Position numbers and translations under genes: made by a program
Shown: positions 1-64,000 of the stretch, one piece after another
Layout: the number at the start of each line of letters is the position of its first letter
How positions within the stretch are numbered: position 1 is the stretch's first letter
Notes under the pieces: model-generated
The model's database searches: none
What the model was told of the DNA's origin: nothing
Seen by the model: only the letters and a program-made list of their open reading frames with translations
Assembly (NCBI GenBank): GCA_030390025.1
Contig: CM059432.1
Span: forward strand, 71,860,001-71,924,000
Reading direction: 5' to 3'
Length of the DNA stretch: 64,000 nucleotides
From: Squalus acanthias
Lineage: Eukaryota

Positions 1-1225
1 GGACACAGTGCTGGAGAGAATCTGAGGAGCCGTCACTGCGTCTGTGGCGAGTGGCAAAGTTGAAAGCATTGCTGATGATGACGATATGCTCATATCTAAT
101 CCTTCTTCTCACATCCCACTTCCCCCTCATCACACAATCTCTTCTCACTTACAAGCTGCTGAGGGTGTCAGCATGGACATCTTACTTTCCTCCCCTATCC
201 TCACCACAACAAGACCCTTGTGCATTTCTCCTTTCAGATACCCAAGAAGTCCAACCAGCCCAGCCTGTCCCCGAAGTATTGGAGGAGGAGAGTGAAGGAG
301 AAGAAGTGGCACCGTCACTCGACACTTCCAAGCATCAGCTCAGAAAATGGAATTGCGTGGACTTTAGAGGGGGTATAGAGGCGGGATCTGCACGTGGGCT
401 TGTGCCACCGGGCACGAGTGGGCTGCAGCCAGACCAGGGGGAAAGGGTAGCTCAAGTGCCAGCTCCCTGGACGGTGAGTTCGCACACGGATTCTGCTGCA
501 CAGGACTCAGATGGTGACTTCGATCAGGCAGCCTTCAGAAGAAGGGTGATGGGCATGCTAGGTGCAATGGCAATCCTGCCAGAGAGCCTCTTGTCAGTGT
601 CAAGGAGCATGGAGGAGTCCGGCTCCAACATTACACAGGGTTTTGCGCAGAGCTTGGAGCCCATGATTTCCAGGATGAAAATGATGGACAACTCCATTAG
701 AGAACTTATGGACCCAACTATGATGCTTGGTATGATGTGCGATCTTGTAGCTTCCATTGCAGCACAGGCGGAAGTGACCCAACCTCTCAGTGCTGCAGTG
801 GAAGCTCAAACTGCTCTCCTGCAGTTTCAGCTTGCTGCCATGCAAGATCAGACAGCTGCCATCGTGGCTGGGTCTCCGAGTGTGGAAAGGGGCTTGCAGG
901 GTGTCACAGCAGTCCAGCAATCTGTCCCCCAACAGATGGCTAGGAATGCTGAGGCGCCGCCCCAGGGGAGTGGGAGTGGCAGTGGCTCCGTGGAGCAAGA
1001 AACTGCTGACCTCTCTCAGGATGACAGCATTCCTACTCCCAGCACTGCCACTCTGCCAGTGTCCTTGCTGTTTCCTGTCATCCAGCCAGCCCAGACTGCT
1101 ACTGCCCATGCTGAGATGCTGCAGTCTACAGCTGGGCCTTATGGATCCACAGCTGCTCGAGGTCATCCTGCAAGGCCATCTGCCGTCTCCCCCACTGAAA
1201 GTCAGCAGTGTTCCACCAGCCATGC
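1..1225 (+). pseudogene. Harbinger copy H1: Myb/SANT partner gene remnant (end of exon 2, intron 2, most of exon 3); last codons resume at ~6200-6291 after a CR1 insertion
   Basis: Acceptor ctttcag at 231-237; exon 3 translation (SQDDSIP, QSTAGP, PPTESQQ.STSHA) aligns with the partner protein of intact copies; sequence continues gctgcaggcactggggtagcac...GATTAG at 6200-6291. Confidence 0.85.
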
Positions 1226-1261
1226 ACAGAGCGGGATTAAAAAGGAGTGTACTTAAACAGA

Positions 1262-1979
1262 GGCCTAAAAATTTGGCGCTAACGGGGCGCAAAGCAACTA
1301 GCGCCCGGGCGCAGCGCCGCCAACGCTTCCCGTGAAATTCAGTGGGAGGTTAGCGGCGGCGGTAACCGTTAGCGCCCCACGGTGCTGCGCCGCCGGCGAT
1401 GACATCATCGCCGTGCGCAGCGCCCCGCTTGCACCCCGGCTGCGATCTTCGGTAGCGCCCCCTGACTTACCGCCGGACACTATGTCCGATGGGGTCAGTG
1501 GGGCCTTAATGCGGCCGGGGCAGCGCTAATTAAAGGTGAGGTGCCGGGCGGCCATTTTTGTTGCTGGCCACTTGCCAGCACCTGCCCCCATTGCTGTCCC
1601 CGGCCTCCTGACCAGCCCCCCCGCGGAGTGCCGGCTGCGCTCTGTGAGCCCGGCACTTCTCTTGAGTGCCGGGCACTTTTGCCAGCACTCTGATCCCTGG
1701 TGGCCCAGCTGGGCCCCGGGTCGCGCTGTGCAAGGCCCCTCCCCTTTAAGAAGGGGAGGAAGGCCTGCAGTACCGCAGCGCGATGTGCCGCAGCGCGTGT
1801 TGCTGCGGCACATAGCGTCGTGATATTCACTCGCAGCGCCCCAGGAAGGAGGCGGGGTGCTTTCAGTAGCGCCCCACCTCCCTCTTGGGGCGCTACCGAT
1901 GAATTTCAGCCACGGGGGCGCTAATTTTTTCGGGGCGCTAAAAGTAGCAAAAGAGGGTGCGACTCAATTTTTGCCCCCC
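1262..1979. mobile_element. Harbinger-type MITE (~718 bp, CpG-rich) in the CR1-A 5' UTR
   Basis: Ends GGCCTAAAAATT / AATTTTTGCCCCCC; AGA duplicated (1259-1261, 1980-1982) where the uninterrupted CR1 at ~31223 has one AGA; many TAGCGCC/GGCGCTA motifs. Confidence 0.9.
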
Positions 1980-2201
1980 AGAGTGTTTTATTTGGGAATT
2001 TGGAAAGAGTGGGAATTCAGAGAAGAGGGGGAAGGAGTTTCACCTTTTTGCCTACACTACTTGTAGTGCTTTGTGTTATAGGTAGATATTTAATTTCAGT
2101 ACCCATAACTTAATCTAGATCAAGTAAGTAGTCAAGAAACTGCACTGTAAACTAAGTTACCTAAATACAAATTCAATTAAATAAAACAGGGTCATATAGG
2201 G

Positions 2202-3124
2202 ATGGCAGTGTAGGTGGTGTGCCGCAACTGCAGCATGTGGGAGTTTGTGGAGAGCATTGTGATCCTGGACAACCACGTTTGCAGTAAGTGCCTGCATCTT
2301 GAGGAATTTCAGCTCAGAGTTTTTGAGCTGGAGTCTGAGGTGCAGACATTGCAGGGCATCAGGGATGGGGAGAGTTACCTGGACACTTTGATCCAGGAGG
2401 CAGTCACACCCTTTAGGTTAGGTAGTGGTATAGGTCTGGTTAGTGGTCAGGGACTGCAACTCAGGCAGGTAAGGGGACCCCAGGTGCAGTGCTGGAGGAG
2501 CCTCAGCCTTTGCCCTTGTCCAATAGGTATGAGGTTCTTGCTGCCTGTGTGGATGAGGGAAAAGCCTGCAGGATGGATGAGCAAGCTGACCGTGGCACCA
2601 TGATGCAGGAGGCCATTCAAGTGGGGGGAGTGAAAGGGAATGTAGTTGTGGTAGGGGACAGTATAGTCAAGGGGATAGATACTGTTATCTGCAGTCGCGA
2701 CCGAGAATTTCAAAGGTTGTGTTCCCTGCCCAGTGCCAAGGATAAAGACATCTCCTCGCGGCTGGAGGAGAACTTGGAGTGGGAGGATCCAGTTGTCGTG
2801 GTCCATGTAGGAACCAACGACATAGGTAGAACTAGGACTGAGGGAGTATGAGGGGCTAGGATCCAAATTAAAAAAGCAGAACCTCAAAGGTAATAATATC
2901 TGGATTGTTACCTGAGCCACGCGCAAATTGGCATAGGGACAAACAGATTAGAGGTTTAAATGCATGGCTCAAAGAGTGGTGTGGGAGGAAGGGGTTTCAG
3001 TTCATGGCACCAGTACTGGGGAAAGAGGGAGCTGTTCCGTTGGGATGGGCTCCACTTAAACTGGGCTGAGAACAGTGTCCTGGTGAACCGAATAACACGG
3101 GCAGTAGACAGAGCTTTAAACTAA
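2202..3124 (+). pseudogene. CR1 ORF1 (Cys zinc-finger/leucine zipper + SGNH esterase), disrupted
   Basis: CRNC...CSKC, LSNRYEVL, VVVVGDSIV, HVGTND, DGLHLN motifs across frameshifts. Confidence 0.88.
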
Positions 3125-6109
3125 TGAAGGGGTTGGGGTGGGGGGTGGTGGGGGGGGTGCAGGAGTGGGAGGATTCAGGAAAGAGTAAATTTAAAGCAGC
3201 AAGAGAAATGTCAAGGCTCTGGAGCAGAGTAGAGTTTTGGGTAAAAATAAGCAGAGTGGGTCAGGAAGGGACAGAGAGGGTAATAAGGCATCAGTGACTA
3301 AGGTGACATCAGGGAAAAATAGTAATAAGTCAAAGCTAAAGGCACTATATCTGAATGCGTGACTCTTTCGCAACAAAATAGATGAATTAATAGTGCAGAT
3401 AGAAATTAATAGGTTTGATCTAGTGGCCATTACGGAAACGTGGTTGCAATGTGGCCAATGTTGGGAACTAAATATACCAGTATAATTAACTTTTAGAAGA
3501 GATAGGCAAAATGGAAAAGGAGGAGGGATAGCCCTGATAATAAAGGATGGGATAGAGACAGTAGAGAGAAAGGATCTTAGCTCTGAAAATCAAGAAGTAG
3601 AATCAGTTTGAGTGGAGCTAAGAAACAGCAAGGGGCAGAAAACATTGGTGGGAATTGTTTATAGGCCCCCAAACAGTAGTTGTAATGTAGGGCAGAGTAT
3701 AAATCAGGAGGGGCATGTAACAAGGGTAATACAGTAATCATGGGGGACTTTAATCGACATATAGACTGGGCAAACCAAATTTGCAGTAATAGTGTGGAGG
3801 ACGAATTCATGGAATGTATGCAAGATAGTTTTCTAGATCAGTATATTGAGGAACCAACTAGGGAACAGGCTATTTTAGATCTAGTACTGTGCAACGCAAA
3901 AGGGTTAATTAATAACCTTGTAGTGAAGGGGCATTCAGGGATGAGTGACCATAATATGATAGAATTTTATATTGAGTTTGAAAGTGATTTCGTTAAATCC
4001 GAAACTAGGCTCTTAAATCTAAACAAAGCAAACTACGTAGGTATTAGGGACGAGTTGGCTAAATTAGATTGGGAAATACATTAAAAGGTATGACGGTAGA
4101 GAAGCAATGGCTAGCATTTAAAGAATTAATCCATAATTTACAACAAATATACGTTCCTTTAAGGCACAATAACCCCACAGGAAAAGTGGTCCAACCGTGG
4201 CTAACAAGAGAAGTAAAAGATCGTATTAGATTAAAGGAAGAGGCTTATAATGTTGCCAAAAAGAGTAATAAACCTGAGGATTGGGAGGATTTTAGAATAA
4301 GGAAATGGCAGAGAAATTAAACAAATATTTTGGGCTGGATTTTGTCTTGGGGTCGGGTTGGGGTCGTGTCATCCGCATTTTGTGTTTCCCCCCCGACTCC
4401 AGATTAATGTGGATGAATGATGCAATTTTCACTTAATTGGGCAATTGAGTTCTAGCATGTGGGAACCCATGAACTAATTAGTGGTTTCAGTCTGAAAGTC
4501 GCCTCTGATGATGTCATCATTGCTGCTGCATTGCAGGTCAGAGACTGACTGCCTGGATGTTGAGAGAGAAGAGAGAGAAGAGAGAGAGAAAAAAAAATCG
4601 TACTGGAGAAATTAATAGGACTGAAAGCCGATAAATCCCCTGGATCTGATAGCCTACATCCTAGGGTTTTGTAAGAGTTGGCTATAGAGATAGTGGATGC
4701 ATTGGTTGTCATTTTCCAGAATTTCATAAATTCTAGAACGGTGTCTGCCGATTGGAAGGTAGCAAATGTAACCCCACGATTTAAGAAAGGAGGGAGAGAG
4801 AAAATGAGGACCTACAGACCAGTTAGTCTGACATCAGTAGTAGGGAAAGTGCTGGAATCTATTATTAAGGATGTGGTAACAGGGCACGTAGAAAATAATA
4901 ATAGGATTGGGCAGAGTCAACACGGATTTATGAAAGGGAAATCATGTTTGACGAATCTGTTAGAGTTTTTTGAGTATGTAACTAGCAGAATAGATAAGGG
5001 GAACCAGTGGATGTGGTGTATTTGGATTTTTAGAAGGCATTTGATAAGGTGTCACACAGGTTATTAAACAAAATTAGGGCTCATCGGATTGGGGGTAATA
5101 TACTAGCATGGATTGAGGATTGGTTAACGGACAGAAAACAGAGAGTAGGAATAAACGGGTCATTTTCGGGTTGGCAGGCTGTAACTAGTGGGGTACCGCA
5201 AGGATCAGTGCTTGGGCCTCAGCTATTCACAATCTATATCAATGATTTGGATGAGGGGACCAAATATAATATATCCAAGTTTGCTGATGGTACAAAGCTA
5301 GGTGGGAATATAAGTTGTGAGGAGGATGCAAGGAGGCTTCAAGGGGATATAGACAAGCTAAGTGAGTGGGCAGGAACATGGCAAATGGAATATAATGTGG
5401 AGAAATGTGAAGTTATCCACTTTGGTAGGAAAAATAGAAAAGCAGAGTATTTTTTAAATGGTGAGAGATTGGGAAATGTTGGTGTTCAGAGGGACCTGGG
5501 TGTCCTTGTACACGAATCACTGAAAGTTAACATGCAGGTACAGCAAGCAATTAGGAAAGCAAATGGTATGTTGGCCTTTATTACAAGAGGATTTGAATAT
5601 AAGAGTAAAGACATCTTACTGCAATTATATAGGCCCTGGTGAGACCACACCTGGAGTATTATGTACAGTTTTGGTCTCCTTACCTTAGGAAGGATATACT
5701 TGCCATAGAGGGAGTGCAATGAAGGTTCACCAGACTGATTCCTGGGATGGGAGGATTGTCCTATGAGTAGAGATTGAGTAGACTAGGCCTATATTCTCTA
5801 GAGTTTAGAAGAATGAGAGGCGATCTCATTGAAACATACAAAATTCTTACAGGGCTTCACAGGGTAGATACAGGGAGGATGTTCCCCCTGGCTGAGGAGC
5901 CTAGAACCAGGGGTCACAGTCTCAGAATAAGGGGTCGGCCATTTAGGACTGAGATGAGGAGAAATTTCTTCACTCAGATGATGGTGAATCTTTGGAATTC
6001 TCTACCCCAGAGGGCTGTGGAGGCTCAGTCGTTGAGTATATTCAAGACAGAGATCGACAGATTTTTGGATATTAAGGGATATGGGGATAGTGCAGGAAAG
6101 TGGAGTTGA
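3124..6109 (+). pseudogene. CR1 ORF2 (AP endonuclease + reverse transcriptase), disrupted
   Basis: MGDFN, SDHN, YRPVSLTS, GVPQGSVLGP, FADG(D)TK motifs in split ORFs. Confidence 0.92.
4332..4590. mobile_element. One-ended Harbinger-like non-autonomous fragment replacing part of CR1-A ORF2
   Basis: Begins GGGCTGGATTTT (TIR-like); absent from the collinear CR1 at ~33760-33870. Confidence 0.55.
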
Positions 6110-6447
6110 GGTAGAAGATCAGCCATGATCTTATTGAATGGCGAAGCAGGCTCGAGGGGCCAAATGGCCTACGGCTGCTCCTATTTCTTATGTTCTTACG
6201 CTGCAGGCACTGGGGTAGCACTGCATAGGAGCACTAGAGTAGGGAAAGGAACACGATAGACAAACATTAAGGGAATACACAAGGCGATTAGTTGATGTTG
6301 TTGTGTAGTATTGAAATTAATAAGTTTATAAATTATGTTTCGACTATTTTGTGGTGGCTCCCATTTCATCTTTGTGCCCAGGTGGACGCTGTGATGTTCC
6401 TTTCCAGAGGTAGTGAAGTGGTGAGCAACGGGGATCTGGGGTATCAT

Positions 6448-7200
6448 TCATTGGAACCAGAGTCTGATTGGCTTTGATTGCTGGCACACCGGACTGGCGC
6501 AGGATGAAGGCATCATGACTGCTACCAGGATACCGGGCATTCACCATCATGATGTGCTGGGTTTGGTCGTACACCAACTACACGTTAAGTGAGTGGTAGA
6601 CTTTGCGGTTACAGAACATCTCAGGATTGTTATGCGGCGCCAGCAAAGCCACATGTGTGCAGTTGATGGCGTTCTGCATCATGGGGAAGACCGATATCCT
6701 GGCAAAGCCACATGTGCGCTCCTCCTGCTTCTCTCTGTTCAGAGAGAAGCCAATGAAGGCTCTTCTCCTGGAGTACAGAGCCTCTGTGACCTCCCGAATG
6801 CAACGATGGACGGTGAACTGGGAGATTTTAGGAATGTCGCCTGCTCCATACTGAAACAATCCAGTAGCAAAAAAATTGAGGGCCACGGTGACCTTGAGGG
6901 TCACTGGCAGCACCATCGCCGCCCTGCTCTGAGGCTGCAGGTCTGGTTCCAGGAGGTCACAGAGTTCTGTGACAACCTCCTTGGTGAAGCGGAGCCTCCT
7001 AATACATTGCTCTTGGCTTAAGTGCAGGTAGGAGAAGTGATCTCGGAAAACCCTAGGTAGGTAATGCCTCCTGCTGAGAGCCCTCCTGCACCCCCCGCCC
7101 CCACACCACCCCCCACCACCCCTGCGAGCAGCTTCTCTTCTTCACTGCCTTCGCTGCACGCTGCAGCAGGGGGCCCAAGTTTGTGCGAGGCCAGCACCAC
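6448..7200 (-). pseudogene. Harbinger H1 transposase remnant (internal deletion, 5' end lost)
   Basis: VTVALNFFATG, NAINCTHVAL, RYPGSSHDAFILRQS. Confidence 0.9.
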
Positions 7201-7301
7201 TTAAAGCCAGCCTGCATTTCTTAAAGGGAAAGTGCATTCTGGCTAGAGCAGGTGCTGCAATGGCTTGTGGAAGAGAGCCTGAGCAGGAAGAAGACTGAAT
7301 T

Positions 7302-9184
7302 ATGGCACAACAGGGGAGAGAGCATGCTCCAAGGTTCTCTGACGCTGCACTAGAGGCCTTGGTGGAGGAGGTGGACAGGAGGAGAGAGGTCCTCTAGCCA
7401 CAGGAGGCCAAACTCTGTAAAGGCAGTTGGATCAGATAGCGTAGTGGTTAATGCCAAGAGTCAAGCCCTGAGGACCTGGATGCAGTGCCACAAGAAGTTC
7501 AATGACCTCACACGAGTGGTCAAGTTCACTGAATTCATTTTCAAATGCCATATTCCACCACTGCACCACTAGCCTCACATACTGCTCAATGCACCAGACC
7601 CCATCACTCACCTACCAACAATCTCTACCAAACAGGACTCATACCTCACATTCATATGCTTCACCTCACCCTCATGCACTTACCACTGCTGAAAGCCTCA
7701 CACCCATATCTCACAGCTTGTACACATTGCCAGCTATTCAATCATGACAGGCACATCGTCCAAACACATTGCACCACACTCACTGACACACTTCCCTCTC
7801 TTTAGCAGAATAAGTTGGCATAACCAGAGGCAGCAGGAACTAACTGGCAGGGGACAGTCACGCCTGCATGACCTTACCCCGATGGAGGAGATGGTGCTGG
7901 TCATCATTAGAGCGGCCACTGTTGAGGACTCAGCCAGCGGCGGGGCTGAAACCATCGAAGATTACATTATCCTCATACCTTATCCTCTTTCCACTCATCC
8001 CACTATCTCTTCTGATTAACAAGCTGCAGATATTGTAAGAATGCACCTCTTGCTTTCCCCCCTCCCCTCACCACAACCCTATCCTTGTGCCTTTCTCCTT
8101 TCAGATACCCAAGAACTGCAACCTGGCCATGCAGTGGTGGAAGAGCAAGAGGTGGAAGAGCAGGAAGACAGTGATGAAGAAGAAACACGCGATTTCACAC
8201 TCGCAGCCACCAGCTCAGATACTGACACTGGGCGTAATATAGAGGATAGTATAAAGGCGGGATCTGCATGTGGTGAGACACCGGGCATGAGTGGCCTGCA
8301 GCCAGGGTAGGGGACAAGGGTTACACAGTTGCCAGCTCCCTGGAGGGCAAGATCACACACAAGTTCTGCTGCAGAGGACTCAGATGAGCACTTTGATGGG
8401 GCAGGCTATAGAAGAATGCTGATGGGTATGCACAATAAATCGCTTGGTGCATTGGCAGGCCTGCCAGAAAGCCTGAGTGCAAGGAGGAGTCCGGCACTAA
8501 CCTTGCGCAGGGCTTTGTGCAGAGCTTGGAGCCCATCCTTTCCAGCATGGAAGTGGTGGCCAACTCCATTAGCACACTTGCGGACCCAACCATGATGGCC
8601 ATCTGATGGCTGATGTCTCAGCTTCCAGTGCAGCCCAAGCAGTCCAGTAATCTATCCTCCAACAGATTACTAGGATTGCTGAGGTGCTGTCCCCGCCGTT
8701 CCCCGCCCCCCCCCCCCCCCCCGGGAGTGGCAGTGGCTCAGTGGAGCAACGTCTGGGTGCTGCCGCGCAAGCTCAGACTGCTGCCATCGTGGTTGCAGAT
8801 ACCAGTGTTCAAAGGGTGTCACAGCAGTCCAGCAATCTGTCCTCTAACAGATTACTAGGATTGCTGGGATAGCACGAACCTGCTGTCCTCTCTCAGGATG
8901 ACAGCATTCATCCTCCCACCCCTGCCACTCCGCCAGTGCCCAAGCTGTAGCCTGCTAGCCCGGACTGCTGCTGCTCATGCCGAGATGGTGCAGTCCAAAG
9001 CTGGGCCTTAAAGGCCCAGAGCTGATCAAGGTCATCCCCCAAGGCCTCTGTAGTCTCCTCCAGTGAAAGTCAGCAGCCTTCCGCCAGCCATGCTGCAGCC
9101 ACTGGGGTAGCACAGCGTAGGAGCACTAGGACAGGCAAAGGCACACGGAGGACAGGCACTAAGGGAATGTACAGGTGTGATTAG
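7302..9184 (+). pseudogene. H2 Myb/SANT partner gene, disrupted
   Basis: MAQQGREHAPRFSDAALEALVEEV...QCHKKFNDLTRVVK; three-exon layout as in intact copies. Confidence 0.85.
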
Positions 9185-9345
9185 TTGATGTTTGTATACA
9201 ATATGGCATGGTTTGATTTATAAATTTGGTTTGGAATGTTTATTTTGTGTTGGTTTTTATTTTTGCATTGTGACCACTGTGATGGTTAGTGACAGAGGGA
9301 AGGTAATATGTGGGTCTGTTGGTGAATGTGGAATTGGGGTTGCGT

Positions 9346-10478
9346 TTACTGGTGTCGCAGTCAGATGAGTTGGTCACGGACAGACCGGCCAGAAAGGGGC
9401 TTTCAAGGTTGCCCCCTCCCTTCCTCGTCCTCCTCCTCTCCCTTCTCCTCCTCCTACTCCTGAGCTGGTCACCATAAAGCTGGTTGCAAGGCTGTGCCCT
9501 CATGATGGCGAGGTTGTGCAGCATGCAGCAGAACACCACAAATCTTGACACCCGATCTTCCAAATACTGCAGGCCTCCTCCAGTGCGGTACAGACAGCAG
9601 ATGCATTGCTTCAGCACACCAATGGTCTGCCATTTCATGTGGCAGCATGGCTTTCGTTATTTGCAAGCTGCCCATGTGTGTGTGGATTGCTCACCGGAGT
9701 CATGAGCCATGTTGTTAACGGATAGCCATTGGTGCCCGGTAGCCATCCTCTGGTTTGTCGTGGTGGCTCAAATGCAGATGGCATAGCGGACTGCCGCAGA
9801 ATGAAGGTATCATGACTGCTGCCAGGATACTGGGCATTCACCTGCATGATTCGCTGAGTATGGTCGCACACCAGCTGGATGTTGGAGTGGAATCCCTTTC
9901 GGTTGTGGTACATCTCAGAGATTAAATGCGGTGCCCACAAAAGGACGTGCATGCAGTCAATGGCATCCTGCTCCATGGGGAAGCCTGCAATACTCACAAA
10001 GCCATGTGATCACTACGCCTCCTGCTCTCTGGCCAGAGAGAATGAAATATATTCAACTCTCTTGGAATACAGAGCCTCAGTTAACTCCCTTATGCAACAG
10101 TGGATGGCAAACTGGGAGATGTTGGAAATATCTGCTGCTCCAGCCTGGAAGGATCCCGACACATAAAAGTTCAAGGCCACCGTGACCTTCACAGCCACTG
10201 GCAATGCGGTCCTCGCCCTGCTCTGAGGTTGCAGTTGTGGCTGCAGCAGGTGGTAGATTTCAGTCAGGACGTCCTTAGTGAAGCTCAGACATCTGACACA
10301 CTGTTCCTCGTTGAATTTCAGGTAAGAGTATTGCTCCCTGAACACCCTGGGCGGATGTGGCCTCCTGCTGAGAATCCTTCTACCCCTCCTCCTCCTCCCT
10401 CTTCCAGCAGCTTAACCTGCCCTGTTCATTCTCCCTGTCATGCAGTAGGCCAAGAGGAATACCTACTACTGCACCCAT
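9346..10478 (-). pseudogene. H2 Harbinger transposase, frameshifted
   Basis: VAVKVTVALNFY, AIDCMHV, YPGSSHDTFILRQS, CCMLHNLAIMR. Confidence 0.92.
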
Positions 10479-12284
10479 GTCTGGGAGCAAGTGGTCTGTG
10501 CAGAGTCCTTGAAGTCAGGACAAAGTCCTTCAGCACCAGCCACACCATTCCCTGCAGACTTCAGCAACTTGAAAGAACTCTAGAAACCTCCAACCACTTC
10601 TACAATCACAGCAAGAGCCAGTAGAAATCAATCAGCAAATAACCTGTAAGTAGTTGATGATCCCTTTAAATAGTACTGGTAGGGGGTCCTTCCTGCTGCT
10701 GAACACGTGTTCAGCTCTGCGTGTTTAAGAGAGGGTGTTAACTGGAGTGATGAGCTCCAAAATGGCAACGCTGCTGTCAAATCAGCGTGTAACACTGATA
10801 GACATCATGATCTGCCTGCTCTGCATACTTCTGGCGGACGCTCATTGCGCCCGCACTTACAACCTCACCAAGATGGCGTCTGGTGTGACTCGCGCCAGAA
10901 GTGTGCGCAGGTGCCGCAGACGCCATTCTGGATCCAAAACAGCACTCGTAACATCAAGAACGCGGGTGCTACGGAGCCGAATTTTGCGGCCTTAAACTGT
11001 GAGCAACCCATTTCAAACCTTTAGACCCAGGATATCAAAACAAGGCAAACCAACTAGTAAGATATATAAATGCAAATAGATCTGAGCCATCTGGGTTTTT
11101 ATGGACCAGACTGTCAGGGCTTACAAGCCACATGTGGCCCATGGTCTAAAGTTTGGTGCTGATTGGAACACAAATGGGTCACAGCAGCCACTGATCACCA
11201 AAGACTGATGCAAGAGATCCAACAAATTTAAGACATTGCTCATCATGGTCACTAGAGGTCCTAAAATGCCACAATGTGGTACTGGAAACTATTCACTACA
11301 TACTAGGTGCCATTGCCAGAATATTTTTCACATGTACCATGAGCTGTGTCTATATTTAAGCTCTTCACTTCCTGTCAATCTCATGTTTTATTAAAATATG
11401 TGTGTATCAATTGGTCTGAATTAGGTACAAATTGGAAAAATAATTTCACATGCCAACTTTAACAGAATGTAATTTTGTCAATGAGCCTTGTAGAGTGTAA
11501 ATTTTAAGTGCTTAATTCAAAATATATTTATAAATTCAAAAAAATTGTCAAATATAAACCAGCATGAATATTTTACTGTAGAAAATCTTCAATTCAGCAT
11601 CACGTCATGGCTGACAGTGTGGGTAGCTAACAAGGGAATGGGTGACTGATGAAAGAAATGTTGGGAATTTAATTTCCTAAAAATGCTGCACCACTGGTTA
11701 AAGCTTGGCATTAGGGATCCCCGCTTCCCTTTGAGCCTCTCTCTGGTGGTGTAACTGAGGATTGTCTAGTTTACTTGAATCAAATGCAATTATATTTGGG
11801 ATTATATTTAGAATTACACAGAGACTGAAAGAGAAATCTTCTTAACTTCATCCTACGTGCTTTTCAACATTTCATAAAAGGGATTTTCATCTAACAAGAG
11901 ACACATTGTCCATTATTTTAAAAATCATCTAGAACATTTGGTTAGAGAAATCTATAATCATATTGCACTTAAGATGACTCAGTCCTGATGTAATCTTAGT
12001 AAGCATAGTACCGATATGAAATGAATTCAATCCTGCTGAGAGGATTATGAGCTGCTTGTGTTATTGCTCTATTTCAATAGGTGCAGGGAGGAGAATGATT
12101 GGCACAGACCTGCTGTCTCGACCAACAACTAGTTTTGTATTTGTCTGAAAATATAAAGGTCTTTGCATTGCTCAATTGCTAACCAAGCCTATTCTAATAT
12201 TTAAATCTATTTATAGTTCAAATATATATTTTTAAAGAGACTTATTTTTAATGTTTTGCAAACTGCATGAACTTCTCTATAATA

Positions 12285-13662
12285 ACAGTCAGCATAGATT
12301 TGTTAAGGGAAGGTCGTGTCCGACTAACTTGATTGAATTTTTTGAGGAGGTAACAAGGAGGGTTGATGAGGGTAGTGCGTTTGATGTAGTCTACATGGAT
12401 TTTAGCAAGGCCTTTGACAAGGTCCCACATGGCAGACTGGTCAGAAAAGTAAAAACCCATGGGACCCAAGGGAAAGTGGCAAGTTGGATCCAAAATTGGC
12501 TCAGTGGCAGGAAGCAAAGGGTCATGGTTGACGGATGTTTTTGTGACTGGAAAGCTATTTCCAGTGGGGTTCCGCAGGGCTCAGTACTAGATCCCTTGCT
12601 TTTTGTGGTAAACATCAATGATTTAGACTTCAATGTAGGGGCATGATTAAAAAGTTTGCAGATGATACAAAAATTGGCCATGTGGTTGATAGCGAGAAAG
12701 AAAGCTGTAGGCTGCATGACCATATCAATGGACTGGTCAGGTGGGCAGAAAAGTGGCAAATGGAATTCAATCTGGAGAAGTGTAAGATAATACATTTGGG
12801 GAGGGCTAACAAGAAAAGGGAATACACAATAAATGGTAGGATACTGAGAAGTGTAGAGGAACAGAGGGACCTTGGAGTGCATGTCCACAGATCCCTGAAG
12901 GTAGCAGGATAGGTAGATAAGGTGATTAAGAAGGCATACGGGATACTTTCCTTTATTAGCCGAGGCATAGAATATAAGAGCTGGGAGGTTATGCTTGAAC
13001 TGTATAAAACACTAGTTAGGCCACAGCTAGAGTACTGTGTACAGTTATGGTCACCACATTACAACTAGTTTTGTATTTGTCTGAAAATATAAAGGTCTTT
13101 GCATTGTCCTCTGAATCCTTCCACGATCAGCCCCAACACCAACATCACCAGGAAAGATGTGATTGCACTAGAGAGGGTACAGAGGAAATTTACGAGGATG
13201 TTGCCAGGACTGGAGAATTTTAGCTATGAGGAAAGATTGGATAGGCTGGGGTTGTTTTCTTTGGAACAGAGGAGGCTGAGGGGAGACTTGATTGGGGTGT
13301 ATAAAATTATGAGGGGCCTAGATAGAGTGGATAGGAAGGACCAATTTCCCTTAGCAGAGAGGTCAATAACCAGGGGGCATAGATTTAAAGTAATTGGTAG
13401 CAGGATTCGAGGTGAGTTGAGGAGAACTTTTTCCACCCAGATGGTGGTGAAGTTCTGGAACTCACTGCCTGAAAGGATGGTAGAGGCAGGCATGCTCATC
13501 ACATTTAAAAAGTACTTGGATATGTACTTGAAGTGCCGAAACCCACGAGGCTACGAACCAAGAGCTGGAAAATGGGATTAGGCTGGATAGCTCTTTTTCG
13601 GCCGGTACAGACATGATGGGTCGAATGGCCTCCTACTGCGCCGTTAATTTCTATGATTCTAT
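12285..13662 (+). mobile_element. CR1 LINE (CR1-B), 5'-truncated, HER1-like 3' tail
   Basis: YMDFSKAFDKVPH, GVPQGSVL, FADDTK; ends gaatggcctcc...ttctatgattctat. Confidence 0.93.
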
Positions 13663-13937
13663 AACATTTTTAAGTAACAAGAATTTTTTTGCATTTTCAA
13701 ATACCATTAAGGAATATTTTATTGTTGTATATTTAATTTTATTTTCAATTAAACAGAAAATCCTCTTTCCATAGTATGTTATATGGAAACTAGGTATATA
13801 TTTTTTTAAACCGCTGAAGTCATTCTGTATCCAAATAGTTTTAGATCTAACAAATATTTAATTTAAATGACACACAACATACTTATTATGCTGAATGCAT
13901 TCATGAAGGAGGGATACACAGCCTGGTGGTTCTTCAG

Positions 13938-14551
13938 AGAGTAACAGAGAGGGTGATGAGGGCAGTGCAGTTGATGTTGTGTATATGGACTTTCAAAAGG
14001 CATTTGATAAAGTACCACAAATTAGGCTTGTTAGCAAAATTGAAGCCCATGGGATAAAAGGGGCAGTAGCAACATGGATACAAAATTGGCTAAGGGATAG
14101 AAAACAGGGAGTTGTGGTGAATGGCTGTTTTTCAGACTGGAGGGAGGTATAGTGTGGCGTTCTCCAAGGTTCAGTACTGGGAGCACTGTTGTTTTTGATG
14201 TACATTGATGACTTGGACTTGGGCACAATTTTGAAATTTGCAGATGACACGAAACTTGGAATTGTGGTAAAAAGTGAGAAAAATAGTAATAGACTTCAAG
14301 AGGGCATAAACAGGCTGGTGGAATGGGAGGACCCATGGCAGATGAAATTCAATGCAGAAAAGTTTGAGGTGATACATTTTGGTTCGAAGAATGAGGAGAG
14401 ACAATACATGCTAATTGGTGCAATTTTCAAGGGGGTGCAAGAACAGAGAGACCTGGGGGTGCTTTTGCACAAATGTTTGAAGGTGGCAGGACAGGTTAAC
14501 AAAGCAGTTAATATAGCATATGGGATCCTGGGCTTTATAAATAGAGGCGTA
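13938..14551 (+). mobile_element. CR1 LINE (CR1-C), 5' part
   Basis: YMDFQKAFDKVP, FADDTKLG, KAYGILGFINRG; continues at ~20259. Confidence 0.9.
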
Positions 14552-15281
14552 GGCCAGAATTTTGCCGGTGCTCAGAGTGCGGGTTTGGAGGTGGGTCCGC
14601 TGTCAAAATAGCAATGATTGACAGTGGGTAGGAAACCCGCTGTCAACCCGCCTCCATGCAATTCTTCCAGGTGTTGGGTCTGCCAGCGGAGAACTGACCC
14701 GACATCAAGCAGCGGGGGAGACAATTGAGCTCATTAAATGGCTTGTTAAGAGCCAATTTAATGGTATTTTGAGGCTTCCTTCCAATTTTACGTGCTCCCC
14801 CACGGGTTGCCCGCTGCTTGAGCAACACGCCAGCTCACCCCGGCGTGAGTTGAGTCTGTTCTGATGTATCTGATAACCTGACAGCTGCAGAAGTGGTGTA
14901 AAGGATGCCATGTTGCTGATGGTCAGTTTCAGAGCGCAGAAACTGTTGGTTACTGCATTTGTAAGACATATAGGGGTAAAAATTCACTTGGTTGCGCCTC
15001 CCGTTAGCGCCTTAAGAGGGCGCTAATGGGGCGCAAAGCCGCTAACGCCCGGGCGCAGAGATGTTTGCGCCGCTCGAGAACTTAACTTGAGATTGTGCGG
15101 CAGCGCTAAAACTTACCGCTGCGACCGCCTGCGCGCGCAGATTATGACGTCATTCCATGCTGCAACGCCCTTGGGGCGCCCCGGAGCGGAAATTGAGTGG
15201 CGCCCCCTGCCTTACCGCCTGGCGCTTCCAACGACCGGAAGACTGGAACGCTATCAATCGCTGTGGGGCTGGGGGGGGCGC

Positions 15282-15289
15282 TATTTAAA
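15282..15289 (+). promoter_or_regulatory. TATA-like box upstream of the transposase
   Basis: TATTTAAAGGG ~200 bp before the ATG; same motif at the equivalent place in other copies. Confidence 0.55.
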
Positions 15290-15483
15290 GGGGGCCTCTT
15301 CCTGTCTTTTTCTGTGGTCGACATTTATGCACCACTCGTTCTGAGAGAGAGAGAGAGATTCGGAGAGAGAGAGAGAGAGACTTCTACATTGACTCAACGC
15401 TTTGTGAGGTAGTTTTGCCTATTCATCCTAACTTTGTTGCTACTTTAGTTGCTGTCCCTCATTACTTTTCTGGCAAAGAGAAT

Positions 15484-16644
15484 ATGGGGGCTGCACTGAT
15501 TGGGGGCGTTGTCCTGCTCCAGCTGAATCGGAGGATACAGAGACGCAGACAGAGAGTGGCAATGATGGCCAGACGGAGGAGGGCCATCAGGCGCATGTAC
15601 AGGAGAGCTTACCCTCCCAGGGTATATCGTGAACAGCTCTCCTACATCCATATGTCCGAGGAGCTGTGTTTGCGAAGGCTGCGATTCAGCAAGGAGGTGG
15701 TCACTGAGCTCTGCCACCTGCTGCAGCCAGATCTGCAGCCTCAGCTGAGGTCCAGGACGTCTCTGTCGGTGGCAGTGAAGGTCACAGTGGCTTTGAACTT
15801 CTACGCCACTGGCTCATTCCAAGCTGCTGTTGGGGACCTCGCCAATATCTCCCAGTTCGCGGTGCATCGCTGCATCCGGCAGGTCACCAATGCCCTCTTC
15901 AGAAGGAGACGAGAGTTCATCTCTTTCCCTATGACCCCAGACAAGCAGCGTGACCGCGCTCTGGGCTTTGCGAGGGTAGCGGGCTTCCCCATGGTGCAGG
16001 GCGCCATTGACTGCACGCATGTGGCTTTGCGTGCTCCGCGTGAGAATGCAGAGGAATTCAGGAACAGAAAGGGGTTCCATTCCTTGAATGTGCAGTTGGT
16101 CTGTGACCACAGACAGCTGATACTCGCTGTCAATGCCCACTATCCTGGCAGCTGCCACGATGCTTTTATCCTGCGCCAGACTACTGTGGCAGAAGTTTTC
16201 GAGGCACCGCATCAGCCAGTTGGTTGGCTTCTCGGGGACAAGGGGTACGCATTGAGCACCTGGCTGATGACACCGCTCCGTACGCCAAACACCCCTGCTG
16301 AGCTGCGGTACAATGAAAGCCATCAAGCAACCAGGAACATTATTGAGCGCACAATCGGCGTGCTGAAACAACGGTTCCGCTATCTGGACCATTCCGGAGG
16401 AGCCCTACAGTACTCGCCTGAGCAAGTATCGAACTTAGTAGTCGTGTGCTGCATGTTGCACAACATGGCAATCCTCAGGACCCAGCCAATGCCACCAGGC
16501 CTTGTAGCACCACCAGAGGAGGAGGAGGAAGAGGAGGAAGAGGACGAGGACGATGATCAGCAGCAGCACCAAGGCGGGAGGGCGGCCCACAATGGTCAAA
16601 CTGCAAGGGCCGTCCGTCAACGGCTAATAGCAAGCCGCTTCTAG
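15484..16644 (+). CDS. Harbinger DDE transposase (HARBI1-like), 386 aa, intact
   Basis: GAIDCTHV, NRKGFHSLNVQLVCD, YPGSCHDAFIL, WLLGDKGY, RNIIERTIGVLKQRF; ATG chosen by match to the H4 ORF. Confidence 0.95.
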   Translation: MGAALIGGVVLLQLNRRIQRRRQRVAMMARRRRAIRRMYRRAYPPRVYREQLSYIHMSEELCLRRLRFSKEVVTELCHLLQPDLQPQLRSRTSLSVAVKVTVALNFYATGSFQAAVGDLANISQFAVHRCIRQVTNALFRRRREFISFPMTPDKQRDRALGFARVAGFPMVQGAIDCTHVALRAPRENAEEFRNRKGFHSLNVQLVCDHRQLILAVNAHYPGSCHDAFILRQTTVAEVFEAPHQPVGWLLGDKGYALSTWLMTPLRTPNTPAELRYNESHQATRNIIERTIGVLKQRFRYLDHSGGALQYSPEQVSNLVVVCCMLHNMAILRTQPMPPGLVAPPEEEEEEEEEDEDDDQQQHQGGRAAHNGQTARAVRQRLIASRF

Positions 16645-16938
16645 GACCCCTGCCATTGCTACCAACATTAATCAACCCAGCACGCAACCCCTAAGCCGGC
16701 CAAGGCACCAATAATTCCAACCACCAGCCATGTATATTTTGAATACAGAAACTTATTTATTTTACAAACTCTGTGTGTGTCAATTCCTCATGACAAACTC
16801 ATAGAAATAAACACAAAAAAACAGTCAATAACATAACTGGTTCTCACAACCTGGAGATAATGTCCAAAAGACTAAACAAAAGTTGGACCATGAACCTCGG
16901 CCTTTAATAAAAAAATGACCAGCATTTTGTCACACCTC

Positions 16939-18815
16939 CTACTTTTTGCCCTTCGAGGGTGATCTCCTTCCCTTGCGCACTTCCCCCCTTCTAACCCTAC
17001 TGCTCCTCCGTAATGGGACCTCAGTGGCTGCAGCAAGGCTGGTGGAAGGCTGCTGCTCGTCAGACCCTGACACTGCAGATGCCCCTGAAGGACGGCCTCG
17101 ACCACTTCTGGGCCTGGAGGGCCCGGCTGCAGACTGCACCAACTCTGCATGGGCGGCAGCAGTCTGTCCTACAGGCGGTGGCAAGTGCAGTGGAGAAGTG
17201 ACAGTGTTGGCAGCAGGAATGCTGTCATCGTGAGAGAGGACAGCAACTCCCTGCTCGCCCGACACACTGGCACTCCCACGGGGCAGCACTTCAGCATCCG
17301 GAGCAATCTGCCGGAGAACAGATTGCTGGCCTGCTGCGGCGCGGTGACAGCCCCGGGGACATGTGCACGAACCATCGAGGTTGGCAGCAGTCTGTGCTCG
17401 CATGGCCTCCATCTGAGTCTGTATGAGAGCAGTCAGAGATGGGATCACGGCAGCCAGTGACTGAATTGCAGCACTAAGCGTTAGTGTGGCATCCGCCTGT
17501 GCTACAGCGAAGTGCTCCACACTCCTTGCCAGTGACTCAATGCATTCGGGCACCCTTCCCACTGCACCCATGAGCTCAGTGTGCATGCCCACCGCCTGGG
17601 TGTTCATTTCTGCAATCAGCCGCTCCTCCTCTGCGTCCATTGCAGTAGGAGTGTCTGGCATACTCTCCCTCTGGGGAGAAGGCCCCCGTTCTTCCCTACC
17701 CCCCCCATGGCGTTGCTGCAGCCCGCTGGGTCCTGGAGCTTCACCCTCATCAGCCCCTTCCCCCCTGCTCCCCTCCGGGGAAGGCGTGTTCCCAGTGTGG
17801 GCATGGGCTTCCTCGGGAGAGGGTGGCACTGATGCTCTGGCTTCCTCTTCCTCCTCAGCTGCAGCATCACTCCCAGTGGCAGCTTCAGGGCCCGTCTCCT
17901 CAGCTGGTGAATCACCATCTGAAAGCAGGGAGGTACAAGAGTGGCTTTAGCGTGAGGACAGGGTGGCAGTAAGGGAGGAATAAGTGCAGCGAGTTAGCAA
18001 GTTGGATTGAAAGTGTCAAAGGCTGGTGTTGTGAGGGACAAGTGGAAGGACAGAGGACAAAAAGGTGATGACCTTACCATTGCTGTCCAGAACGGGGTCG
18101 GCGTCTCCAGTGGCGACGGGACCGATCACCCGGCTTGCCACAATCCTGTGGACGCGCTCCTCCAGATCGCTGAGGGGTTGCAGCTGAGGCCGCCCTCCAC
18201 CTGTCCATTGCTGCTGTCTCCTATTATGAGCCAGCTTAGCCTGCAAGAAAAAGGACAGCATCTGAGTAAATATACAGCCATGGTCTTGCCTGATGTGCCT
18301 CCCATAGGTGAATAGCCCTTACAATATGCAGCCATGGTCTTGCCTGATGTGCCTCCCATAGGTGAATAGCCCTTACAATATGCAGCCATGGTCTTGCCTG
18401 ATGTGCCTCCCATAGGTGAATAGCCCTTACTGTATGCAAAGTGTGGAATGTGTGTGTGTGTTTCATGAAAGGGCCATAGGTGTTGGATGAGTGTTGTGCA
18501 TTGGGGTTTTAAGACCCTCTGGCCATAGAGTGAGGTTGAGATGGAGGGATGGAGAGGTATTGAGAAAAAGCCACTCACCCTGACGACCCGAGTGAGGTCG
18601 TTGAACTTTTTGCGGCATTGAGTATGGGTCCTGGGCACCATGCTCCTGGAGGAGACGCTCTGAGCCACCTCCCTCCACACTCTTCTGAACTCGCGTGGCA
18701 AAGGCCTCCTGCCACTCTCAGGGAACAGCATACATCGTCTGCGCTCCACTGCGCCAACCAGAGCATCCAAGGCCCGCTCGGTGAAGCGATGAGCGCGTTC
18801 TCTCACCCTCTCCAT
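16939..18815 (-). CDS. Harbinger Myb/SANT-like DNA-binding partner, 3 exons (18815-18579, 18240-18078, 17918-16939), 459 aa
   Basis: GT-AG introns (gtgagt/ttgcag, gtaagg/tttcag), phases 0 and 1, 1380 nt open; N-terminus RFTERALDALV...WREVA...QCRKKFNDL is NAIF1/MYPOP-type. Confidence 0.9.
18269..18438. repeat. 3 x 54-bp tandem repeat in Myb intron 1 (H3)
   Basis: cagccatggtcttgcctgatgtgcctcccataggtgaatagcccttac at 18275, 18329, 18383. Confidence 0.95.
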
Positions 18816-19895
18816 GCTTGGCAGCAAAATGGATTCACAGGTCTCTCCAGGCTGAGATTCAAGGCTGCAATGAGCAGGGTGTGGCTGGGGAGCAAGTGGC
18901 CCCCCCCGCTTTAAGAAGTGTCCGGCGCCAGTGTGTCTGTGTTCCCTCGCTAACTGGCAGCAGCTGCGCTGCGCTCGCGCGCTGAGTTAGCGCCTCACTC
19001 CTTGGCCTTTGCGCCTTAAGACAGGTGTGCAGCGCCTGCTTTAGCGCTCCACTCACCTCCCGGGGCGTTAAAAGTGAAGTTTCCTGTCAGTGCCGATAAT
19101 TAGCGCCAGGCGCTAATATTTGCGTCCAGACGATATTTGCGCCCCAAATGGGGCGCGACCTAATTTCTACCCCATAGAGATTTCTTTAGCTTGCAAGTGT
19201 TTAGAGCCAACTGTATGTCCAGTGCCACCTCATTGGAACAACCTCTCTCACCATTGACAGATCGCTTCTGTCATCTCACCTGCAGCTGCCATCTATTGCA
19301 GCAACATCGGTGCCCTTGAAAAAATCAGACCTTGGTCCTCTGAATCCTTCCACGATCAGCCCCAACACCAACATCACCAGGCTCAACAACATCACCAACC
19401 TTCTCCACCATCACCTTATGCTGCACATGACACAGAGCATCAGCCCCTGACAACATTGCTGCCCGGGAGGCCAGCGATGGCATCACCATGGCCAGATTTA
19501 CTTCACTTGACGCTGTAAACCCTGGCTGCCACATGATGCGCCAGGTTGACACCATCCCACACCAGCACTGTAAAGCATCCCTATAATGTCTAAGCCATTC
19601 CATGCACACTCATCACTATAGCGGGGGGGAGAGGGAAGTTATGTCTCAACATTCACTGAACTTCAGTAAGACACTTCTCAAGGTGCGCACAGAACTGTCC
19701 AATAGGGGCAGTGTTGAAAATATAGATTTCACTGTCTGACAACACATTACCAGAACTTCACATGGACATTGGCTAAACTCTCAAGTGCCCACCCTTGTGT
19801 GTTGTTAGTTGGTATGCTTGCAGTAGGATGAGGGTGAGTGTGAGGGGTGGCTAGTGAGATGGGGAAGTGATAATGTAGATAGAGAGGGATAGGCC

Positions 19896-20260
19896 GTCAT
19901 GTGCTGCCTTGATGTCAAGGGCAGTTACTTTCACCTCACCTCTGGAATTCAGCTCTTTTGTTTGGACCGAGGCTGTAATGAGGTCTGGAGCTGAGTGGTC
20001 CTGGCGGAATCGAAACTGGGCATCAGTGAGCAGGTTATTGGCGAGTAAGTGCTGCTTGATAACACTGTCGACGACACCTTCCATCACTTTGCTGATGATT
20101 GAGAGTTGACTGATGGGGCGGTCATTGGCCGGATTGGATTTGTCCTGCTTTTTGTGGACAGGACATACCTGGGCAGTTTTCCACATTGTCAGATAGATGC
20201 CAGTGTTATAGCTGTACTGGAACAGCTTGGCTAGAGGCGCGGCTAGTTCTGGAGCACAAG
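19896..20260 (-). mobile_element. Fragment of a second CR1-group LINE family (RT region)
   Basis: APELAAPLAKLFQYSYNTG, DKSNPANDRPIS, ALDIKAA; same family as 45630-47640. Confidence 0.88.
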
Positions 20261-20802
20261 CTGGAGTATTGTGTCCAATTCTGGGCACCACGCTTTAGGA
20301 AGGACGTGAAGGCTTTGGAAATTGTACAGAAGAGATTTACTAGAATGGTTCCAGGGATGAGGGAATACAGTTACCTGGATAGACTGGAGAATCTCGGGTT
20401 GTTTTCCTTAGAGCAGAGAAGGCTAAGAAGAGATTTGATAGAGGTGTTTAAAATCATGAAGGATTTAGACAAAGTAAATACAGAGAAACTGTTTCCAATG
20501 GTTGAAGGGTCGATAACGAGAGGACACAGATTTAAGGTGATTGGCAAAAGAACCAGAGGCGACATGAAGGAAAAGCTTTTTATGCAAAGAGTGGTTAGGA
20601 TTTGGAATGCACTTCCTGATAGGGTGGTGCATACAGATTCAATAGCAGCCTTCAGAAGGAAATTGGATAAATATTTGTAGGAGAGAAATTGCAGGGACAT
20701 GGGGAAAGAGCAGGGAAGTGAGACCAACTGGATTGCTCTTCGAAAGAGCCGGCGCAGACTCGATGTGCCAAATGGCCTCCTTCTGTGCTGTACTATTCTA
20801 TG
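20259..20802 (+). mobile_element. CR1-C 3' part
   Basis: LEYCVQFWAP...TRGHRFKV; tail aaatggcctccttctgtgctgtactattctatg. Confidence 0.92.
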
Positions 20803-21743
20803 AATTCAGTTTCATGGAGGGTGTGTGATCATCTGATGGCTAGTGCTGTAATGGGGAGAGGATAGACCGTCTTGTGGTGGCTATATGTTCAACTAATAGC
20901 AGATAGTCTAATGGGGAGAGCCTCACAGGGGATGTGTATCAGTCCAACACCGTGTTGTCCAATGGGGATGTTATGGGGTGGTCAGTTTTGTAGCAGGCAT
21001 GGATTCATTTGATTCTTAACAAGCAGCGGGGAGAGGGTTTGCAGCCTTATGATGGATGTGTGTCTACACAGTCCATCCTCACATTTCTTTCCCTAAAAAA
21101 TTTTCAGGCCTGGGTATGTAATGGCAAATTTTCTTACCAAAGAAAACAAATTATTAAACTGGTTTCAAACTATTCTAAGGTGCATGCAATTCTGAAGTCA
21201 AAATTATGATAAGCAAAATGATGATATACATAGGGGTAAAAATTCAGTTGGTTGCGCCTCCCGTTAGCGCCTTAAGAGGGCGCTAATGGGGCGTTAAGGC
21301 GCTAACGCCCGGGCGCAGCGCTGTTTGCGCCGCTCGAGAACTTAACTTGAGATTGTGCGGCGGCGCTAAAACTTACCGCTGCGACCACCAGCGCGCGCAG
21401 ATTGTGACGTCATTCCGTGGTGCAACGCCCTTGGGGCGCCCCGGAACGGAAATTGAGTGGCGCCCCCTGCCTTACCGCCTGGCGCTTCCAACGACCGGAA
21501 GACTGGAACGTTATCAATCGGTGTGGCGCTGGGGGGGGCGCTATTTAAAGGGGGCCTCTTCCTGTCTTTTTTGTGGTCGACATTTATGCATCACTCGTTC
21601 TGAGAGAGAGAGAGAGATTCGGAGAGAGAGAGAGAGAGACTTCTACATTGACTCAACGCTTTGTGAGGTAGTTTTGCCTAGTTCATCCTAACTTTGCTGC
21701 TACTTTAGTTGCTGTACCTCATTACTTTTCTGGCAAAGAGAAT

Positions 21744-22904
21744 ATGGGGGCTGCAATGATTGGGGGCGTCGTCCTGCTCCAGCTCAATCGGAGGATAGTG
21801 AGACGCAGACAGAGAGTGGCAATGATGGCCAGACGGAGGAGGGCCATCAGGCGCATGTACAGGAGAGCTTACCCTCCCAGGGTATATCGTGAACAGCTCT
21901 CCTACATCCACATGTCCGAGGAGCTGTGTTTGCGAAGGCTGCGATTCAGCAAGGAGGTGGTCATTGAGCTCTGCCACCTGCTGCAGCCAGATCTGCAGCC
22001 TCAGCTGAGGTCCAGGACGTCTCTGTCGGTGGCAGTGAAGGTCACAGTGGCTTTGAACTTCTACGCCACTGGCTCATTCCAAGCTGCTGTTGGGGACCTC
22101 GCCAATATCTCCCAGTTTGCGGTGCATCGCTGCATCCGGCAGGTCACCAATGCCCTCTTCACAAGGAGACGAGACTTCATCTCCTTCCCTATGACCCCAG
22201 ACAAGCAGCATGACCGTGCTATGGGCTTTGCGAGGGTAGCGGGCTTCCCCATGGTGCAGGGCGCCATTGACTGCACGCATGTGGCTTTGCGTGCTCCGCG
22301 AGAGAATGCAGAGGAGTTCCGGAACAGAAAGGGGTTCCATTCCTTGAATGTGCAGTTGGTCTGTGACCACAGACAGGTGATTCTCGCTGTCAATGCCCAC
22401 TATCCGGGCAGCTGCCACGATGCTTTCATCCTGCGCCAGACTACTGTGGCAGAAATTTTCGAGGCACCGCATCAGCCAGTTGGTTGGCTTCTGGGGGACA
22501 AGGGGTACGCATTGAGCACCTGGCTGATGACACCGCTCCGTGCGCCAAACACCCCTGCTGAGCTGCGGTACCAGGAAAGCCAACAAGCAACCAGGAACAT
22601 TATTGAGCGCACAATCGGCGTGCTCAAACAACGATTCCGCTGTCTGGACCATTCCGGAGGAGCCCTGCAGTACTCGCCTGAGCAAGTTTCGAAATTCGTA
22701 GTCGTGTGCTGCATGTTGCACAACATGGCAATCCTCAGGACGCAGCCAATGCCACCAGGCCTTGCAGCACCACAAGAGGAGGAGGAGGAAGAGGAGGAAC
22801 AGGACGAGGACGATGATCAGCAGCAGCACCAAGGCAGGAGGGCGGCCCACAATGGTCAAACTGCAAGGGCCGTCCGTCAACGACTAATAGCAAGCCGCTT
22901 CTAG
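21744..22904 (+). CDS. Harbinger DDE transposase (HARBI1-like), 386 aa, intact
   Basis: GAIDCTH, LLGDKGY, IIERTIG, RFRCLD all present; no stops. Confidence 0.95.
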   Translation: MGAAMIGGVVLLQLNRRIVRRRQRVAMMARRRRAIRRMYRRAYPPRVYREQLSYIHMSEELCLRRLRFSKEVVIELCHLLQPDLQPQLRSRTSLSVAVKVTVALNFYATGSFQAAVGDLANISQFAVHRCIRQVTNALFTRRRDFISFPMTPDKQHDRAMGFARVAGFPMVQGAIDCTHVALRAPRENAEEFRNRKGFHSLNVQLVCDHRQVILAVNAHYPGSCHDAFILRQTTVAEIFEAPHQPVGWLLGDKGYALSTWLMTPLRAPNTPAELRYQESQQATRNIIERTIGVLKQRFRCLDHSGGALQYSPEQVSKFVVVCCMLHNMAILRTQPMPPGLAAPQEEEEEEEEQDEDDDQQQHQGRRAAHNGQTARAVRQRLIASRF

Positions 22905-23198
22905 GGCCCCTGCCATTGCTACAAACACGAATCAACCCAGCACGCATCCCCTAAGCCGGCCAAGGCACCAATAATTCCAACCACCAGCCATGTATATTTT
23001 GAATACAGAAACTTATTTATTGTACAAACTCTGTGTGTGTCAATTCCTCATGACAAACTCATAGAAATAAACACAAAAAAACAGTCAATAACATAACTGG
23101 TTCTCACAACCTGGAGATAATGTCCAAAACACTAAACAAAAGTTGGGCCATGAACCTCGGCCTTTAATAAAAAAATGACCAGCATTTTGGCACACCTC

Positions 23199-25162
23199 CT
23201 ACTTTTTGCCCTTCGAGGGTGATCTCCTTCCCTTGTGCACTTCCCCCCTTCTAACCCTACTGCTCCTCCGTAATGGGACCTCAGTGGCTGCAGCAAGGCT
23301 GGTGGAAGGCTGCTGCTCGTCAGACCCTGACACTGCAGATGCCCCTGAAGGACGGCCTCGACCACTTCTGGGCCTGGAGGGCCCGGCTGCAGACTGCACC
23401 AACTCTGCATGGGCGGCAGCAGTCTGTCCTACAGGCGATGGCAAGTGCAGTGGAGAAGTGACAGTGTTGGCAGCAGGAATGCTGTCATCGTGAGAGAGGA
23501 CAGCAACTCCCTGCTCGCCCGACACACTGGCACTCCCACGGGGCAGCACTTCAGCATCCGGAGCAATTTGCCGGAGAACAGATTGCTGGCCTGCTGCGGC
23601 ACGGTGACAGCCCCGGGGACATGTGCACGAACCATCGAGGATGGCAGCAGTCAGTGCTCGCGTGGCCTCAATCTGAGTCTGCATGAGAGCAGTCTCAGAT
23701 GGGTTCCTGGCAGCCAGTGACTGAATTGCAGCACTAAGCTTTAGTGTGGCATCCGCCTGTGCTACAGCGAAGTGCTCCACACTCCTTGCCAGTGCCTCAA
23801 TGCATTCGGGCACCCTTCCCACTGCACCCATGAGCTCAGTGTGCATGCCCACCGCCTGGCTGTTCATTTCTGCAATCAGCCGCTCCTCCTCTGCGTCCAT
23901 TGCATTAGGAGTGTCTGGCATACTCTCCCTCTGGGGAGAAGGCTCCCGTTCTTCCCTACCCCCCCCATGGCGTTGCTGCAGCCCGCTGGGTCCTGGAGCT
24001 TCACCATCATCAGCCCCTTCCCCCCTGCTCCCCCGTTCTTCCCTCCCCCCCCAATGGCGTTGCTGCAGCCCGCTGGGTCCTGGAGCTTCACCATCATCAG
24101 CCCCTTCCCCCCTGCTCCCCTCCGGGGAAGGCGTGTTCCCAGTGTGGCCATGGGCTTCCTCGGGAGAGGGTGGCACTGATGCTGCGGCTTCCTCTTCCTC
24201 CTCAGCTGCAGCATCACTCCCAGTGGCAGCTTCAGGGACCATCTCCTCAGCTGGTGAATCACCATCTGAAAGCAGGGAGGTACAAGAGTGGCTTTAGCGT
24301 GAGGACAGGGTGGCAGTAAGGGAGGAATAAGTGCAGCGAGTTAGCAAGTTGGATTGAAAGTGTCAAAGGCTGGTATTGTGAGGGACAAGTGGAAGGACAG
24401 AGGACAAAAAGGTGATGACCTTACCATTGCTGTCCACAACGGGGTCGGCGTCCCCAGTGGCGACGGGACCGATCACCCGGCTTGCCACAATCCTGTGGAC
24501 GCGCTCCTCCAGATCGCTGAGGGGTTGCAGCTGAAGCCGCCCTCCACCCGTCCGTTGCTGCTGTCTCCGATTATGAGCCAGCTTAGCCTGCAAGAAAAAG
24601 GACAGCATCTGAGTAAATATACAGCCATGGTCTTGCCTGATGTGCCTCCCATAGGTGAATAGCCCTTACAATATGCAGCCATGGTCTTGCCTGATGTGCC
24701 TCCCATAGGTGAATAGCCCTTACAATATGCAGCCATGGTCTTGCCTGATGTGCCTCCCATAGGTGAATAGCCCTTACTGTATGCAAAGTGTGGAATGTGT
24801 GTGTGTGTTTGATGAAAGGGCCATAGGTGTTGCATGAGTGTTGTGCATTGGGGTTTTAAGACCCTCTGGCCATATAGTGAGGTTGAGATGGAGGGATGGA
24901 GAGGTATTGAGAAAAAGCCACTCACCCTGACAACCCGAGTGAGGTCGTTGAATTTTTTGCGGCACTGAACATGGGTCCTGGGCACCATGCTCCTGGAGGA
25001 GACGCTCTGAGCCACCTCCCTCCACACTCTTCTGAACTCGCGTGGCAAAGGCCTCCTGCCACTCTCCGGGAACAGCATGCATTGTCTGCGCTCCACTGCG
25101 CCAACCAGAGCATCCAAGGCCCGCTCGGTGAAGCGATGAGCGCGTTCTCTCACCCTCTCCAT
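23199..25162 (-). CDS. Harbinger Myb/SANT-like partner, 3 exons (25162-24926, 24587-24425, 24265-23199), 488 aa
   Basis: Same splice sites as H3; 1467 nt open; 29-aa internal duplication. Confidence 0.9.
24616..24785. repeat. 3 x 54-bp tandem repeat in Myb intron 1 (H4)
   Basis: Same units as H3, first at 24622. Confidence 0.95.
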
Positions 25163-25701
25163 GCTTGGCAGCAAAATGGATTACAGGCCTCTCCAGGCTG
25201 AGATTCAAGGCTGCAATGAGCAGGGTGTGGCTGGGGAGCAAGTGGCCCCCCCCCCCCGCTTTAAGAAGTGTCCGGCGCCAGTGCGTCTGTGTTCCCTCGC
25301 TAACTGGCAGCAGCTGCGCTGCGCTCGTGCGCTGAGGTAGCGCCTCACTCCTAGGCCTTTGCGCCTTAAGAGAGGTGTGCAGCGCCTAATTTAGCGCTCC
25401 ACTCACCTCCCGGGGCGGTAAAAGTGAAGTTTCCTGTCAGTGCCGATAATTAGCGCCAGGCGCTAATATTTGCGCGCGGACGATATTTGCGCCCCAAATG
25501 GGGCGCGACCTCATTTCTACCCCATAGTATCTTATATGGAAACTATGCTACAGATTTTCTGTTCAATTCTAAATAAAACAAAATAAAATCGCATGCAACA
25601 ATAAAACATTTTCTGATAGTATTGGAAAATGCAAAAAAAATCTTGTTACTTATAAATGTTATAGAAACTAAAATGTTATTATAGAGAAGTCTGTAAAACA
25701 T

Positions 25702-25907
25702 GAGCTGAGGCAGGGGCGGAGTCAGGCGATGTTACAGAGGTGGAAGTTAGCAGTCTTGGTGATGGAGCGGATATATGGTCAGACACTCATCTCGGTCAAA
25801 TATGACACCAATGTTGCGAACGGTCTGGTCCAGCCTCAGTCTGTTGACCGGGAGTGGGATGGAGTTGGTGGCTAGGGACCGGAGTTCGTGGCAGGGCCAA
25901 AGAAAAT
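25702..25907 (-). mobile_element. L2 LINE fragment
   Basis: Reverse complement resembles the L2 RT piece at ~45530-45629 and continues into FHLCNIA-type sequence. Confidence 0.7.
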
Positions 25908-26485
25908 GGGGGGAATTTTAACTCCAAAAAACAGGTGGGTAGGGATCGGGTAGGAGGTTAAAGTGTAAAAAAACTGAATCCCGACCCCAACCTGGCTCCA
26001 ACCTGCCCAACTCCGGTTTTAACAGAGGCGGGACTGGGTGGGCAGCCCCCCCCGCCGAGGTCTCCGATCCCCCCCCTCCATGAGGTCTCCGATTCCCCCC
26101 CACGAGTTCTCCAATTGTCTTCCCGGACTCTTTATTTCCCCTCCCTCCCCACCGATGATCCTCAGGCCGGCTTCGATGCCTCCCCCCTGCCGATACTCCA
26201 GTCCCGATGCTTCCCTCCCTCCCCCAACACCCCCCACCGATGCTTCCCTCCCCCGCAATGCTCCCCCCCCACCGATGCTTCCCCCTCCCCCCAATGCTTC
26301 CCCCTCCCCCCTATGCTTCCCTCCCCCCCGATGCTTCCCTCCCCCCCTCCGATCCTCTCTCCTTCCCCCCAGCGATGCTCCTCCAGCCCCCGACCCCCAC
26401 CCGATCCCTCCATCTGTCCTCTCCGCGGCCTAGTGCCGCAGGCCTACCCGCCCGCAGTCAGCCAGCCTCTCCATCCAAAGGTTTG
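25908..26485. mobile_element. Non-autonomous TIR-element fragment with C-rich minisatellite (~26050-26430, ccgatgcttccctcccc-like units)
   Basis: Starts GGGGGGAATTTTAAC; similar to the start of 40516-41253. Confidence 0.6.
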
Positions 26486-26489
26486 AAAT

Positions 26490-28070
26490 GCAAATCAGGC
26501 CCACACGGGTGGTCAAGGTGAGTGAAGGCTTCAGAAAATGCCACATACCACCACCTGCACCACAAGCCTCATACACTGCTCAATGGACCACACCCTCAGC
26601 ACTCACAAAGCAACAATCTCTACCTATCACCACTTACACCTCACAATCAGAGCTTTACTTCACCCTCACAACCTTACCGCTGCTGCAACACTCACACCCA
26701 CATCTCACACCTTGCACACACTGACAGCTATTCAACTATGGCAGGGACATCACCCAAACACATTGCACTAAATTCACTCAACACTTCTCTTTATCTTGCA
26801 GGCCAAGCTGGCTCATAATTGCCACAAGCAGCAACAAGCAGGGGCCTGGCGGACACGTAAGAACTAAGCCAGCTGGAGAAGCGAGTGCTTCAGATCATTG
26901 GGCGCCACGTTGCCAATGTCATGGTAACCAGCAAGGTTGAACCCCTTGGGGATGAAAACGGTATGTTCATTCCTAATCCTTCTTCTCACATCCCACTTCC
27001 CCCTCAGCCCACAATCTTTTCTCACTTTCAAGCTACTAATGCTGTATGCATGCATTTCTGGCTTCCCTTCCCCCCCCCCCCACACACTCCCCACTCCCCT
27101 CACTATAACCCAACTCTTGTGCTTTTCTGCTTTCAGATAATCATCAAGCACCCGAGCAGACTGTCCCCGAGGTCACCGCAGAAACCAAGAGGGAGAAGAA
27201 GAGGAGGAAGAAGATTCTGTGTCACTGCATCTCTCACGCGCAGACACCAGTTCAGAAACTGGCACTGCGTGTACTTTAGAGGCTAGTGTAGAAGTGGGAT
27301 CGGCACAAGGTCAGGCATTGGGCATGAGTGGGCTGCAGCAAGGCCAGGAGGAAAGGGTAGCTCGCGGGCCAGCTCCCCGGAGGGCAAGTTCATGCATGAG
27401 TTCTGCTGCACAGGACTCGGATGAGGACCTCAATGGGGGGCCTTCAGAAGAAGGGTGATGGGCATGCACACAGAATTGATGAGTGCAATGGCAAGGGTGC
27501 CCGAGAGCCCCTCGGCAATGTCAAGGAGCGTTGAGGAGTCCGTCTCCAACATTGCACGGGGCTCTGCGCAGAGCATGGAGCCCAGGATTTCCAGCCTAGA
27601 AATTATGGTACACTCCCAGAGAGACCGTGCCGACCCAGACGTGCTGGTGCGCATGATGGACAATGTCGCAGTTTCCAATGCCGCACAGGCGGAAGCAACC
27701 CAGCGTCTTAGTGCTGCAGCGGAAGCTCAGACTGCTCTCATGCAGTCACAGCTTGATGCCACCCAAGCTCTGACAGCTGCCATAGTGGCTGGGTTTACCA
27801 CCGTCGACTGGGGCTTGCAAGGCGTCACAGCAGGCCATCAATCTGTGCTCCAACAGATTGCTAGGAATGCTGAGGTGCGGCCCTGTGGGAGTGGCAGTGG
27901 GTCAGTGAAGCAGGACCCTGCTGTCCTCTCTCAAGATGACAGTATTCCTGTTTCCACTCTGCCATTGCCCTTGCCACTGCCTGTCAGCCAGCCAGACAAG
28001 ACTGCTGCCACCCATGCCAAGGTGGTGCAGTGTACAGCCAGGCCTTCTAGGTCCAGAGCTGCTCGAGGTA
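26490..28070 (+). pseudogene. H5 Myb partner remnant (end of exon 1 to most of exon 3)
   Basis: TRVVK|gtgagt, ttgcag|AKLAHN, gtatgt...tttcag, MHTELMSAMARVPES. Confidence 0.87.
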
Positions 28071-28244
28071 ATAGTATTAATGTAAATATGTGTGATTTAA
28101 TTGTTAAAAAACTTATTTATTTGGTTTGGACTCTTTAGTGGTGTCTCTCATTTCAGCTTTGTGCCCATGAGGGCGCTGTGATATTCTGTGAGACAGGGAT
28201 GGTATGATGGGGATGTGATGTGCAACAGGGATCTGGGGTTTCAT

Positions 28245-29445
28245 TCATTCGAATCAGAGTCTGATGAGCCGCTCACGGACAGCCCGTCCAGATGGACAAT
28301 TGGCTACCTGCCTCCTTCCTCCCTCCTCTTCCTCTTGTTCCTCATCCTCATCCTCTTCCTCCTCCTCCTCCTCCTCCTCCTCCTCTTCCTCCTCCTCCTC
28401 CTCTCCCTCATCCTCCTCCTGAGGTGGTCCTGCAATCCCTGGTGGCAAGGGCTGTGCCCTCATGATGGCCAAGTTGTGGAGCATGCAGCAGACCACCACA
28501 AAATGAGACACCTGTTCCGCCGAGTACTGGAGAGCTCCTCTCGTGCGGGCAAGGCAGCGGAACCATTGCTTCAGTAGCCTGATGACCTGCTCAATGATGT
28601 TCCTGGTGGAAGCATGGCTCCCATTATATGAGTGCTGGGCACAGGTGTTGGGGTTGTGGAGGGGTGTCATGAGTCAGGTGCAGAGCGGATAGCCCCTTGT
28701 CTCTGAACAGCCACCCTCAAGTTTGCAGTTGCAGCTGGAAGATTGCTGGCACACTGGACTGGCACAGGATGAAGGCATCATAGCTACTGCCAGGATAATA
28801 GGCATTGACATTGAGGATTCGCTGTGCGTGGTCGCACACCAACTGCACATTAAGTGAGTGGTAGCCTTTGCGGTTACGGAAGATGTCAGGATTGTTATGC
28901 AGCACCCGCAAAGCCATGTGTGTGCAGTTGATGGTGCCCTGCACCATGGGGAAGCCCACTATCCTGGCAAAACCACATGCGCACTCGTCCTGCTTCTCTC
29001 TGGTGAGAAAGAAGCCACTGTAGTCCCTTCTCCTAGTGTAGAGAGCCTCAGTGACCTCCCGGCTGCAGTGATGGATGGTGAATTGTGAGATGTTAGCTCC
29101 TGCTGCAGACTGGAAAGATCCGCTGGTGAAGAAATTCAGGACCTTGACTGCCACTGGGAGAGCCATGGTTGCCCTGCTCTGAGGCTACAGGTCTGGTTGC
29201 AGGAGGTGGCAGAGTTCTGTGACCACCTCCTTGGTGAAGCATAGACACCTAAGACACTGCTCCTTGCTTAATTGGAGGTAGGAGAAGTGCTGTTGGAAGC
29301 CCCTAGTTGGGTAAGGCCTGCTGTAGAGAGCACTCATGGCCTTCTTCCTCCTCCCTCTGTGCACATGTTCCTGTCTTCCTCGCTGCCTGCGCTTCCTCTG
29401 CCGTAGATCCTGGAGGGCAAGGTTGTCTGCCAGTGCAGCCCCCAT
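28245..29445 (-). pseudogene. H5 transposase, frameshifted
   Basis: GTINCTHMAL, NRKGYHSLNVQLVCD, CCMLHNLAIMR, long poly-Glu, RAVRERLIRL. Confidence 0.92.
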
Positions 29446-30245
29446 GACTGTGAGCAAGTGTTGTGAGCAGAAGCCTTTAAATAAGAATGAAGGATTCTGC
29501 ACTTGCAACAACATTCCCTGTTACCGTAGAACCTTGAACGAAGTAAAGAAAGCTGCTGGAGTTGCAGAAAGTAGCACAGAGCCAGTCAAACTGCATAACC
29601 ACGTCAGGTACAACTGATTGCTAATGATCCCTTTAAATATCGTTGCTGGAACCTCCTTTCTGCTGTTGAATGCTTGCTCTCCCTGTCGTCATTTAGCCAT
29701 ACCGTTAAGTTGAACAGCGAAATCAAATGCTGCAGATCAGGTGTCAAGTGAGCATTGCACACTCACTGACGTCACGATCCCATTGGTTGAAATCCCTCCA
29801 GTGATCACATTTACCGGCAGCGCTACCAGTCCATACAAAATGGCGGGCACCACAGGTTCTGCCACCAGCTGGCGGAAGTGCGCCAGCCGCCATTTTTTTT
29901 ACATTTCATGGCGCAAACCACCTGAATTTTTAGCCCTGTGTATCTTGCACTTATATCACATTTGTAATATATAATGGATTTGTGGTAGCAATGTATTTTC
30001 AGTATAAAAATGCATAATTTTCCAAACTGTGCAAATAAATACCTTGTGAGACCTCTGTGGAGTTTCTTTTCAATTCACCAAGGTATTTCTTTGCAAATCT
30101 AATGTATCTCTTTCTCTGTCTGTTATTTTCAAAACAATGTTCACCTGTGACTCTCAAAAATAGAACAGAATGAGTCATGCCTTTTTTTTCCATGTCTTAA
30201 AGTAACCAGAGTGTAACTGAAGAGTGGAGCTCTACAGATTATTAT

Positions 30246-30362
30246 GGGGTAATTTTAACCTAACTGCCTGGCCATTTCAATGGAAAATACAATTGGGCAA
30301 GGTGTAAAACAGGCTCGGATTTTGTCAGTTTCCTGTCGGGTGGGTTAGGTTGAAATTACCAC
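30246..30362. mobile_element. Small hairpin MITE (~117 bp)
   Basis: GGGGTAATTTTAACCTAAC ... GTTAGGTTGAAATTACCAC imperfect 19-bp inverted ends. Confidence 0.6.
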
Positions 30363-31444
30363 ACAGTCTTGCCAGATCTTAATGCCCATCTGAAACTTGA
30401 ATCTTGCTCCACATTTATATTTAATGTCGCCAGACAGTTTTCAGGCAGGCTTGGCCGCTGACACAGTCTGCCTCAAAGCCTCCTCTGCAGGGAATGGATG
30501 TTGAGAGTCATGGAAAATTAGCATGCAAAATATAATCTGATATTTTTTATGAAAATGAAGATAAAAATGATACATTTCTAAATCAACATTTTTACTGTAT
30601 TGAAAAAGAATTGCATGCTGATACAATTGGCAATGCAAAGATGTAATTGATTTGATCATGTTAATTGCACTGTCCATTGTATAAACATGGTAAACTGACA
30701 TCATCTCTAAGACAATTTGCACCATTTCTTCCAGCTTGAAGGAGTCTGGTCCTTGTTGTTGACTGATTCATGCAACTACCATTATTTGATGTAATGGCAA
30801 CAAGAGAAAGCAATGAGGCACTATGTAGCAATTGGCAGAAATAAAAAATATTTTTTCACTGGCAATGATAGACTATCTAAGTAGTCTAAATATGGCCATT
30901 TTGTTGGTTGGTCATAAATACTTGATTTTATAAGGGCAATGAGAATGAAACATGGCAGTATATTAGATTCAAAACAATGAATGTTGGGATAATTAGAAGC
31001 AGTATTATGATTCCAGTCCTCACTAGTTGGAAACAAGAGTAAAAATATTCGAAATGATGTATGAAGTTGCTTGATTGTAAGGCTGGAGTCTACAGTTAGG
31101 TTAGGTAGTGGTGCAGGTCTGGTTAGTGCTCAGGGACAGGAGGGTGTGACTGCAACTCAGGCAGGTAAGGGGACCCCAGGTGCAGTCTGTACAGAGCGGG
31201 ATTAAACGGAGTGGACTTGAACAGAGTGCTTTATTTGGGAATTTGGAAAGAGTGGGAATTCGGAGAAGAGGGGGAAGGAGTTGCTGCTTTTTGCCTACAC
31301 TACTTGTAGTGCTTTGTGTTACAGGTTGATATTTAATTTCAGTACCCTTAACTTAATCTAGATCAAGTAAGTAGTCAAGAAACTACACTGTAATCTAAGT
31401 TACCTAAATACAAATTTAATTAAATTAAACAAGGTCATATAGGG

Positions 31445-32403
31445 ATGGCAGTGCAGGTGGTGTGCCGCAACTGCAGCATGTGGGAGTTTGTGGAGAGCAT
31501 TGTGATGCCGGGCAACCACGTTTGCAGTAAGTGCCTGCGTCTTGAGGAACTTCAGCTCAGAGTTTTTGAGCCAGAGTCTGAGGTGCAGACATTGCAGGGC
31601 ATCAGGGATGGGGAGAGTTACCTGGATACTTTGAACAAGGAGGCAGTCACACCCCCTAGGTTAGGTAGTGGTACAGGTCTGGTTAGTAGTCAGGGACAGG
31701 AGGGTGTGACTGCAACTTAGGCAGGTAAGGGGACCCCAGGTGCAATGCTGGAGGAGCCTCAGCCTTTGCCCTTGTCCAACAGGTATGAGGTTCTTGCTGC
31801 CTGTGTGGATGAGGGAAAAACTTCAGGATGGATGAGCAAGCTGACCATGGCACCATGGTGCAGGAGACCATTCAAGTGGGGGGAGTGAAAGGGAATGTAG
31901 TTGTGGTAGGGGACAGTATAGTCAGGGGGATAGATACTGTTCTCTGCAGCCGCGACCGAGGGTTCAAAAGGTTGTGTTGCCTGCCCGGTGCCAGGGTTAA
32001 AGATATCTCCTCATGGCTGGAGAAGAACTTGGAGTGGGAGTGGGAGGATCTAGTTGTTGTGGTTCACGTAGGAACCAATGACATAGGTAGAACTAGGAAT
32101 GAGGTTCTGCTGAGGGAGTTTGAAGAGCTAGAATCCAAATTAAAAAGCAGAACCTCAAAGCTAATAATTTCTGGATTGTTACATGAGCCACGCGCAAATT
32201 GGCATAGGGACAAAAAGATTAGAGGTTTAAATGCGTGGCTCAAAGAGTGGTGTGGGAGGAAAGGGTTTTAGTTTGTGGGGCACTGGCACTAGTACTGGGG
32301 GAAGAGGGAGCTGTTCCATTGGGATGGGCTCCACTTAAACCAGGCTGGGACCAGTGTCCTGGTGAACTGAATAACTAGGGCAGTAAACAGGGCTTTAAAC
32401 TAA
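31445..32403 (+). pseudogene. CR1 ORF1 (zinc finger/leucine zipper + SGNH esterase), stops and frameshift
   Basis: MAVQVVCRNC...CSKC, GDSIVRG, LPGARVKD, HVGTND, DGLHLN. Confidence 0.9.
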
Positions 32404-35384
32404 TGAAGGGGGCGTGGGAGGATTCAGGAAAGAGTAAATTTAAAAGCAGCGAGAGAAATGTCAAAGCTCTAGAGCAAAGTAGAGTTTTGGGTAAAAATAA
32501 GCAGAGTGGGTCAGGAAGGGACAGAGAGAGTAACAAAGGTAATAAGGCATCAGTGACTAAAGTGACGTCAGGGAAAAAGAGAAATAAGTCAAAGCTAAAG
32601 GCACTATATCTGAATGCGCAAAGCATTCGCAACAAAATAGATAAATTAATAGTGCAGATAGAAATTAACATGTTTGATCTAATAGCCATAACGGAGACAT
32701 GGTTGCAAAGTGGCCAAGGTTGGAAAATAAATATTCCAGGATACTTAACTTTTAGAAGAGAAAGACAAAATGGAAAAGGAGGAGGCGCAGCCCTGATAAT
32801 AAATGATGAGAAAAAGACAGTAGAAAGAAAGGATCTTAGCTCCGAAAATCAAGAAGTAGAATCAGTTTGAGTGGAGCTGAGAAACAGCAAGGGGCAGAAA
32901 ACATTGGTGGGAGTTGTTTATAGGCCCCCAAACAATAGTTTTAACGTAGGCCAGAATATAAATCAGGAAATTAGAGGCGCATGTAACAAGCGTAATACAG
33001 TAATCATGGGGGACTTTAATCTAAATATAGACTGGGCAAACCAAATTTGCAGTAATAGTGTGGAAGACGAATTCATGGAATGTATGCAAGATAGTTTTCC
33101 AGATCAGTATGTTGAGGAACCAACTAGGGAACAGGCTATTTTAGATTTAGTATTGTGCAATGAGAAAGGGTTAATTAATAACCTTGTAGTAAAGGGAAGA
33201 GTGACTATAATGTGATACAATTTTATATTGAGTTTGAAAGTGATTTAGTTCAATCCAAAACTAGGGTCCGAAATCTAAACAAAGCAAATGATGTAGGTAT
33301 GAGGGGCGAGTTGGCTCAGGTAGATTGGGAAACTACATTAAAAGGTGTGATGGTAGACAAGCAACGGCTAGCATTTAAAGAATTAATCCATGATTTACAA
33401 TAAATATACATTCCTTTAAGGCACAAAAACCCCACAGGAAAAATGGTCCAACCATGGCTAACAAGAGAAGTTAAAGATAGTATTAGATTAAAGGAAGAGG
33501 CTTATAATGTTGCCAAAAAGAGTAGTAAGCCTAAGGATTGGGAGGATTTTAGAATTCAGCAAAGGAAGACCAAGAAATTGATCAAGTAAGGGAAAATAGA
33601 ATATGAGAGTAAACTAGCAAGAGACATAAAAACAGACTGTAAAAGCTTTTATAGGTATGTAAAAAGGAAAAGATTAGCGAAAGTAATTGTGGGTCCCTTA
33701 GCGGCTGAGACAGGAGAAATTATAATGAGGAATAAGGAAATGGCAGAGAAATTAAACAAATACTTTGTGTCTGTCTTCACGGAAGAAAACGCAAAAAACT
33801 TCCCGGAAATAGTGGAGAGCCAAAGGTCTAGCGAGAATGAGGAACTGAAAGAAATTAGTATTAGTTAAAAAAAAGTGGAGAAATTAATGGGACTGAAAGC
33901 TAATAAATCCCCTGGACCTGATGGCTTACATCCTAGGGTTTTGAAAGAGGCGGATGGAGAGATAGTGGATGCATTGGTTCTCATTTTCTAAAGTTCCATA
34001 GATTCTAGAATGGTTCCCGCGGATTGGAAGGTAGCTAATGTACCCCACTATTTAAGAAAGGAGGGAGAGAGAAAACGGAGAACTACAGACCAGTTTGCCT
34101 GACATCAATAGTAAGGAAAATACCAGAATGTATTATTAAGGACGTGGTAACAGGGCACGTAGAAAATCATAATAGGATTGGGCAGTCAACATGGATTTAT
34201 GAAAGGGAAATCATGTTTGACAAATCTGTTTTTTGAGGTTGTAACTAGCAGAATGGATAAGGGGGAACCAGTGAATGTGGTGTATTTGGATTTTCAGAAG
34301 GCATTCGATAAGGTGCCACACAAGAGGTTATTAAATAAAATTAGGGCTCATGGAATTGGGGGTAATATACTAGCATGGATTGAGGATTGGTTAACGGACA
34401 AAAAACAGAGAGTAGGAATAAACGGGTCATTTTCGGGTTGGCAGGCTGTAACTAGTGGGGTACCGCAAGGATCAGTGCTTGGGCCTCAGCTATTCACACT
34501 ATCTACATCAATGATTTGGCTGAGGGGACCAAATGTAATATATCCAAGTTTGCTGATGATACAAAGCTGGGTGGGAATATAAGTTGTGAGGAGGATGCAA
34601 GGAGGCTTCAAGGGAATATAGACAGGCTAAGTGAGTGTTCAAGAACATGGCAAATGGAATATAATGTGGAGAAATGTGAAGTTATCCACTTTGGTAGGAA
34701 AAATAGAAAAGCAGAATATTTTTTAAATGTTGAGAGATTGGGAAAAGTTGGTGTTCAGAGGGACCTGGGTGTCCTTGTGCATGAATCACTGAAAGTTAAC
34801 ATGCAAATATAGCAAGCAATTAGGAAAGCAAATGGTATGTTGGCCTTTATTACAATCTGATTTGAGTATAAGAATAAAGACATCTTACTGCAATTATATA
34901 GGGCCCTGGTGAGACCACACCTGGAGTATTGTGTACAGTTTTGGTCTCCTTACCTAAGGAAGGATATACTTGCCATAGAGGGAGTGCCACAAAGGTTCAC
35001 GAGACTGATTCCTGGGATGGGGGGATTGCCCTATGAGGAGAGATTGAGTAGACTAGGCCTATATTCTCTAGAGTTTAGAAGAATGAAAGGTGATCTCATT
35101 GAAACATACAAAATTCTTACAGGGCTTGACAGGGTAGATGCAGGGAGGATGTTTCCCTGGCTGGGGAGTCTAGAACCAGGGGTCACAGTCTCAGAATAAG
35201 GGGTCGGCCATTTTGGACTGAGATAAGAAATTTCTTCACTCGGAGTGTTGTAAATCTTTGGAATTCTCTACTCCAGAGGGCTGTGGAGGCTCAATCGTTG
35301 AGTATATTCAAGACAGAGATCGATAGATTTTTGAATATTAATTGAATCAAGGGATATAGGGATAGTGCAGGAAAGTGGAGATGA
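32403..35384 (+). pseudogene. CR1 ORF2 (APE + RT), disrupted
   Basis: YLNAQSIRNK, ITETW, YRPP, MGDFN, YLDFQKAFDKVPH, GVPQGSVLGP, FADDTK. Confidence 0.93.
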
Positions 35385-37009
35385 GGTAGAAGATCAGCCA
35401 TGATCTTAATGAATGGCGGAGCAGGCTCGAAGGGTCAAATGGCCTACTCCTGCTCCTATTTCTTATGTTCTTATTGCTGGCTGATTCTGAGGTTTTATGT
35501 GTGTGCAAAATACCAGCAACATATGTATAGCACAAGATGAACACCTGACATCTCTATCTTGATTGACAAACATTATCCATGACAGTGATGGGCAGTTTTT
35601 GTTTCCTTTAGATTGTATGTCCAGTTACTCAGTTGATCAGGTTATTATGCTAACTCACTGACAACTTCCTCTTCTTTGAATTTAGACCATCATTATTTCC
35701 TTTTAGATATTTAGAGGCTAATAATGATATGGTGAGCATGGGGGCCTGAGGCCTATCACTTGACCAATGTGCATTACATCTCCTAAACTGTTTAAAAGAC
35801 TCAGAAATGCCCACAGAGATATGTGGGCCAGGCCAGTGTCCGACCTGGAAGACCCTGAAAACGAACATTGCTTGATTGCCAGCAGCCCCCCAAAGTGGCC
35901 ATCCAGCCCCCTTCTGGAGAGAGCCGAAGATGTGCCCATTGTGATGAAGGTGCTCCGCAGCTGTATTTTAATCAAGCGACCCCATTGATTGTCCCGTCAT
36001 CTATTCAATTCCCTGCTTTGTGCATTCAAAGTATTTGATGTGTTAGTGCCTAGTGCAGCTTATGACATTCTGGTGTTACTAGCAACCAGCATTACTTGGG
36101 CTATAATGACAAAAATTGTGACATATGGCGTCACTTTGTCATTATCGCCACAGTTCTTTTTCCAGCTTCCACGGGTAGGTGCTTCTGGTGTCTACCAGAA
36201 CTGACGACAGAAGATCTTTACAGCTGTACAAATGAGGGGATTTAACGGATCAGATCCCCAACTAATTTTCCCCCATTGCCTGCCCAAGGAATGTCAGAAA
36301 ACCGGCGTAACTCAGGAGAGAAATCCTGTCCATTCCAGTCTATTTTGTCAGTATGTACTAAGCTGTCTTCAAGGTGATTAAAGTAACTTTCAACTCCACA
36401 CCATCTCAAATTACCTTGACTGTGGAATATACACAACCTCAAATTTCTCTTGGCCTGGGCAGATTGAAAGAAGCCAGTGCATAATATAAGATTACTGCAT
36501 TTATGCAACTAAAAGCAGAAGGACACAATGTCCTACAGAGGTTTCTTTGATCCAAATGTACATAAGCAGATTCTTGTTACTAGAGCAAAGCAGCTTAATT
36601 TTAGTCGATTGTATTAACACTTGTTAACAAGCTGATCTGATAAGAAAGATAGGTTAAGATTTGAGTGTATGGCTTCATCAGAATTCTTGTTTTTCCTCTT
36701 CCTAGCTTGGGGATCCTGAGGCCAATCATAATGTCCTGATCAACCATTAGTTGAAACGTGCCGATTTAATATGGACTAGGAATCAAACCAGCAGCCTTCC
36801 TGGTTTCTGTGATTCAATACAAGCCATACAGTACATCTACCCACAGAACCATCTGGGCAGCTAAAGGGATTGCTTTTTAGTATACATTGCAAAGTGTGCA
36901 GAATAAACATGTATCAAAAGTTGATCTCCTATGGCATTGCACAAGGGTAAACAAGACCAAGTGCAGTATTCAGGCCAAGTAGGGTTAGAAGGCAGAGTTG
37001 GACCAAGGT

Positions 37010-37520
37010 AGGGGGAGGAGGAGGACGGAGATGAGGCAAGAGGAGAGTGAGGAGAGGGAGAGACAAAGATAAGAGGAAGAGAAGGGGTGAGGGAGAGATA
37101 GGGGAGAGGTTGAGAGGAGGGGAGGGAGGCAGGGAAAAAGGAGATGGAGAAGGGCAGAGTGAGAGAGGTAGAGAGAGGATGGAGGGAGAGAGGAGAGGAG
37201 AAAGAACAGAGGGGGAAAGGAAGAGACGGAGGTGGGATGAAGAGGAGAAGGGAGAGATATGGGAAAGGTTGAGAGGAGGAGAGCGACGTAAAGAGAAGGA
37301 AGGAGAGGGGTAGAAGGAGAGGGGAGAGGGGACAGGAGAGAGGACAGGAGAATGACCAAAGGGGGAGATGGAGACAAATGTGGGATGAAGAGGGGGAGAG
37401 AAGAGGAGAGGGGACAGGGAAGAGAGAGAAAAGCGGAGGAAGATGGTGAGAGGCAATGGGAAAGAGAAGCAGAGGGGAACGAGAGGGAGACAGAGGATGA
37501 GAGCAGGAAAGGGGATAATA
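37010..37520. repeat. GA-rich polypurine low-complexity tract
   Basis: ~500 bp almost entirely G/A on the + strand. Confidence 0.9.
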
Positions 37521-38757
37521 GGTATTGCAGTTAAATCTAATGTAAAAACATCATAAATACAGTTGACATAGTAGTTTGGTAATGGAACATTGTTACCCAC
37601 TTATCATTTTTTATATATAAATGGTTATAAAAGTAAAAGACCATTCAGACCATCATACATCGTTCCTCGATACACCATCTATAATTCAATTGCTTATCCA
37701 ACCATCTAACTTTTCACAAAAAGGTTCTGCAAAGTTTTGCCATGCCTCTCAAAGACAAATACAACAAAAGCCCAAAACATTTAACCAGCTCTACACCCTA
37801 CATCATTCAGGCTTGAATTAGTGCCTTCACTAGAATGGCAGTTTCATGGTCCCATCATGTTCCACACCTAATTCAGACATTCCGATGGGTACTAATACTT
37901 TTTACCCATTTGCCACACTTTACTAACCCATAGGTCATAGTGACTTAATTATTATTGTTTAATCAGCTTCACAGAAGAAAAATGCTGCAACCTCCTACTG
38001 CAGTATTTTTGTTCATATTGTAGAACAGGATATATCTGCGGATAGAAAAAGATCCAAGATTTCAGATATGATGAATATTTTATCAAGAACTGATATAGGA
38101 CAAGGAGTTGCATCCAGCCTTATGTCTACAGTGTGAGTATATTTGCACTGGTGTTTTCAAGGGAACTCACCATAAGCCTGAAATGAATGTGAATAAGATA
38201 TGAAAACTGCACAAAAGCAGAGAGTCTGTTCAACAATAATAGAGAGCTCTAATTACATGTGTGTAGTTGAGAGGCACAATGACAAGTGGAGGTGGTAGAT
38301 TTATACCATGGGGTCATTTTCACCTTCGCTGCTTGGGCAATAATCTGGCAGAGCAGATCACCCATCCGTTGTAGGATCTGCCTGATTTTCATCCTATATG
38401 TAATAAAGTATGACATATCGTACATAACATTCGAATTACTGAAAGTGTATTTCTTTTGAAAATCCATTAGAAGAGAGTGTTCAGTGTATAAATGTTCTAA
38501 ACCTTCGTTATGCAAAATAGTCTGAGCAGCATTTAGTACTTTATTATTTGTGAGATTGTGCTGATAATCTGATGCAGATGCCTGATTCATTTCAGTACCA
38601 TATTATCAGGAGTGGACACCTGAGGTCTGCAATGTGCCTGAATGGAGCCACCAAGAACAAGGGGTACACAGTGTCTGTGCACAAAGTGTGAGCAAGGCTC
38701 ATTAAGGCCACATCGAAAATTTAAATGAAGGGGCCTCCCAAAATGTAACTGGGGCAC

Positions 38758-39372
38758 CTTTTTTTTAAATTCGCTTATGGGATCTGGGCGTCGCTGGTAA
38801 GGCCAGCATTTATTGCCCATCCCTAGTTGCCCTTGAGAAGGTGGTGGTGAGCCGCCTTCTTGAACCGCTGCAGTCCGTGTGGTGAAGGTACTCCCTCAGT
38901 GCTGTTAGGTAGGGAGTTCCAGGATTTTGACCCAGCGATGATGAAGGATCGGCGATATACTTCTAAGTCAGGATGGTGTGTGACTTGGAGGGGAACTTGG
39001 AGGTGGTGGTGTTCCCATGCGCCTGCTGCCCTTGTCCTTCTAGGTGGAAGAGGTCGCGGGTTTAGGAGGTGCTGCCGAAGAAGCCTTGGCGAGTTGCTGC
39101 AGTGCATCTTGTAGATGGTACACACTGCAGCCATGGTACGCCGGTGGTGGAGGGAGTGAATGTTTAAGGTGATGGATGGGGTGCCAATCAAACGGGCTGC
39201 TTTGTCCTGGATGGTGTCGAGCTTCTTGAGTGTTGTTGGAGCTGCACTCATCCAGGCAAGTGGAGAGTATTCCATCACACTCCTTACTTGTGCCTTGTAG
39301 ATGGTGGAAAGGCTTTGGGGAGTCAGGAGGTGAGATACTCACCGCAGAATACCCAGCCTCTGACCTGCTCTT
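38758..39372 (-). mobile_element. 3' end of the second CR1-group LINE family
   Basis: MEYSPLAWMSAAPTTLKKLDTIQ; tail gggatgggcaataaatgctggcc + poly(A) on the minus strand. Confidence 0.92.
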
Positions 39373-40515
39373 GTTGCTCTCCTTCCTGCATAGACGCAAG
39401 GAGCACCTGAACAACACCAGTGCCAGTGGCAGTGCCCATGTTAGCAGCAGCAGGGGGCACATAATCAGCCCTGTGAAATATAAATCATATCCTGCAAGTC
39501 TTTGTCACATTTCCTCTCTAGCATAGACTTTGAAACTCTAAGGTTTTATAATCTCGTAACAAAACTAAAATAGAAATATATATTTAATAAAATAATGGAC
39601 AGCAAATACAAACAGCACAAAACTAATTTACCTTTAAGAAGCTGTATCCCCATAATTGATTTCTTATTTTTTTTTAGCTCATGCCCATTAAGAAATTTTA
39701 TATGATGAATAGCTCAACAATAAGGGTAGTTGATGCACTATTGAACAGAGAAATAGAATCCTAGAACGATTTTTGTGGACACTTGAATGGTACCAAGTGG
39801 ATATATAATTATTTATAGCTCAGCACCAGAACACAAAAAATAGCTGATCGAAATGTAGCCAGTTTAAAAAAGCTCATCTAGACTGAAGGTGCTTGATGCA
39901 TTGAAGTAAGTTTAGAAGCAAGGTCATTCGAGTGAGTGGCCCTGCAACCGTAGTTATATAAGAGTAAAGAAGAATCCCTCTGGCATTGAATGTGACAAGC
40001 TTGGGATTGGGTCACTTATTCTGAGTTTTAACACACCAATGTAAAATACATTAGGTAAAATGGCCCTGAAATTCCACTGGAGTTTTCCTGGTCTCCTGCT
40101 GTAACTCCAGCGGGAGACTGTTGAAACACCAACAAAAATGGCAGAGACCTGGTTAGCTGAGTTTTTGTCATTTCTTAGGGGTTTCTCTTGAGTCACAGTG
40201 GAAGACTGGAAGAGGTCCTGTGAAATTTCACGGTAAATAGGCAACACCAATTCTCAAGTTTTGTCACAATTAAAGAAAACTTACAGATGTTCAACTGTCA
40301 CTTTAAAAAGAGTGATATTTCAATAGTAGCAACCTGCTATCTGGCTACTAATTTGGTTTCGGGGGAAACTGGTCAACTTGTGGTGCTTTCACTGTCATGG
40401 CCCAGAAATGAAGTGCTTCCCCAAATATTCAGCACAAAATCAGGATAAGACTCCAACAGCTTGTGTCTAGGCTTTGATTTGTAAGATCCATGTACATTCC
40501 TCAAAAACTTGGTGT

Positions 40516-41253
40516 GGGGGAATTTGGTGGGTGGGAGTGGCTGCGGGTGGGGGGTTAAAATGGAGAAAAATTGGAAGCATGTCGGGAAGCCGGCTCCAAC
40601 CCGCTGACTTCCGGGTTTTACCCAAGACGGGACATGGGATGGGCAGCCAACCTACTCCCAGGAGGTGGGTAGGCACTTTTAATATGATAATGAGGCTGGA
40701 AGCCTTGGATTTAACCTGCTTTGCAGATTTTACTGTGGCCGGCTGGCAACTTTCCCTTTAAGCTGTGCGGCCATGCAGCGTTCCAGAAAACCAGCGCAGC
40801 CCCCCAAAAAATTAAAGTGATCATTGTCGGCCGGGGTTCTCAGGCCTCGGGAGTCTCAGCAGCTGCAGCGCGCCGAGGACAGCCTTGGGGATAATTCATT
40901 GGGGGGCCGGAAGGAATGCTTCCTTCCGACCCCCCAAGCTCCCTCGCCATCAGCCCTCCATACAAACCCCCACTCCCCAGGATCGTACCACCCCCCCAGA
41001 TCTCCCCCGGGGTCAGGAATTGGACCACTCCCCGGGTCGAGGATCGGACCTACCTGATCCTGCACCCTCCTCTAGAGTGCTCCCACCCAACTGGAAGCCA
41101 AGTCTGTCAATCAGCGGGGAACCTGTCAATGACGTCAGATGCACGCTGTGTAGTTAAATCTCCACAGCATATGGGGAAACCCAGACTTCAGGGTTTCCCG
41201 CACGCTACTGGAACTCTCCGCTCCCAGCGGGTAAGCAAGTAAAAATTCTGGCC
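40516..41253. mobile_element. Non-autonomous Harbinger-like MITE
   Basis: Ends GGGGGAATTT / AAAATTCTGGCC; internal similarity to 25908-26040 and 58470-58697. Confidence 0.6.
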
Positions 41254-42445
41254 ATGATGTTGAGCACTGGAGCACCCTCAAGACTGTAGATACATCTCTC
41301 AATTTCCTCACATATTGGTTTCCTAACTGTCTATTGCTTCTCAAGGCTGACTGGAAAATATCAGGACTGGAGCCTCAGAAGTGATGTGTATCCATTCGGC
41401 AGCAGTGCTCTCTGCTTCCTTTCAAGATTTACCAATTACATGGCAGCAGTAGGGGATTCAGGGAGGCACAGCAACTGACCTTGTAGTTGTGAATAGATTG
41501 GCACATCATTTGCTTTCCAATTGCATTGTTTAACGCCACTGGGAAATGTTAGACCTGGAATTCTATCCAACCTAGAATGCATTAGAAAAACTGAATAACA
41601 GTTTCAGAACACCTGACACAAGCCAAAAAACTACCCTTAAAGATAGGTCTATGACACATGAAGAAGAGGAGTTAGACTGAGAGTGAACTGGGACATGGGC
41701 TTGTCATAACCTACACTGTGGGCATACCCAACATTCCATCACTTTTATCACAGTACATAAAAGCACAGCTAGCAGCAGTGATTATTTAGAAATTACTGGG
41801 GGAAGAATAGCAGTGCTGCCACCCCAGAAAATTTTGATTTTGATACCTGATTTAATACATATAATGGCATTTTGAAACCTACTGTAATTCTCATTTCTTT
41901 TAATCAAGCAAAATGCATCATCACTCCAATCCAATTCACTATTTTATTTCCAAAGCTTGTCAATTCCACAGCACAGTGACAGGAATTGCCAAATAAATCC
42001 AGTTCATGCAGTCACACCAGAGAATTCCACCTTATCTCAAAAAGCAGCTGTAACCTGTATTACATAAATAAACCTTCACGTAAGGTAACAACCAGGCTCT
42101 CTCAGAAAGTTCCTTCGGAGGCAACTAAAAAGTGTTTGGAAACTGCATTTATATTATTTATAGAGTGACACTAACTAAATACATTGGTAAATGGACATTC
42201 GAAACCAAGAGCTCATTGTAATTTTTCTACCTCAAGTTTGTGCACAGCAAACAATGGGTGAAAGTAACAGCTGATTGCTTCCAGTCCCACCCTTCAACAT
42301 ATCTGGTTCTGACAGGGTCCAATCTTAACTTCTAAATGACCTAGCTGGTCAATACTGAAAAACTCCATTTCCATCTGGTTTACGTAAAAGCAAAGGTAAG
42401 GAGCGCTGTTAGTGAAAGTAGAGAGCCTTTAAAACAGTTCTTAAA

Positions 42446-43096
42446 GGCCTAGAAATTTGGATGGTTTGCACCACCCGTTAGCGCCATGTAATGGCGAAAC
42501 AACACTGGCCGGCGCTCTTCTGCCAGCTGGCGGCGGATACCGCGGTGGCTGCCATTTTCAGCAGGTCGTTAGTGCTCCCGTTAACTGCTATCAGTGAGAA
42601 TACTTTAATGAGGTGGAGCGTGACATCAATCTATTTTGGAGTTCTCCGCTCGCATTGCTGCCCGCGCTAAATCACGCCAGTATTTGCTGCCGCTGAAAGG
42701 TCTTTCAGCAGCATTAACAGCCATGAGGAATCTGGCAGGACTTATGAGGATGGACGTCGGAACTTCAAACGCCTCCTTTGCCAAGGTTCTCTTTTATTCA
42801 TGTCATAAACAAACAAAAAATCGATAAACATCGTGTGGCAGCTAATATTTTTGGAACACGTACAGCGACTGTTTGGGTTGCTCCTTTCTTCCCCGCTCCC
42901 CTACACTGCGAGCGGGAGACAGAGGCGACCTTTGGCCTCCTTCTGACATTAGCACTGCAAAGAGCGCATTGCACCCGCAAATCACCGCCACGCTGATTAT
43001 AAATGCTGGTACTGCCTGCACTCTCTCAGCCGGCGGCTATTATCCTTGGCCGCCAATGTTACCGGCAGGTTTCCAGCGTTCCCCAATTTCTAGACC
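42446..43096. mobile_element. Harbinger MITE (651 bp)
   Basis: TIRs GGCCTAGAAATT / AATTTCTAGACC, AAA on both flanks; left part resembles the ends at 60009 and 63959. Confidence 0.85.
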
Positions 43097-44485
43097 AAAG
43101 TCTTTGAAGTGCGATCAGGAACTACTGCAAAATTAAATTATGATAGAGATATTGTGAGGCCAGAGGGTCATCAGAAAGATGAACAGGATCAGTGGGTTGC
43201 GTTTATCCACAAGGATGCACAATTACACAAAAATAATCCATAATCACTTTTCTATTGGTTAAAGTTTGTTAACAGTTATAGCAAAAGGACTCCTTTGGTC
43301 TAGTAGCAATGAATGACCAGCCTGATGCGGTTCACCAAACCCATAGAGCATCCTTGGGGTCTGGAAAAAATACTATTCATCGCTGGTATCTGACCCTACA
43401 GACTGTAATGGGAACCTGCATAGAGATTGGAAGCACCAACATTTTTGGGTCCAGACCTGACGTTATGCGACCAGCGAACACCTGAACCTGAGAGACCCGA
43501 GGATCGATCGAAATCGGTCCTCGGGTCTCATCAAGAGGCTCAGCGCAAGCTGCCGGCGCTGGTCACACCTCCACAGACAGCTCAACCTTGTGAAGAAACG
43601 AATGTCAGGCAAAAATAAAAGTTATTTCTCATTAGTGACTCTGAAGAATCCTGAGCGGGGCGGGCCCGACACCTGCCCCGCTCATCTCCGACTAATTTCT
43701 TGATGGAGTCCTTCAGTAGGTGTTAGGCTCCTAATTGATATATTTAAATTATACCCAAGTTGTTTAAAAAAAAAAGGCCTCCACGAATTTAGCAGTGGGA
43801 CCAACGCTGCACAGATTGGTTGCAGGTCGTCCCACTGCTAAATTGGCGTGCTTTGTGCCTGTTTTACACCCAAAAAACAAGTGCAATGCATACCAATTTC
43901 TACTCCAATGTGTTATCTTTGGTACTGAAGATTATTAGCTTGTCACAGCTGGTAACTTCAGTGTGCTATTAAGTCGTTATCCATCAAGTACTTTAATACT
44001 GTAGCTCTCTACAGAATGCGGGAAAATAACTCCTGCTTTTGGACTCACTGCAGTCTATAGCTATTAAAATTAATGATATTGATAAGAGTAACAGACTGTA
44101 TCAGGTCCCATTCGTTACAATAGCACAGACATGGCCAGGTTTTCTATGCTCTAAATAATTCGAACCAGATCAAGACCACAAAAGATGCTAATGCTTAAAT
44201 GAGATTCTCATTTTTCTATAAATAAACAAGTAAAAACAAATGCTAATGCTGGAAATTTGAAACAAAAACAAAATGCTGGCAGCACCTAACAGGTCAGTTA
44301 GCATTAGTTAGGAGAGAACAGAAAAGATAACTTTTCAGACATAGTTTATGACTCCAGTAAGGCTGCTGCAGACAAAGGCAGCTAACAGATTAACAGGTAT
44401 AATGAGACCCAATGGGATTATAAAACGTCTGACAGAACTGATTATATGAATTCTTAAGTCTTGTTTTATGTGACTTATTAAATTA

Positions 44486-44731
44486 AGTGGAGCCCTGGAG
44501 TGCAGTCTGGTAAGAGTCTCCAGAATCAGTTTACATTGTTGCGTCCTACATGATATTGCAATGAAGAAAGGCTGGCAGCTTCTAGTTGAAGGGGATGATG
44601 AAGGTGATGGGAAGGACCTCCATCCCCACAGCATGAGGGGTGCACAAGAAGGAGAGGATGTGGAACAAAAAAGTCATCGACCAGCAGCTAGAGAATGGAA
44701 GAGACAAATTATAGCCCTGTGCTTTGAATGA
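44486..44731 (+). pseudogene. C-terminal fragment of a divergent Harbinger transposase
   Basis: SGALECSLVRVSRISLHCCVLHDIAMKKG...acidic stretch...AAREWKRQIIALCFE* parallels SGGALQYSPEQVS..VCCMLHNMAI...ARAVRQRLIASRF*. Confidence 0.7.
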
Positions 44732-45348
44732 ATACAAATTGACACAGCAAATAAAGTCAGGTTACACCTGCCTTTTTTCCCCACCACCCCTTATCCTCAC
44801 AAAGGCTTCACTGTCAAAAGACTTCTGCCTATTTTCTTCATAAGACAAAAGTCTAAAGCCCTGATTTTAATTTGAGGTGAGCAGTTAACATGGGGCCAGC
44901 CTGGTGAGCATCAGGTTCGTCCCGGCTCACCAACATGAGGCCTAGGCCGTTTTAACTCACAGGCCTCATTTAAATAGGCTAGGCCCGACCCCCGCCTGAA
45001 CTCAGTGCCAATGACGTTAGGCCGGCAGTTGGGAGTAGGTGATCGTGGCAGGAGGCTTCTCCCGAGGAAATGGGCTCTAGCACGGAAAGTGATGGGAAGG
45101 TCAAAGGTGATCGTAGGAAGCCCAAGTAGGGAAGGTGCAAGGATTCCTTGTGGGGCCTGAAGGAGCATTCCTGCTCCTCCTCACCTGCAGGGAAACTTAT
45201 CTTTTTGTCCCTCTTCTGGCGCTGCTGTTCCTCGACTCCGAGTTGCCTGGGCGAAGCGGCACCAGGCGCTGACCTCACTGCTACTGGGTAAAATGTTGTG
45301 AGGGTCTGAATGACATCATCAAACCCTGACTTTTCAATCTCAATAAAG

Positions 45349-47750
45349 CTACCTCAGCAACATCATTCGAAAACATGTCACGTTCCACATGTACGCTGAG
45401 GATACCCAGATCTACCTCACCACCACCTCTCTCGACCCCTCCACAACCTCTGTGCTGTCAAGCTGCTTGTCTGACATCCAATTTTAGATGAGCAAATATT
45501 TCCTTCAATTGGGAAGATCAACACCATTGTCTTTGGTGCTCACCACAAATTTCATTCCCTAGCCATTGATTCCATCCCGCTCCCTGGCCGCTGTCTCAGG
45601 CTAAAACAAACTGTTCGCAACCTTGGTGTGGGCCATCAGCAGCAGAATTGTATTCCAGCACAATCTGCAACCTCATGGCCCGGTATATGCCTCACTCTAC
45701 CATTACCATCAAGCCAGAGGACCAACCCTGGTTCAAGGAGGAGTGCAGAAGAGCATGCCAGGAGCAGCACCAGGCGTACTTAAAAATGGAGTGCCAACCT
45801 GGGGAAACTGCAACACAGGACTATATCCATGCAAAACAGTGGAAGCAGCATGCTATAGACAGGGCTAAGCAATCCCACAATCAATGGATCAGATCAAAGC
45901 TCTGCAGTCCTGCCACATCCAGTCGTGAATGGTGGTGGACCATTAAACAACTAACGGGAGGATGAGATTCCATGAATATCCCCATCCTCAATGATGGTGG
46001 AGCCCAGCACGTGAGTGCAAAAGACAAGGCTGAAGCATTTACAACCGTCTTCAGCAAGAAGTGCAGAGTGGATGATCCAGATCAGCCTCCTCCTGAGGTC
46101 CCCACCATCACAAAAGCCAGTTTTCAGCCAATTCGATTCACCCCACGTGATATTAAGAAGCGGCTGAGCGCGCTGGATACAGCAAATGCTATGGGCCTCG
46201 ACAACATCCCGGCTGTCGTGCTGAAGACTTATGCACCAGAACTAGCTGCGCCTCTAGCCAAGCTGTTCCAGTACAGCTACAACACTGGCATCTACCCGAC
46301 AATGTGGAAAACTGCCCAGGTAGGTCCCATCCACAAAAAGCAGGACAAATCCAACCCGGCCAATTACCGCCCCATCAGTCTACTCTCAATCATCAGCATA
46401 GTGATGGAAGGTGTCGTCGACAGTGCTATCAAGTGGCACTTACTCACCGATAACTTGCTCACTAATGCTCAGTTTGCGTTCTGGCAGGACCACTTGGCTC
46501 CAGACCGCATTACAGCCTTTTGTCCAAACATGAACAAAAGAGCTGATTTCCAGAGGTCAGGTGGGAGTGACTGCCCTTGACATCAAGGCAGCATTTGACC
46601 AAGTGTGGCATCAAGGAGCCCAAGTAAAATTGAAGTCAATGGGAATCAGGGGGAAAACTCTCCACTGGCTGGAGTCATACCTTTCACAAAGGAAGATGGT
46701 TGTGGTTGTTGGAGGTCAATCATCTCAGCCCCAGGAGATCGCTGTAGGAGTTCCTCAGGGCAGTGTCCTAGGCACAACCATCTTCATCTGCTTCATCAAT
46801 GATCTTCCCTGAATCATAAGGTCTGAAGTGGGGATGTTCGCTGATGATTGCACAACATTCAGGCTTGGGCTGATAAGTGGCAAGTAACATTCGCGCCACA
46901 CAAGTGCCAGGCAATGACTATCTCTAACAAGCGAGAGTCTAACCACCACCCCTTGACATTCAATGGTATTACCATTGCCGAATCCCCCACCATCAACATC
47001 CTGGTGGTCACCATTGACCAGAAACTTAACTGGACCAGCCACAAAAATAATGTGGCCACAAGAGCAGGTCAGAAACTGGTTATTCTGCGGCGAGTGTCTC
47101 ACCTCCTGACTCCCCAAAGCCTTTCCCCCATCTACAAGGCACAAGTCAGGAGTGTGATGGAATACTCTCCACTTGCCTGGATAAGTGCAGCTCCAACAAC
47201 ACTCAAGAAGCTTGACACCATCCAGGACAAAGCAGCCTACTTCATTGGCACCCCATCCAGCACCTTAAACATTCACTCCCTCCACCACCAGCGCAAGATA
47301 CACTGCAGCAACTCGCCAAGGCTTCTTCAACAGCACCTCCCAAACCCACGCCCTCTTCTACCTAGAAGGACAAGGCAGCAGACGCATGGAAACACCATCA
47401 CCTCCAAGTTCCCCTCCAAGTCACACACCACCCTGACTTAGAAGTATATCGCCGATCCTTCATCGTCGCTAGTTCAAAATCCTGGAACTCCCTCCCTAAC
47501 AGCACTGTGGGAGTACCTTCACCACATGGACTGCAGCGGTTCAAGAAGGTGGTTCACCACCACCTTCTCAAGGGCAACTAGGGATGGGCAATAAATTCTG
47601 GCCTTGCCTGCGACGCCCACATCCGAGGAACAAAAAAAAATCTCCTTCTTTGGCTCGGTGTCGATGTTTTTTTCTGATTACGCTCCTGTGAAGCACCTTG
47701 AGATGTTTTACTTCATTAAAGGTGCTATATAATTGCAAGTTGCTGTTGCA
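45349..47750 (+). mobile_element. L2 LINE fragment (45349-45629 + 3' tail 47641-47750)
   Basis: FHMYAEDTQIYL RT motif, VRNLGV; tail taaaggtgctatataattgcaagttgctgttg. Confidence 0.8.
45630..47640 (+). mobile_element. Second CR1-group LINE family, 5'-truncated, RT pseudogene
   Basis: NYRPISLLSIIS, ALDIKAAFD, GVPQGSVLG, FADD, MEYSPLAW; poly(A) end. Confidence 0.93.
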
Positions 47751-49862
47751 AAAGCCTTACACGCTTCCCGAAACACACCTGTTAAAATGGCATGGGGCAT
47801 GGATCCGGTGAACGCCACAACTGCCTATATTTTAACTCCACGCACGCCCTGTTCTTGTTAGGAGTGAGGGTTAAAATCAGGGCTCAAATTTCACATGCCA
47901 TTATCCAATTCCAAAAACTACACCGAAATTAGCTCTGAACAATATACAATCAAACTGTATTTACTTCTCAGAACAATATTCATCAAAAGGTCGGGCTAAA
48001 TTTATACACTATGGGGTAAGCATGAGCTTGAGTGGAAATTTGAGCAAAAAATTCAATTTGGAAAACTAGCGTAATTTTGAGCGCGGATAACATGGGTTTA
48101 ACATAGATAGTTTGTAGCTTCTTTTATACGATGTGACGTTTGTGCTAGGACAGCCAGTTTCTGATGTACGTAACTAACACAGTCAGGATTCACTAAGGCT
48201 GGTGGCTTGGAAGATCCTTTTTTTTGACAGGGCTGGCCTTAGAGAATCAGGCAGATTTACTTTCGGTTGTAGCTGGCTGTGCAAGACCTGTGCATCGAGA
48301 ACCAGCAGTGCTAGTACAAGTCTCGCATAGCACGAAAGCAGATTTGGCCTGCTTCTTGCCTATGGTACCTAGCTGACCTAGGAGTTCATTCTGCCAGGTA
48401 TTCAGCACTGATATCGCTTAGTCTGATGAGGCCATACCTACTGGAAATGGTGGATATCTGGTGCAATCAAGGGGTCCCACCAGTATCCTACAGGAGTTAT
48501 GGCAGGAGACCACCAAAACCCTCATGGAATTTTGGCTCCATTCTCTTCATAAATCTGCACTAGCACCAAATCACATAAACAGCAATTTCCCAATAAAACT
48601 CAATAGGAAAGCAACTGATTTATAGGAAGCCGTGAAGCATGAAATGGTTTGTTTAAAGATGCAAATTGCCAAGCACTCTTGTAATTCTATTTACATGCCT
48701 TTTGGTTTTTAGCATTCCTTGGTCATATTTTGTTGTTTTCATCAGCTTTGTTAATGCATTCACCACTAAAACACTATTTGGGGTTGTTTCTATTGCACTA
48801 CAGTATCTGGTGCTGAAAGGATGCTAAACAGTGGACTAGGCAGGGACAATTCTGTCTTGTTTGGCACTATGGAGCTGATTTTCTGATCAGTGAGATCATT
48901 CACACCAGCACAATTTTAGTGTCTGGGGACTGGGACATCATTTGTCTAGAAATTTTGCTCGGTCCGCTGGGACACCCACCACATGTAATTTTGCCATCAG
49001 GCTTAATGCCACATAAGTTGTTTACTCACAGAATGTGTGAGAACTATACAAAATACACATCCTGCATACAAATGAAGGTCTGGAGCAACTTCAAAAAATT
49101 TCCCAAAGATTGTCCTAGAAATTCCTCGGAGCTGCTCCCGCTCTGCCACCGTGGCACAAACCGTAGTTATGTGCGTAAACATGAGGAAATTCAAGGCCAT
49201 TGTCTCAAATCACTGCTGATGCCAATTATAAATAAGTGCCACTCCTGCAGAACAGAGAGCTCCATAACAAAAAGGGAATCTCTAAAGTAGCTTCAATCAA
49301 TCGTTCAATGTGGCTCAGGGAGTGACAGGGCATCTAATTGCAACCTATAGAATCCTGTGCTATTTAGATATGTGAAATGAATGATGGGGATTGATTTTCA
49401 AATAGCTACAACTGGAATATTTAATAGTTGAAAAAGTACGAGATGAAAGCAGGTATGTCAAGGAAACAGAGCTGTATTGTCTGCACCTATCATTATTGGT
49501 GGAGGTGGCAGAGTTAATGAATGCAGATCACCCCACTCCCACTGACCAAGCTCCCTGTGTTAGATGTGTTCCATCCCGGGAACTTACTCTGCATACTTCA
49601 CTTGGCCGATCCCAAATGTTTCAGCAAGGTTGGTGGTTTGGAGTACAGGAATTACATGTCAGCCATCCTAATTAGCTGCTGGAAAAATTCCAAGCTCCTG
49701 CATTACTGGCTTACATAATCAGAATATTTACCCTATTATATCAATTTAATGTATTAATATATATTGATCATTTGGAATTCCTAAAAACTGCAACTTTAAG
49801 GCACTAGAGTTAATTTCCTTTATAATAGTACTAAATTATGTTAGTGACATTATATCAAACTA

Positions 49863-50663
49863 CCTGACATCAGTAGTAGGGAAAATGCTAGAATCTATTA
49901 TTAGGGATGTGGTAACAGGATACTTAGAAAATCATTATATGATTGGGCAGAGTCAACATGGATTTATGAAAGGGAAATCATATTTGACAAATCTGTTAGA
50001 GTTTTTTGAGGTTGTAACTAGCAGGGTAGATAAGGGGGAACCAGTAGATGCAGTGTATTTGGATTTTCAAAAAGCATTTGATAAGATACCACACAAGAGG
50101 TTATTACACAAAATTAGGGCTCATGGGATTGAGGGTAATATATTAGCATGGATTGAGGATTGATTAACGGTCAGAAAACAGAGAGTAGGAATAAAAGGGT
50201 AATTTTTTGGGTTGGCAGGCTGTAACTAGTGAGATACTGCAAGGATCAGTGCTTGGGCCTCAGCTATATACAATCTATACCAATGGCTTAGAAGAGGGGA
50301 CCAAGTGTAATGTATCCAAGTTTGCTGATGATACAGAGCTAGGTGGGAAAGTATGTTGTGGGGAGGATGCAAAGAGGCTGCTTGAGATGTAGACAGGTTA
50401 AGTGAGTGGGCAAGAACTTGGCAGATGGAATATAATGTGGAGAAATGTGAAGTTATCCACTTTGGTAGGAAAAATAGAAAAGCAGAATATTTTTTAAATG
50501 GTGAGAGATTGGGAAATGTTGGTAGACAGAGGGATCTGGGGATAGTGCAAGAAGGTAGAGTTTAGGTAGAAGATCAGCCATGATCTTATTGAATGGCTGA
50601 GCAGGCTCAAAGGGCTGAATGGCCTACTCCTGCTCCTAGTTTTTATCTTCTTGTGTTCTTATG
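49863..50663 (+). mobile_element. CR1 LINE (CR1-E), 5'-truncated with internal deletion
   Basis: YLDFQKAFDK, FADDTELGG; jumps at gggatctgggg|atagtgc to the 3' tail. Confidence 0.92.
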
Positions 50664-51725
50664 AAACATTAATGCTTTTTGTTAGCATGGTAAACATTTT
50701 ATTCTCTACCCTTTCCATTCATTTTAATGTGCAGTGCAAACAACTCACATTAAATTTTATTTGCATATCTTGGCTCAGCGTGAATGCTGAAGCAAGATGA
50801 AATTGTATGCAATATGATGTGAAAAAAAATCTAACTCATCCTAATTTAATGTGTCTCTGACGTATAGGCACTGGCGATGGGATTGATAGTTGTTTACTGC
50901 ATGGACTCATACAGTGCAGTTAGTAGATTTTCCTTCATGTTTTCTCTGTTCACCCCTCCCCTTTTGAAAGCAGTATCTCTTGCTGTGGTATAATTCCAGG
51001 GGTCCTGGTAGCCCTCTGCCAATTTATCCAAGAAGCTAAACAATGAATTTCAGCATGCCATTCCAATTTGGGGGACATTACAGCGGATGCCACTGGATAG
51101 CAAACAGGAGCCAGGAACCTTGCATTATTTTTGCCTTCTCTGCCTTAGGATACTGAGGTTAATTGTAGTGCCTTACCACTGCCTTAACCAGTATCCATGA
51201 ACTTAGCATAGATTAGGACTGGACTATGGTTCAGTACAATGCCATAAAATGGGCTAAAAATTCGGGGGTTTAGGGCAGGCCGTTACCGCCCAATTTGGGG
51301 GGGGGAAATGGTGGCCACTGTATTTATTCCCACTGCCGGCAGGTCCTGCGGCAGCCTTCTTTTTCGGCTGGGCGGTAGCGCTGCCGATGTCTGTGCTTGT
51401 GAAAATTATGTAGCTTATGCGGATCGTGAAGTCAGTGCATGTGCAATGCTCACTTAACGCCCGATTTGCCATTTTCAACTTTGCCGCTCCACTTACCGGC
51501 CTGTCTTAACTGTGACCAGCTGAGCAAGCATTGAGAAGCAGGAAGGAGGCTCCAGCAGCATTATTTAAAGGGATCATCAGCAACTACTTGCACTGACATG
51601 TTTCTGCAGTTTGACTGGCTCTGTGCAATGCTTTGCAACTCCAGCAGCTTTATTAACTTCTTTCAAGGTGGAGAACGCCCTCATTAATATTTAAAGGCTT
51701 CTGCTCACAACACTTGCTCACAGTC

Positions 51726-52824
51726 ATAGGGGGTCTACTGGCAGACCCCTCGCGCTCGAGTATCTTAGGGAGAGGGAGTGGAGGCAGTGAAGAAGAAGAG
51801 AAGATGCACACAGAGGGAGGAGGAGGGCCAGGAGGGCTCTCAACAGGAGGCCTTACCCACCTATGGTTGCCAGAGAGCACTTCTCTTATATCCACTTAAG
51901 TGAGAGGAGCAGTGTATTAGGAGGCTCCGCTTCAGCAAGGAGGTCTTCACAGAACTCTGCTACCTCCTGCAACCAGACCTGCAGCCTCAGAGCAGGGCAA
52001 CCACAGCTCTCTCAGTGGCCATCAAGATCACCATGGCCCTCAATTTCTTCACCAGTGGATCCTTCCAGTCTGCAGCAGGAGACATAGCAAACATCTCCCA
52101 GTTCGCCGTCCACTGCTGCATCCGGGAGGTCACTGAGGCTCTCTACACCAGGAGAAGGGATTACGTTTTCTCCTCTCTGAGCAGAGAGAAGCATGAGGAG
52201 AGTGCATGTGGCTTTGCCTGAATAGCAGACTTCCCCATGGTGCAGGGCGCCATTGACTGCACCCTCATGGCTTCGCGGGCGCCGCATAACAATCCTGAGA
52301 CCTTCCGTAACCGCAAAGGGTACCACTCACTTAATGTATAGTTGGTGTGCGACCACACCCAGCGCTTCCTGATGGTCAATGCCCACTATCCTGGCAGCAG
52401 CCATGATGCCTTCATCCTGCGCCAATCTGGTGTGCCAGCAATCTTCCAGCCACCACGTCAAACCCGAAGGTGGCTGGTCGGAGACAAGGGCTATCCGCTC
52501 TGCACCTGGCTGATGACTCCCCTCCGCAACCCCACCACTCATGCCCAGCATTCTTATAATGAGAGCCATGCTGCCACCAGGAACATCATCGAGCAGACCA
52601 TCGGGATGCTGACGCAATGGTTCTGCTGCTTTGACCACTCAAGAGCAGCCCTCCAGTACTCGGCAGAGATTGCTGGACCACCTCAGGAAGAGGAAGAGGG
52701 AGAGGAGGAAGAGGAAGAGGAGCAGGAAGTGAAGGAGGGCGAGGAGGAAGGGAGGAGGCAGGCAGCAAATCCCCCTTTGGCACGGGCTGTCCGTGAATGC
52801 CTCATCAGACTCTGATTCCACTGA
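51726..52824 (+). pseudogene. H6 transposase, disrupted
   Basis: ALNFFTSGSFQ, GAIDCT, YPGSSHDAFIL, LVGDKGY, RNIIEQTIG. Confidence 0.92.
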
Positions 52825-53009
52825 ATGAAACCCCAGATCCCCGTTGCTCACCACATCCTCATCAATCTCATCCCCATCATACCAACCCTCTGTCATGGAA
52901 TATCACAGCATCCTCCTGGGTCAAAGCTGAAATGAGAGCCATCACAAAACAAAGATCCCAAACAAAATTATTACATTTATCCAGAATCAATTCACACATA
53001 CTAGATCAA

Positions 53010-56000
53010 CTAATCACCCTTGTGCAATCCCTTAGTGCCTGTCATTCGGGTGCCCTTTTCTGCTCTAGTGCTCCTACAAAGTGCTCCCCCAGTGGCTGCA
53101 GCATGGCTGGTGGAAGGCTGCTGAGTTTCTGTGGGGGAGACTGCAGATGGCCTTGCAGGATGACCGCAAGCAGATGTAGATCTAGAAGGCCCAGCTGTTG
53201 ACTGCATCACCGGCACCCGCTGTTTGGGCTGGCTGGCTGACAGGCAGCGGCAAGGGCAATGGCTGAGTGGCAGTGGTGGGAACAGGAATGTTGTCATCCT
53301 GAGAGAGGACAGCAGGGTCCTGCTCCACTGACCCACTGTCACTTCCCCGGGGCAGCGCCTCAGCATTCCTAGCAATCTGTTGGAAGATAGATTGCTGGCC
53401 TGCTGTGACACCCTGCAAGCTCCGTTTGACAGTGGTAAACTCAGCCACAATGGCAACAGTCTGAGCTTGGATGGAAGCAAGCTGAGATTACCGGACAGCG
53501 GTCTGCACTTCCGCTGCAGCACTAAGATTGCTTTCGCCTGTGCTGCAGTGGCAGCCGCGACATCGCCCATCACATGCAGCATCATGTCTGGTTCGACACG
53601 GTCTCTCCTAGAGTTTTCCATTATTTCTAGCCTGGTGCAATGTTGGAGGCGGACTCCTCCAAGCACCTTGACATTGCCAAGAGACTCTCTGGTAGGCTGG
53701 CCATTGCACCAAGCAATTTGGTGTGCATGCCCATTTCCCTTCTTCTGAAGGCCGCCCCATCAAGGTTCTCATCTGAGTCATGAGCAGCAGAACTCACCCA
53801 GGAACTCGCCCTCCGGGAGCTGGCCCCCGAGCTACCCTTTCCCCCTGGCCTTGCTGCAGCCTACTTGTCCCCGGTGCCTCACCTTGTGCGGATCCTGTAT
53901 CTGCACTACCCTCTGAAGTATGTGCAGTGCCAGTTTCTGAGCAGGTGTCTGCGAGTGACAGATGCAGTGACGGTGTGTCTTCTTCTCCCCCATCTCTCTC
54001 CTCCATCGCCTCGGGGACAGGCTGTGTTGCTGCTTAGTCTTATTATCTGAAAGCAGAAAGGCACTGAGCGGCTGCAGAACATTCTGAGTGGGGAGGGTGA
54101 ACAGCCAGAGGTCGTGGTCCATGTCAGTACTAACGACATAGGTAAAGAGGGATGAGGTCCTGCAGGCAGATTTTAGGGAGCTAGGAAAGAGATTAAAAAG
54201 CAGGACCTCAAAGGTAGTATTCTCTGGATTACTCCCGTTGCCACAAGCTAGTGAGTATAGAAATAGGAGGACAGAGCAGATGAATGCGTGGCTGGAGAGA
54301 TGATGCAGGAGGGAGGGCTTCAGATTCCTGGGACATTGGGACCAGTTCTGGGGGAAGTGGGACCTGTACAGGCTGGACGGGTTGCACCTCAACAGAGCTG
54401 GAACCAATGTCCTGGTGGCGGGGAGTGGGGGGTTGCTAGTCCTGTTAGGGAGTGTTTAAACTAATTTGGCAGGGGGGTGCGCACCAGGATGTAGTATTAG
54501 AAAGGAGAAACAAAGTGTACAAAGGATTGGGAGAGACAGATAGCACTAGAGTAAGAAATAGTAAGGTATTAAGTGGGGTCAGACTAAGAGAGAATACAAG
54601 AAGGTCTAAGAAAAGTTTACAGTGCATGTGTGTAAACACACGAAGCATGGTAAATATGGTTGGTGAGCTGCAGGAACAAATAGACACGGGAATATGATAT
54701 CATGGCGATAATGGAGACCTGGCTCAAAAAAGGGCAGGATTGGCTTCTAAATATTCCTGGATATAAGGTGTTCAGATAGGTAAGGAAAGAAAGGAGGTGG
54801 GGTGGCAGTACGAGTTTAGGAGAATGTTACAGTGCTGGAGACAGAGGATGTCCTGGAGAGGTCAAGAATCTATTTGGTTAGAGTTAAGAAACACTAGAGG
54901 TGCCATTACACTACTAGGTGTATTCTATAGGCCACCAACTAGTGGGAAAGATATAGAGGAGCAAATTTGCAGGGAAATTACAGAGAGGTGCAAGAACTAT
55001 AGAATAGTGATAATGGGGGACTTCAATTTTCCTAATATAGAGTGGGATAGTAATAGTCTAAAAGGCAGAGAGGGGGAGAACTTTCTTGATCAGTACGTTT
55101 CCGGCCCAACGAGGAAGGAGGCATGGCTGGATCTGGTTTTGGGGAATGAGGTGGGTCAAGTGTCAGTAGTTGAACATTTAGGGAACAGTGATCATAGTAT
55201 CATAAGGTTTAGATTAGCTATGGAAAAGGACAGGGAGCAATCTAGAGTAAAAATGCTTAATTGGAGGAAGACAAATTTCAGTGGGTTGAGAACGAATCTG
55301 GCCCGGGTAAATTGGAATCAAAGATTGGCAGGCAAAACTGTAATCGAACAATGGGCTGCCTTTAAAGAGGAGATGGTTCGGGTGCAAGTCGAGGTACATT
55401 CCCATGAGGGGGAAAGATAGGGCAACTAAAGCCAGAGCTCCCTAGATGACGAAAGAGATAGAGATAGAGATAGAGAGTAAGATGAAGCAGAAAAGGAGCG
55501 CTTATGACAGATGTCAGGTTGAGAATAAAAGTGAGAATCAGGCTGAATATAGAAAGTTCAGAGGGGAAGTGAAAAAGAAAATAAGAGGGGCAAAGAGAGA
55601 GTATGAGAATAGATTGGCAGCTAACATAAAAGGGAATTCAAAAGTCTTCTATAGACATATAAATAGTAAATGGGTAGTAAGAGGAGGGGTGGGGCCGATT
55701 AGGGACCAAAAAGGAGACCTGCGCATGGAGGCAGAGGACATGGCTGAGGGAGTAAATGAGTGCTTTGCATTTGTCTTTACCAAGGAAGAAGATGCTACCA
55801 AAGTCATAGTGAAAGGGGAGGTAGTTGAGATACTGGATAAGATAAAAATTGATAAAGAGGAGGTACTAGAAAGGCTGTCTGTACTTAAAATTGATAAGTC
55901 ACCAGGACCAGATGCGATGCATCCTAGGATGGTGAGGGAAGTTAAGGAGGAAATCGTGGAGTTCCTGGCCATAATCTTCCAATCCTGCCTAGATACGGGG

Positions 56001-58176
56001 GTGGTGCCAGAGGACTGGAGAATTGCAAATGTTACACCCTTGTTCAAAAAAGGGTGTAAGCATAAACCCAGCAACTACAGGCCAGTCAGTTTAACCTCAG
56101 TAGTGGGGAAGCTTTTAGAAACGATAATCAGGGACAAAGTTAACAGTCACTTGGACAAGTTTGGATTAATTAAGGAAAGACAGCATAGATTTGTTAAAGC
56201 AAATCGTGCTTAACTAACTTGATCGATTTTTTTGATGAGGTAACAGAGAGGGTTGATGAGGGCAATACGGTTGACGTGGTGTACATGGACTTCCAAAAGG
56301 CGTTTGATAAAGTGCTACATAATAGGCTTGCCAGCAAAGTTGAAGCCCATGGAATAAAAGGGACAGTGGCAGTCGATACTAGGACCACTGCTTTTCTTGA
56401 TATCTATTAATGACTTGGACTTGGGTGTACAGGGCATAATTGAAAAGTTTGCAGATGACACAAAACTTGAAAGTATAGTGAGCAGTGAGGAGGATAGTGA
56501 TGGACTTCAAGAAGACAGGCTGGTGAAATGGGCGGACACGTGGCAGATGAAATTTAATGCAGAAAAGTGCAAAGCGATACATTTTGGTAGGAAGAACGAG
56601 GAGAGGCAATAGAAACTAAAGGGTACAATCCTGAAGGGGGTGCATGAACAGAGAGACCTGGGGGTATATGTGCACAAATCGTTGAAGGTGGCAGGGCAGG
56701 TTGAGAAAGCAGTTAAAAAAGCAAACGGGATCCTGGACTTCATAAATACAGGCATAGAGTACAAAAGCAAGGAAGTTATGATGAACCTTTACAAAACACT
56801 GGTTCAGCCTCAACCGGAATATTGTGTCCAATTCTGGGCACTGCACGTTAGGAAGGATGTGAAGGCCTTAGAGGGGGTGCAGAAAAGATTTACGAGAATG
56901 ATTCCAGGGATGAGAGACTTCAGTTACGTTGATAGACTGGAGAAGCCGGGGTTGTTCTCCTTAGAGCAGAGAAGGTTGAGAGGAGATTTGATAGAGGTGT
57001 TCAAAATCATGAGAGGTCTAGACAGAGTAGATAGAGAGAAACTGTTCCCATTGGCAGAAGGGTCGAGAACCAGAGGACACAGATTTAAGGTGATTGGCAA
57101 AAGATCCAAAGGCGACATGAGGAAAATCTTTTTTACGCAGTGAGTGGTTAGGATCTGGAATGCACTGCCTGAAATGGTGGTGGTGACAGATTCAATCGTG
57201 GCTTTCAAAAGGGAATTGAATAAGTAGCTGAGGGGGAAAAAATTAGCAGGGCTACGGGGAAAGGGTGGGGAATGGGACTAGCTAAAGTGCTCTTGCAGAG
57301 AGCCGGCACAGGCTCGACGGGCCGAATGGCTTCCTTCTGTGCTGTAAACATTCTATGATTCTATAAGAGTTGGGTTGTGGTGAGGGGAGGCGGGGGAAGC
57401 AAGACATGCAAGCATACTGCATCAGCAGCTCATAAGTGAGAAGAGATTGTGGGATAAGGGGGAAGTAGAATGTGAGAAGAAGGATGAGGAATGACCATAC
57501 CGTTGTTGTCCCCAAGGGCTTCAACTTCACCCGTTGCCACGGCCTCAGTGACTTCCCCTCCAATGATTTTGAGCACACTCTCCTCCAGTCGGCTCAAGGC
57601 CTGGATGTCAGCTTGCCCCCCGCCTATCTGCCGCTGCTCCCGGCGATTATGCACGGCCGTAGCCTGCAAGAGAAGGGAAATGTGTGAGTGAGTGTGGAGC
57701 AATGTGTTTGAGTGATGTGCCTGCCATAGTTGAATAGCTGTCAGTGTGTGCAAGGTGTGAGATGTGGGTGTGAGTTTTGCAGCAGTGGTAAGGTTGTGAG
57801 GGTGAAGTGAAGCCATGATTGTGAGGTCTGAGTGTTGATAGGTAGAGATTGTTGGTAGGTGAGTGATGGCGGTGCGGTGCTTTGAGCAGTGTGTGAGGCT
57901 TCTGGTGCAGATGGTGGGATATGGCATATGCTGAAGCCTTCACTCACCTTGACCTGCTGTGTGAGGTCATTAAACTTCTTGCGACATTGTATGGAGGACC
58001 TGGGGACCACACTGGTGGCCATCACCTCGACAGATATCTCCCGCCACAGCCTTCTGGAAGTATGGGCTAGCTTGCAGGAAGAGGACAGCCCGACTCCTCT
58101 CCACAACCACCACCAGTGCCTCCAGAGCCGCGTCTGAGAATCATCTTGCTCTCTGCCTGTGCTGAGGCTCAGCCAT
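53010..58176 (-). pseudogene. H6 Myb partner gene, disrupted, CR1-F in intron 2
   Basis: QCRKKFNDLT..VK|gtgagt, VHNRREQRQIGGG, exon 3 ending ALCRSTR...KGLHKGD*. Confidence 0.87.
54065..57364 (+). mobile_element. CR1 LINE (CR1-F), 5'-truncated in ORF1, HER1-like tail
   Basis: Esterase C-terminus (DGLHLN), APE and RT motifs; ends gggccgaatggcttccttctgtgctgtaaacattctatgattctat. Confidence 0.94.
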
Positions 58177-58469
58177 TTCTTTGTAGTTGATTGTGCTTCC
58201 AAGTGGAGTTGTAAGTGGAATGTGCTGTTACATCAATGCACCTCCCCTTTAACTGCTGGATAAAGCCTAGGCCAAACATGACATGGAATTAGACTGCACC
58301 AATTTTGGCTCACCTGGTGAGTGGTAAGCCAATGACCGCCAATAACCAATGACCACTGGTTTTAGCACTGAGATCAGCACTATAATCAAGTTAATGAGGA
58401 CTGAGCATGAATTTTGTGTGCTACCTAGACCAGTTTGACCCAGTGCAGCTTAACCCCTCCCCACCCCTG

Positions 58470-58697
58470 GGATTGAACCTACCTGGTACTGTGGCCTGCT
58501 CCGGAGTGCTCCCCACCCGACTGGAAGCCTAGCCTTTCAATCAGTCAGGCTGACTTCAGGGCGGGAAACCTGTCAGGGCCAAAAGACGCACACTGTGGAA
58601 ACTCCACAGCATGCAAGGAAACCCGGACTTCTGGGTTTCCCATCCGAAAACCCGCCCTCCCCCTGCCTATGTAACTCGCCCCTGTTAATCCATCCCT
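58470..58697. mobile_element. MITE fragment related to 41050-41253
   Basis: Shared gagtgctccc..ccc.actggaagcc and ggaaaccc.gactt..gggtttccc blocks. Confidence 0.6.
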
Positions 58698-61075
58698 GTG
58701 GATTTGCTACCTGTAAACTAAATATACCAATTTACCCAAATATTACGGGAAAATACAAGTGATATAAGTAACTTTGAGCTATGTTTTCCTCAGCTTGAAG
58801 AAGTGGGAAAAATTTTGCTTTATCTTTGTAATTTACAACCCAAGATTGTGGAAATGTACAGTTTCAATGTGTGGTTCCTGAGAATGCAACTTCTCTAGCA
58901 GCCAAAGATAGCAACCATTCACAACAGTAACCTTTCAATGCTTCTCACTTAACCAATAAAAATTGGTAATCCAGGTGTCAAGTTTGCAACTTTTCTGCTA
59001 ATGCTGCAATGAAAACTGATTTACCTCTAGCCTTGAATGTGCTCAGGCCCGGCAACACAGATAACAATATTAATTTTTGACATATGATTAAAGTTTTCTC
59101 TGAGTACAAATTTATTCGCATCTCCTTACTTTAAAAACCATCTGAATCTGTGCTGGATTCTTTGTGGGGATATGCATTTTATTCAGGCTTTTAAGCCAGG
59201 AGGAAGCTTATATTTTAACAAGAAAACTAGATTCAGATTCAAACAAAAGATTGCTCATTTTGGTTATTATAGTGATGCAAAAATAATTATTGTTTAAAAT
59301 AGATCTCAAATCTCAGACACGGGATTGTGCAAAGCAGCTGTCGAACAACTCAAGGCCAAATAACCGAGAGTACATTGATTAACAGAAATAGTTCTTTACA
59401 CCATTCTGGCCCCAGCACCAGAAGAAATATATTATAAAGAAGTAATTCCATCTTAACCTTTTAACAAATATCCCAGCTGAATTTTCAGCTCGGTAAAGTT
59501 AGGCTTGTTAATTATTATAATGCATCTTTTAAAATTTTACACAATTATATTATTACTTTTTTTTAAAGTTTACACACACAGGATATGTAATTAGAAATAG
59601 AATAAACAATAGACCCCTTTTATTATGCTGTTATAATTTTCTAACTGCTATTTATTTTCTAATAATGTTGCCAATTTAAATCAGGCTATTCATCAATAGC
59701 AAGTTTCAGAGCCCAATTCTGCCTTCACCCATTATCCTCACACTTGCAGCTTTTCCGGCAGGGGCCACTGGATGAAATTTGCCCACCCCTGTGTGGCCCT
59801 GAGACCAATAATAGCGCTCCCACTGCCACTTCAGCTGAGATCAGCTAGCTCATCAGACACTGGGAACTGAACCTCAGACCTTCTGTTTTCTATGCCTCAA
59901 TTAACTGCTGGCTTTACTAGCTGGGTCATTACATGCTCCAACAATTCTGTGTAAAGAAATTTCTCCTAATCTCTCTTGTCACTCTCTTAGTGATAAATGA
60001 AAGTTGATGGGCTAGAAATTCGGGTGGTTTGCAACACCCGTTAACGGGGCGTAATGTCGAGAACGCGGCAGCCGGCGCTCTTCCGCCAGCTGGTGGCGGA
60101 TCCTGCGGCAGGCGCCATTTTGGAAGTGCCGGTGGTGCTGCCGGTAAACGGATCGCCGGTAAACTGCGATCGCCGGAGGAATTCAAATGAGCGAGACCGT
60201 GATTTCAGTGAGTGTGCAACTTTCACCTGATGCCCGATCTGCAGTATTGGTTCTCGCCATTGAATTTACCAGCATATCTAAACAACAACAGGGAGAGCAG
60301 GTGTCCAACAGCAGGAAGGAGGCTCCAGCAATGATATTTAAAGGGATCATCAGCAATAAGTAGCACCTGACATGGTTCTGCAGTTTGAGTGGCTCTGCTA
60401 CTTCCTGCAACTCCAACAGCTTTCTTTACTTAGTTCAAGGTTATTTTGTACCAAGGAGTGTTGTTGCAGGTGAAGAACTCACTCATTATTTTGAAAGGCT
60501 TCTGCGCACAACACTTGGTCACAGTCATGGGGGTTGTACTGGCAGTCGATCTCGCCCTCCAGAATCGATGGCAGAGGGAGCGGAGGCAGCGAGGAAGACA
60601 GGAACATGCCAGCGGATGGCGCTAACGGGGTGCTAGAGCATTATCACTGGGGTGAGGCGAATCCAGCGCCGCACGCCAAATCCCGCCCCCCTCGCAGCGC
60701 CGCCAGTAACAGTTATCCCCGGAAGCCTCGACGCCAGGTGGATCATGACGTCAGTGAGTGTGCAACGTTCACTGACTGCCCGATCTGCGAATTTGAATGT
60801 CGCCACCTAACTTAGTGCCTGGAGTAAACAGCGACAGGGAGAGCTGGTGTGAAGCACCAGAAAGCCGGCTCCAGGGACGTTATTTAAAGGGATCAGCAGT
60901 AATGAATCGCAGCTGTCAGGTTAGTGGAGTTTCAGTGGTTTCTTGTCAGTTTCACATAGTCCAACAGTTTCATTCAGTAATTTCAAGGTTATTTTGTATC
61001 AGGAGTGTTATGGCAACTAAAAAGTAGCTACAATTAGTCTTAAAAAAAATCAAATTGCTACACTCGGTTACATTA

Positions 61076-61752
61076 ATGGGGGCTGTACTGGCAGTCGACC
61101 TCGCTCTCCAGGATCTACAGCAGAGGGAGCGGAGGCAGCGAGAAAGATTGGAACATGTGGCCAGAGAGAGGAGGAGGCCATCAGGGCTCTCAACAGGAGG
61201 CCTTACCCTCCAAGGGTATTCCAAGAGCACTTCTCCTACCTCCAATTAAGCAAGGAGCAGTGTATTTGAAGGCTCCACTTCACCAAGGAGGTGGTCACAG
61301 AACTCTGTTAGCTCCTGCAACCAGACCTCCAGCATCAGATCAGGGTGATCACGGCTCTCTCAGTGGCAGTCAAGGTCACCGTTGCCCTCAATTTCTTCGC
61401 CAGCGGATCCTTCAGTCTGCAACAGGAGACATAGCTAACATCTTGCAGTTCGCCGTCCATCACTGCTTCCGAGAGGTCACAGAGGCTCTTTACAGTAGGA
61501 GAAGGGACTACATTTCCTTCCCCATCACCAGAGAGAAGCAGGACGAGCGTGCATGTGGCTTTGCCAGGATAGCGGAATTCCCCATGGTGCAGGGCGCCAT
61601 TGATTGCACCCATGTGGCTTTGTGGGCACCGCATAACAATCCTGAGATCTTCCGTAACTGTAAAGGCTACCACTCACTTAATATGCAGTCGGTGTGCGAC
61701 CACAGACAGCAAATCCTCAATGTTAAAGCCCGCTATCCTGGCAGCAGCCACA
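61076..61752 (+). pseudogene. H7 transposase, 5' two-thirds, disrupted
   Basis: MGAVLAVDLALQ, GAIDCTHVAL, RYPGSSH then abrupt break. Confidence 0.9.
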
Positions 61753-62314
61753 ACATCTTAGTGCTGCAGCGGAAGCTCAGACTGCTCTCATGCAGTCTCA
61801 GTGTGATGCCACCCAAGCTCAGCTCCCTGTTATGCAGTCTCAGCTTGAAGCAACCCAAGCTCAGAGTGCTGCCATCATGGCTGGGTTTACCGCCGTTTAC
61901 CGAGGCTTGCAGGTTGTTGCAGCAGCCCAACAATCTGTGCTCCAACAGATTGCTAGGAATGCTGAGGTGCCACCCCAGGGGAGTGGCAGTGTGTCAGTGT
62001 GCAAGACCTTGCTGTCCTCTCTCGGGATGACAGCATTGCTACTCCCACCACTGCCACTCTGCCATTGCACTTGCCGCTGCCTGTTAGCCAGCCAGTCCAG
62101 ACTGTTGCCGCTCATGCCGAGGTGGTGCAGTCTACAGCCAGGCCTTCTAGGGCCAGAGCTGTTCGAGGTTGTCCTGCAAGGCCATCATAAGCCTCCAGCA
62201 TGGCAGCCTTCCACCAGCCATGCTACAGCCACTTGGGGAGCACTTCGTTGGAGCACTAGGTTAGGAAAAGCCATACGAAAGACAGACATTAAGGGATTTC
62301 CCAAGGGTGATTAG
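61753..62314 (+). pseudogene. H8 Myb partner, 3' part of exon 3
   Basis: QQSVLQQIARNAEV, SRDDSI, ALRWSTR...KGFPKGD*. Confidence 0.85.
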
Positions 62315-62482
62315 TTAATAGTATCATTGTACAAATGTGTCATGTGAATATTGATAAACGTATTCATTTTGTTTGGAATCTTTTGTGGTGTCTCATTTCA
62401 GCTTTGTGCCCAGGAGAAGGATTCCGTGAGACAGGGATGGTATTATGGAGATGTGGTGAGCAACGGGGATCTGGGGTTTCAT

Positions 62483-63462
62483 TCATTCGAATCGGAGTCT
62501 GATGAGCCGCTCACAGACAGCCCGTCCAGATGGACGATTGGGTGCCTGCCTCCTCCCTCCCTCCTCTTCCTCTTGCTCCTCATCCTCCTCCTCTCTCCTG
62601 AGGTGGTGGCACAATCCCTGTTGGCAAGGGCTGCACCCTCATGATGGCCAAGTTGTGAAACATGCAGCAGACCACCACGAAGTGGGACACCTGCTCCACC
62701 GAGTGGTCAAGGCAGCGGAACAGTAGCTTCAGTCATGAGCCAGGTGCAGAGAGGATAGCCCCTGTCTCCGAACAGCCATCCTCGAGCTTGCTGTGGTGGC
62801 TGGAAGATTGCTAGTACAGGGTGAAGGCATCATGGCTGCTGCCAGGATAGCAGGCATTGAAATTGCGGTTCACTGTATGTGGTCGCACACCAACTGACAT
62901 TAAGTGAGTGGTAGCCTTTGCAGTTACGGAAGATCTCTGGATTGTTATATGGTGCTCGCAAAGCCACGTGTGTGCAGTAGATGCACCATGGGGAAGCCCG
63001 CTATCCTGGCAAAGCCACATGTGCACTAGTCCTGCTTCTCTGCTGAGATAGAAACCAACCTAGTTCCTTTTCCTGGTATAGAGAGCTTCTGTGACCTCTG
63101 GATGCAGCGATGGATGGCGAACTGGGAGATGTTAGCTATGTCTCCTGCTGCAGACTGGAAGGATCCACTGGCGAAGAAATTGAGGGCCACGGTGACCTTG
63201 ACTGCCACTGGGAGAGCCATGGTTGCTCTGCTCTGAGGCTACAGGTCTGGTTGCAGGAGGTGGAAGAGTTCTGTGACTACCTCCTTGGTGAAGCATAGCC
63301 TCTTAAGACACTGCTCCTTGCTTAATTGGAGGTAGGAAAAGTGCTGTCGGAAGCCCCTAGGTGGGTAAGACCTGCTGTTGAGAGCCCTCAATTCCGCGCT
63401 GCCTTCCACTCCCTCTGCCGTAGATCATGGAGGGCAAGGTCAATTGCCAGTATAGTCCCCAT
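62483..63462 (-). pseudogene. H8 transposase, disrupted
   Basis: VAVKVTVALNFFASGSFQ, YPGSSHDAF, CCMFHNLAIMR. Confidence 0.9.
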
Positions 63463-64000
63463 GACTGTGAGCAAGTGTTGTGAGCAGAAGCCTTAAAAAA
63501 ATAATGAGGTAGTTCTTCATTTGCAACAACACTCCCTGTTACTAATTAACATTGAAATGAGTAAAGAAAGCTGTTGGATTTGCAGGAAGTTGCACAGAGC
63601 CACTCAAACTGCAGAACCATGTCAGGTGCAACTTATTGCTGATGATCCCTTTAAATATTGTTGCTGGAGCCTCCTTCCTGCTGTTGGACACCTGCTCTCC
63701 CTGTCGTTGTTTAGACAAGTTCGATGGCAAGAACGAATACTGCAGATCGGGCGTTGAGTGAGCGTTGCACACTCACTGACATCACGATCTCCGCCATTTA
63801 AATCCCTATAGTGATCACGTTTACCGGTAGCGCTACCGGCACTTGCAAAATGGCGCCTGCCTCGGGGTCCGCTACCAGCTGGCAGAAGAGCGCCAGCCGT
63901 CGCTTTCTCTACATTTCATGGCGGTAATGGGTGATGCAAACCAAAAGAATTTCTAGGCCATAGTCTTTCCTTATTCATTCAATCAAAACCTTTTATAATT

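Follow-up and report, generated by a model that had tools for sequence, protein, structure and literature searches.

Two neighboring Harbinger elements of Squalus acanthias occupy earlier and later rungs of a single nested transposon lineage

Results

Two full-length elements, each with a transposase gene and a Myb/SANT-like gene

The window, the whole 64,000-bp stretch of Squalus acanthias DNA analyzed here, contains two full-length Harbinger elements on the plus strand, H3 (14973-19173; 4,201 bp) and H4 (21233-25523; 4,291 bp), which share the same orientation and lie 2,059 bp apart. H3 is a middle rung of the family ladder described below, and H4 is an early member of its youngest wave, a subgroup marked by an 87-bp duplication. 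ATA borders each element on both sides (14970-14972 and 19174-19176 for H3; 21230-21232 and 25524-25526 for H4). The terminal inverted repeats (TIRs), GGGGTA[A/G]AAATT, are short and imperfect, with about 12 bp and one mismatch, compared with the usual 25-50 bp given in PMC9179366. Aligned to one another, H3 and H4 show 124 mismatches in 4,199 bases (97.0% identity) and 5 indels. An earlier note on this DNA had proposed a pair of two-gene Harbinger transposons with differing flanks and largely retained CpGs. The duplications, the TIRs and the two genes described below confirm the first of these claims, the flanks are indeed unrelated, and the CpG observed/expected ratio is 0.56-0.57 in the elements, compared with 0.37 in the remainder of the window. 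In the terminal 400 bp, the ratio is 1.06 and 0.82.

Each element carries a plus-strand open reading frame for a DDE transposase of 386 amino acids without internal stops (H3, 15484-16644; H4, 21744-22904). Residues D176, D226, D252 and E288, which we take to be the catalytic residues, are kept in both proteins and are also the commonest residues at these positions among homologues. Both match the Pfam family DDE_Tnp_4 (PF13359), with E values of 1.5e-38 and 2.2e-37, while a PDB sequence search at an E value of 0.01 returned no match among solved structures. The two transposases had been judged by eye to differ at about 19 residues; the count is exactly 19, with 19 synonymous and 21 non-synonymous changes, and the resulting dN/dS of 0.33 between the copies is not near 1. 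T74I is private to H4, and C300Y and F318L are private to H3. Position 300 is a cysteine in 59 of 60 family copies and in 88% of 114 homologues. Given these two private changes, the open frame of H3 is no proof of function.

The Myb/SANT-like gene lies on the minus strand at 16939-18815 in H3 (predicted exons 18815-18579, 18240-18078 and 17918-16939; 459 amino acids) and at 23199-25162 in H4 (predicted exons 25162-24926, 24587-24425 and 24265-23199; 488 amino acids). The earlier suggestion of an in-frame spliced Myb gene in each element fits this three-exon model, in which splicing over two GT-AG introns is predicted. The H4 protein is longer by an 87-bp in-frame duplication at 23945-24120. 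Exon 1 matches Pfam Myb_DNA-bind_5 (PF13873; E value 5.2e-8), and the predicted gene is open with GT-AG ends in 54 of the 60 top copies. The 15 listed of 120 read joints include no Myb splice joint. Intron 1 contains 3.1 copies of a 54-bp tandem repeat (18269-18438 in H3, 24616-24785 in H4).

Element ends and target sites

A CpG-rich cluster of GGCGC[T/A]AA motifs occupies the left end of H3 (14973-15110), and a second cluster lies at the right end together with the right TIR (18985-19173). All nine strict matches in H3 fall within 190 bp of either end and none is internal. The motifs, which are retained in an 893-bp MITE of the family, are candidate Myb-binding sites.

H3 splits an older high-copy repeat (14551-19893, with arms at approximately 14551-14972 and 19174-19893) that has 4,978 candidates in the genome, the best 40 of which, besides itself, were scored at 92-94%. 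A single ATA is present where H3 inserted in 12 of 14 paralogous copies of this host repeat, and two other TIR elements are inserted at the same base. The right flank of H4 is near-unique in the genome. Among 135 insertions of the family, target-site duplications are perfect at 3 bp in 109 and at 4 bp in 1. The 109 are A/T-rich, with ATA/TAT (30), TTA/TAA (20) and CAA/TTG (18) as types, and the extended target preference is palindromic, ARASWC-WWW-GWSTYT.

Family size and relationship of H3 to H4

The genome contains 10,216 exact matches to the left end and 6,584 to the transposase core. We estimate 3,300-5,700 full-length copies, about a third of which have both frames open, and a family share of approximately 0.5-0.8% of the genome; MITEs of the family number about 6,000. 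The 6,584 core matches exclude a domesticated, single-copy gene pair of the HARBI1/NAIF1 type. The proteins are homologous to HARBI1 and NAIF1 (PMC9392472), and shark homologues are named "putative nuclease HARBI1" in databases; unlike these single-copy host genes, H3 and H4 are multi-copy mobile elements with TIRs and target-site duplications.

For each genome search the 35 best candidates were scored, and for H3 these include 34 other full-length copies at 98-99%. The genome-wide copy-number check that had been proposed thus finds many near-identical copies at other loci. Among the best-scored copies, the nearest relatives are 0.64% away for H3 and 0.70% for H4, both at other loci, compared with a mutual distance of 3.0%. 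The view that the two elements are independent insertions is upheld by their own ATA duplications, their unrelated flanks and these closer relatives elsewhere, and the latter two also reject a local hop or a tandem duplication. With closer relatives elsewhere, and with chance alone expected to yield 18-73 pairs this close across the genome, there is no support for a local hop from H3 to H4 or the reverse; of the regional targeting that the earlier note had suggested, a preference at the level of the target sequence is supported.

Checks for present activity

Among the 38 youngest copies examined, none at different sites are identical, the minimum distance being 6 substitutions, and H3 and H4 each carry 8-13 private substitutions. 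In a check of the H4 junction for insertion polymorphism, the unique right flank had no read coverage in any of four runs. The flanks of H3 are repeats, and the read joints that skip H3 match empty paralogues of its host repeat, which explain these joints in place of an insertion polymorphism. One run guessed to be RNA (X17) resembles DNA in its coverage, which takes in the intron, the flanks and a LINE. Both H3 and H4 are probably old, idle copies; in a shark, as they illustrate, 99% identity together with open frames need not imply current activity.

A single nested lineage

The family copies form one nested, single-lineage ladder. Across 43 intermediate copies, the 181 sites that distinguish the old group from the young group switch in a nested order, with a step misfit of 2.2% compared with 29% and 31% under random and block-mosaic nulls, respectively, and the orders obtained from the left and right halves of the element agree (rho 0.89). 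The same order fits 37 held-out copies picked by position within the first 55 Mb of one contig (4.3% misfit overall), including 22 held-out intermediates (5.8% compared with 27% under the null); two of 39 held-out stretches (L185 and L203) had mis-set coordinates and were dropped. About 40 successive branch-off points on the trunk (43 in one count) left copies in the host genome, and younger tips lie further along, as in the single-lineage mode of L1. LINE-1 is known for trees of this single-lineage shape. H3 and H4, which had been taken for sister lineages, leave this one trunk earlier and later, respectively.

The 893-bp MITE, which is non-coding, is 6.5-12% from the nearest of 10 full-length copies compared, and its copies are about 1.3% from their own majority. 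The MITE is closest to a mid-ladder copy, and the root of the ladder is therefore uncertain.

Rate, spectrum and selection along the trunk

At approximately 7%, the change along the trunk is roughly 9 times as large as the drift seen in idle copies. When the tree is rooted on an older side group, the trunk extends from 1.9% to 9.5%, and the terminal branches become progressively shorter along its length (rho -0.77, 56 copies). Relative-rate counts on the rooted tree are 31-34 for H3 and 79-81 for H4 (p about 1e-5); with another outgroup they are 24-27 and 91-96, and in the ends, with the MITE as outgroup, 7-8 and 22. With six distant relics as outgroups the asymmetry is weak (7:6, 8:15, 9:15, 8:13, 5:6 and 8:11). 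Because tips of the H3 group depart by about 0.4% from a path whose length is about 7%, no root gives a clock-like tree.

In spectra that are unpolarized for the trunk, with the direction of change along branches unassigned, the transition/transversion ratio is 0.64 from H3 to the young group, compared with 1.48 for private changes (p 9e-5); the older trunk segment, at 1.15, is near the private value. C-G transversions make up 37 of 165 trunk changes. Of 165 trunk changes, 23 fall in close pairs within the same step, compared with 34 of 575 private changes (p 0.001). C>T changes are frequent among the private ones (305/634), as germ-line mutation would give. Changes of the CpG type are slightly rarer on the trunk (14/108) than among private changes (108/634), which may hint weakly at an unmethylated trunk. 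The changes affect nearly every part of the element, at 2.4-3.5%, with the introns as the exception.

Within the transposase, pN/pS is 0.92 for private changes and 0.19-0.32 for shared changes (p 5e-6), and dN/dS on the trunk is 0.13-0.33. Fixed trunk differences are 21 synonymous to 19 non-synonymous and 28 to 12, over 274 and 884 sites. Purifying selection on the trunk with neutral tips is found in the transposase and in Myb exons 1 and 2; Myb exon 3 lacks purifying selection (2 synonymous to 23 non-synonymous). The trunk is thus fast, yet the transposase is largely conserved, a pattern that is expected of retrotransposons and not of DNA transposons.

Discussion

A proposed explanation of the ladder

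The Myb protein of PIF/Harbinger elements binds the element ends and recruits the DDE transposase, which excises and reinserts the element. Our preferred explanation, to which we assign a probability of roughly 0.55, is that H3 and H4 are earlier and later independent insertions of one nested two-gene Harbinger lineage that changes much faster while transposing than when settled, likely because only recent, unsilenced copies are expressed and mobilized and because error-prone repair synthesis is the likely means of copying in each cycle. Refilling of the excision gap from a template would make copy number grow, and synthesis across the gap may add clustered, transversion-rich errors. The CpG-rich ends presumably hold promoters as well as the GGCGC-type binding motifs, and methylation would silence older copies both as a source of protein and as a substrate. 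With few live copies per germ cell, the fate of each copy would be coupled to its own proteins, and retrotransposon-like selection and a single trunk would therefore follow. Such coupling in cis cannot be strict because about 6,000 MITEs have been mobilized in trans. Both proteins were shown to be required for transposition of Harbinger3_DR and Ping/Pong (PMC2836001), and error-prone repair near DNA-transposon excisions is described in rice, where it concerns the flanks of excision sites and not the element's own lineage (PMC5023962).

A stronger form of this explanation, which we consider less likely than not, is a DNA transposon that persists vertically as LINE-1 does: a single lineage that renews itself in the shark germ line and whose transposase is under effective cis-selection, with transposition-coupled mutation about 10 times that of the host, a youngest rung that is still running and over a thousand intact copies left behind as a dated series of variants. 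With LINE-1-type evolution as described in PMC7070016, the family shares purifying selection on the moving line, neutral decay of settled copies and successive replacement. It differs in being a TIR/DDE DNA transposon, a class in which, according to that source, cis-preference has no opportunity to act and evolution is neutral; in its survey of 307 genomes, the within-genome evolution of DNA transposons is neutral and they persist by horizontal transfer. The words "Harbinger" and "shark" are absent from the main text of that paper. A long trunk that evolved inside one genome under purifying selection would clearly depart from this accepted view, and the question is testable here because the slowly mutating genome has preserved every step in intact copies. 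The nested ladder and the fast trunk under purifying selection appear to be new for a DNA transposon family. Our literature search, which reached few subscription journals and had Repbase and Dfam outside its scope, found no report of this shark family or of any single-lineage DNA transposon.

Alternative explanations

The lineage might instead evolve in a faster host or vector, such as a parasite, prey or virus, and re-enter the germ line repeatedly, in which case horizontal transfer would supply both the speed and the purifying selection. Such transfer imposes purifying selection on all types of transposable elements (PMC7070016), transfers of Harbingers between marine animals are known (PMC8437027), and read runs under nine other organism labels contain half or more of the sampled words. 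However, the trunk's many branch-off points with copies in this genome would demand many invasions, and the 67 best of 376 homologues are all named as sharks or rays, the best being only 65% identical. The one other-label run that was compared with the element (X10) extends to an unrelated host LINE, with depth in proportion, which is what trace host DNA would give, so this run does not support transfer. We consider this alternative unlikely.

We give about the same low credence to an arms race with host silencing, for example by piRNAs, in which sweeps of escape variants would produce the ladder and an apparent speed without a raised mutation rate. The shape of the ladder and its successive replacements fit such sweeps, the pace at synonymous sites is fast, with 21 of 274 changed from the H3 group to the young group, and the changes in Myb exon 3 are mostly non-synonymous, but selection alone does not predict the clustered, transversion-rich spectrum, and the changes extend over nearly every part of the element, introns excepted. 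An arms race is compatible with our preferred explanation and does not exclude it.

Slightly less probable still are ordinary bursts followed by neutral decay, with the ladder and the rate asymmetry as artefacts of gene conversion or recombination among a small set of old subfamilies (two or three), or of the choice of copies by similarity. Some recombination is present, in that four-gamete incompatibility is 9-23%, rising with distance, and copy L117 is a clear mosaic; 60 of the copies were picked by identity to H3 or H4, and errors in repeat assembly are possible. The trees exclude L117 and, for every pair that is likely a duplicate, one member (L020, L121, L122), and L135, at the locus of L021, was left out of pooled counts. 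Nevertheless, the nesting is far tighter than under the mosaic nulls and holds in position-picked copies alone, alleles of the H3 group are not blocky (80 runs compared with 85 expected), no root renders the tree clock-like, and private changes have the spectrum of germ-line mutation.

The model of the earlier note, in which two sister lineages are active now and a local hop set them 2 kb apart, is very improbable. In its favor, both genes are open in both elements, left ends cluster (13 of 99 gaps are at most 10.1 kb compared with 3.1 expected, partly from segmental duplicates) and the closest scored relative of H4, L032, is on the same contig at a distance of 3.0 Mb. Against it, H3 and H4 sit on one trunk, each nearer to copies elsewhere, and bear private substitutions, with identical copies absent among the youngest examined.

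Relation to known systems

Intact, possibly mobile vertebrate Harbingers are already known. Harbinger-Snek of sea kraits (PMC8437027) resembles the shark family in its large recent expansion, in the number of two-gene copies that are intact (269 in L. colubrina) and in its non-autonomous derivatives; it differs as one horizontal invasion with a sharp divergence peak that makes up 8-12% of the genome, compared with the small genome share and long ladder found here, where the top homologues are confined to sharks and rays. Harbinger3_DR, reconstructed from zebrafish (Sinzelle et al. 2008, as cited in PMC3016246 and PMC2836001), is like H3 and H4 in its two proteins, its 3-bp duplication and its palindromic extended target, AAACAC-CWG-GTCTTT. 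The shark family differs in its A/T-rich duplication and in its native open copies, estimated in the thousands. With H3, H4 and their relatives, two-component elements native to a vertebrate, and with a target preference that is extended, become available for study.

The NuwaI and NuwaII groups of the PHIS superfamily (PMC4482050) have DDE and Myb/SANT open reading frames in common with the family. The C and G that flank the NuwaII target, C|TNA|G, are each found at 69% here, but TNA itself accounts for 21 of 109 duplications and the CWG of NuwaI for 1 of 109, so the defining duplication of neither group is present. LatiHarb1 of the coelacanth (PMC3787270) is, by its description, also an abundant Harbinger in a slowly evolving fish, at 9.3% of that genome. 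PMC9179366 called for a check for Harbingers in cartilaginous fishes other than the elephant shark, and the shark family answers this remark.

H3 and H4 are intact members of a large family

H3 and H4, the two-gene Harbinger elements of the window, lie at 14973-19173 and 21233-25523, exactly where the earlier note had placed them, and each has an ATA triplet on either side. They are 97.0% identical, are separated by 2,059 bp and have unrelated flanks. The elements are real and had been correctly described: the open 386-aa transposases of both match DDE_Tnp_4 and differ from one another at 19 residues, and the dN/dS between them, a check that had been proposed, is 0.33. On the opposite strand, a computed gene model predicts in-frame splicing of the Myb/SANT-like gene, with two GT-AG introns and products of 459 aa (H3) and 488 aa (H4). 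CpGs are retained as described, but chiefly at the element ends. A private change in the H3 transposase, C300Y, falls at a conserved cysteine. Every testable feature of PIF/Harbinger transposons is present in the family.

Exact-pattern counts in the 3.71 Gb host genome returned 10,216 left ends and 6,584 transposase cores. Among the first 80 left ends on one contig (C1), 26 belong to full-length copies, 47 to an 893-bp non-autonomous derivative (MITE) and three to elements of about 740 bp; no right end was found for the other four in the sequence taken. Of the 26 full-length copies, 10 have both frames open, as do 10/32 complete copies of a second positional sample. From these samples and the pattern counts we estimate 3,300-5,700 full-length copies, more than 1,000 of them with both frames open, and a genome share of 0.5-0.8%, all scaled up from 55 Mb of a single contig; in teleosts, Harbinger-like content is 0.002-0.14% (PMC9179366).

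Family copies form a ladder with a fast trunk

The relationships among family copies are not star-like. At the 181 sites that separate the old group from the youngest, intermediate copies hold nested sets of young alleles with a misfit of 2.2%, versus 29-31% under null models, and 37 further copies chosen by position fall in the same order. A rival explanation is that this order is a recombination artefact; old and young alleles are interspersed in the intermediate copies rather than arranged in blocks. With an older side group as the root, the trunk runs from 1.9% to 9.5%, with H3 branching at 6.2% and H4 at 9.1%, and terminal branches measure about 0.8% in the old group and 0.2% in the young group. 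Thus, the trunk gained about 7% against no more than about 0.8% in idle copies over the same period, a roughly ninefold or greater difference, and relative-rate tests on real copies agree with a faster trunk. The direction of the ladder rests on the older side group and tip lengths, and distant outgroups back it weakly; the clock violation is independent of the choice of root.

L117 is a clear recombinant, and L119/L121, L120/L122 and L017/L020 appear to be segmental-duplicate pairs, with the same flanks and 3-11 differences. The 893-bp MITEs among L062-L139 (pairwise divergence 2.2%) are nearest to the mid-ladder copy L089, yet 6.5-12% away from it, and the three 740-bp deletion derivatives descend from the old rung.

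Private changes in the transposase are neutral (pN/pS 0.92), whereas shared changes are not (0.19-0.32). Fixed trunk differences show synonymous to non-synonymous counts of 21:19 and 28:12 over 274:884 sites, or ratios of about 0.28 and 0.13. Exons 1-2 of the Myb gene lean toward a similar purifying pattern, but exon 3 (16939-17918 in H3) does not. Between old and young groups, exon 3 has 3 synonymous and 25 non-synonymous trunk changes, which hints weakly at positive selection or at constraint on the nucleotide sequence itself. Trunk changes are clustered, and those of the younger trunk are rich in transversions (ts/tv 0.64, versus 1.48 for private changes); the older segment, at 1.15, stands out less.

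When one of the youngest copies served as query, none of the best candidates scored was identical to it, and the closest pair among 38 young copies is 6 substitutions apart. The terminal branches of H3 and H4 are 0.4-0.5%. At the rate reported for another species, the epaulette shark (7e-10 per generation, CI 1.4-14.1e-10; PMC10587355), these branches would correspond to some millions of generations and the youngest pair to about one million. Gaps in the sampling, any mistakes introduced at insertion and assembly error all inflate these figures.

Possible mechanism and significance

Harbinger Myb proteins have been described as binding the element ends and importing the transposase (PMC2836001, PMC9392472). 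We propose that copies are gained through error-prone gap filling, as has been reported around excision sites in rice (PMC5023962). We further propose that the CpG-rich ends become silenced, which would keep just the newest copies live and make a copy rely largely on its own proteins. Action in trans does occur, as the MITEs show. Together, gap filling and silencing could explain the speed, the spectrum, the ladder and the selection. An outside reservoir with repeated transfer into the host is a rival explanation; the 67 best of 376 homologues all come from sharks and rays, with a top match of 65%, which also makes an elasmobranch host likely. An arms race with silencing is another.

Intact, abundant Harbingers are already known in sea kraits (PMC8437027), they make up 9.3% of the coelacanth genome (PMC3787270), and they are the commonest DNA transposons of the grey reef shark (PMC12498223); therefore, the novelty of two intact copies is modest. 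The weight of the finding lies instead in the family's evolutionary mode. A ladder of this kind, within one genome and under purifying selection, runs against the neutral within-genome pattern reported for DNA transposons of 307 vertebrate genomes (PMC7070016), and we found no report of such a DNA-transposon ladder in the part of the literature searched.

Insertion targets and older elements

The interpretation in the earlier note, which had linked the proximity of H3 and H4 to local hopping or regional targeting, is as a whole supported in part. Local hopping between the two is not supported: their nearest relatives among the matches listed are at other loci, 0.64% and 0.70% away, and uniform placement of 3,300-6,584 copies would yield 18-73 pairs as close by chance. 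Left ends are mildly clustered (13 of 99 gaps, versus 3.1 expected), with segmental duplicates contributing. The nearest relative of H4, L032 (G000:C8:74889699-74893987), lies 3.0 Mb off on the same contig in a different target, a lone hint of megabase-scale local movement.

Targeting by the family operates at the level of sequence. A perfect 3-bp duplication flanks 109 of 135 insertions, and these 109 share a palindromic target of about 10 bits, ARASWC-WWW-GWSTYT. It resembles that of Harbinger3_DR (PMC3016246). The duplications that define NuwaI and NuwaII (PMC4482050) are not those of the shark family. H3 itself sits within an older repeat, 12/14 paralogues of which are empty with a single ATA at the site; the other two carry other TIR elements at the exact same base (763 bp at L148:1854-2616; 740 bp at L150, about 761-1500). 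One 13-bp site in another repeat received 7/109 insertions (L023, L036, L042, L045, L048, L096 and L097), and 14/135 lie in an octamer repeat that we take to be a CR1 3' tail. Among L001-L060, 9/60 TSDs are imperfect, versus roughly 1-2 expected from 0.3-0.5% decay, a surplus that may stem from error-prone fill-in at insertion.

The window also holds seven decayed Harbinger transposase and Myb relics, at 408-1220, 6476-10372, 27222-29445, 44339-44680, 51904-53940, 57502-58158 and 61165-63391, most with about 70% DNA identity to H3. A 47-bp stretch within a CR1-like LINE fragment (13106-13152) is 100% identical to 19335-19381 of the H3-flanking repeat at a distance of about 6.2 kb, or about 2 kb if H3 is discounted, and looks like a locally templated insertion.
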